Below are positions 1 to 34,860 of a stretch of DNA of 34,860 bases, piece after piece. The stretch covers positions 1 to 34,860 of the forward strand of contig JANNYQ010000057.1 of NCBI GenBank assembly GCA_031410215.1, read 5' to 3'. Position 1 is the stretch's first letter. The number at the start of each line of letters is the position of its first letter. The position numbers and the translations under genes are program-made. Source of the stretch: Candidatus Altimarinota bacterium (lineage in GTDB: Bacteria > Patescibacteriota > Gracilibacteria > BD1-5 > UBA2023). The notes under the pieces are model-generated. The model did not search any database and was not told where the DNA came from. It saw only the letters and a list, made by a program, of their open reading frames with translations.

Positions 1-1
1 G

Positions 2-961
2 GATTTACCAAAACTCGAAAGTGCACCATCTTCTCAGGACAATAATACAACTGAGCCGAGCAATACAAGTATCACCCCAGAGCCACTGATATCACTCGGC
101 CTCCCCGTGGATAACCAGGGAACGATCCATATCATCCCTGCAGGTAAGATCACTCTCCATACAGCTGATGGGAATCAGCTATTACGAATAGGAAAAGAGC
201 TCATCAAAAATGAAAATGGAGCCATCATCGGAGAGAAGATCGTAGACTATCTCACTATCAATGAGGAAAATGGGAATGTACTCCCGAGTACGAATCGTAC
301 ATTCATGATGAATTGGTATGGATTTGCTCGTGAGAATATCGGAACTGATGGTCGGGTATATATCAGCTATGAGACTCCGAGTCAATACTACTCTCGTATT
401 GCTCGCGAAGAGTCAGGATATCTCTATACATGGGACAAACTCACACTCACGCACGTCACTCGCACTCTGAGTGCCCGAGTCGATCTCTCCTATATGGATC
501 CCGTCACCAAGACTGTCATATCTCGCAACTATGATCTCCCGATGAGTATAGAGTCAGATGAGATAGTCAAGACGCTCAATACTGGACTCCTCACACCACT
601 TGCTATCATAGCTCTGATCTGGTGGTGGATCGCTATATGGAGACGCCGGAGATATCACTACAATAGTCATCAGACTCTCATATGAGAGGATGGGGATGAT
701 GAGATCGCAGTTCTCGAGCGAGCCAGAGCAGTGATGTTTGCGAAGGAAGCAACTCGAGCTGCAACAGCTATCAAAAAGAAACCGATAAAGAAAACAACAA
801 CTCAAAAATCTATCACAAAAGCTACTACAGTAGCCGAAGTGGCAAATTCTCCTACAAAAAAACCAGTTGCAAAAAAATCTACAACAACTGAGAAAGTCAT
901 TCCTATAAAAAAGACTGTAGCTAAAAAAACTCCTGTAATTACACCCAAGGAAGTGGCATAG
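2..961 (+). CDS. Membrane-anchored surface protein, 5'-truncated by the window edge (DUF916/DUF3324-like), with a TM helix and a Lys/Thr/Ala-rich tail
   Basis: Frame is open from base 2. ORFs 107-685 and 731-961 share a frame and join across TGA 683-685; the stop is TAG. Motifs DNQGTIHIIPAGKITL and GNVLPSTNRTF, then a hydrophobic stretch LLTPLAIIALIWWWIAIW followed by RRRR. Confidence 0.7.
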
Positions 962-964
962 TCA

Positions 965-1000
965 TAAAAAGATCATTCGAATACTCGAATGATCTTTTTA
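965..1000. terminator. Bidirectional intrinsic terminator
   Basis: Perfect 16 bp inverted repeat TAAAAAGATCATTCGA-atac-TCGAATGATCTTTTTA between two convergent stops (961 and 1001). Confidence 0.85.
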
Positions 1001-2317
1001 TTATTGCAGTTCTTTCACGTTTTTGATCTTGGTACACTCCATTCACTTTGGGATCTTACCCTCATAGCTCGCAGGGATCACTGCATGAGTGAATCAGAGT
1101 TTCGCAGCCTCCATGAGTCTCCGATCGAGGAGCATCACATTTTTCACCACTCCAGTGAGAGACACTTCTCCGAGATAGATTGTCTTTCCGAGAGGTTTCT
1201 CTCGTTTGCTACTCGATATAGCTGCGATACATGCGAGATCGACTCCCGGCTCGGACACCTGGATACCACGAGCAATATTGAGGTAGGTATCATAGTCCTC
1301 CAGTTTCACACTCGTGAACTTGCTCATCACAGCGATGAGGAGATCGAGTTTGCCCTGTGAGAGGCCACGAGCTGATCTCTTGGGATATCCGAACTTGGTA
1401 TGCGTCGTGAGTGCCTCGATCTCGATGAGGATAGGTCGGTTGCCCTCGATGGTGAATGTCAGAGCCGAGCCCGAGAGTACCGATCCATCAGAGTCAATGA
1501 ACTCCATGCCAGGATTCGGCAGATCGATGAGTCATTTTTCTTCCATACGGAACAATCCCACACTATCGGTCGGGCCGAACCGATTCTTCAGAGCTCTCAG
1601 TATCCGGTAATTCTCAGTACGAACTCCCTCGAGAAATAGTACCACATCGACGAGATGCTCGAGAGACTTCGGCCCACCGATCGATCCATCCTTCGTCACA
1701 TGTCCGATGAGGATGATAGATTTTTGCATTTTTTTCGCGATATGCATACACATCTCAGTCATGATACGGATCTGAGAGATACTCCCCGGAGATCCATCTA
1801 TCGAGGATGATGAGAGTACGGAGAGTGAGTCGATGATGATGATGCTCGCAGTCGACCGCTCTATAGTGACAAAAATAGAGTCCCAATCCGACTCCGTCAG
1901 GAGAGATATATTGCCGTGGCTGACGCCGAGACGGACTGCCCGAGCACTGATCTGTCCGATATGCTCTTCTCCTGAGATATAGAGTACCTCTTGATTGCGA
2001 CTCGCATACCACTCACTCATCTGGAGTGCGAGTGTAGACTTCCCTATCCCAGGTTCTCCTGAGAGGAGGACGAGAGATCCAGCCGAGAGTCCACCACCGA
2101 GAACTGCATCGAGCTCACCCGATGAACTCGGGTATCTCTCCATCTTGTTTGAGGTAGAGAGTGGATCGATTCATTTCGTGGCGAGGACTTTTCCAGTTCC
2201 AATTTTACTCTTTCATTTTTGTACAGTTGACTCGTGATATGTGTTCCACTCGCCACACTTCGGGCACTTCCCTACCCATTTCGGTGATGTCTCGGAGCAT
2301 GATGAGCAGATGAACAT
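1001..2317 (-). CDS. radA: DNA repair protein RadA/Sms (438 aa, code 25)
   Basis: N-terminal zinc finger MFICSSCSETSPKWVGKCPKCGEWNT, Walker A GEPGIGKST, KNRFG motif and a Lon-like C-terminus. Frame is continuous through TGAs to TAA at 1001. Confidence 0.95.
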
Positions 2318-2342
2318 AGGAGAGAAATAAATACTTAAAAAT

Positions 2343-2909
2343 TTAGTCATTCGCAATTGCAACCTTTATATCTGAGTAGGAGAATCCCCTTCTCAGTAGT
2401 GAGGCGATCATCTTTTCTCGGATTTTTTTATCGTCAGTATTATATCGATTTTTATACTTTTGCACTTCTTTTGTGAGATTGTCGGTATCATTTTTTTCTA
2501 TGAGGAGCTCAGTGATCTCATCTCGAAAATATGAGTACTTGCCAGTGAGTTGCATACTAATAATACGACGAGACTTGCCACGCTGCTCGAGTGTCTGTAT
2601 CTGATGTAGGATACTCGATCTGTGAGCCTCCCAGTCATGGATCTCAGTATCGAATAGCTCGATCTTCTCGAGGATCAGATCCTTTGGGAATTCTTTTTTC
2701 ATGAGTTTCATACTCATGTCCCTTTTGCCTTTGCCGAGTGAGACGAACGATCTAATCCACATATCCGCCATCATCGACTCATCATATCCATTGTCTGCGA
2801 GTAGTTGTGCTGGATTTTGGCAATTCTTTTTCTCCAGATAGGCCGTCACTTTCTTGCGAGATGGAGCATACCGACTGATGTAGTTCGCGAGACGGAGAGA
2901 TATATTCAT
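2343..2909 (-). CDS. recX: RecX-family regulatory protein
   Basis: 188 aa helical basic protein ending in KIREKMIASLLRRGFSYSDIK, typical of RecX. Lies directly upstream of radA on the same strand. Confidence 0.7.
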   Translation of the reverse strand: MNISLRLANYISRYAPSRKKVTAYLEKKNCQNPAQLLADNGYDESMMADMWIRSFVSLGKGKRDMSMKLMKKEFPKDLILEKIELFDTEIHDWEAHRSSILHQIQTLEQRGKSRRIISMQLTGKYSYFRDEITELLIEKNDTDNLTKEVQKYKNRYNTDDKKIREKMIASLLRRGFSYSDIKVAIAND

Positions 2910-2918
2910 GAGAAAAAA

Positions 2919-2947
2919 TTGACGCAACCAAAAACATATGATACACT
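2919..2947 (+). promoter_or_regulatory. Sigma70-type promoter for the small ORF at 2975
   Basis: TTGACG-17 bp-TACACT, with a TG extended -10 element. Confidence 0.5.
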
Positions 2948-2974
2948 CTATACATATCTCATAAAAATACAAAT

Positions 2975-3166
2975 ATGACTACCGACATTGCCCGTATGGG
3001 CCCACACGCCCTCGCATCCTACCACTCTCGGGCACTCGCTCTCGAGTCGTTCGGAGTCGATCCTATGGCGATCAGCCTATACCAAGCACAGGATCGATCA
3101 CTCGCGAAGCAGAGTCGATCGAAGCGGGCACTCATGGTGCAAGAGGATCATGAGATTATAGTATAA
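2975..3166 (+). CDS. Small hypothetical protein (63 aa)
   Basis: ATG to TAA with genome-typical codons, a candidate promoter upstream and a terminator downstream. Confidence 0.55.
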   Translation: MTTDIARMGPHALASYHSRALALESFGVDPMAISLYQAQDRSLAKQSRSKRALMVQEDHEIIV

Positions 3167-3186
3167 TAATTTCAGACCCTGACTAT

Positions 3187-3209
3187 ATCCCATGCAAATG
3201 GGATTTTTT
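3187..3209 (+). terminator. Intrinsic terminator
   Basis: ATCCCAT-gcaa-ATGGGAT followed by TTTTT. Confidence 0.7.
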
Positions 3210-3445
3210 AATACATATCAGACAACTGCAAATACTCAATCATCTAATTCTCTCAAAATAGCTATAAATAGATATCATCTCAACTAGTACATCCCGCTCA
3301 CAATATGTGTACAACACTAATACAAAATCCCTATTTCGCATAGGGAATGATGATATGTCAAAAATATCTGGACGCGTCAGATGGCTCAGGGGTGGGCAAT
3401 ATAGTCAGAAAGAGCGGGAAATCAAGGAGATAATTCTATATTAAT

Positions 3446-3474
3446 TTGACGATTGATACAATATGAGTTAAAAT
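3446..3474 (+). promoter_or_regulatory. Sigma70-type promoter
   Basis: TTGACG-17 bp-TAAAAT, 31 bp upstream of ATG 3506. Confidence 0.6.
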
Positions 3475-3505
3475 GCAGGAACTATAAAAAATAATCACTC
3501 CGATC

Positions 3506-4270
3506 ATGGCAACTCCTCTCGATATGCAACCAGTAGTTGATACTCAGTTAGAATCCCAAAAATCAAATATACTCGAAAAAACTGGTGAAGCCTGCAAGAA
3601 GCTCGGTATCGCAGTAGCCACAGCAGCTGCACTGCATTGTTCAGCATTTGCTCAATCTGCAGTCAGCTCGTCCCCTGCCGCTATGCTTCAGGTGACAAAA
3701 GGCTCAGGGGTATTGACAATCGATGGGAAGAATATGAGTTTTACGGAGTTTTTGACGAAATATCCAGAGCAGAAGGAGAGAAGTGCTATCTTAGGAAAGA
3801 TGGATGAAAAAACTGAAGATGCATTTCGTGACTGGGAGATATCGATGAGGAAAAATGAATCAAGTAGTATAGAAGTAGCGTTGAATCAAAAAAAAGAAGA
3901 ACGCAAAGGGGTAAATATAGCGTTGAATCAAGAAGATAAAGAATTAGTGAATGATAAAGGAGGATTGAATCAAAAAAAAGAAGAACGCAAAGGGGTAAAT
4001 ATAGCGTTGATTCAAATCACTCAAGTAAATGCTATACTCGATGATCTCATGCAGAATCAATGACTCAAAATGGCTTCAGAAAGTCAGAAAAAAATCAACC
4101 AAGAAAAAGGATCAATAATATTAGCGGCACTCGATAATCCTACGATCACTCAAGGGATGAAGCCTGAAACAATATCAATATTGAGAACTATTGGTAATAG
4201 TCTACAAAAAGGTGGTAATGTTGCCTATATAAACAGTGAAGTCGTCAAAAATATAAAAATTGCCTTATAG
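3506..4270 (+). CDS. Hypothetical, probably exported coiled-coil repeat protein (254 aa)
   Basis: ORFs 3506-4063 and 4070-4270 join across TGA. Signal-like segment KKLGIAVATAAALHCSAFA-Q and 14-aa repeats. Confidence 0.75.
3697..3843 (+). repeat. Direct repeat, copy 1 (partner 4570-4716)
   Basis: 109 bp with 1 mismatch, then 13 divergent bp, then 25 identical bp. Offset between copies is 873 bp. Confidence 0.95.
3878..4003 (+). repeat. 42 bp tandem modules in order A-B-A
   Basis: A = ALNQKKEERKGVNI, B = ALNQEDKELVNDKG. Confidence 0.95.
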
Positions 4271-4330
4271 AGCTCGATTTTTTGCATATATCCAAAAATA
4301 ATGATACCATAATGGGGTATCATTATTTTT

Positions 4331-6217
4331 ATGTCTGACATCCCCTCTATCTCATCTGGTGCGGGAACTCTGGAACAATCCAAAAAGAATCCCACACAAA
4401 TACTAGATTCCCTCCTCCAAAAAGGAGGTTTTCAAGTAACTCCAGAAGAGTTATCACATATTGATGCAGCAATTCGGCGGAATCCATCACTTCTGGAGAG
4501 TATAAATATAGATATCGCAGTAACTCAAACAAATCCGAACGAAAAATCCCGATTCGAAACAATATATCTAAAAGGCTCAGGAGTATTGACAATCGATGGG
4601 AAGAATATGAGTTTTACGGAGTTTTTGACGAAATATCCAGAGCAGAAGGAGAGAAGTGCTATCTTAGGAAAGATGGATCGCCCAACGAAAAATGCATTTC
4701 GTGACTGGGAGATATCAATTGAGGATATCTCTATAGCTCAGAAGAGTGGAGCGTTAAATCAAGAAGATAAAGAATTAGTGAATGATAAGGGAGCATTGAA
4801 TCAAAAAAAAGAAGAACGCAAAGGGGTAAATATAGCGTTGAATCAAGAAGATAAAGAATTAGTGAATGATAAAGGAGCATTGAATCAAAAATTAAATGAA
4901 ACAGAGCAACAAACTAAAAAACTCGTTGATCAAGCACGATCTCTGATGGATACTGGATCGAATGAGTTCGTCACTCGAGAACTCAATCAGATACAATCAG
5001 ATCCTACAGTTTCGCCTATCGCTCAGGATCTGATCAAGCGATGATCGACTATCGAGGATATCCAGAGTGGGCGACTCAACTCGACTATCGAGGCATATAT
5101 CATCTCGAACAACGAGAAGGCACTCATACCAAAAGACCCTCAAAAGGCCAAAGAATTCTCTGAGGTCGTCAGTCGTATGCGTGAGAATATCTGAGTGAAG
5201 CCAACACGCGATAATATCGATGCATTCGCTGCGAGCAAGGTACTCGGAACAGATAGAGAGCGGATCGTGAGCAATATGCACCAGATCGGATCGAGTGGCA
5301 AGTATGATCGTATGACCTGGGATGGTGAGACTCGGAGTGTCATATTCCATGGAGAGAGTGGAACACGGATACTCGATACCGCTAATATCCCACCTAGGGA
5401 AAGTATAATGAGGAATGGACTCTATATCTCTCGTGAGATCAGTCCAATAGTAGCTGATCCCGCTAGAGAACGCAATGAGAGCAAACGAAATGTAGTGGCA
5501 CAGATAGTACCAACGATATCTCGGGATATCAAAGAGATGCTCAGTGACAAGATGGAAGATGGGAATGAAATAGTCTCTCCAGAGATATGAGGTATGCTCG
5601 ATAATACCCTCTCTCATATCAGTCTCAGGAACTCGCAATCTGCGAAATTATCGCGAACTATGATCGAGACAACATGAGGTGTATTGCGTATGGAGCAAGG
5701 TCGTCTGAATATACTATCACAAGATAAGAGCAAAATCAATCCTCTCGATCCTGATATATGAGGCATCAAATGAACTATTACCAGGATCAATACTATCATG
5801 GAGTCACTCCAAAAGATACAAGAAAAGACTACTATAGAAGAAGAAAATACTCAGAGCAATAGGATCCTCTGGGATACAAACGCAAGAGATAATCTCTCAT
5901 GGCTCACGACAAAATATTTCGATCGTATAGGACCAAACGCTCAAGTCGCAATCGATCGTATCATAGGACTCGTCAATAGAGATCGAACTCTATCTAATCA
6001 GATACAACTCTGAGAGCCACTCAGTCCTATGAGCAAGAATATCCTAGAAAAATCAATAACCAAGCTCTGAGGTACTCCTGATATACTCACGAGTGGGGAT
6101 AAGCTCCCAATATTGCAAAAAAGAATCACAGAATCTCTCAACTATCCCCCATCAGATAGTCGCAGTATAGAGTGACAACTCCAGCAAGTTAACCCTGCAA
6201 AATCTGACATGAACTAG
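4331..6217 (+). CDS. Hypothetical coiled-coil protein (628 aa) sharing a cassette with the upstream gene
   Basis: ORFs 4331-5044, 5195-5590 and 5798-6013 are in one frame and join across TGAs to TAG 6215-6217. Confidence 0.8.
4570..4716 (+). repeat. Direct repeat, copy 2 (partner 3697-3843)
   Basis: Encodes KGSGVLTIDGKNMSFTEFLTKYPEQKERSAILGKMD...AFRDWEI in both genes. Confidence 0.95.
4751..4876 (+). repeat. 42 bp tandem modules in order B-A-B
   Basis: Same two 14-codon units as 3878-4003, in a different order. Confidence 0.95.
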
Positions 6218-6292
6218 GTGTTAGGTTTTTTCTTGCATTCTACAAAAAATATATACAATGTCTATTGTAGATTATCTATAATGCATTAATAT

Positions 6293-7963
6293 ATGACTTT
6301 CTCTCGTATGCACCTGGGTATGCTCGGTGTTGTCAGCATCTTCACTGGTATGATATCTCCAGTGGTACGAAGTGCTAGCTCTGTGTTCCCTTTTCCACTC
6401 ACAGATATGCAGATCTATGCCTATCTTGTGTTGCTCACACTCGCAATCATCTGTATCCTACTTGCCGTCAGATGGTGGATATGGACTCGTGTTGCTGGAC
6501 TCATCATTATACTATTAATCGGGTATTTATTTGTAGTATCATGGAGCGGTGAGGTACGTAGCAATAGTGGTCTCCTGACACCATCACTCTCTTGGTGATG
6601 GTTGTTCCTCGCAATCGGAGTGGGGCTCCTCATCGCAAGTATGTTCGGTGAAGAGATCGATCGAGATACTCCATCACTCTGAGATCATTGGCTCGGATGG
6701 CTCGGATCTATCACTGTACTCGTGCTCACCTGATTGATCATATCGATATCCTACATCCCTGGTATGGAGAGATCAAGAGGTCATGTCCTAGAGAATATGT
6801 TCGGTAGTGGATATATTGAGACTCAATCTGGATTGACGAGATCTATCCCATTTCCGAGTATCGAAAAGTTTGCATTCGATCGGGCAAGTGACTCGATTTC
6901 ATTTTTTGCATCAAGTGGTACACAGATGGTAGCCTTCCCAAGTGGACAGATATATGAGAGACTCCCGTATGCGACGACGACGATCGGCAATATAGCATAT
7001 ACAATCAGTGCTGAGGGAATAGTGACCAAAGATACAGGTACTATCATGGGCAAGGCAATCCTGCCACAAAATATGAATCGTGCTATCATGATGCTCTCAG
7101 GGAGTGAGATCATATCACTGAGTAGATCGGGGATCCGAACAATGAGTTGACAATACGCAAGTATAGAAGAAATACTCACAACACCAGGAGGTGATCATAA
7201 TATATGGCGGTCTCTCACTCCAGATGGGTATCGTATATATCGTGATGGTGAGGCTATCACGATGCCGCACTATGAGATTTCTCATATCTCATCATCGTCT
7301 GACGGGAGATCGATCATGGCTCTCATATCAGAATGAGATGGTATACGATATATCATCAGAAATGATGTCAAAATCGAACAAATCGCACCTGGATATATCG
7401 AATGAACTCTCAGGATGAATGGTACTGAAAGTCTCTATGCTGTAGATCGAGATGGTGTAGTAGAGCTCATCCACAATGGCACCATCCTCGATCGTAAATT
7501 CGATGAGATCAGAGAAGTATATCTGGATACGGATGGTGGTGGATATGTATATTTCGGTCGTCCTCTCGGTGAGTCGACCTACTGTATATATACAAGATAT
7601 CGTGGTAACCTCTGTGGACTGACTGGATACATGAATCCTCGCCAAGCACCAGACTCAAGTATCGTATATGCAGCTCTCTTAGATGGTTCTTGGGGGATCT
7701 ATCGCAACACATCTGCAATCATCCGCAACACTGGATATATCAATCGAGAAGATATATCACGTGACTATGCATTCTTCGATATTACCAATCCAAGCTACTA
7801 TCTCTTTATCAGAGGTTCAGATACAGGATATCGACTCTACAAAAAATGAGCATGGATCAATGGCGTATACAAAGATGTCGGACTCGATGTGACGTTCGGG
7901 TATGACAACAAAGTGATCATGTCAGTACAAGATGATGCAGGTTGGCGAGTGATTGAGTTCTAG
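6293..7963 (+). CDS. Hypothetical membrane protein (556 aa): N-terminal TM helices plus a beta-rich, propeller-like extracellular domain
   Basis: ORFs 6293, 6734 and 7415 are in one frame and end at TAG 7961-7963. Several hydrophobic segments are followed by short beta-strand/xDG-turn motifs. Confidence 0.75.
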
Positions 7964-8001
7964 TCAAAAAATCCTCTACAGACCGTAGAGGATTTTTTTG
8001 A
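7964..8001. terminator. Bidirectional terminator overlapping the NUDIX stop codon
   Basis: AAAAAATCCTCTAC-agacc-GTAGAGGATTTTTT between convergent genes. Confidence 0.75.
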
Positions 8002-8551
8002 GTTCTGCTCTCTTCTCAGTATTGAGTCGAGCCTCATAGAGTATCGGGAGGAGGTTCCAGTGATGGTGAAATCCTGGATCTGATGAGAGCTCTAGGAGTT
8101 CATCGAACGATACTGTAAAAAGTGTGATCTTTTCTCCACCGTCACCCTCTATCTCCCGCTCGTATACACAATCCCGAGCGATATAGTAGTGTACCTCTGT
8201 CTGGACATTGTTCGTGCCATGATATCTCATCCACTCGACGAGTGTATCTGTAGTATATCCTGTCTCTTCTCGGAGCTCACGACGAGCACATGCAACAGGA
8301 TCTTCATCTGGTGAATCAAAGGACCCTCCAGGCAGAGAGATAAACTCACTCCGTCCTGGTTGTTCCTGTCTCGTGAGAAGTATCCGTCCATCTGGCAGTA
8401 TCGGCAGGACAAATGCCCCATCGATGAACCGGATCAGCTCAAATCTCCGAACAGATCCATCATAGACGACCTGATCCCACTGATAAATCTGGGATCTCAC
8501 TCCTGAGAACATGAGTTCTGCATTATCTGGGATGATGGATTTGTGTGTCAT
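7976..8551 (-). CDS. NUDIX hydrolase (ADP-ribose pyrophosphatase-like)
   Basis: Nudix box GGSFDSPDEDPVACARRELREETGY. Confidence 0.9.
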   Translation of the reverse strand: MTHKSIIPDNAELMFSGVRSQIYQWDQVVYDGSVRRFELIRFIDGAFVLPILPDGRILLTRQEQPGRSEFISLPGGSFDSPDEDPVACARRELREETGYTTDTLVEWMRYHGTNNVQTEVHYYIARDCVYEREIEGDGGEKITLFTVSFDELLELSSDPGFHHHWNLLPILYEARLNTEKRAELKKILYGL

Positions 8552-8579
8552 GATAGTTTGATTATTACGATGACGAGAA

Positions 8580-10076
8580 CTATACCTTCGGAGCAATCCG
8601 CATATAAAGTGGCTCCCCTTTCTCCGCGATATAATATAGTGTAGGATCCTGATCTAGATTCCCCGAAAGTGAGATACTATTATTATATGGAGCACCGATA
8701 CGAGTCAGTAGCTCTCGCATCTTCACATCGAAGAATGGGAGGAGCATAATCGATATTTTTCTAAGGTTTGATAATAGTATGAAAAGTATGTTTTCGAGTT
8801 TTTCACGACCACCATCCTCATCTATATTGATCTTCCATGGTGCGTTCTCCTCGACATACTGGTTGATCTCAGTCGCATAGGCAAATGCGAGCTCGAGTGA
8901 TCCCTTGAGATCAGAGCTATCCATGAGTAATATATATTTCTCTATATTAGGAGTTCATACTTTTCATACTGATCCAGATATACGACCATCGAGTTTCAGT
9001 GCGAGGGCTATAGCACGATTCAGGAGGTTACCGACATTGTTCGAGAGCTTCGCGTTGTACGTCAGTATCGCCTGCTCCTGTGAGAAGTCACCATCTTCTC
9101 CGATCGGGAACGCCGTAAAGAGATAGAGTATGAGCATATCACGAGAATACTCTCAGATATAGGCAACTGGATCAATCACATTGCCGATAGACTTCGACAT
9201 TTTCTGTCCATCAACCGTGAAGAATCCAGTAGTGAGGAGCTGTCGAGGTGCCTCATATCCAGTACTCCAGAGCATCGCAGGCCAATATATCCCATGGAAT
9301 TTTACGATATCCTTGCCGATCACGTGTACATCTGCTGGCCACCATTTTTTTTCATCATCCTGTATTAATGTCAGATAGTTGAATAGGGCATCATACCACA
9401 CATAGGTCACTTGTGTAGCATCAAATGGGAGTGGTATGCCGAATTTGTTCGTCTCACGAGAGATCGAGAAGTCCTCGAGTCCACCACGGACGAACTCGAT
9501 GATTTCATTGTATCTCGTTCTCGGTTTTACGAAGTCTGGATTTTCTTCATAGAATTTGAGGATTTGATCCTGATATTTTGATAGCCTGAAGAAGTAGTTC
9601 TTCTCACTCAGATGTTCCAGTTCCCTATTGGGATGATCAGCACACTTTCCATTTACGATATCAGTTTCTTTTTTGAATGTTTCACAACCAATACAATAGA
9701 GCCCCTCATAGACTCACTCGTAGATATCACCATTGTCGAATGATTTCTGGAGAACCTGCTGAACGAACTCATGATGACGAGGCTCCGTTGTTCGGATAAA
9801 GTCTGTATAGTGGATACCCAGAATATCCCAAGTATCCCTGTGCTTGCCAGCCATCATATCTGCATAGTCCATCACAGTCATTTCCATACTTGCGGCAGAC
9901 TCGACGACTTTTTGAGAGTTCTCATCTACACCTGTCGAGAATCGTGTCTCATGGAGTGAGAGTGTAGTATATGATGCGATCGTATCAGCAATAAATGATG
10001 CATATGCGTTGCCTATATGCGGGAGTGCATTGGAATAGTATATTGGTGTTGTGATATAGAACTTCTTTTTTGTCAT
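8580..10076 (-). CDS. metG: Methionine--tRNA ligase (498 aa, short form)
   Basis: FYITTPIYY, PHIGNAY (HIGH variant), YCIGCE knuckle, YVWYDAL, GKDI and KMSKS. Frame is continuous across TGAs. Confidence 0.95.
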
Positions 10077-10134
10077 ATTTTTGTTTTAGATAGGCTGATT
10101 GTAGGGAAATATACACATTTTTCAAGAAAAAATT

Positions 10135-10162
10135 TTGACATTTCGTATAACTTTCATAATAT
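10135..10162 (+). promoter_or_regulatory. Promoter of tRNA-Asn (divergent from metG)
   Basis: TTGACA-16 bp-TAATAT. Confidence 0.5.
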
Positions 10163-10181
10163 GCTCGCGTTCCTGTAGTAT

Positions 10182-10256
10182 TCCCCGATAGCTCAGCGGT
10201 AGAGCAACCGGCTGTTAACCGGTAGGTCATTGGTTCGAATCCAATTCGGGGAGCCA
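10182..10256 (+). tRNA. trnN: tRNA-Asn (GTT)
   Basis: Acceptor stem TCCCCGA/TCGGGGA, D-arm GCTC..GAGC, anticodon arm ACCGG-ctGTTaa-CCGGT, T-loop GTTCGAATC, discriminator G and an encoded CCA. Confidence 0.97.
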
Positions 10257-10267
10257 TAAAATCCCCA

Positions 10268-10296
10268 AAAAATCCCAGAGTCAATCTGGGATTTTT
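10268..10296. terminator. Bidirectional terminator
   Basis: AAAAATCCCAGA-gtcaa-TCTGGGATTTTT between the tRNA and the convergent CDS. Confidence 0.8.
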
Positions 10297-10324
10297 CTTA
10301 GTATATAATCTGAGATATCTAGAT

Positions 10325-10894
10325 CTAGACCCTGAGTGCTCCACGAAACGCTCGACCCGCATAGTAGGACTCTGCACCGTTGTGATAGACGAATACCCTA
10401 CCATAGCGGCGATCACCGAAGATGGCACCACCGAGCTCTCGGATCTGAGGCGGTGCGAGTAGCCAGCTCGATGTCTTGGTATCATAGTTCCCGAGTTGTT
10501 GCAATTCACGATATTGCTCCTCAGTGAGCATCTCGATCCCCATCGAGGCAGCCATATCCATAGCATTGTTGACAGGCTTGTTCTCTCGTCTAGACTCCCA
10601 TGCTACCCGATCATAGCAGAGACTCCTGCGACCCGTCGGACTCTCGGATGAGCAATCATAGAACATATATTCACCCGTCTGGGTATCATATCCGACCACA
10701 TCGGGCTCACCACCTGTCCTCTCCATCTCAGAGAGCGACCAGAGTTTCTCTGTATTGGCCTCGAGCCTCGATTGTACGAGAGACCACTCCAGACCTATAT
10801 GACGATTCATATTTTTGTCAAAACGAGCCTGCAAAACCATGAGGAGCTCTGCTTGTTGTTCACTAGACAGCTCGTTTTTTGGTGTATTGTTCAT
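10325..10894 (-). CDS. DUF4256-family protein
   Basis: Motifs RFDKNMNRH, MERTGGEPDVV, ESPTGRRSLCYD, DTKTSSWL and YHNGAESYYAGRAFRG. Confidence 0.85.
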   Translation of the reverse strand: MNNTPKNELSSEQQAELLMVLQARFDKNMNRHIGLEWSLVQSRLEANTEKLWSLSEMERTGGEPDVVGYDTQTGEYMFYDCSSESPTGRRSLCYDRVAWESRRENKPVNNAMDMAASMGIEMLTEEQYRELQQLGNYDTKTSSWLLAPPQIRELGGAIFGDRRYGRVFVYHNGAESYYAGRAFRGALRV

Positions 10895-11025
10895 AATATT
10901 AGAAGTAATGAATAAAAATCAATTTCTCACACATTGTATCTGCATTCGGATTCTTTTCAAATGATAGAAAAATATAATATAACCAATCTCCTAAAATCTA
11001 TCTAGACTATTTTCTATTCCCTATA

Positions 11026-11541
11026 TTATTTCAGATATTTTTGCTTGAGTCATTCGATCCCATTTCGAAAATGTAGATATCTATCACTCGCACGAGACGC
11101 ATAAGAAGCATCTTCTATTACTCGAGGAAACTTTTCGGTAGTCACAGGAATTCCCTTTTTGATAAAAGACTCTTCGATGAGGCGAAGGAGAAAAGCGGTA
11201 GTATTGAATGAAGAATGAAATCGAAATGCTACATTCTTGTCATTGGATCATTGGATCTGACGGATATGAACGCCATCCTCATCTAGATCAAGACCTATGG
11301 CACAAGCAGGCCTATATTTGCCATCTTTTTCACGCTTGTATCGTACCACGAGAGCAATGTCCCCATCTAGGAGCATCTTGGTGGAATATGTAGATCCAGA
11401 GAACTCTCACGAGGCAACATGGAGTCATCAGAGTATCTCTACCATCAGCCGTGTACTATCTATGACAGGACAGGTGCTGTTGCGTGGAGTGGTGATGAAC
11501 TCTCGGAAATCTGGAATATGAAGATGGTCGAGTATTCGCAT
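11026..11541 (-). CDS. Hypothetical protein (171 aa), absent from the standard-code ORF track
   Basis: MRILDHLHIPDF...GVHIRQIQGSND...LKQKYLK* reads through five TGA codons to TAA, with genome-typical codon usage. Confidence 0.7.
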
Positions 11542-11654
11542 ATATTGTTATATTTTGAGGATTGTATCAGATTATTTGATTTTAGTGAAATCAAAATCCC
11601 AAAAACATCTGAGATGGAGTTTTTTATTTATGAGATCAACTTCATAAAAAGCTC

Positions 11655-11686
11655 AAAAAAAGTCTACATAAAAGTAGACTTTTTTT
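11655..11686. terminator. Terminator-like inverted repeat in a divergent intergenic region
   Basis: AAAAAAAGTCTAC-ataaaa-GTAGACTTTTTTT. Confidence 0.5.
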
Positions 11687-11698
11687 TATTCACCCTCC

Positions 11699-11726
11699 TT
11701 GACTGATCCCCTTTTCTCACTACACT
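11699..11726 (+). promoter_or_regulatory. Candidate promoter of the first ABC-F gene
   Basis: TTGACT-16 bp-TACACT. Confidence 0.45.
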
Positions 11727-11749
11727 CTGCCCAACTAAAGCACCATACC

Positions 11750-13576
11750 ATGTTCACGGATCTCATCACTCGCGTCATCACCGCTCACCCCGACTTCACC
11801 TCGGATGAGGTCGCCGAAGTGTGTCAGGCCTATATGGACTCCATGAGTAGCGAAAAAATCAAAGAAGAGACCAAGATGAAGCGACTCGTGAAGTATGTCG
11901 AGAAGGAGTTCGAACTCAGTGAATCTCGCCTAGAGAAGATATCGAACAAAATCTACAATCTGGAGTCCATTCCCGAGTATCTTTTTGCGTGAGATGCTCG
12001 TATCGTATCGGCACTCGTATCGATCACCGGACTGACCAAAAACATCGAACAAACGGAGCTCTTCACGGATGCTGAGTTGCAGATAACGCGTCGGGACAAG
12101 GTAGCCCTCATCGGTAAAAATGGAGCCTGAAAGACCACACTCCTCAAGATGATAATCGGTCGAGAGTGAGAATACAAGGGGACGATCGAGCGAGCGTCAG
12201 GACTCCGGGTCGGATACCTCTCGCAGGATCTCTTCTGGCAAGATACATCCAATACCCTCAGAGCCGAGATGCTCATGGTATTCCCAGATATCACCGAGCG
12301 AGTAGACCGACTCGCCGAGATCGAGTGGGACGATGAGCAGTGGGAAGAGGCAGATGCGATCAAGACCTACCTCAGAGATCACGATGGGTACCGCAGATAT
12401 GACTTGCAGACAGAGATACTCAGATATTTTGGATTCACCGATGCGATGCTCGATCAGCATGTCCTCTCACTCTCCGGAGGCGAGCAGACCAAGGTGCAGA
12501 TTGCGAAGTTCCTCATCACCGAGGTCGATCTACTCATCCTCGACGAGCCGACGAACCATCTTGATATCGAGGGGATTATTTTCCTCGAGAAATTTTGCAA
12601 AATCTGGAAAAAGGCGATCCTCTCAATCTCCCATGATATCAGATTCATCGATAATACCTCCGATCGGATCGTGGAGATCTCAGGCAAGCGTATCAACAAC
12701 TACCAGGGCAAATACTCAGAATACCTCGTGGAGAAACAAGCCAGGTACGATCGCCAACTCAAGGCCCATACCCTGCAAAAAAAGGAAATCGAAGAGCAAG
12801 AAGCATGGATCAATCGGTTCCGCTATACTCCGTCGAAGTCCAATAGTGTCCAGAGTCGTATCAAACAAGTAGATAAGATCGAGCGTATCGATAAGCCTGA
12901 GGGTGAATCGAGTGTAAGAGGTATCACGATCCGGGCTGGCAAGCGACTCCCTGAGAAGATCATGACCATCACGGATCTCGCTGTCGGGTACAATACACCG
13001 ATCATCACGACTCATGGAGAGATGATAGTAAGAAAAGATGACAAAATAGGCATCATCGGACGCAATGGAGCTGGGAAGACGACACTATTAAAAACAATCC
13101 TTGGTGAGCTTGCAGCCATATCTGGAACCGTCACAACCAATCCAGACCTCATCATTGGATCCTATTCTCAGGTGCTGGCAGACCTGGATGGCAGTGCGAG
13201 TATCATCACGGAGCTCGGACGCAACTACGAGAACGAGTGAGAGATCAGAGCGATGCTCGGTGGTCTCCTCATCACGGGTGACAAGGTGGATCAGACTATA
13301 CAGACGCTCTCAGGTGGAGAGCGAGCCAAGGTCGCACTCACCAAAATGCTCCTCACTCGCCCACACGTCATCATCATGGATGAGCCGACAAACCATCTGG
13401 ATCTCCATTCTAAGGAAGTGATCAAAAATATGCTCGAACACTTTGATGGGACGAGTCTCATTGTCTCCCATGACCGAGATCTCCTCGAACATATCTCCAA
13501 TAGAGTCTGGCTGATACAAGAGTGAGTACTGAGAGTTTTCGATGATAGCGAACGGTGATTTGCTGAGGTATTCTAG
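11750..13576 (+). CDS. ABC-F family ribosome-associated ATPase (608 aa) with an N-terminal extension
   Basis: Two nucleotide-binding domains: GKNGA(TGA=G)KT/LSGGE/LDEPTNHLD and GRNGAGKT/LSGGE/MDEPTNHLD. No TM segments. Ends in TAG. Confidence 0.93.
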
Positions 13577-13640
13577 CGGAGCTGCTTGTGTAGAGAGCAA
13601 TTCTCTATATAATTCAGAGGTATACTCAACGCAACACCAT

Positions 13641-14681
13641 ATGAAAAAACTCCTCATCTTCACAGATACATATACGGGGCAGATCAATGGTGTGAGTCGC
13701 TGTCTAGATAATCTCGCGAACAATCTCTCTCCTGATATACATCTCTCTATTATATCTTCGGATGACTTCGTGACTATCCCATTTCTGGGATACAAAGAAA
13801 TCCGACTCTCTCTAGCATTTCCACGCAATATCCTTGCTCGTATACGAGATATCCGCCCAGATTTTATCCATATCATGACCGAGTGACCCATAGGCCTGAC
13901 CGTCGCATATATCTGTCAGAGACGACATATTCCCTATACTACGACATTCCATACCAAGTACCCTGAGTATCTCAATATGAGAAACAGCCTCGTCAAAGAG
14001 GAATACGTCCACCAATATCTCCACTATATACATGATAGTGCTGAGGAGATATTCATCTCAAACTCAGGACTGGGCGAATACCTGATGAGAAACGGCTATG
14101 AGAACTCTACTATTGTTCCATTTGGTATCGATCATACTCTATTTTATCCTTGAGAAAGAACTCTATTTCTAGATATGGTAAGACCTATACTTCTTTATGT
14201 AGGACGCATAGCGATAGAGAAAAATATAATAGACTTTCTCGATATGGATACCAAATATGCAAAAATAGTAGTCTGAGATGGTCCTCTGTTAGAGTTATAC
14301 AAAGAGAAATATAGAGATATACAGTTTCTCGGGCAAAGGAGTGCATTAGAACTCGGTGAGATATACAGGAGTGTCGACGCATTTGTATTTCCTTCTAGGA
14401 CGGATACCCTCGGACTCGTGAATCTAGAGGCGATGGCCTGTGGACTCCCTATCATCGCCTATGACCTCGAGAATACAAGGTGCATAGTCGAGGATGGGGT
14501 CACGGGAGTACTCGTCCCTGAGGGGCAAAAACTCGAAACCGCAATCAAAGATATAGTGCATATCAGTTGCGAGGCATGTGCAGATTCTGTACGAGACGCT
14601 ACTTGGCAATACTATGCGAGAGAGTTCATTGCTCATCAATTCCCTATCAGCAAAACACTATGGACCTCAACCAATATCTAG
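13641..14681 (+). CDS. Glycosyltransferase family 4 (GT-B)
   Basis: FTDTYTGQINGVS, YVGRIAIEKNI and FVFPSRTDTLGLVNLEAMACGLP. Confidence 0.92.
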
Positions 14682-15337
14682 ATCCTCAGACTATCATATC
14701 TCTCCAAACTGGAGGCTATATATTTATGTTGATCCTTATGATCATAGAGGGACCGATTGTGACTTTCATTGCTGCATTTCTCGCGTCTCTTTGAGTTTTT
14801 GATATTTGGCTTGTATTGATACTCGGCTGGATGGGCGATATTCTCTGAGATCTATTGTTCTATAGTATTGGGAGATTCGGGTGGCAAATATTCCAGCGGA
14901 GTACTACGATCAAAAATCCAACACAATCATCGCTCATCCAAAAACTCGATCATCTCATCCAGACGAATCTCATCCTCGCTATCCTCGTCATCAAGTTCAC
15001 CCCGTATGCAGCACCCATCGGGCTCACCTATATCGGTAGGATGCGGGTCGATATACGGAAGTATCTCCTCGCTTCGATGGCACTCTGTATACCAATACCA
15101 CTCGTATCTGGACTCGTCGGGTACCATATCGGGATTATGAACACACTCATGAGCAGATACAGTGGAACAACATTGATGCTCTATATATTATGAGGCATCG
15201 GGATGATCGGTTTTGCTGTATGACTTTTCTTATTTCTCAGACAAAAATCGATACAAATCCTCAAGCAGGAATCGTCTATTTCGGGTAAAATCGAGAAAAA
15301 TACCACAGCTGATAGATCAACCGATGAAGTGGCATAA
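14660..15337 (+). CDS. DedA/VTT family membrane protein
   Basis: MIIEGPIVTFIAAFLASLG, GDILGDLLFYSIGRFG and KFTPY. Joined across TGAs to TAA. Confidence 0.85.
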
Positions 15338-15956
15338 CTGAGAGGATATCTCGAATCATACGGAGATCTGCGAGAGTCCCACGGATATATCAGATTTTCT
15401 CTGATTTTCTCGGTGTGATGACATCCTTGAGATAGATATTACTGACACTATATCCGAGTTCTATACTACGAGCATTGAGGAGTACCTCGAGTCAGAATCT
15501 TGATCATCTCAGATAGTATTGCTCATCATCGAATATCGTCCTCGGGAGGACTCGTTCCCCAGAGACAAAATCTGTACCCAGGAACTTGTAGATGGGGAGA
15601 CTATTCTCCCTAATAGAGAGACTGATGTCGGATTGCCTGTTCCTGATAGGATCGATCAGAGCGGTAATATGCGAAGGATATAGATAGAGTAAATCTGAGT
15701 CTATCATCACGATATATTCTCACTTCGCAATCCTGATTCCCGTGAGTACTGCATTGGTTTTTCATGCATTTTTTTCTAAAAATATGGTACGCAATTTCGG
15801 ATGAGTAAATGCATCGATCATCTCTCTAGTATTATCCATAGAGCAATCATCTACGACGATGACCTCATCGATATGATCACAACACAGAACTGCAGAAATT
15901 ACATTTGCGATGCGTGGTCACTCATTATATGCGGGGATAATGCAAGAGAAACTCAT
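15276..15956 (-). CDS. Glycosyltransferase family 2
   Basis: SCIIPAYNE(G), VIVVDDCSMDNT, NAGK, IDSDL (DxD), SGER and RFGLEV. Ends in TAG at 15276. Confidence 0.9.
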
Positions 15957-16061
15957 GATGTCTGTTATAGGATAAGCTAAGTATATGATAAAGAGATAAG
16001 AAGTACATTCCGAACCGAGCGCTTTATCTTGTATAAAGAGTTTTTTGTATATACTACTCCT

Positions 16062-17840
16062 ATGAATCATCTCAATATCAACATCAATACCTATGAGCGT
16101 GACGGCGATGTCATCATCGGTGATATCCATACAATCATCAACCAGGCTGACAGACTTGCTCTCATTGGACCCAACGGCGTCGGCAAGAGTACACTGATGC
16201 GGATCATCTCTGGAGAGATATCGGAATATGATGGCAATATCGAGAATATCGGTGGCATGACGCTCGGATATCTCGAGCAGATACACTTCATGGATGAGTC
16301 TATCACTATAAGAGATGAGCTCCGAGATGCATTCGCAGATATCCGAGCACTCGAACAGACTATAGTACGAGAAGAGATACAAATGGCAGAAACAGGAGAA
16401 TTCGAGGCGTACACCGAGGCGATCGAGAGATACAAGTTCCTTGGAGGATATACCTATGAGAATGAGGTAGAACGGGTGGCTCGTGGGATCGGGATATTTG
16501 AGCTCCTCGAAAAACCTCTATCGAATGTATCGGGTGGCGAACGGACCAAGATCGCTCTCGCAAAGATACTCCTCTCAAAACCTGATTTTCTCCTCCTCGA
16601 TGAGCCGACCAACTTCATCGATCTCGTATCAGTCGAGTGGCTCGAGCACTATCTCGAGCATACCTGGAAATGAGGATATATCATAGTCTCTCACGATCGC
16701 GAGTTCCTCGACCGCACTTGTAGTATCACCCTAGAAGTACTCGGAAAGGGCGGGATCAACACCTATCACGGCGACTACTCGTACTCCGTCGAGGAGCGAA
16801 AAAAGGTAAAAACCATACAAGACAAGAGATATGAAGAACAGCAGATCCATATCGAGAGTGAAAAGAAACTCATCAACCGATTCCGAGCAGGATCCCGATC
16901 AGGATTCGCAAAAAGTAGGGAGCGACAACTCGAAAAAGTCGAGATCATAGAGAAAGCAGAGACTCGTATAGGAGTCAACTTCATATTCGCATATGACAAA
17001 CATGGGCCCGAGACACTCATCAAGATCGAGGATACATTCATCGGACGACATGAGCCACTCTTCTTTGTTCGGAGTGCTATATTGTCAAGAGGAGATCGAG
17101 TATGAATTGTATGAGAAAACTGAGTTGGGAAATCTACTCTCATAAAAACTATACTGGGACAGATGAAGCCACTCGAAGGATATCTGAGTGTACATGAACA
17201 TGCTCGGATCCTCTACTTCTCACAACTCCATGAGACGCTCGACACAAGTACGAGTATATATGACAACTTCGTGCTCCATGGACTCCCATATTCTCATGAA
17301 CGAGTCGGGAGTATCATCTCGACCTATGGGTTCGAGTTCGCAGACTATACTAAGATCGTCGGTAACCTCTCTGGTGGAGAGAGGTCTCGTCTCCTTTTCG
17401 CTATACTAAGCCAGAATACGCTTGCATGGAAGCATACCAAGAAAACTGATATCCCAGAAAATGAAAATATAATTCCAGAATCCTCATCAGTATCCAATCT
17501 ACTGGTATTCGATGAGCCAACAAACCACCTCGATGCAGATACTCGAGAATCACTCGAGCGAGCAATTCGAGAATATCCAGGGACTGTACTCTTCATCTCT
17601 CATGATCGATACTTCGTAAACAAGCTCGCAGAGCGTCTCTGGATCATAGAGGATGGTGAACTCATCATCTCCTATGGCAACTATGAGGACTATCGGTACA
17701 AGCGTGAGCGAGGGATCGATCTCGATATGAGTCTCTTCAATGTGGATGGCGAGATGGATCTCGTCCTCGAGGAGAAACTGGGAGTCGTCGAGGCTCGCCG
17801 TATCAAGGAAAAGTTTGCCAGACGCAAGCTCAAGAAATAA
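16062..17840 (+). CDS. Second ABC-F family ATPase (592 aa)
   Basis: GPNGVGKST/VSGGE/LDEPTN and (G)EN(G)VGKST/LSGGE/FDEPTNHLD. Glycines of the second Walker A are encoded by TGA. Confidence 0.93.
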
Positions 17841-17882
17841 TAAAAAATTCTACCCCCGAGTAATCGAGGGTAGAATTTTTTA
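17841..17882. terminator. Bidirectional terminator
   Basis: TAAAAAATTCTACCC...GGGTAGAATTTTTTA between the ABC-F gene and the convergent fibre gene. Confidence 0.85.
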
Positions 17883-17910
17883 TGAATCAGTTTTTATTCA
17901 ATCCTATCAA

Positions 17911-20900
17911 TTATTGTATCACTGATATATAGTAGATCATCGATGGGAGATCGATAGTGGCTGCAGAGACATTACAGAACTTTGCCTCGACCGTATTGGC
18001 GGCTGACACTCGAGTATATGCTATGATCATACGATCAGCAAGTGCTGATGTAGGTGATATGGTAGCGACTCATCATATAGCTGCATTGGTAGCAGTAAAT
18101 GTCTGAGCAAGACAAGCAGAGGCTGCTATAGACGCTATATCAACAGTAGGTGCTACCTTGATAAAGGCATTGAGCTGAGTTCCGTTGGTTCCGAGCTCAA
18201 ATGTACCAGCGACATCGAGTTTCGATGTAGGGCTCGTACCGATACCTACATTTCCTGATGCATCGATCCTCATACGCTCTGTATTGTTAGTCGCGAATAC
18301 GACTGTACCATCTGCAGGAGAGAACATACCACCATCAGTATCTCCAGGAGATGAGAATAGATATCAGTTTGATCCATTGAATAAAGATCATCCCAATGCT
18401 CGCACTGCCCCGTCTACATCCAGCAAGCTCGATGGTGTTGATGTACCGATACCCACTGAACCGCTACTCATGATGCGCACTACTTCAACTGGTGCTATAT
18501 TGGTCGTAGTACTACGATTGGCGAATACGATATCTCCCTGAGTATTCCCTGTGGTACTCGTCGTGATGAATCAGATCTCAGCAGGAGCATATCTCGTCGT
18601 ACCAGCGAGTCCACTATAGCCGAATCCGATCGTCTGAAGAGCTGTTAGTCGGTTTTCGAGTCATCAGATATTGAGATATGGGGTACCATAGGCAACACTG
18701 AGATTGGCATCAGCTCATTGTATTCATCGTTTGATCATCATCTGTGGCACTGCAGAACTCGTCGATCATGATGGTGATCCTGCTACGACGAAGTGACGAT
18801 CTGGGAATGATGTCCCGATACCGACCTGTCCGCCACCACTGATTGCCTGGAGCTGTGAGTTGAGACCTGTATTGATATAGAGATACTCTGAGTGGTTAGC
18901 TGGTATCGAGAGTACTCTCTGCCATGGAGCTGGAGTCTGATAGGGTGAGTCGTTGGTATAGAGTCATCCTGTACTCGCTCAGTTGAACCGACCACTACGT
19001 GCAAAGAGTGGGGCATCACCACGAGCACCGAGTGCAAGTTGATACCCGAAAGTATCTCATTTTGCACTCATAGTGAACGAGTTATATGGACTCGCAGAGA
19101 GTCCCGTGACAGGATCAGCATTGGCACAATCATAGGCTCCTGGGGAACCATAGGTACCAGTTATCGAACAGAGAGCATCCGTACCGTCTTCTTTGAAATA
19201 TGGTCCATTGTTTGATGGGCCATCCCCCTTACTCACCACAAATGATTGTTTACCAGGGATAGCAAAATACTGATTAAAATCATAACTCACATTGAATGTA
19301 GTAAGATCAGGATTCGGAGTAGGTGGTGAATTGCGGAGAGTACCAGTATAGACGGCGATATTGCTGATCGGACTGATTGGCATGACCTTGCCTGATCAAT
19401 CAACACCAAGTGCAAGGACATTATTCGAGGTGAGAGGAGTAGAGAGATTGATACGAGCAAACCTGAGTCCAGAGTCATTGGCGATACCAGAGTCAATAAC
19501 GAACTTGGTAGTGAGTCCTACTCCAGTGCCTACACCAATATTGGTACCATTATCGAATATTTGAGAAGCATAGAGTCCAGTACCTCCAGTACCAAATTTG
19601 GAGATGTAGTTCTCTACTCCTCCTGTGATCCCTGTAGCTGTTGCACCTGAGAGTGATGATGACCATGTGGCGAGACCGGTGGCATCTGAGGTGAGGATCT
19701 TGCCCGCTCATGGTACACCTCCGGTGATACGCACTGTTCCGGATACCGTGAGAGTTGTAGTAGGTGAGCTCGTACCGATACCGACGAAGTTGCCCACATT
19801 GTACATCACGGATCCTGTGAGAGCATCTCAGAGGGTCGCATCCGCTCGTGGCATCTGATTCGGGAGAAATCCCAGTCATGAGACGCCCGCTGACCAGGCA
19901 CAGTTGGATCACATCTTATTCACTCCGTTGATCCACATACGACACTCCTGTCATCCATTCTCAGAGAGAGTGAGCATAGGATTGGTAGAATTCGTACTAC
20001 CGAGGGCCTCCACTGTGATATACCCGAGTGTAGCAGCTCATCAGAGGATACCCGTAATATCTCCTATATAGAGTTTTCACCCTGTCTCATAGAGTTGTGA
20101 ATTATTGATGAGTCCACCACTATCGAATTTGGATATATAGTTCGGTGTACCACTACTACGGACGAGATTATTAAGACCTGTCCATGATGATATACAGATA
20201 TCGTTGATACAGAGTCAGCTACCCGTATTGAGAATACTGCCCGATCCTCGGATATCGAACATATACTGTGGATTGATCGTGTTCATACCAATCCGCGATC
20301 AACTATAGTAGAGTGATGTAGGATAGAGCCCAGTACCTCCAGTACCAAAATATGGAATATAGTATCCAGAACCTCCTGTAATACCAGTAGCCGTAGTGGT
20401 ACCTGAGAATCCAGTCATCCAAGTAGCAAGACCACTCGCATCAGAGGTGAGGATCTTACCAAGACCTGGTGATCCTCCTGCAATCCGTATCTGATTTGAG
20501 AGATACAGGTTCTGCCATGGGAGTGCTACCGATCCGATATCGCGATACATAGCAGGAGCTCATACATCTGGGAGTAGAGATCCTGATATCGTCACATTGG
20601 CTACAGTACGATTGACTATCGTATCGGTGATGACCTTGCCCTGGACAGTGATATCACCTGTGATGAGAGCAGATCCTGATACTGTGAGCTTCGCTGATGG
20701 AGTCGATGTACCGATACCGATATTGGATCCTGAGTTGTAGATATTGACTGAGGGTACCCAGGTTGTACCATTGTAGTAGAGTGTAGAACCGAGCACTGAT
20801 CCAGAGATAGAGAGTCCTGTCGCGATCGGAGCAGCCCAGCTGGCAACTCCGAGTGCATCAGAGATAAGATAGTATCCACTGGCAGATCCACTCCGCATAC

Positions 20901-22872
20901 GGATCTGTCAGTTCACATCGAGGAGTGCTGTCGGAGATGTTGTACCGATACCGATACTACCACTATTACCATATATCCAGTTACCGATATTGAGCTGATT
21001 AGATCATGTTGCAGAGACTAGATTGACTCATGCACCTATGGCAATATTGTAACTACCAGATCCGAGATTTTGTCATGCATTGCTACCAATAGCAGTATTA
21101 TAGCTACCGAGCGTATTATTTTGGAGTGCAAATGCACCATTCGCTGTATTATTTGTTCCAAGAGTATTTGCCCAAAGTGAGCTAATTCCATTCGCTGTAT
21201 TATAGTTACCAGTAGTATTATATACGAGTGAATCATATCAGTTAGCTGTATTATAGTTACCACTACTATTATTCTGTAGACTGAGTCTACCTATAGCGGT
21301 ATTACCAGGCATACTGCCACCTCATCGACCTATTCTATATCAGTTGATGAGTATATCATATGGCACATCAAGTCGAGCTAATGGTACATTGGTACCTATA
21401 CCAACATTAGTACCATCATCGAATATCTGTGAGTTATTGATCCCCGTTCCCGTTGGCGTATATTTTGCTATATAGTTGGTAGTACCGACGAGTGGTCATG
21501 CGAGACCCAGAGTCGTGGTCGATGGTGCTGCTGCTGGAATTTGCCAAGTTGCTATACCTCCTGTATCACTCGTGAGAACTCTGCCATTTCATTGTGTGCC
21601 ATCAGCTATCTTGATATTGCCACCGATATCTAGACGAGCTATAGGATTGAGTACTCCGATACCGATATTGCCATTGTAGCCATAGATCACATTCCCGATA
21701 TTGAGCTGATTGGATGAGATATTACCGATATTGGGCTGTGTATTGTATCAGATGAATATATTATTATTTCCTGATGTCAGATTAGCTCCTGCGAGATATC
21801 CGAGAGCCGTATTATTGTATCCAGTATTATTATTATAGAGTGAGCTCATACCGACAGCAGTATTCTGGTATCCTGTGATATTGCCATAGAGGGCGTTATA
21901 TCCATTGGCCGTATTGGTAGCTATATTCCCTGCTCCTCGCCCCACTGTGACTCAGTTGATCGTAGCATCTGCGATAGTGACGAGATTGCTACTGGCACCC
22001 GAGAGGCGCATCCCCTCGATACTATTGCGTCGGAACACGAGATCCTGATTATCTGCGGTACCGACATAGTCAGTTGCTGAGGTAGTACCCGAGTTACCAG
22101 TCTGTCGCCAGAATGCTCCAGAAAGAGCGAAGTCTGCAGTACTCACAGAGGGTTGCCATGAGGCGAGACCCGTCGCATCAGAGGTCAGTACTCTCCCTGA
22201 GGCAAATCCACCACCCATGATACGGATCGTCCCCGCAATATCGAGCTTGGCACCTGGGACTGCAGTTCCGATACCGATATTGGTACCGTTATCAAAAAAC
22301 TGAGACGGATAGAGTCCTGTACCTCCAGTACCGAATTTTGATACGTAGTTCGCGACTCCTCCAGTGATCCCTGTAGCAGTAGCACCAGCAACTGATGATG
22401 ACCAATATGCGAGACCAGTGGCATCTGAGGTGAGTACACGATTAGTCCCAGGAGTTCCACCAGTGATCTTGACTTGTCAGTTGATCTCGAGACGAGCACC
22501 TGGAGTCGCTGTACCGACTCCAACATTGGTACCATCGTCATAGATCTGAGAATTGTTGATCCCTGTACCAGTAGGAGTATACTTGGCTACATAGTTTGGA
22601 GTACCGACGAGTGATCCTGAGAGGGAGAGGGTAGCATTGGATACTGCAGCAGTCGGGATGATCTGACAATGTGGCGTACCATCTAGACCAAATCCGTACA
22701 ACACCTCTCAGACATAACAATCTGTGAACATATTGGTGAAATACGTATTAAAATATCCACCAGTAGTCTCACTCGCAGGTGTACCTACAGGATAGGTCAC
22801 TGCATATGTCTTTGGTATAGCGAGTGATATGAGAGAGATGATACAGAAAAGCCGAGAAAAGAGAGATCGCAT
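17911..22872 (-). CDS. Giant secreted tail-fibre-like/adhesin protein A (1653 aa)
   Basis: One frame from ATG 22872 to TAA 17911 under code 25. Signal peptide MRSLFSRLFCIISLISLAIPKTYA, repeated VGIGT..P...L.V.G / VLTSDATGLASW modules and NTANG..AL repeats. Confidence 0.85.
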
Positions 22873-22915
22873 AAGGAAGAGTTACCAATTATAGTATATG
22901 ATTTGGAGAGAACTA

Positions 22916-25900
22916 CTATTTAGAAAGTTTTGCCTCGATAGCATCGAGTCGCTTCTTGAGTGACTCATTCTCTGATCTGAGAGCAATTATATCAGCTTTG
23001 TTTGACTTGACTATGGTAGCGAGCTCTTTGATAGCCTCGATCACTGGAGCGATGAGATGTCCATACTCGACATTTTTGTATGTCTTCTTAGAGTCTGGAT
23101 CCGTGTATTCTCATACTGCATCAGGGAATATTTTCTCTACCTCTTGAGCGATGAGTCCGAGATCTTTTTTATCATCTTTTTTCCACTTAAAGTAATATCC
23201 ATTCATCGCCGTGACCTTGTCGAGAGATGATGTGATTTTGACGAGGTCTTTTTTGAGACGAGCATCTGAGATATAGTAATAGGCTGGAGAGTTCATGTAG
23301 GCACCGGCCTGTATGATCGAGTCTACGTACATATATTTTCATCCGTAGCTGCGTATCCACGTAGGATCGCTCATCCACCACCCTCATCCATAGCTCTGAG
23401 AGTACCACCCAGCATTGCCATTGGATCTGAACCATCCATTGTTGTATATCTCATTTCCCGTTATAGATCCATTAGCATTGATATTTCCCATGTTATTCTG
23501 ACCACCATTAGTATCCCAATATACCATCCAGCTCCCATATCCATTGAGGAATCACATCACATTGGAGTTCGCATGGATAGACTTGGGTCATCCAGCTGAT
23601 TCGTCAGTATCAGGCATAAAGAATCGTGAAGAGGTAGTTCCAGCAGAGCCATCTGCTACTCTCGCACTATCGACACGTACCCCATAGGTACTCCCTCCAT
23701 TCCATCACATGAGTGTAGGGTAGCTCGCTGACCATGGTGCTGATGAATCAGTATTGCTGATAGCTCCTCCAGCAGGTGACGTACTAGCAGAAGCATCGAT
23801 GATGACATGACCATTTCCATAGTTCTTCCATCTCATATATTGAGAGGTACCTATATCGAGAGTAGAGTCAACCCGAGCGGTATCACCGAGTGACTTTGCT
23901 GTGACTCCAGCCCATGTGACAGATGATGTAGCCGTCTGCCAACTCGCAAGTCCTGATGCATCTGAGGTGAGGACTTTGCCAGCTCCTGGTGCACCTCCTG
24001 TGATCTGTAGAGTACCATTGGCTACGATATTTTTTGCTGCAAAGTTCTCATATCCAGTACCTGGATTATCGAACGTACGGATAGCTCCATCAGATCCCAT
24101 ACCGATCTGACTCGCGACCCTCCCTGCCCAGTGAAATGATACTCTCGGAGCCTCAGATACTACTGCTGACTGGGCTCAGGCAAAGTTGAGCTCTCGTACC
24201 TCGAGTGCCGCATTGGAGTATGATGAGCTATTGGTGGCGGAGGCCATCTGCCAGTCTCCAGCAGCATCATTGCGGTGAAAATTGGATGGATTGATACCTC
24301 ATGCAAGTGTAGAGTTAGCTGCAAGTGTCGTACTATCTGATAGATCGACTCGTCCATTGGTATTGGCATCACAGCTACTACCATATCCACTCTCACATCC
24401 GACTTCGAACATACGTACACGACCAGTGACATTGTTTGCGGCAAATGCTGGAGCACCTGTGATACCTGTCCATGGAACTGATGAGGCAGCTCATGGGGTG
24501 ATCCAACTCGCGAGACCCGCTGCATCTGAGGTGAGTACTTTGCCTGCACCAGGAAGACCTCCAGTGATCTTGACTTGTCCTGCTACTTCTAGTTTGGCTC
24601 ATGGAGTCGTAATACCGATACCGACATTACCATTGGTCAATAGAGTCATGACGCTATTACCATATCATGCAAATAGTACTAATGGATGCGAACTCTCAGT
24701 ACCTATGCTACCAGCTCATCATGCAATAGGCCAAGATGAGTGACTAAATATTCCGGTTTTTACTCCTGCTGTATTTTCTGTTGCGAGGATTTTTGCGGTA
24801 CCTGCTCAATTGACATCCAATACTCTTCCCCAACCCTGAACATTGCTCGGAGTTGCTGTGCCGATACCTATATTCCCACTCGTTCCATAGATCCAGTTCC
24901 CTATAGAGAGTTGATTGGATCCAGTAGCAAATAATACCTGTGCATTGCTACCTATAGCGATATTGGATGATCCCGTAGTGATATATATACCTGCAGATCT
25001 TCAGATAGCAGTATTATCACTTCCTGTGGTGTTGTATCCGAGAGCATAGATACCATTGGCAGTATTATTAGCTCCACTTGTATTGAATCCTAGAGAAAAT
25101 GCACCATAACCAGCATTATAGTCTGCGTTATTTTGATAGAGTGACTGATATCCATAAGCACTATTGGCACCGCCTGAAGCATTTCCATAGAGAGATTGAA
25201 ATCCATAAGCGGTATTAGCACTTCCTATGCTATTAGCAAGAAGTGCTCAGACACCATTGGCAGTATTATGGTTTCCTGTAGTATTACTATAGAGAGATTG
25301 AAGTCAATTTGCAGTATTGAAGTTCCCTGTAGTATTTTGAGCAAGTGCATATGCTCCATTTGCAGAATTCTGTATTCCAGTGGTATTATTCGTGAGTGCC
25401 CGAAATCCGATCGCCGTACTCTCTGAGGCGAGATTTTGCCAGAGAGCTCAGAACCCAACAGCTGTATTACCAGCACCAGTAACATTGTACATGAGAGCAT
25501 TTACACCATTTGCGGTATTCTGGTTTCCTGTGGTATTGGAGAAGAGAGCATAGACTCCATTCGCAGTGTTACTGACTCCTGTAGTATTGGCATAGAGAGC
25601 AGAGTCTCCATCGGCAGTATTCTGAACTCCTGTGGTATTGAATCTGAGGGTAGACATTCCATTTGCAGTGTTACTACCTCCGGTGGTATTGGTGTAGAGA
25701 GAATACACTCCATTCGCGGTGTTATAGTTTCCCGTGGTGTTAGAGAAGAGAGCAGATTGTCCATTTGCGGTATTGCTGACTCCTGTGGTATTAGACTGGA
25801 GAGCAGATTGTCCATTTGCGGTATTATAGTTTCCAGCAGTGTTGGATTGGAGAGCAGAGACTCCATTCGCAGTGTTGGAGCTTCCCACGGTGTTGTACTG

Positions 25901-27064
25901 GAGAGCAGAGACTCCATTCGCAGTGTTGTATCCCCCGGTGGTATTAGTAACCAGAGCATTGATACCATAACACGTATTGCTAGATCCACTTCCAGGACAT
26001 ACTTGTCACGATGTTGTCGCTATCCAACTCGCGAGACCAGTTGCATCACTCGTGAGGACTTTTCCGACTCATGGTGTCCCTCCGGTGATCTTCACCTGTC
26101 CTGCTACTTCGAGCTTGGCACCTGGAGTCGTAGTTCCGATACCGACATTTCACCCGGCGGCATTGATCGCGACAGCGGTATACGGAGAGTCTGACTGGAT
26201 GTTGTATATACCAGCTGCATCGATACCTGTCCAGTACTTGCGGACACCCCCGATCAGCCATTCCATATAGTTGTATGTGGTACCACTTGTCTTGTTGAGT
26301 CTGAGGAGATTGTCCTGTGTTCCTGCTATCTCGAGCTTGGCTCCTGGAGTGTTTGTTCCGATACCGACACTGCCTGTACTCGCCTGTATCACATTGGCTC
26401 CTGAAAGTCCCCAAGTAGTATTGTTCGCTGGAGTACCTGCCGAGGTCTTCACACAGTAGAGGAGAGCTACGTTGCGGGGACGAGTTTCAGTACCTGTACG
26501 AGGCGTTCAGTTTACTCAATCTGATATTGGTCATGCGGTGTTATAGGGTAGTAATCCAGTATAAAACTGACCACCTCATCCAGTCACATTCCATCAGCTC
26601 ACAAGATTTCAAAGTATGTTGCTAGTTGTATGGATATGCCCCTGCATAGTATCAGTCTGAGTACTCGCGAGTACTCGGCCAGTATCGACTCCCCGACCAT
26701 TGTCCCATCATCTGATGAACTCACCCCTGAGATCAGGATTGCCACCAGTACCATCTGCCGGTGACCATCCTGATGGACATGATGCGAGGTTGAACGCTGA
26801 TATCGTCCCTATCGGTGCCTCAGCTCCAGTTCATGATCCTCAGGCAGTACAGAGTAGTATCCCAGTCGGTGAGAATCCCCTCACTACATCTCATCCGCTA
26901 CATCCACTGGTGTTAAACATGTTGGTGAAGTACCCATTGAACGTACCACTTCATACTTCTCCACTAGGCGTCGTAGATGGATATGGGATGGCTGATACCA
27001 TCGGTGTGAGCATGAGAGCTACAACGAATGAGAGGAGCGAGAGGAGTGAGATATATATTCGCAT
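22916..27064 (-). CDS. Giant secreted tail-fibre-like protein B (1382 aa) with a tail-collar-type segment and a C-terminal S74 intramolecular chaperone
   Basis: One frame to TAG 22916. Signal peptide, PDLRGEFIRGWDNGRGVD...ETRPRNVALLYCVK, 18-aa repeats, and SDARLKKD...LGLIAQEVEKIFPDAV...VIEAIKEL followed by a coiled coil. Confidence 0.88.
24950..25985 (-). repeat. Tandem ~54 bp (18-aa) repeats, consensus NTANGxSALxSNTTGxx
   Basis: CCATT(C/T)GC(A/G)GT(A/G)TT recurs every 54 bp. The array is homogeneous at 25450-25960 and more degenerate at 24950-25440. Confidence 0.9.
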
Positions 27065-27107
27065 ACTGGGATGATTAGAGAAATATGGAAGCAGTGAGAG
27101 GAACTCG

Positions 27108-28493
27108 CTATCTCGACTCGGCGAATCATGGAGGAGGATCAGTGAGGATAGCTGGATCATACTCTATGATCATGACAGCATCTTTGATCTTTGCTACACT
27201 TGATCTCTGCGTTGGGAGTGATGATTGACTAGTGATGAGCGGATTGTAGGTACGGAAATAGTCCCAATCATAGGAGTAGACATTGGCCTGGTTACACCCT
27301 ACTACGAGTGCAGGACAGATAGGTGGAGTCTGTTGAGATCCACCGATTGTATTCTTGGATGCCATGAGTCCTCGTATATAGAGTTGATTCTGTGGGATAT
27401 TCCATATACCCGTATTACTGTATTTGATTATAGGTGCTACTGATGATGCCTTGTCTCCTGAGAATATACTCCCCTCAGCATAGAGATACGCATAGATACG
27501 CTTCACCTGATCACTGATGACGATATTGCCTCCATTTCCTGTGATAGGATCCTTGAGAGCGATGAGTCCGATAGTACGATTGGCCCAGAGGAGTGAGTTC
27601 ACATCGACATCATTGATGACGATATCTCAGCCGATGACGATGAGAGATCTCTTCCCTGCTGTGAGGTATGGAGTGAGACTCGAGAGCTCGATACGCAGAT
27701 CAGATCATTTTCTGATTATAAAATCAAATTTAGTATCTGTACTGACAGGATCAAGATCACTATCACTGATATTTCTACTCATGAGTGCTATATTTTTGCG
27801 AATCATATTAAGGATATTCGCATGATTGATTGACTTGTAGCTGTATCCAACATCCTGATTGACTACTCCGTTGTTCTGGACTGAGAACACTCGTGACCCT
27901 GCGATATTCCCCACAATCGCGATCTTGGAGACGAAGTTGATCGGCACACCCGCTAGTGGATCGACGATAGTAGTCGGAGTCGGGAGTAGAGATCCAGATA
28001 CACTCGTCCACATAGGGATCCATCCGAGCGACCTGCTCCAGCCCCATCACTCGATATTACCGGTATTCGGATTAAAATAAGTACCTGAGCTCGTCCCCCC
28101 AATATCTGTAGCTGAGAATGCTATCCATCCAGCATTCTGACTCCAGGCGTACCCACTCATAGGACACAGCTGAGTGGCACCAGTCCATATCGTAGTAGGG
28201 CATACTATCTGTGCGGTGGAGCCTGCTACACCATGAGAAAATGATACCCATCAGACATTGCCGAGCCAGAATGCTCCAGAGAGAGTACCATCAGACAGGA
28301 TAGTGCCGCTCCCGACATCAAAATTGACTCTTCCAGGATATCCACCACCAGTATAGCTCGTACCACCATTACCACTCCACCCATTATTGATAGGAAAAAT
28401 CCCCCTGAGAGAGATGGTAGGATTCGAGAGAGCGACGAGAGCTCCGATAGAGAACAAGCTGATCAAAAGAGCGACGAATATCTTGCCTTTCAT
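27108..28493 (-). CDS. Secreted CPR-type protein (461 aa), possibly pilus- or surface-fibre-associated
   Basis: Signal peptide MKGKIFVALLISLFSIGALVA, GAFWLGNVGWVSF / GYAWSQNAGWIAF repeats, a beta-helix-like IYAYLYAEGSIF..QLYIRGLMASKNTIGG segment and a terminal YDP..L..PPPGF. Joined across TGAs to TAG. Confidence 0.8.
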
Positions 28494-28517
28494 AGAATAT
28501 AGATATGATTAGATCGC

Positions 28518-28545
28518 ATTGTATGTGGTAGACTACAAAAATCAA
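28518..28545 (-). promoter_or_regulatory. Candidate promoter of the fibre locus
   Basis: Minus strand TTGATT-16 bp-TACAAT. Confidence 0.45.
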
Positions 28546-28600
28546 AAAAAATCACTTCACAAAGTAGAAACAAAATGTATTGTATAACTCTTGTATTCAT

Positions 28601-29371
28601 ATGCACATATTCGATCTCTCGATATACGGTCTGCGTATAGCTCCAACGTGGTATGGACTCTCCTATGCTCTGGGATTTATTATTTGTTATTTCTTCGTGA
28701 GACGGTTCTATACTTTCAGCAAAAAAGAGCATATAGATACCCTCCTCTCATATATATTCGTAGGAATTATACTAGGTGGACGACTCGGCTATGTACTGCT
28801 CTACAATTTATCTTACTTTATAGAGCATCCTATCAATGTTATAAAAATCTGGGAATGAGGTATGAGTTTCCATGGAGGATTCATATGAGTAGTCATCACT
28901 GTATATCTTTTTGCGAAGCGGTACTCATACGGATTCTGGTCACTCATCGACACGCTCGCCGTGATCATACCAGTAGCACTCGGGCTCGGACGCATGGGCA
29001 ATTGGGTCAATCAGGAACTCCCAGGATATAGCCCATATGATGGGGTATATCCGATGATGATCGACGGAGTATGACACTTCCCTTCTCCACTCCTCGAGAT
29101 GCTCCTGGAGGGTATAGTATTACTCATCGTGATGTTGATTTCATGGAGATTTTTGAGCAAAAAAAATCCATGATTACTCTCAGGAATTTTCCTGATTGGA
29201 TATAGTATAGCTCGGATCACCTGAGAACAATATCGTCTCCCTGATGCTCATATCGGATATCTCATCTCGACTGATTGGCTGACACTCGGGATACTCTACA
29301 CACTACCAATGTTGGGGTATGGTTTATATTTGACCTACACCTCTACTCGATCTCGCCCTGGGAGCAGATAG
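28601..29371 (+). CDS. lgt: Prolipoprotein diacylglyceryl transferase
   Basis: WYGLSY, GGRLGYV, WE(TGA=G)GMSFHGG, GLGRMGNWVNQEL and HFPSPLLE. Ends in TAG. Confidence 0.93.
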
Positions 29372-29844
29372 CCCACCATACTCCAATTCTTGATAGAGAT
29401 GAATTGATTCCACTGACGTACCCGAGTATCATATTCTGAGAGCTCACTACGGATAGTGCGATCGTATCCCATCACGAATTCACGGATATAGATGAAGTAG
29501 GCATCTCGCTGGAGCTCTGGGATAGCCATCGATAGCCGCATGAGGAATCCATATTGATCATTGATACGAGCATTGTGCTCGAGAAGCATGGGAATACTAT
29601 CATATTCACGGATGATGGCCTCAGAGTGGAGGCGAGTCATGAGGTCGAACGCGAGATGCTCATCGACGACATGAGGACGCATCACTTCGATGACGGCTGG
29701 GATCTTTGCGATCTTCTGGATAAATAGTGATATCACCCGTGACTCTCTCTCTCGTATACGGCGAGTGAGGACGATATAGGTAGTGATATATATAGCAAGG
29801 AGCACGAGGATGAGAGCGATGATCGCTATGAAGATTGGATTCAT
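29335..29844 (-). CDS. LemA-like membrane-anchored protein
   Basis: N-terminal TM, KIAKIPAVIE, IPELQ and YDTRVRQWNQF follow the LemA pattern. Confidence 0.6.
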   Translation of the reverse strand: MNPIFIAIIALILVLLAIYITTYIVLTRRIRERESRVISLFIQKIAKIPAVIEVMRPHVVDEHLAFDLMTRLHSEAIIREYDSIPMLLEHNARINDQYGFLMRLSMAIPELQRDAYFIYIREFVMGYDRTIRSELSEYDTRVRQWNQFISIKNWSMVGYLLPGRDRVEV

Positions 29845-29850
29845 ATCATG

Positions 29851-29915
29851 AGTATATATAGAGCTCTAGAGAAATCAAGCAAACAATTTGCAAAAAGAAT
29901 ATCAGTCTATATACT
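29851..29915. promoter_or_regulatory. Back-to-back promoters, both probably leaderless
   Basis: Minus strand: TTGATT-16-TATACT-6 nt-ATG (29844). Plus strand: TTGCAA-16-TATACT-6 nt-ATG (29922). Confidence 0.55.
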
Positions 29916-29921
29916 CACCCT

Positions 29922-31328
29922 ATGTCCAAAGTCTACATCCAAAAACTACTACTTACCAGTATCCTAGAGATTAGCGGTGTCACACTCGCATTTTTTATCG
30001 CGTATTCCCTACGACTGATGCGGGATTGGATCCCATTCGTACAGTTACCGATTCCATATATATCCTATGAGCAATTCGTACCATTTGTCATATCTGGAAT
30101 GATTGCCTGGTGTATCATATTCGTCCGCTGATGACTCTACTCACTCAGGGCACATACTCCTATTGTCGAGGAGATCCGTCTCGTGCTGACTTATAGTTTT
30201 TTTTGGTTTTTTGTCTATATCGGATTCGTATATTTGGCTCGGGGATTCATTTTTTCGACGGAGATCCCTCGTCTTATCATACTCTATACTTATATCATTG
30301 CGACCACTATATCAATATTAGTGAGATATACTATATATACCCTATATAGTATATTGTACACCAAGAAAAAAATAAAAAAAGAACTCATACTCGTCATCAC
30401 GACCGAAGAGAATAAACATGAAATATCAGAAGATACTTGTTACTCATATAGATATATCGATCCAGGAGACAGTCTAGAAATAGAGAATATCATTCGCACA
30501 CAACAACTCGAGTGTATCATCTATCTCGGAGATCACGGAGAACTGGGAAATATATTCACCCTAGCAAGGATATACGGTATAACACTGCTCTACCCTCAGA
30601 TATCTAGGTATACACCGCTGAGTCAAGCAAGAGAAAACTGGATTGGTGGAATCCCGATGATAGAGCTCAGAGCCGTAGCCATCACTGCATGGTGACGGAT
30701 CGTCAAGAGAATGGCAGATATCATCATATCTACAATACTACTTATTATACTCCTACCTGTATTTCTGATTATATCAATATGTATATGGATCAATGATCCC
30801 TCCGGACCAATCATCTATCGCAATAGACGAATCGGACAGTATGGAGGTATATTTGCACTCTACAAGTTCCGATATATGTACTGGCAATATTGCACCAAAG
30901 AAGAATATGGAATCACGGATGATGCGATGGCATATGAGGAACAACTCAAGAAAGAGAAAAATACCCGAAAGTGACCACTCTACAAAATAGAAAATGATCC
31001 GAGAAAAATGTGATTCGGTCATATCATCGAACGCCTATCTATCGATGAGCTCCCGCAACTCTACAATGTCCTCAAGGGGGATATGTCACTCATATGACCA
31101 CGACCACATCAACCTCGTGAGATCGAGCTCTATGATGAGGCAGACAAGCAGGTTCTCACAATCAGACCAGGCATAACAGGCATGGCTCAAGTATACGGTC
31201 GAGACAAGAACACGTTCCGAGAAGAGATAACACTTGACACTTACTATATCGAGCACTACTCAACATCTCTCGATCTTGCTATATTGTTGCGTACCATCCT
31301 CGTAGTCATACAGAGAGTCTGGAAATAG
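29922..31328 (+). CDS. Exopolysaccharide biosynthesis polyprenyl glycosylphosphotransferase (WcaJ/CpsE-type sugar transferase)
   Basis: N-terminal TMs, then KRMADI, GPIIY, YKFRYM, NDPR, SIDELPQLYNVLKGDMSLI(G)PRP, RPGITGMAQV and LDTYYIE. Confidence 0.92.
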
Positions 31329-31370
31329 GATACACTTGCAAAATACGGAAAAATGGATACATTTGTATCG

Positions 31371-31404
31371 AATTGTTAATTTTTAATTTTTAATTGTTAA
31401 TTAG
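31371..31404 (+). repeat. Short 7 bp tandem repeat AATT(G/T)TT x~5
   Basis: aattgtt aattttt aattttt aattgtt aattag lies directly before the valS ATG. Confidence 0.6.
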
Positions 31405-31407
31405 AGT

Positions 31408-34215
31408 ATGTCAGATTTCCCAAAACAATACGATCCAAAGATCCATGAACCAAAGAGTCAGACACTCTGGGAAGAGAAAAAGATATATCAACCAAAGGTG
31501 GACTCTACGAATACCACACAGGAAAAATTTTACATACCTATTCCACCACCGAATGTAACAGGCAATCTCCACCTCGGACACGCTCTGACACTCTCGATCG
31601 AGGATATCATGACACGCTATCATAGACTCCGGGGGGATGCGACACTCTGGGTACCAGGGACAGATCACGCAGGGAAAGCAACTCAGGCTCAGGTGGAGAA
31701 GCGACTCGAACGCAATGGAACAAGCCGCAAAAATATAGGACGAGAAGCATTTCTCGGGGAGTGCTGGAAATGGATCGATGAGTACGGAGGAAATATACAG
31801 AATCAGGTCAAGATGATGGGGGCGTCAGTGAACTGGGATATGGAGCGATTTACTTTTGATGAGTCCAATAATCAACTCGTAGAGAAGATATTCGTCGATC
31901 TCTATGAGAAGTGACTTATATACCGTGGGGAGTACATGGTGAACTATTCTCCAGTACTCGAGTCTGTGATATCAGATATCGAGGTCGAGCATCAGGAGGT
32001 CGCCGAGCACATGTACTATATCAACTACTTTGTCTCTGGATCTGACAAGGAGCTCCTCGTGGCGACTACTCGTCCTGAGACCCTCCTCGGAGATATGGCA
32101 CTCGCAGTCCATCCGAAGGATAAAAGGTACAAGAAACTCATCGGCAAATCAGTCATCCTCCCGATCGTCAATCGTGAAATCCCGATAATTGGCGATGACA
32201 GTATCGATATGGAATTCGGTACTGGAGTTGTCAAGGTGACCCCAGCTCATGATCCATCAGATTTTGAGATGGCTCGTCGTCATGGGCTCCGCACTGACTA
32301 TCGTGTCATCGAGAAGACAGGGCTCATGAGTGCTGAGGCTGGAGTTTTTGCTGGGCTCTCGGCAGTAGGTGAGGCGAGAGACAATATTGTCGAACTCCTG
32401 AAAAGCAAATGAAACCTCGTCAAGATAGAGCCATATACGCATACCGTTGGATTCTGTTCTCGTGGCAAGTGTCGAGTAGAGTCAGTAGTATCGACTCAGT
32501 GGTTCGTTAGGGCTAGTACAATGGCCGAGAAAGTGACGACAGGATACAAAAAATGAGAGTTCAAAATCGTGCCAGAACGATTCAATAAAACATTCGAAGA
32601 CTGGATCTACAATCTGCGTGATTGGTGTATCTCTCGTCAGCTCTGGTGGGGGCATCAGATCCCAGCATATTATGATATCAATACTGGAGAGCTCCTCGGA
32701 GTGACTCGGGATCCAACGAATCTGATCCAGGAACAATGTAAGAAATACAATATAGAGTACAATGAGCAGTGGAAAAATACTCAAAATGGAAGTAATTCGA
32801 GTGAAGATCGAGAACCACAGCGAACCGTACCTCATAATACGGCGAGCGAGGAATCGGAGATCTGAACTTGAAGAACGACATTTTCAGAATTTTTTATGAA
32901 GCGTGATGAGGATGTATTGGATACCTGGTTTTCGAGTGCACTCTGGCCATTTGCGGTGCTTGATTGGGATTTTGAGAATCCAAGTGAGTTCTTCGCAAAA
33001 TACTATCCAGCCAATGTCCTCGAGACAGGCTATGATATACTATTTTTCTGGGTGATCCGCATGCTCCTGATGGGATACGAATACACTGGAGAGACGCCAT
33101 TCAAGACAATATATCTCCATGGACTCATCCTCGATGAGACTGGTCGCAAGATGTCGAAGAGCTGGGGCAATGTCATCGATCCACTCACGGTGATCGAGGC
33201 CCACTCGACGGATGCACTCCGTCTCGCTGTCACCCTCGGCAATACTCCTGGGAACAATATGAACTTCTCCATGAGGTCCGTCGAGGAGAACTCACTATTT
33301 CTCAACAAGTTCTGGAATATTATCAGATTTGCCTGGATGAATGTCGGATACATCACGGAGTCACGAGCAGATATCATAGAGAGGATCACTGCAAACAAAA
33401 ATGATCTCCTCCCTTATGAAGTATGGATCCTCTCTCGTCTCACAGCTATAACAGAGCGTGTGACAGAAGGCATGGAAAACTACGGATTTGCGGCTGTTGG
33501 CTCTGAGCTGATCACGTTCGTCCGAGATGAGTTCGCAGATATAGCCATCGAGGCATACAAGGTAGAGAAAGATAATACCAAATACGGCAAAGAGGTCATC
33601 TCACTCTGTGTCCTCGATATCATCACACTCATGCATCCATACATCCCGCATATCACCGAGACGCTCTATGGATATATCACAGAGGGTCATATTCTCGCCA
33701 CTGCATCCTGGCCGACTCCTGCTATATCGAGAAATATAGATAGTGAGAAAAATCTCGAACAAATCTGGGAAGTAGTACGTACCATCCGCAATATCCGAGC
33801 TGAGTCAGGGATCAAACCAGGAGAATATCACGATACGATCATCCAGGCAAAATCTGATATGATAGCCAATCTCGAGGCAAATCTCAATCTCATCTCAGGT
33901 CTCGGACGTGTCAATATCACTCTCAATCCAGCGGGTCGAGATCCTCAGGGATACGCCTATGGTATCTGTGGCTCTGTCGAGATCTATATCCACAATGAGA
34001 TCGATGTAGCTGGGATAGAGCTCGAGAAAACAAGAATCATGGGACTCATCGAGGAGAAGCGGGAATATATCAGAGCTCTCGAGGTCAAGTTATCCAATAC
34101 GGCATTTACCAGTCGAGCTCCTGAGAAGATCATCAGAGTCGAGATGGACAAAAAGAATCTCGCACGAGAGCAACTGGAAAAACTGGAGGAGAAATATGGG
34201 AAGATAGGGGGATAA
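31408..34215 (+). CDS. valS: Valine--tRNA ligase (935 aa)
   Basis: [58 protein letters not shown] and a C-terminal coiled coil. Confidence 0.97.
32772..32895. repeat. Nested imperfect palindromic element, in-frame inside valS (RPE/MITE-like)
   Basis: Three nested arm pairs: 32772-88 with 32879-95 (14/17), 32796-809 with 32859-72 (11/14) and CCGTA/TACGG (5/5). Confidence 0.7.
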
Positions 34216-34288
34216 AGCTATGTAAAATGAAATTGAAAGAAATTACTTCTCTTTTCGTATAAGGTGAGTAGAATATCATAAAATATCT

Positions 34289-34860
34289 ATGCCTATAGAA
34301 CTCTTGGATTCAGAGATCATTTCACTCACCCTTGCAGATAGCGATCAATTCGCTCTTATTATCGATCGATACGAACAAAAAATATTTCGCTATGTTATGC
34401 GACTTGGGGATTTTTCTATCCAAGAATGAGAGGATATACTCCAAGACATCTTTATCAAAATATATACTCATCTTAACGAATATGATGAGCGTTTCGCTTT
34501 TTCATCATGGATATATCGTATAGCACATAATACAACCATCGATACATATCGAAAAAATAACAAAAAATGAGTCATAAGTCTCGATGATGAACTATATGAG
34601 TGACTCAAGGAAACTCTCTCTAGTGATGAAGATATCGCCAGCAATCTCAAGGAAAAAGATATGCGACTGCTCGTACAAGACTCTTTTGGATCACTCACAC
34701 CTGAGCAAAAAGAGGTCATCATCCTCAAATATATCGAATGACGCGACTATGAAGAGATCAGTGATATACTCAAAATCCCTATAGGCACTGTCGGCACTCT
34801 TATCTACAGAGCCAAAAAACAACTCCAATGAAGCCTCACCCCTATCCATAATCATCTCTA
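34289..34860 (+). CDS. ECF-type sigma-70 factor (190 aa; probable stop codon cut by the window edge)
   Basis: IIDRYEQKIFRY, EDILQDIFIKIY, FSSWIYRIAHNTTID and YEEISDILKIPIGTVGTLIYRAKKQL. Only visible with TGA=Gly. Confidence 0.92.

Follow-up and report, generated by a model that had tools for sequence, protein, structure and literature searches.

Gene content and genetic code of the locus

Re-annotation with translation table 25, in which TGA is read as glycine, gave one operon of three genes, all co-oriented on the minus strand of the window (the whole stretch of DNA that was analysed, 34,860 nucleotides from a Candidatus Altimarinota bacterium). The first gene encodes a 461-aa protein (P0001, 27108..28493) and is followed by the genes for an S74-type fibre (P0002, 22916..27064, 1382 aa from its conserved start) and a non-S74 fibre (P0003, 17911..22872, 1653 aa), in line with the gene lengths and orientations given in a preliminary description of this DNA. 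From its first ATG the P0002 frame spans 22916-27160 (1414 aa); the conserved start is M33 (27064), with an MR(I/L)Y that is also where the orthologues begin. When the 461-aa protein, ABC-F, and lgt were aligned with their orthologues, columns containing TGA had GGN as the partner in 1302 pairings and TGG in 8, and the window's genome carries a tRNA with anticodon UCA as well as a separate tRNA-Trp(CCA). Standard annotation mishandles the locus, as had been anticipated: under table 11 the P0001-P0003 stretch is split with no piece longer than 162 aa, and the database copy of P0003 has W at all 38 TGA sites. Given that public protein sets use TGA=Trp or shorten genes for this clade, its fibres are mis-written in databases.

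The operon is flanked by ABC-F (16029-17840, convergent with P0003) and lgt (28580-29371, divergent from P0001), both identified by Pfam scan. By using a consensus scan only, a hairpin resembling a terminator (stem of 20 pairs, T run; 17840..17883, minus strand) was placed between the P0003 stop and ABC-F. The same kind of scan placed a promoter-like site (TTGATT-16-TACAAT, 28518..28545, minus strand) in the 86-base gap between P0001 and lgt, a class of site that was not enriched over shuffles (27 vs 24.6). Pfam families for capsid, terminase, portal, sheath, tube, baseplate, and integrase were absent from 25 other frames (hand-picked longer frames of the 34.9-kb window), in agreement with the preliminary description, which had reported these flanks and no phage structural or integrase gene. 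The G+C of the locus resembles that of the flanks. None of the three proteins had a match in NCBIfam. Locus DNA was present in eight sequencing runs from two freshwater sediment studies, and no RNA run was among those listed. Logan contigs (four runs) lie on the locus as short pieces with many joints within repeats, a pattern in which repeat-number variation, cross-mapping, and assembly effects are indistinguishable.

Leaders, fibre modules, and the 461-aa protein

Leaders were assessed by hand against three rules, namely a basic start, a hydrophobic core, and a small-x-small site. All three proteins show the first two features (12-residue Kyte-Doolittle means of 2.7-2.9 in the core), with putative cleavage sites between VSA and IPYP in P0002, TYA and VTYP in P0003, and ALS and NP in P0001. 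The P0002 signal peptide (26990..27064, minus strand) reads MRIYISLLSLLSFVVALMLTPMVSA and is followed by IPYP, the P0003 leader reads MRSLFSRLFCIISLISLAIPKTYA and is followed by VTYP, and the P0001 leader comprises residues 1-23. The Sec-type leaders described earlier on all three proteins were thus recovered by this rule check and are kept in orthologues, the pattern recurring at the N-terminus of all 16 orthologous fibres and of 13 P0001 orthologues of full length. Of the three cleavage sites, that of P0001 is the least convincing, with N at -1 in two orthologues; given its weakness in this subclade, P0001 could be membrane-anchored instead. Processing of P0001 as a prepilin (between MKG and K) was ruled out, given that the G is not conserved in orthologues and the leader is Sec-type.

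Directly behind the leader, all fibres of this set have in common a domain of roughly 50 residues with two cysteines. It lies at 26849..26989 in P0002 (minus strand; YPxxxPxGExxGxFxxYFTNMF..C..G.V.GF...G...C, from alignment and library search) and at 22663-22800 in P0003 (minus strand), and in the alignment A2 the residues G, Y, F, C, F, and C are invariant. For 74 of the best 150 library matches, no more than about 50 residues separate the start of this N-domain from an N-terminus that looks like a leader. A word-index search with P0003 residues 1-110 gave four matches, none of them named.

In P0002 the N-domain is followed by a tail-collar (T4 gp12-like) domain (26435..26797, minus strand) that matched phrog_523 at 9e-27 and PDB 9cuy, a phage short tail fibre, at 3.3e-5. 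Its HxH motif reads GHIHT; in gp12 the HxH motif is a metal site on the three-fold axis. Further along, an NTAxG repeat run (24965..25927, minus strand) comprises 17 copies at 17-residue spacing with two 33-residue gaps, matches phrog_23837, phrog_4636, and phrog_6002 at 2.5e-47 to 1.4e-35, and shows 40-46% identity with the tail fibres of phages from Pelagibacter, Roseobacter, and Methylophilales. The C-terminal end (22919..23269, minus strand) is an S74 intramolecular chaperone domain with a coiled-coil tail (Pfam PF13884, Peptidase_S74, 4e-16; 59.4 bits against a cut-off of 22). Its SDARLK, at residue 1266 of the 1382-aa form, fits SDxxxK. This part matched 6f45, a long tail fibre from a phage, at E 0.003, in an alignment that includes SDxRxKK and sets SDARLK against SDRRIK. 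The sequence predicts that the S74 domain is removed once the trimer has folded. Compared with phage records, P0002 had partial matches to 442, with query coverage of at most 29% per place among the 15 listed. Neither whole P0002 nor its middle 1003 residues matched PDB sequences at E ≤ 1; the cut-out collar and S74 parts did.

The shaft of P0003 is built of GIGT...VLTSDAxGLAxW units and NTAxG repeats, with seven GIGT units (three in P0002). Through an ERMRIDxSGNxGIGT unit it matched the Bdellovibrio MAT (mosaic adhesive trimer) fibre Bd2133 (PDB 8OND) at E 5.2e-5; this unit is a short repeated shaft unit common to many phage and bacterial fibres. A stretch of some 280 aa (residues 1095-1375; 18748..19590, minus strand) is a shuffled module: by BLASTP it occurs at shifted positions and as duplicates in orthologous fibres, and L019 and L022 both match it in two regions. 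The protein terminates in a small tip (17914..18255, minus strand; ...TRVSAANTVEAKFCNVS...ISVIQ), and Pfam found no Peptidase_S74 in it. A monomer AF2 model of residues 1095-1653, made from a 12-row alignment, was unusable (pLDDT 45, pTM 0.24). PHROG families for tail collar, tail spike, and tail fibre matched in both P0002 and P0003, and together with the Pfam S74 match and the PDB entries 9cuy and 6f45 they bear out the earlier statement that the two giants are built of tail-fibre modules. The NTAxG repeats presumably resemble YadA head repeats. The YadA family was absent from both fibres (Pfam, E up to 0.01), and their C-termini are the S74 domain and the small tip, not a YadA membrane anchor.

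For P0001, an AF2 model (pLDDT 79, pTM 0.78) predicts an N-terminal eight-stranded beta-barrel with N(V/A)GW(V/I)xF motifs (approximately residues 25-183) and a C-terminal triangular beta-solenoid (approximately residues 187-459) with the end IIEYDP...PPPGF. No match was found in Pfam, PHROG, or NCBIfam, and a phage match was absent both by sequence and by fold. All 89 homologues are termed 'hypothetical', and the three with an organism name belong to Gracilibacteria or Altimarinota. Foldseek of the model against PDB and BFVD gave nothing at E ≤ 0.001. The model resembles ice-binding DUF3494 folds at Z 7.5-8.1, the level given for unrelated models, and Pfam gave no DUF3494 match. For the C-domain the individual scores, all at this same level of unrelated models, were Z 8.1 for 7bwx (150 residues aligned, rmsd 3.6), 7.8 for 6bg8, 7.7 for 5uyt, 7.5 for 3wp9, and 7.6 for the ComZ beta-solenoid (178 residues aligned; Foldseek rank 1, E 0.11). 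Among ten longer relatives of P0001, no pilin or fibre family appeared in the precomputed Pfam lists. The C-domain also occurs in proteins of 700-3800 aa in standard-code relatives, where an N-domain fibre is absent nearby; the ancestral job of P0001 therefore does not depend on these fibres.

Conservation and pairing across relatives

In 14 of 14 relatives read, from several genera, the P0001 gene and at least one fibre gene adjoin lgt-LemA-sugar transferase, and ABC-F ends the locus in all eight loci reaching that far. With conserved leaders, a syntenic chromosomal locus that is not prophage-borne, and a 461-aa gene always accompanied by a fibre gene, none of the three outcomes named beforehand as refuting the preliminary description came about. 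Two fibres were present in just two of eight fully read orthologous loci, with one in the other six. The conserved unit is the 461-aa family with at least one fibre carrying the common N-terminal domain, not the three-gene form.

Orthologous fibres at the locus range from 1528 to 2270 aa. At least four types of tip occur at this site; that of P0003 was also found in G009, G014, G001, and G012, and other tips in G020/G015, G002, and G004. Orthologues of P0002 in G009 and G014 are 41% and 37% identical to it, with large insertions and deletions, at identities of 80-81% for P0001 from these same genomes. The variety of tips, a module that has been duplicated and moved, and a divergence of P0002 far above that of P0001 suggest, at the level of sequence, that evolution at the locus is receptor-binding in style.

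The N-domain was found almost only beside a member of the 461-aa family. The window's own genome has four N-domain proteins at three loci, with a P0001-family gene adjoining at each. Across 201 genomes of the class, 12 strong N-domain places were found, all within the window's family; ten abut a P0001-family match and two are a second fibre in tandem. At paralogous loci in relatives the pair is adjacent in six of nine cases, with the fibre neighbour absent in one of nine, and in the window's genome the fibre neighbour is absent for one of four P0001 paralogues (on C23). An S74-bearing fibre on C51 is likewise paired with the P0001 family. This gene adjacency makes P0001 a candidate dock for the fibre N-domain.

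A P0001-family/N-domain cassette, paralogous to that of the window, follows the type IV minor-pilin operon in 5 of 11 genomes read. In four of these (G000, G009, G014, and G011) the P0001 paralogue and the N-domain gene are co-oriented and directly follow PilC (T2SSF) and four pilin-type genes, and in G002 an N-domain gene likewise lies behind PilC and pilin-type genes. Three of the pilin-type genes ahead of the cassette carry the N_methyl motif, which Pfam did not find in P0001 or its three paralogues. The cassette is absent from the other six genomes, where the minor-pilin operon continues straight into dnaB. No pilin gene was found near the window locus in any of the 14 relatives. The pilus adaptor role earlier proposed for the 461-aa protein thus found a pilin link at the paralogous cassette but not at the window locus. 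A 389-aa fibre on C51 scored 32.9 bits (cut-off 27.5) for Shufflon_N, which is the constant region of PilV, a similar stretch is present in the library relatives P0203 and P0212, and on C1 a prepilin is followed by a collar-domain protein. Shufflon_N was not matched in P0002 or P0003 by Pfam.

Interpretation of the locus and its alternatives

The locus is probably a vertically inherited chromosomal operon of code-25 Gracilibacteria that encodes MAT-like cell-surface adhesin fibres docked by the 461-aa protein. Under this reading all three proteins would be exported by Sec and their leaders cut, and P0002 and P0003, once outside the membrane, would form long beta-helical fibres as trimers. The S74 chaperone of P0002 would register the trimer and cut itself off at the SDARLK serine, exposing the distal end, while P0003 would terminate in its non-S74 tip. 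The two-cysteine domain at the mature N-terminus would form the proximal end and dock on the co-encoded 461-aa protein, which would hold the fibre at the cell surface, leaving the exchangeable distal modules to bind surface structures of host or prey cells. Export with leader cleavage, trimer formation, S74 cleavage, docking on P0001, and the fibre target are all inferred steps, and 'host or prey' as the target is carried over by analogy from cultivated Absconditabacteria (PMC8080830, the part used here).

The domestication of phage fibres that had been proposed has a precedent in the MAT fibres of Bdellovibrio bacteriovorus, one of which is the P0003 match Bd2133. The plan reported for MAT fibres comprises a signal peptide, a constant N-domain, a trimeric beta-helix, and an S74 or non-S74 end (Caulton et al. 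2024, PMC10769870). P0002 and P0003 follow this plan with a leader, a constant domain behind it, GIGT-type units in what is probably a long beta-helical shaft, and an end that is an S74 chaperone predicted to cleave itself (P0002) or another tip (P0003); mosaic exchangeable tips and several paralogues per genome are further likenesses. They differ in phylum and genetic code, in lengths of up to 2270 aa, in the placement of some cassettes within a minor-pilin operon, and in the constant N-domain, which has about 50 residues with two invariant cysteines here and is about 130 aa and beta-rich in MAT fibres (the MAT PDB entries hold C-terminal parts only). The fibre loci here are also paired with a secreted P0001 family, whereas the part of the MAT report used here describes no such partner (PMC10769870).

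Phage tail fibres and spikes (K1F endosialidase, T5 pb1, and the S16 gp38-type long tail fibre; Peptidase_S74) have in common with these proteins the S74 domain with SDxxxK and the NTAxG beta-helix repeats, and T4 gp12-type fibres the collar domain with HxH found in P0002. Unlike phage tail fibres, the proteins here carry Sec leaders and are encoded at a fixed cellular locus with virion genes absent nearby, and the collar of P0002 is placed close to the N-terminus, not distally. If the locus were what is left of a decayed prophage or tailocin, with fibre genes still in use by a particle, the phage relatives of every recognisable fibre module would be accounted for; this reading is hardly credible given the lack of virion and integrase families in the 25 other frames scanned, the same chromosomal position in 14 of 14 relatives from several genera, the conserved Sec leaders, the absence of a phage match for P0001, and a G+C like that of the flanks. 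P0001 could otherwise be an extracytoplasmic assembly factor rather than an anchor, with the fibres held by other means or released. Such strict pairing of the genes would be expected equally of a dedicated helper and of a dock, and P0003 and the small N-domain proteins, which have no S74 chaperone, might need folding help. Phage fibre assembly helpers act at the distal end, whereas the part common to the partner fibres is the proximal N-domain; P0001 is also unlike known tail-fibre assembly proteins (PHROGs and BFVD), and S74-bearing fibres are paired with its family too (C51), which makes a helper role improbable. A surface coat or self-adhesion layer, serving cell stacking or sediment attachment without host-cell recognition, would suit the freshwater sediment origin of locus DNA and the fibrous, sticky surface of Vampirococcus, which is ascribed to giant proteins and whose cells pile up (PMC8080830, in part). 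It is judged very unlikely, given that the exchange of tips and rapid divergence at an unchanging site are expected for variable foreign targets, not for self or mineral surfaces, and that the closest studied relatives, the MAT fibres, are reported to bind prey glycans (PMC10769870, in part).

The 461-aa family may instead supply the type IV pilus with a tip protein that is not itself a pilin (a PilY1/ComZ part), seated on the minor-pilin complex and bearing the fibres, which would then be adhesins of a retractable pilus and not of the cell body. This is unlikely. It draws on the paralogous cassettes behind PilC and four pilin-type genes, the Shufflon_N region on C51, the prepilin and collar-domain pair on C1, and the C-domain match to the ComZ beta-solenoid (noise-level Z, Foldseek E 0.11). 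ComZ, a proposed pilus-tip protein, is reported to have an ice-binding-protein-like solenoid (PMC6561018, in part), and the MAT authors raise a possible interplay of their fibres with type IV pili (PMC10769870, in part). Against it are the minor-pilin operons without a cassette in 6 of 11 genomes, the lack of a pilin gene near the window locus in 14 relatives, the Sec-type leader with its unconserved G of MKGK, fold scores at the level of unrelated models, and the ten longer homologues without a pilin family in the precomputed Pfam lists. ComZ of Thermus thermophilus and PilY1-type tip proteins are alike in that a P0001 paralogue is placed after four pilin-type genes and in the triangular beta-solenoid of the P0001 model, at a noise-level fold score; they are unlike in that P0001 has no pilin domain, prepilin leader, or PilY1 beta-propeller. 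R64 PilV shufflon adhesins have variable tips for choosing the target cell, a use proposed here as well. The small S74 fibre on C51, P0203, and P0212 resemble them in the Shufflon_N-like stretch, and differ in that invertible DNA, a recombinase, and a pilin N-terminus on the fibres are all absent here. The role of 'platform or pilus adaptor' earlier given to the 461-aa protein is suggested by gene adjacency and a noise-level fold likeness. That this family is the missing dock, binding the fibre N-domain and seating the fibres on the minor-pilin tip complex, is a little less likely again. If true, ultra-small bacteria would fish for hosts with retractable pili tipped by exchangeable phage-type fibres, which would make this a pilus adhesin of a new kind and a possible solution to the anchoring of MAT-like fibres.

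Under the favoured reading of docked cell-surface adhesins, the locus provides candidates, with a clear plan, for how Gracilibacteria and their code-25 relatives find and hold hosts, and fibres of this type have been shown to serve prey recognition in Bdellovibrio. New here are the common two-cysteine domain, its pairing with the 461-aa family, and the cassettes behind the minor-pilin operon. No literature linking Gracilibacteria or Patescibacteria with tail fibres or S74 was found in a search whose scope excluded subscription journals and supplementary files, and the Vampirococcus study, in the part used here, points only to 'giant proteins' and pili for host contact (PMC8080830). The co-inherited 461-aa family is a testable candidate for the proximal fibre anchor, which in Bdellovibrio is not identified in the part of the MAT report used here (PMC10769870). 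Given that tips differ between close relatives at a fixed site, tip type could predict host range from metagenomes.

Layout and coding of the fibre locus

Translation of the 17.9-28.5 kb region with table 11 gave scattered short frames, whereas table 25 (code 25, TGA read as Gly) gave three long genes, co-oriented on the minus strand. These are P0001, a leader-bearing protein of 461 aa (27108-28493), P0002, an S74-type fibre of 1382 aa counted from its conserved start (22916-27064), and P0003, a non-S74 fibre of 1653 aa (17911-22872). Neighboring genes are separated by 43 bases in both cases. By consensus scan only, a promoter-like site was located in the 86-base gap between P0001 and the divergent lgt, and a hairpin (20-pair stem and T run) was located 3' of P0003.

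In orthologue alignments of P0001, ABC-F, and lgt, TGA-bearing columns were partnered by GGN 1302 times and by TGG 8 times. The 936-kb draft genome encodes a tRNA with a UCA anticodon (contig C50, 2765-2843; labeled SeC by ARAGORN default) alongside a separate tRNA-Trp(CCA). Taking the codon counts into account, the UCA tRNA is read as the expected tRNA-Gly(UCA) of code 25. Proteins of this clade stand in public collections with TGA rendered as Trp (P0093, P0014, P0096, and others); database copy P0093 differs from P0003 at 47 positions, 38 of which are G to W exactly at TGA codons. The short table 11 frames and this copy bear out the preliminary description, in which standard-code annotation was expected to mishandle three co-oriented table 25 genes. 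Its assignment of tail-fibre-type modules to the two giant genes was likewise recovered by Pfam, PHROG, and PDB matches.

The remaining window genes are housekeeping (RadA, RecX, NUDIX, MetRS, two ABC-F, glycosyltransferases, lgt, LemA, sugar transferase, ValRS, and a sigma factor), and G+C is uniform along the locus. Two adjacent genes at 3506-4270 (254 aa) and 4331-6217 (628 aa), both without a Pfam match, share near-identical stretches (KGSGVLTIDGKNMSFTEFLTKYPEQKERSAILGKMD... and ALNQEDKELVNDKG... repeats). A tRNA-Asn(GTT) lies at 10182-10256, between MetRS and a DUF4256 gene.

Fibre composition and conservation of the locus

The leader of P0002 (cleavage motif VSA|IPYP) is followed by a domain of about 50 residues with two cysteines (N-domain), and P0003 shares both the type of leader (TYA|VTYP) and the N-domain. 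P0002 continues with a tail-collar domain (phrog_523 at 9e-27; PDB 9cuy, a phage short tail fibre, at 3.3e-5) containing an HxH motif, and then with GIGT...VLTSDAxGLASW units. Next come seventeen NTAxG repeats, 40-46% identical to marine phage tail fibres and spaced at 17 residues except for two 33-residue gaps. The C-terminal end is formed by a Peptidase_S74 intramolecular chaperone that carries the motif SDARLK (Pfam 4e-16) and has a coiled-coil tail. In P0003, Pfam detected no S74 domain; the protein has more shaft units than P0002, two short NTAxG runs, a module of about 280 residues of unknown shape, and a small C-terminal tip. Because none of the 15 phage records listed covers more than 29% of P0002, the fibres are best described as mosaics of phage-type modules rather than copies of one phage gene.

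In the NTAxG region of P0002 (window 24300-25900), four public sediment metagenome runs yield contigs with differing breaks and joints; about a third of the pieces in three runs, and a seventh in the fourth, continue into unlike sequence. This disagreement may reflect strain variation or repeat artefacts.

Full-length P0001 orthologues (42-85% identity) were found in about 18 of 40 relatives searched, and 14 of these orthologous loci were read. The order fibre gene(s), P0001 orthologue, divergent lgt, LemA, and sugar transferase was kept in all 14, with ValRS next after the sugar transferase wherever the fetched stretch extends there (9/9) and ABC-F at the other end wherever the contig does (8/8). 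The locus is not a prophage and is conserved among relatives: no phage particle or integration gene was found by Pfam among the 25 other window frames scanned, in agreement with the earlier reading of the housekeeping flanks. The claimed linkage of three genes held for P0001 with its fibre gene(s) in 14/14 loci but not for the number of fibres, since two fibre genes, as in the window, occur in only two of the eight complete loci (relatives G009 and G014) and a single one of 1528-2270 aa in the other six. The predicted fibre leaders, also claimed earlier, and the motif behind them are conserved in 16/16 orthologous fibre N-termini.

In G009 and G014, orthologues of P0002 are 37-41% identical with large gaps, compared with 80-81% for P0001. 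The 280-residue P0003 module occurs in one or two copies at varying positions among orthologous fibres, and at least four unrelated types of C-terminal tip are found at the locus. Judged from these sequences, the fibres at this fixed site evolve in the manner of receptor-binding proteins.

The fibres are close in plan to the mosaic adhesive trimers (MATs) of Bdellovibrio, which combine a signal peptide, a constant N-domain, a trimeric, meandering beta-helix, and a terminus of either S74 or non-S74 type (PMC10769870). MATs are found at the surface of the predator, and prey glycans are bound by one of them; type IV pili are named as being of possible interest, and the surface anchor as still unidentified. 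The solved structure matched by P0003 in sequence is a MAT member, the non-S74 fibre Bd2133 (8OND, E 5.2e-5), aligned over the unit ERMRIDxSGNxGIGT..P..L.V and two further shaft stretches. Since the plan fits and one member matches by sequence, the window fibres are considered MAT-like and not categorically new. They differ from MATs in lineage and genetic code, in their short two-cysteine N-domain, in an obligatory partner gene of the P0001 family, and in the occasional placement of such cassettes (P0001-family gene plus N-domain fibre gene) inside a pilin operon. For Vampirococcus, giant surface proteins and pili are mentioned, and 'tail', 'fibre', and 'fiber' are absent from the paper's main text (PMC8080830).

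P0001 and its coupling to the N-domain

P0001 matched no family in Pfam, PHROG, or NCBIfam and none of 50,697 phage records. Among 89 near-length homologues, every one is either nameless or called 'hypothetical'; three entries give an organism, in each case Candidatus Gracilibacteria or Altimarinota. In an AF2 model (69-row alignment, pLDDT 79, pTM 0.78), the predicted leader helix is followed by a barrel of eight strands (about 25-183), which carries the conserved N(V/A)GW(V/I)xF motifs, and then by a beta-solenoid flanked by a helix (about 187-459). Foldseek returned no significant match to the model in PDB or BFVD. In a wide structural search, the nearest folds were ice-binding DUF3494 proteins (Z 7.5-8.1) and Thermus ComZ (Z 7.6) for the C-domain and assorted small barrels (Z up to 7.1) for the barrel; these likenesses are taken as a lead only, since such scores are typical of models without a true relative. 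ComZ is a proposed pilus-tip protein whose own solenoid is ice-binding-protein-like (PMC6561018).

The P0001 profile matched in 114 of the 201 genomes of a class-wide sample. Where relatives use the standard code, the matched part is the C-terminus of leader-bearing proteins 700-3800 aa long, and neither an N-domain fibre nor a pilin adjoined them in eight loci read. The C-domain is judged to be older than the cassette. These relatives have single proteins, 700-1300 aa long and at most about 3800, in which the N-terminal GW motifs and the C-terminal solenoid of P0001 frame a long variable middle (for example L073, 9931-12774; L080, 9639-12386 and 12979-15963), and it looks as if the short code-25 form had passed its variable part on to fibres encoded separately.

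When 26 fibre N-termini were aligned, the N-domain consensus was xxYPxxxPxGExxGGxFxxYF(T/D)NMF...C..G.V..GF...G...C, with G, Y, F, C, F, and C invariant. Searched against 1.84 billion cluster representatives, its profile found 286 proteins (E up to 0.001), many of them short and some perhaps cut at TGA or contig ends. Among the best 150 of these, 74 carry the complete domain in single copy directly behind a leader-like N-terminus, and 76 carry the second, cysteine-hairpin half alone, often as tandem repeats in unrelated architectures. The hairpin (C..G.V.GF...G...C) is present in 3-11 tandem copies in those 76 library proteins (within P0097-P0246), whose architectures include weak TSP1 or CC-domain matches, Calx-beta, and one prepilin; a BspA-type LRR occurs in two library proteins with a single N-domain.

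The P0001 and N-domain families are coupled at the genome level. Four genes of each are present in the window's genome; the four N-domain proteins occupy three loci (the window locus on C57, and one each on C34 and C51), each beside a P0001-family gene, and the fourth P0001 paralogue (C23) is without an N-domain neighbor. Across the 201 sampled class genomes, the N-domain profile hit 12 strong places, all within the window's family, of which ten lie within 0.8 kb of a P0001-profile match and two are the second tandem fibre. At nine paralogous loci in relatives the pair is adjacent in six; the others have a fibre-like gene 2.9 kb off, a contig edge, and no fibre neighbor, respectively. Cassette fibres span 188-2270 aa, with the N-domain as their sole common part. 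The C51 cassette (12866-16601) pairs a P0001 paralogue of 836 aa, truncated at the contig end, with a 389-aa mini-fibre that combines an N-domain and an S74 chaperone with a Shufflon_N-like stretch (32.9 bits).

The earlier interpretation, exported adhesins for host or prey binding with P0001 as platform or pilus adaptor, is supported in part; its biochemical steps are what we infer from sequence-level facts. Most likely, the products would be exported by Sec, the fibres would fold as trimers (S74-assisted for P0002), the N-domain would dock on P0001, and the exchangeable distal parts would bind the target. P0001 might serve as a cell-body dock, as an adaptor at the pilus tip, or as a helper in assembly.

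Cassettes beside minor pilins

On C34 (11881-17895), a cassette lies co-oriented behind a minor-pilin operon (type IV pilus) that consists of T2SSF/PilC, three N_methyl prepilins, and a pilin-like gene of 313 aa. An N-domain protein of 188 aa and a P0001 paralogue follow on the same strand, and convergent dnaB comes next. Between dnaB and the last pilin gene, five of the 11 genomes read carry a whole or partial cassette (the window's genome, G009, G014, G011, and, with the N-domain gene only, G002), and six have no insertion there. Given the same-strand placement after minor pilins, some cassettes are probably co-transcribed with them. The pilin link is not general, and the window locus itself is not involved. 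On contig C1 of the window's genome (77-1774), a prepilin of 352 aa, whose C-terminal half is repeated and rich in cysteine, precedes a leader-bearing protein of 203 aa that shares 53% identity with the P0002 collar domain.

Follow-up and report, generated by a model that had tools for sequence, protein, structure and literature searches.

The window is the whole 34,860-nt stretch of the Gracilibacteria contig analyzed here. Genetic code 25 (TGA = Gly) is needed for its long ORFs, and none is long otherwise. Three genes, P3, B, and A, form an operon on the reverse strand (Table 1). In-frame TGA codons number 38 in the gene for protein A and 32 in that for protein B. The frame of protein B is open to 27160, and Met33 at 27064 is its likely start. 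The operon is neighbored by genes for a RadA-like protein, RecX, MetRS, two ABC-F proteins, glycosyltransferases, Lgt, ValRS, and a sigma factor. A prophage origin of the operon is ruled out, since its flanks are housekeeping genes. No pilin genes are found near the operon.

Table 1. Positions of the features of the P3-B-A operon in the window.
Feature	Position	Strand	Basis and remarks
Protein A, tail-fibre-like surface protein without S74	17911..22872	-	1653 aa; Pfam, PHROG, C-terminal clustering
Signal peptide of A, MRSLFSRLFCIISLISLAIPKTYA	22801..22872	-	Translation; same layout in loci of relatives
NTD of A, VTYPVGTPASETT...GTPHC	22666..22800	-	Residues 25-69; one TGA = Gly codon; profile E = 3.2e-23
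Protein B, tail-fibre-like surface protein with C-terminal S74 chaperone	22916..27064	-	Translation, Pfam, PHROG
Peptidase_S74 intramolecular chaperone domain of B	23114..23269	-	PF13884, E = 4.1e-16, residues 1298-1349
Tail-collar-like stretch of B	26438..26848	-	phrog_523, phrog_327, phrog_1800
NTD of B, IPYPSTTPSGEV...GILLC	26849..26989	-	Two TGA = Gly codons; profile E = 1.4e-22
Signal peptide of B, MRIYISLLSLLSFVVALMLTPMVSA	26990..27064	-	Translation; layout matched in relatives
P3, conserved partner gene, 461 aa	27108..28493	-	Translation; synteny; model; fold search

Under code 25, protein A begins with the signal peptide MRSLFSRLFCIISLISLAIPKTYA, which is followed by VTYPVGTPASETTGGYFNTYFTNMFTDCYVGEVLYGFGLDGTPHC (residues 25-69). 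In protein B, ...TPMVSA is followed by IPYPSTTPSGEVGSGTFNGYFTNMFNTSGCSGGDVVRGFSPTGILLC (residues 58-104, numbering from 27160). Both strings are exactly as given in the sequence-only reading, which had claimed that A and B carry the same N-terminal domain (NTD). The claim is confirmed by BLASTP, where A 3-69 and B 38-104 give a separate N-terminal match (28/69 identical, E = 6e-9), and 22 of the 54 columns are invariant when the two NTDs are aligned. The following segments differ, as had also been claimed. The fibre shaft starts at once in A, whereas the PHROG tail-collar-like stretch comes first in B (phrog_523, E = 9e-27, residues 84-241; phrog_1800, E = 9.5e-20), without a match to Pfam Collar. 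This stretch is missing from the B orthologues in loci L021 and L022. In both shafts, there are matches to PHROG families of tail fibres and spikes. PF13884 scores 59.4 bits on B against a gathering cut-off of 22, so that the domain belongs to the S74 family; nothing else in Pfam matches B at E ≤ 0.1. The C-terminal tip of A is common to L021, L022, L033, L035, and L049. The leaders of A and B are of the Sec type and not of class III; neither protein has an N_methyl match, and G-F-[ST]-L-x-E is absent from the NTD genes of the window.

The NTD is most likely a small self-contained extracellular domain of about 45-60 aa. An extended arm, [VI]-x-Y-P-x-x-[TP]-P-x-G-E, is followed by a short aromatic helix, G-G-x-F-x-x-Y-F-x-N-M-F, and then by a β-hairpin flanked by two Cys residues. 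A conserved, probably disulfide-bonded tag had been proposed. In 25 NTD sequences, the residues without exception are G, Y, and the two Cys, whereas A, P, F, N, F, and G are almost invariant; this is a conserved family. In the model of a database homologue (pLDDT 82.7), the helix spans residues 37-46 and the strands 56-61 and 67-71, with the Cys residues at 52 and 69. The two invariant Cys probably form a disulfide. Such a bond could plausibly be made outside the cytoplasm, since a Thioredoxin_4 protein that is membrane-anchored and has a CxxC motif is encoded in the same genome. Across 24 genes, pairwise identity averages 41.5% in the NTD, 32.3% and 29.5% in the next two 60-aa blocks, and 23.1% in the signal peptide.

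The NTD had been suggested to lie outside the named families, and the searches bear this out. At E ≤ 0.1, A 25-69 and B 58-104 have no match in Pfam or NCBIfam, and no family is shared on the NTD among 37 database NTD proteins at E ≤ 1 (0/37). SLH, LysM, and other wall-binding Pfam families give no match on it. The best match of the NTD profile to PDB sequences has an E-value of 1.5, and representative P0004 has none. The domain is matched by no PHROG family and by no viral model (BFVD) at E ≤ 1e-3. The weak BFVD rows for the NTD model are tail-fibre or S74 proteins. In a fold search against 48,161 chains, the model has no match at Z ≥ 2; as it is a small model that still contains the signal peptide, this does not show a new fold. 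Some candidates were rejected. The PBCV-1 P7 disulphide subdomain (PF25636, PBCV1_P7) reaches 17 bits against a cut-off of 30 in one divergent copy and matches 0/37 elsewhere. For the nematode 'CC domain' PF04942, P0014 totals 26.3 bits against 20.6, but no single stretch passes, and the other three Myxococcota-type matches are below the cut-off. A loose regular-expression match in contig C33 of the same genome lies in an unrelated frame and is due to chance.

A profile built from the A and B segments alone has homologs elsewhere, as had been anticipated: it matches 22 of 61 related genomes at E ≤ 0.01. The NTD is placed directly behind a hydrophobic signal sequence in 20/20 loci returned, and it starts at or before residue 50 in 48 of the 50 single-copy database representatives. 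On sequence grounds, the profile matches in relatives and this constant position indicate that the likeness of A and B exceeds chance. The sequence-only reading had asked whether the domain always lies just after the signal peptide. It does at the loci and in nearly all the single-copy proteins above, but it is not strictly a single N-terminal tag: 24 of the best 150 representatives have 2-3 tandem copies, partly internal. Because of these copies, a free N-terminus is not required. As for the proposed use of the domain as a marker, the full NTD is nearly confined to one Gracilibacteria family, but its Cys-loop half occurs widely as a repeat beyond this group. The half recurs in Myxococcota fibres and pilin-like proteins; it is found alone in 69 of the best 150 representatives, with 2-9 repeats along fibres of Myxococcota and others. 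Extra Cys loops are also seen inside the shafts of NTD fibres (L021-A, L049).

The payloads behind the NTD comprise S74 and non-S74 tail-fibre-like shafts, BspA LRR, DUF285, TSP1, and small proteins, the last including proteins of 190 aa. Among 36 NTD proteins scanned, S74 is found in 11, LRR_5 in three, and DUF285 and TSP1 in one each. The payloads had been described as variable fibres; they are indeed interchangeable (16 C-terminal clusters from 40 complete NTD genes), but the domain is not fibre-specific. The fibre motif is present in 0/19 multi-copy versus 9/20 single-copy NTD proteins. A pilin-S74 fusion was sought in the window's own genome and not found, and both S74 proteins there bear the NTD. 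As judged from sequence, the NTD is a common N-terminal module of Sec-exported surface proteins, including the A and B types, in one Gracilibacteria lineage.

The gene next to B should be noted. A full-length match to the canonical P3 is present in 20 genomes, and in 20/20 it is followed on the same strand, 78-148 nt downstream, by an NTD match. The canonical P3 is absent from G006 and G011, the two genomes of the same genus without an NTD match. The expected proximity of the domain to P3 homologs thus applies to the canonical form but fails at nine NTD loci (L031, L032, L043-L048, and L050), where the fetched DNA contains no P3-family gene. An NTD neighbor is not detectable at 14 P3-family loci. 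In the window's own genome, each of the four NTD genes belongs to a run of genes that includes a P3-family member; three adjoin such a member directly, and A is one gene further, behind B. Sixteen further paralogous P3/NTD pairs were found, and at one of these, from another family (L065), a P3-like gene precedes four NTD genes. Four complete paralogous pairs end a type IV pilus minor-pilin operon. The P3 paralogue there goes with an NTD subtype without the YP..P.GE arm, indicating that the subtypes change together. For most of the pairs examined, no pilin gene is adjacent.

The features of P3 are a hydrophobic helix at the N-terminus, three repeats of G-x-A-W-S-x-N-x-G-W-I-x-F, a β-solenoid, and an invariant C-terminal tail, ...DPPPG. 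The helix could be a cleaved signal peptide instead of an anchor. A small β-barrel and the β-solenoid are predicted in the model of a 76%-identical homologue, which has no propeller. P3 matches no family in Pfam (PilY1 domain included), NCBIfam, or PHROG; its profile matches no PDB sequence at E ≤ 1, and Foldseek on the model gives none at E ≤ 1e-3. Its 89 database homologues are all unnamed and all from Gracilibacteria/Altimarinota. In the fold search, where a best Z of 7-8 is typical for models without a true match, the C-domain aligns with 7bwx_A (Z 9.1, rmsd 3.5, 148 aligned). Further ice-binding-type (DUF3494) structures likewise give borderline matches (5uyt_B, Z 8.9; 3wp9_A and 6bg8_B, Z 8.4), and so does the β-solenoid of ComZ (6qvi_A, Z 8.2, rmsd 4.2, 169 aligned). 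The structure nearest to the ComZ solenoid is in turn that of an ice-binding protein (PMC6561018). Neither the NTD nor P3 is described in any paper found by literature search, a search in which sequence motifs are not searchable and supplements are not covered. The NTD is a new domain family and, mechanism aside, the NTD and P3 are a new two-gene cassette.

The position of the NTD, the exchange of payloads, and the gene pairing suggest, with a probability of roughly 0.45, that the NTD is a cell-proximal carrier that tethers interchangeable payloads to a common platform, with P3 as the candidate. After Sec export, the NTD end would stay near the cell and hold the payload on the shared platform. 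The best candidate for this platform is the co-encoded P3, with its putative N-terminal membrane helix, the small β-barrel, the ice-binding-protein-like β-solenoid, and the conserved tail at the C-terminus. Host or prey would be bound by the variable C-terminal tips, which would point outward. By inference, the NTD would bind P3, and the fibres would be trimers displayed on the cell surface.

Display on type IV pili has to be weighed against this reading. The P3 family would then be non-pilin tip adaptors in the role of PilC/PilY1, and the NTD would load adhesins onto the minor-pilin tip complex, which would place the fibres on retractile pili and not on the cell body. In four genomes (G000:C34, G009:C12, G014:C3, and G011:C142), a complete operon consists of three N_methyl pilin genes followed by a divergent-NTD protein and a P3 paralogue, and two more such operons are truncated at contig ends. 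For the pilus operon of the window's own genome (contig C34), T2SSF/PilC and PilX-like genes were confirmed as well; the P3 paralogue there has four pilin-like neighbors, and the NTD protein has 211 aa. The P3 C-domain resembles the solenoid of ComZ, a tip-located competence pilin. Invariant C-terminal tails like that of P3 link PilC/PilY adhesins to the minor-pilin complex (PMC13711793), pilin-like proteins contain repeats of the Cys-loop half of the NTD, and modular pilins include an architecture with the peptidase IPR030392 (PMC8179133). However, the ComZ match is inside the noise band quoted for the fold search, P3 has neither a PilY1 match nor a propeller, and the operon in the window, like most of the pairs examined, lies away from pilin genes. 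Pilus display is unlikely. A combined scheme, which we regard as similarly doubtful, is that the NTD and P3 are an undescribed modular display system of Gracilibacteria, in which P3 is a membrane- or pilus-associated adaptor capturing NTD-bearing secreted proteins and one paralogous set loads fibres onto the type IV pilus tip. If true, the pili of these bacteria would be retractile and bear swappable, phage-like tips that bind receptors, with which hosts or prey are found and pulled on.

The strict pairing with P3 in 20/20 genomes is left unexplained if the NTD is a cell-wall or S-layer anchor, binding an envelope glycopolymer or peptidoglycan like SLH, LysM, or CWB2, with P3 as an unrelated co-regulated surface protein or assembly factor. 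Such an anchor is consistent with a module of ~50 aa after the signal peptide that occurs once on presumably trimeric fibres and 2-3 times on non-fibre proteins. This copy-number pattern, with the fibre motif confined to single-copy proteins, fits a three-module binding unit as in SLH, though 11 of the 20 single-copy proteins are without the fibre motif. Scattered NTD genes without a P3 neighbor in G263 and the glycosyltransferase genes flanking the window operon point the same way, against which stands the absence of Pfam matches to any wall-binding family; overall, the anchor is improbable. We consider it equally improbable that the NTD is purely structural, being a first Cys-loop unit, cap, or folding nucleus without docking, with P3 as a trans-acting chaperone or assembly factor. 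The Cys-loop half could be so, because Myxococcota fibres carry it simply as a repeat unit, and the half-only representatives and the Cys loops within NTD-fibre shafts are in line with this. However, the NTD also precedes non-fibre payloads (LRR, DUF285, TSP1, and 190-aa proteins), S74 fibres have their own chaperone and yet remain paired with P3, and the arm-plus-helix half is specific and conserved.

Returning to the NTD as a carrier, the nearest parallel is found in the MAT (mosaic adhesive trimer) fibres of Bdellovibrio, with their invariant N-terminal domain, compared by description only. MAT fibres have S74 and non-S74 subfamilies, and an unidentified surface element is the presumed partner of their invariable N-terminal domain (PMC10769870). 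Both systems are chromosomal tail-fibre-like surface proteins with variable tips in a bacterium living on bacteria (Bdellovibrio bacteriovorus in the case of MAT), both include S74 and non-S74 members (here B and A, respectively), and in both the common N-terminal domain has no PDB relative (PMC10769870). The present system differs in that its host is a code-25 Patescibacteria lineage, and in that the NTD also precedes non-fibre payloads and can be tandem. The NTD further has the conserved neighbor P3, whereas the available part of the MAT report describes no such partner (PMC10769870). Naming P3 as the partner would give a candidate for the 'unknown surface element' left open in the Bdellovibrio work.

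Among type IV pilus carriers (modular pilins, the PilC/PilY1 C-terminal module, and ComZ), the likeness is that one conserved carrier bears many effector modules, and one of the 15 commonest modular-pilin architectures is drawn with a Gracilibacteria representative (PMC8179133). The paralogous pair that ends the minor-pilin operon, the ComZ-like P3 solenoid, and its conserved tail extend this likeness, but NTD proteins are of the Sec type without an N_methyl motif, and P3 has no PilY1 domain. The PilC/PilY1 gene order, after the core minor-pilin genes, is shared by the P3 paralogue in four genomes but not by the P3 of the window. SLH and other short wall-anchoring modules are about 50 aa long and are placed by the signal peptide in one to three copies on unrelated proteins. 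The NTD resembles them in size, in its place next to the signal peptide, and in its 1-3 copies on otherwise unrelated proteins, but shows no sequence match, and has the two-Cys hairpin and a dedicated neighboring gene. Phage tail fibres with a C-terminal Peptidase_S74 are comparable with B, which ends in S74, and with both shafts in their PHROG fibre/spike matches. Phage tail-fibre adaptors follow the same logic, in which the N-terminus docks and the C-terminus binds the receptor; the NTD differs in its housekeeping context, signal peptides, and lack of a PHROG family.

Gracilibacteria and their relatives live on other bacteria and have been cultured barely or not at all. The NTD may be how these bacteria mount host-grabbing fibres; as to how hosts are held, PMC8080830 and PMC11452946 mention only pili and 'giant' surface proteins. 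The NTD is a sequence marker for the surface-protein repertoire of one lineage, including MAT-like tail-fibre adhesins with swapped tips, and P3 is its single conserved candidate partner. Since the P3-NTD pair is small, an in vitro test is feasible without culture. With the NTD profile, code-25 metagenome bins can be annotated for their adhesin repertoires and likely determinants of host range. In NTD genes, gene callers often stop at TGA or take it as Trp.

An unnamed two-cysteine domain of ~45–60 residues (NTD) directly follows Sec-type signal peptides in A and B, the two giant tail-fibre-like surface proteins of the window (residues 25–69 in A and 58–104 in B), with the strings as the sequence-only reading had quoted them. 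The region is detected by BLASTP as a separate N-terminal match between A and B (28/69 identical, E = 6e-9), and 22 of the 54 columns in the two-sequence alignment are invariant. The segments that follow differ, as had been claimed: A continues with a shaft, and B with a stretch matching PHROG tail-collar families. Peptidase_S74 (S74), a C-terminal chaperone domain, is found by Pfam at the end of B and is absent from A. The window was translated with table 25 (TGA as glycine), the only table that gives its long frames. The partner gene P3, B, and A are co-directional on the minus strand with gaps of 43 nt, and they are surrounded by housekeeping rather than phage genes.

Features of the P3/NTD system in the window and elsewhere in its own genome
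Feature	Location	Strand	Note
P3	27108-28493	minus	461 aa
B	22916 (end) to 27064 (likely start, M33); frame open from 27160	minus	
A	17911-22872	minus	1653 aa
Thioredoxin_4 protein	contig C51:8559-9353 (locus L070 1760-2554)		membrane-anchored, CKYC motif
Type IV pilus operon	contig C34:11851-17892 (locus L041 2882-8896)		

The 32 codons by which the B frame remains open 5′ of its likely start (27065-27160) overlap the 3′ end of P3 (27108-27160), and the same extension is present in L021, a locus of a same-genus genome. The tail-collar-like stretch (26438-26848, residues about 105–241) is missing from the B orthologues of L021 and L022 (also same-genus), where the shaft directly follows the NTD; the stretch appears to be a domain recently inserted or lost in fibres that are orthologous in other respects.

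The NTD is a new domain family, and no named family explains the finding, as the sequence-only reading had supposed: no family in Pfam, NCBIfam, or PHROG covers it, and no PDB sequence matches it. Homologues do exist elsewhere, since a profile of the two segments alone matches 22 of 61 related genomes (15/17 of the same genus, 21/36 of the same family, and 0/24 of the order's two other families). In the 25-sequence alignment (A2), G17, Y22, C30, and C47 are invariant, and A2, P6, F23, N25, F39, and G43 are nearly so. The A2 profile matches 13 of 301 genomes in a class-wide sample, eight of 16 in the window's family and four of 284 elsewhere; three of these four cover only the Cys-loop half of the domain, and the fourth (G049) has four NTD genes under code 25 (E about 1e-10). 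The own genome (76% complete) holds four copies; besides A and B, there are divergent copies on contigs C51 and C34. The family is under-annotated because public gene calls of NTD fibres often end at the first TGA, as in P0023 (111 aa) and P0082 (59 aa), or, as in P0045, show Trp where relatives have Gly, as if TGA had been translated as Trp.

A search of 1.84 billion representatives with the A2 profile gave 361 proteins at E ≤ 1e-3, 80 of them at E ≤ 1e-10. Among the best 150 of the 361, 50 have one full NTD copy, 24 have two or three in tandem, 69 carry the Cys-loop half alone (C-x2-G-x-V-x2-G-F-x3-G-x3-C), in one to nine repeats, and seven have no stretch above threshold. The position behind a signal peptide is conserved, with a hydrophobic leader directly before the match in 20/20 retrieved loci and 48 of the 50 single copies starting by residue 50. 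The tandem-copy proteins that a source names are from Gracilibacteria. A fibre motif occurs in 0/19 multi-copy NTD proteins, counting those with 100 aa or more beyond the last copy, versus 9/20 single-copy ones. The half-only proteins include fibre-like ones with a different N-domain; relatives of one, P0014, are Myxococcota bins. Some start with a pilin-like G-F-[ST]-L-x-E motif as judged by eye; P0031 is among them and reaches 18.1 bits with N_methyl, short of the 21.2 cut-off. The repeat itself is not modelled by any Pfam family. Extra Cys loops (e.g. ...YRPNNIPCSAGQILAWSGTLSNWICS...) also occur within the shafts of the NTD fibres L021 2427-7478 and L049 4373-6934, three of them in the latter, and are similar to the half-motif repeated in the Myxococcota fibres.

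The NTD was modelled with AlphaFold2 on P0023 from an alignment of 37 rows (pLDDT 82.7). In the model, a helical leader is followed by an extended arm (residues 22–36), a helix (37–46) formed by the G-x-F-x-x-Y-F-x-N-M part, and a hairpin with strands at 56–61 and 67–71. The invariant cysteines, Cys52 and Cys69, are inferred to form a disulfide. The model had no match at Z ≥ 2 among PDB chains or at E ≤ 1e-3 among viral models, nulls that say little for so small a model. Among the proteins of the own genome is one with a thioredoxin fold that is anchored in the membrane and has a CxxC motif. Its gene is adjoined by one for a 496-aa multi-pass membrane protein with no Pfam family, and the two may be a disulfide-forming pair.

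P3 has no match in Pfam, NCBIfam, or PHROG. The named ones among its 89 database homologues are all "hypothetical protein"; three are source-assigned to Gracilibacteria or Altimarinota, one of them identical letter for letter to the P3 of a same-genus locus. The expectation that NTD genes would lie near P3 homologues is borne out in all 20 genomes with canonical full-length P3, where an NTD match lies 78–148 nt downstream on the same strand (in G029 cut by a contig end), though these are not 20 independent events because the genomes are related. Canonical P3 is also absent from the two genomes of the same genus in which no NTD was matched. The association is not universal: in the DNA retrieved around them, nine NTD loci, six of them in G263, lack any P3-family gene, and G263 has P3-like genes elsewhere. 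The C-terminal domain of P3 has a far wider distribution (55/61 genomes of the order, several paralogues each); 16 of the paralogue loci examined have an adjoining NTD gene, among them L065, from another family, with four NTD genes in a row, and 14 do not. In L025 (8260-9615; G005:C22), canonical P3 is split into two frames by TAA, so that it is a pseudogene unless the assembly is wrong at this point.

Exchange of what follows the NTD, proposed as interchangeable fibres, is evident in that 40 complete NTD genes sort into 16 clusters when their last 150 residues are compared, but the payloads are not all fibres. Among 36 NTD proteins scanned with Pfam, 11 have S74 (two also Gp34_trimer), three BspA-type LRR_5, one DUF285, and one TSP1 repeats; the others have no Pfam family, and some are 190–204 aa long. 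Mean pairwise identity over 24 genes is 41.5% in the NTD, 32.3% in the next 60 residues, 29.5% in residues 61–120, and 23.1% in the leader. The small S74 fibres L042 (own C51:12869-14113) and L051, with divergent NTDs, score 32.8 and 32.7 bits with Pfam Shufflon_N as well, above its cut-off of 27.5; this family represents the constant region of PilV from plasmid thin pili.

A model of P3 through a homologue of 76% identity (pLDDT 74.4, pTM 0.70) predicts an N-terminal helix (2–21), a beta domain (about 32–160) with three GW repeats, a helix (223–238), and a beta-solenoid (255–372), with the last strand within the conserved tail. Foldseek gave nothing at E ≤ 1e-3. With VIA-align, the C-domain gives matches to ice-binding proteins (7bwx_A, Z 9.1, rmsd 3.5, 148 aligned; 5uyt_B, Z 8.9; 3wp9_A and 6bg8_B, Z 8.4) and to the ComZ solenoid (6qvi_A, Z 8.2), and the N-domain to small eight-stranded barrels (best 3dzm_A, Z 7.9, 109 aligned); all these Z values lie at the background quoted for the tool or only slightly over it.

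P3 and the NTD form a new two-gene cassette, which belongs with known modular surface adhesins and fibres sharing a common anchoring end. The observations fit a reading of the NTD as a carrier domain that is genetically tied to P3 and identifies a group of exported surface proteins. Docking of the NTD on P3 would be the most likely mechanism, with a probability of roughly 0.45. By analogy with the mosaic adhesive trimer fibres of Bdellovibrio bacteriovorus, the fibres would stand with variable tips outward; the Bdellovibrio fibres have a similar proposed orientation and an invariable N-domain that is presumed to bind a surface element (PMC10769870).

Display of the fibres on pilus tips through P3-family adaptors is rather unlikely. 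The type IV pilus operon on C34 runs from T2SSF/PilC through three N_methyl pilins and a PilX-like gene to a 211-aa divergent-NTD protein, without the YP..P.GE arm, and a P3 paralogue. A run of pilin genes, an NTD gene, and a P3 paralogue is complete also in G009:C12, which has an S74 fibre of 678 aa as its NTD protein, in G014:C3, and in G011:C142, where the P3 paralogue precedes the NTD gene. In G017:C3 and G010:C106, the contigs end within it. The window operon and most other P3/NTD pairs are not beside pilin genes. PMC6561018 makes the case for ComZ as a tip pilin and gives an ice-binding protein as the nearest match of its solenoid. A conserved C-terminal tail links PilC/PilY adhesins to the minor-pilin complex (PMC13711793), and carrier-plus-effector designs, including a peptidase IPR030392 architecture, are common among pilus proteins, with a Gracilibacteria protein among 15 illustrated architectures (PMC8179133). 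The portion of a Gracilibacteria paper used mentions pili, not fibres (PMC11452946). Vampirococcus, a related predator, is described as single-membraned, with giant membrane proteins and a surface of fibrous appearance (PMC8080830).

Binding of the NTD to a wall polymer in the style of SLH modules is improbable. Equally improbable is an NTD that serves as a structural cap and nothing more, in which case P3 would be an assembly factor.

Elsewhere in the window, two adjoining plus-strand genes of no known family (3506-4270 and 4331-6217) have a long near-identical segment in common (KGSGVLTIDGKNMSFTEFLTKYPEQKERSAILGKMD...) and repeated ALNQ(E/K)... units, and are a local duplication.

Follow-up and report, generated by a model that had tools for sequence, protein, structure and literature searches.

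The valyl-tRNA synthetase (ValRS) gene in the window, the whole 34,860-nucleotide stretch of Gracilibacteria DNA that was analyzed, raises the question of how a long palindromic sequence came to lie in frame inside this enzyme and how it is tolerated there. The original prediction, made from the sequence alone, placed a nested inverted repeat at positions 32772-32895 and assigned it to a selfish family resembling the Rickettsia palindromic elements (RPEs) or the MITEs, whose insertion is eased by stop-codon reassignment. The features of the locus are the following:

31408..34215, + strand: valyl-tRNA synthetase gene, host of the insert; 935 amino acids under translation table 25 (code 25)
32725..32901, + strand: whole variable block, residues 440-498 (59 amino acids), replacing about 10 amino acids of the empty-site orthologues
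32772..32895, + strand: repeat element, an imperfect 124-nt hairpin of four helices and 40 base pairs
32773..32788, + strand: 5' arm of the terminal helix; outer 9 bp variable yet complementary, inner TCAAAA core conserved
32825..32842, + strand: apical stem-loop CCGTA ... TACGG, from folding and the alignment of copies
32863..32865, + strand: in-frame TGA, Gly486, inside the element
32869..32871, + strand: in-frame TGA, Gly488, inside the element
32879..32894, + strand: 3' arm of the terminal helix; TTTTCAG core conserved, outer part beyond it variable

The open reading frame (ORF) at 31408-34215 (+ strand) contains five in-frame TGA codons, and the two that had been predicted inside the insert are indeed found there. 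The encoded protein matches the ValRS of T. thermophilus (PDB 1GAX, E = 1.3e-180), its orthologues carry the Pfam domains tRNA-synt_1 and Anticodon_1, and it is the single ValRS match in its own assembly (936 kb, fragmented, 76% complete). The genome encodes a tRNA-Gly with the anticodon UCA, and the residues Gly169 and Gly335 of ValRS are TGA codons in columns that are invariant glycine in 21 orthologues; together, these two observations support code 25, in which TGA is read as glycine. The ValRS motifs are intact in the insert-bearing gene, and the insert lies between two conserved motifs of the catalytic core, WWGHQIP and DVLDTWF. In the alignment to 1GAX the variable block is placed between T. 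thermophilus residues 417 and 446, with 73 residues of the query opposite 28, in a segment that varies between ValRS lineages. The insert peptide is rich in Ser, Asn, Thr, and Glu and is hydrophilic by a reading of its translation; judging from its place in the alignment to 1GAX, it probably forms a surface loop.

The segment that holds the insert has a length of 96 amino acids in this ValRS versus 46-47 amino acids in 24 relatives. The predicted extent of 124 nt holds for the hairpin itself, but the extra DNA relative to the orthologues is larger and covers positions 32725-32901 (59 amino acids versus about 10, a net gain of 147 nt). The block is made up, in order, of an upstream flank bearing the shared xQCxKY motif, the hairpin, and two further codons.

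The predicted fold of the 124 nt is a single long hairpin (MFE -35.4 kcal/mol, z = -4.77, none of 200 dinucleotide shuffles as good), with 88% complementarity between the outer arms (32773-32788 and 32879-32894) and CCGTA/TACGG at the apex, which bears out the nested inverted repeat of the original prediction. The comparison with codon-preserving shuffles that had been proposed along with it gave a divided answer: the fold is exceptional against permutations of the element's own codons (z = -4.76, 0/1000) but unexceptional against synonymous recoding with the codon usage of the gene (z = -1.71, 58/1000). Other 126-nt segments of the ValRS gene fold down to -46.8 kcal/mol, and the folding energy by itself is weak evidence for the hairpin. 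That the hairpin exceeds chance follows instead from covariation across copies. A total of 40 pairs were predicted by RNAalifold over 30 copies and 31 of these covary, with changes on both sides. Over the same copies 94.9% of cells are paired versus 78.8% in shuffles (0/500 reach the observed value), and a control in which the pairing partners were slid leaves 28-46% of cells paired. The apical stem, for example, reads CTGTA/TACAG in the copies of the genomes G016 and G098. Variability is concentrated at the ends: the entropy of the outer 9 bp is 1.03-1.06 bits versus 0.45 in the core, and the terminal 10 columns, at about 2.3 times the core value, are still complementary. A search of positions 32400-33300 against Rfam 15 gave no matches at E <= 1.

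The original prediction had named a BLASTN search as the way to find dispersed copies. In the element's own genome this search did not reveal any, returning only the query itself and three chance-level fragments, whereas across the order it gave matches in 53 out of 204 genomes. A covariance model (R1) was built from 30 aligned copies, taken from relatives. The model matches the ValRS element end to end (131.2 bits, E = 3.9e-30, the sole copy in the window) and at E <= 1 finds five matches in the own genome: the ValRS copy, C20:842-963, C50:2848-2970, and two on C38, the weaker of which reaches 25.6 bits only. The notion of a single copy in this genome, which the BLASTN result had given, was therefore rejected, and dispersal within the own genome is visible by the covariance model only. 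The four additional copies appear to lie between long ORFs, and three of them represent a diverged subfamily that shares the ends of the element and differs from it in the interior.

Much higher copy numbers were found in relatives. Three genomes of one genus contain 61 (G109), 68 (G105), and 49 (G113) R1 copies, and across the taxonomic family matches are present in 66 out of 89 genomes, with at least 630 matches in total when no more than 39 candidates were scored per genome. Sampling of the class gave matches in 15 out of 151 genomes, ten of them outside the order and with weak scores (32-60 bits). The length of the element across copies is 121-127 nt. The copy alignments show that R1 matches keep a conserved unpaired core and do not indicate unrelated AT-rich hairpins; a tree of 65 copies, based on only 124 nt and read without its support values, is poorly resolved. 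Intergenic copies occur in both orientations and in many unrelated contexts. Overall, the sequence at 32772-32895 is very probably one copy of a dispersed, non-autonomous hairpin repeat family of about 121-127 nt that belongs to one family-level clade with TGA = Gly, and the weak matches elsewhere in the class may be relatives of this family.

The presence and absence of copies at fixed sites was compared between genomes. The ValRS junction was matched in 81 of the 89 family genomes, 13 of which are filled and 68 empty, so that the empty-site orthologues that had been predicted do exist. Filled junctions are unevenly distributed among the genera (5/5 in g28, 2/2 in g25, 4/10 in g4, 2/14 in g1, and 0/10 in g30, the high-copy genus). 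In the host tree, the own genome (G000) groups within seven empty-site genomes, the closest compared, at 84-91% amino acid identity, and an empty genome is the sister of G016, of G078, and of the pair G098 and G100. The xQCxKY flank upstream of the insert is private to twelve ValRS carriers, which are scattered over the host tree, and is found in no empty allele. The ValRS gene of G090 carries a copy from another subfamily and does not have the private flank, which indicates that this loop received an insertion a second time, independently. In G068, the flank and the extra codons are kept and the insert has decayed to the point where the model no longer matches. Some read joints skip 228-237 nt; their sides are short, and they were not counted as empty alleles.

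Filled and empty states were also identified at three other sites. The C20 intergenic copy of the own genome is absent from G009, G014, G017, and G007, the C50 copy is absent from G014, G007, and G011 and present with an internal deletion in G017, and the CysRS gene is filled in G008 (net insert 135 nt) and empty in the own genome. The likeness of the own ValRS to that of other carriers is confined to the insert and a short flank. The identity of the insert to other carriers is 0.64-0.91 versus 0.66-0.70 gene-wide, a comparison that is confounded by local conservation, and a recombination-tract test of transfer versus loss at ValRS was dropped for this reason.

The boundaries of the element are sharp, and the information content falls exactly at both ends of the model (100 copies). 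The ends are complementary with a loose purine-rich/pyrimidine-rich consensus. Target-site duplications were not detected: flanking 2-mers match in 5 out of 56 cases versus 4.67 expected, no matches were found at k = 4 and k = 5 (0/56), and the filled/empty alignments of C20 and C50 show none. No target motif was found around the insertions of 100 copies. Y1 transposase genes are present in 27 out of 89 genomes and show no relation to copy number; G109 lacks a Y1 gene despite its 61 copies, G089 contains seven Y1 genes without a single copy of the element, and Y1 is also absent from G106 and G057 with at least 39 copies each. Among five high-copy genomes, none contains an IS110-type transposase and none contains TnpB above the cut-off, and the search for a parent insertion sequence of the element found none. 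The MITE half of the original label is thus not upheld, there being no target-site duplication and no partner transposase among Y1, IS110, and TnpB. The likeness of copies within a genome (0.772) is no greater than between genomes (0.769), and the only identical pair has identical flanks as well, which suggests that the spread is old or slow and offers no hint of transposition in the very recent past. One proposal took the variable outer helix to be a copy of target sequence or a pre-existing terminator hairpin; it was rejected, as the empty C20, C50, and ValRS sites do not contain such a sequence. As a separate observation, the empty CysRS site resembles the 5' core of the element, a resemblance that is not reproduced at other sites.

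The forces that act on the inserted copies were assessed at the ValRS locus. All 12 copies in the ValRS alignment (A4, fitted to the structure of the model) have a length of 124 nt, and among them alone 28 of the 40 pairs have changed on both sides and 93.3% of cells are paired. Covariation of this kind at one vertically inherited locus is not predicted for a purely selfish, decaying insert. The divergence at the three codon positions in five carriers is 0.24/0.20/0.28 within the element versus 0.23/0.16/0.53 in the host ValRS gene, and this flat pattern inside the element indicates that its amino acids are barely constrained. Furthermore, the unpaired columns of the element diverge less than the paired ones in the same carriers (0.22 versus 0.31). 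The insert peptide is probably a passenger, and either the constraint acts on the nucleic-acid hairpin or the copies are younger than the split of the host genes.

Several of these observations (covariation at the ValRS locus, a divergence at third positions that is half as large as in the host gene, unpaired cores better conserved than the stems, and the scattered distribution of filled alleles) lead to the tentative and rather unlikely reading that the hairpin does not decay within genes and is actively maintained there, by selection at the level of host or element on a protein-recognized DNA or RNA structure or by arm-to-arm self-correction, and that filled alleles of permissive loops, that of ValRS among them, spread between lineages by homing-like gene conversion. 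If true, this would make the repeat a structure-dependent mobile element with a mode of propagation that is not described for RPEs or MITEs.

A function of the hairpin for the host, as a signal for mRNA stability, processing, or pausing or as a protein-bound DNA structure, appears distinctly unlikely and would be compatible with a mobile origin. Pairing that is kept by double changes at the single ValRS site and the reduced third-position divergence agree with such a function, as do the better conserved unpaired columns, a property of protein-recognized structured RNAs, and the location of some intergenic copies near gene ends (with spacings of about 30 nt to a preceding ORF and of 4 nt to a preceding tRNA). 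However, the lower divergence could equally reflect copies that are younger than the host-gene split, and the covariation was counted in an alignment fitted to the structure of the model. The great majority of ValRS genes, including those of the nearest compared relatives, do without the insert, and G068 lost the hairpin while keeping the extra codons. The many unrelated contexts of the copies, the two orientations between genes, and the absence of an Rfam match do not fit a host function either.

The copies inside genes were analyzed for frame, orientation, and stop codons. The Pfam-recognized hosts of 18 fetched copies and the window's own copy are ValRS, CysRS, LysRS, RecJ, a DinG-like helicase, a methyltransferase, and Dus, and overall the element is found in frame in at least ten further kinds of housekeeping gene besides ValRS. 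Together with the five copies in the own genome and the matches in most genomes of the family, this supports the RPE-like dispersed family that had been proposed. A census of G109, the least biased of the counts, covered 51 of the 61 copies and identified 18 that are flanked on each side by 60 or more open codons. Only five of these lie in Pfam-recognized genes (an AddB-like helicase, a UvrD-type helicase, a class-V aminotransferase, KsgA, and a MiaB-like enzyme), one spanning ORF is ambiguous, and twelve do not belong to a Pfam family and look spurious; most copies are therefore intergenic. An open-frame criterion for genic copies, by which 26 out of 57 copies were 'embedded', was rejected because it is inflated by such spurious ORFs (12 of the 18 in G109).

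All 23 Pfam-validated genic copies are in forward orientation and free of TAA and TAG, and 21 of them use the same frame. Each of these 21 shared-frame copies holds between one and five in-frame TGAs. Under code 25, the shared frame is open in 44 out of 57 copies, and under code 11 it is open in none (0/57). The claims that the insert is tolerated only under code 25 and that insertion is linked to stop-codon reassignment are both supported by these counts.

The same data bear on whether the element is translated at all. It is very improbable that it escapes translation by being cut from the mRNA or bypassed by the ribosome in the manner of an intervening sequence, although its stable hairpin agrees with such a fate. 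Removal from the mRNA is disfavored since frame and orientation would then not matter, yet both are uniform or nearly so among the validated genic copies, whereas intergenic copies often contain stops in the shared frame. The net insert length is divisible by three both in ValRS and in CysRS, and the available portions of one source report that a comparable RPE insert in gmk is translated (PMC2229807). The reads of the one RNA run compared match only conserved ValRS parts of other organisms, at low likeness.

That the insert is a lineage-specific functional domain of ValRS in which the palindromic DNA is incidental is scarcely credible. It is in frame within a lineage-variable segment and fixed in two genera (g28 and g25), as expected for a domain, but the same DNA is found in CysRS, LysRS, RecJ, helicases, KsgA, Dus, a methyltransferase, an aminotransferase, and intergenic DNA, the divergence at codon positions is not of the protein type, and the nearest compared relatives carry no insert. 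An artefact of assembly or binning, such as a chimeric contig, would find its only footing in the fragmented and 76%-complete assembly and has a negligible chance of being correct, given that positions 32581-32988 are covered, with five differences and no gaps, by a contig from a second, independent study, and that the ValRS site is filled in twelve genomes besides the own.

The preferred reading of a dispersed hairpin repeat family suggests the following course of events. Copies would land in intergenic DNA and in genes, and genic copies would persist only where the protein tolerates an extra loop of about 41 amino acids and where the element lies in forward orientation with a frame free of TAA and TAG. 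The tolerated frame would always contain TGA, read as glycine by the tRNA-Gly(UCA). The ValRS copy would occupy a naturally variable segment between the motifs of the catalytic core and be read through as a loop rich in Ser, Asn, Thr, and Glu. We infer that the insert is translated and that the family spreads in a selfish manner.

In this bacterial radiation, genomes measure about 1 Mb and are usually regarded as streamlined, a view with which the approximately 50-70 repeat copies in one genus contrast. The enzymes that carry the repeat in frame include essential ones, among them three aminoacyl-tRNA synthetases, RecJ, UvrD-type helicases, and KsgA. The family offers a natural example of how stop-codon reassignment alters which selfish DNA a proteome absorbs, as the standard code would leave the frame tolerated in genes open in none of the copies. 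Inserts of this type break gene calls made with code 11, inflate the apparent novelty of proteins, and can mislead marker-gene alignments and phylogenies. Their presence or absence at fixed loops may serve as a strain-level marker.

Three groups of known repeats were compared with the family, by description. Hairpin repeats of the REP/BIME type, which are associated with RAYT (Y1) proteins, and palindromes derived from IS200/IS605 elements do not have target duplications and are thought to move as single strands. The element differs from them in its size of 121-127 nt, compared with 20-40 bp for REPs in the available text of one source (PMC3733652), and in that neither Y1 genes track its copy number nor TnpB exceeds the cut-off in the high-copy genomes. 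Bacterial MITEs (Correia/NEMIS, ERIC/IRU, and RUP) are described in the accessible sections of PMC2229807 as repeats of about 100-200 bp with conserved terminal inverted repeats and mostly TA or other target-site duplications. To judge from the traits given there, the element shares with them its size, the lack of an encoded transposase, highly base-paired transcripts, multiple copies, and occasional in-frame fusions, and differs in that neither a target-site duplication nor a target motif was found.

The closest likeness is to the RPEs (Ogata et al. 2000, 2002). The available parts of two sources (PMC2229807, PMC10969869) describe these as elements of 105-146 bp that form a long stem-loop, are dispersed in many copies over a small genome, and lie both in intergenic DNA and, with one frame of the element in use, inside conserved housekeeping genes, where the gmk insert is an example of translation (PMC2229807); a target-site duplication has not been established and a transposase is not known in these accounts. 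As far as they go, the likeness covers the size, the stem-loop, the dispersal, the occurrence of intergenic and in-frame genic copies, the single frame, and the fact that neither a duplication nor a transposase was found. The differences are an unrelated host lineage with code 25, in which the used frame of the element requires TGA = Gly, the variation of the outer 9 bp of the terminal helix between copies, and the share of copies in recognized genes, which is about one tenth in the one genome examined (G109) versus 'nearly half' in some RPE families according to the same parts of the sources (PMC2229807, PMC10969869). The reading of TGA as glycine also shows that the host is not a Rickettsia. 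The element was therefore filed as one that works like an RPE and is not an RPE sensu stricto (RPE-1 to RPE-10), a comparison made by description. No account of such an element in Gracilibacteria was found in the literature covered, which did not extend to subscription journals and bioRxiv supplements. By comparison with the known families as they are described, the element is a new repeat family with RPE-like behavior.

A diverged subfamily of the hairpin repeat is present at three loci (L065 to L067) of the genome that contains the window (G000). Its copies carry the same ends as the rest of the repeat (TCAAAAAC...GTTTTTCAG) and differ in the palindromic interior, and the subfamily is also dispersed in three related genomes (G009, G011, and G017). 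The features of G000 discussed here are as follows:

Contig C38, 1821-1943: diverged-subfamily copy
Contig C38, 5829-5952: diverged-subfamily copy
Contig C50, 2848-2970: diverged-subfamily copy (L065)
Contig C50, 2765-2843: tRNA-Gly with anticodon UCA, which reads TGA (L065, outside the window)
Contig C20, about 810-965: full repeat copy and left fragment (L064)
Window, 964-1001, 4294-4330, 7966-7998, and 17840-17883: four short hairpins

The C50 copy begins 4 nt downstream of the tRNA-Gly(UCA) gene. The corresponding site is empty in three relatives (G014, G007, and G011) and filled in G017, where the copy carries an internal deletion.

At the C20 locus the extra DNA relative to the empty relatives amounts to ~155 nt because a fragment of ~20 nt, which resembles the 3' end of another copy, lies directly to the left of the full copy; this arrangement hints at a nested or repeated insertion at one place. 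Four copies in the related genome G109 (L166, L167, L168, and L170) are 145-173 nt long compared with the usual ~123 nt, suggesting internal insertions or duplications inside the copies. One of them, the 148-nt copy in KsgA (L170), still keeps the reading frame.

Weak matches to the repeat model (a covariance model built from 30 aligned copies) were found in other families of the class, at L128 (G271), L129 (G331), and L130 (G278). The longest open reading frames at these loci are of about equal length under codes 11 and 25, and these three genomes may therefore use the standard code. The match in G331 lies within an open reading frame of ~610 codons, in a different frame.

The four short hairpins of the window scored only at chance level with the repeat model. 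Each is perfect or near-perfect, has arms of 14-20 bp and a loop of 4-7 nt, and lies between an A-run and a T-run; the four resemble bidirectional intrinsic terminators.

Among the related genomes with matches to the IS200/IS605-type Y1 transposase family, G089 contains seven such matches and no copies of the hairpin repeat. G113 contains 26, located on many contigs (e.g., C5:48759-49118), and identical scores are common among them, as if an insertion sequence had recently multiplied there in a burst.
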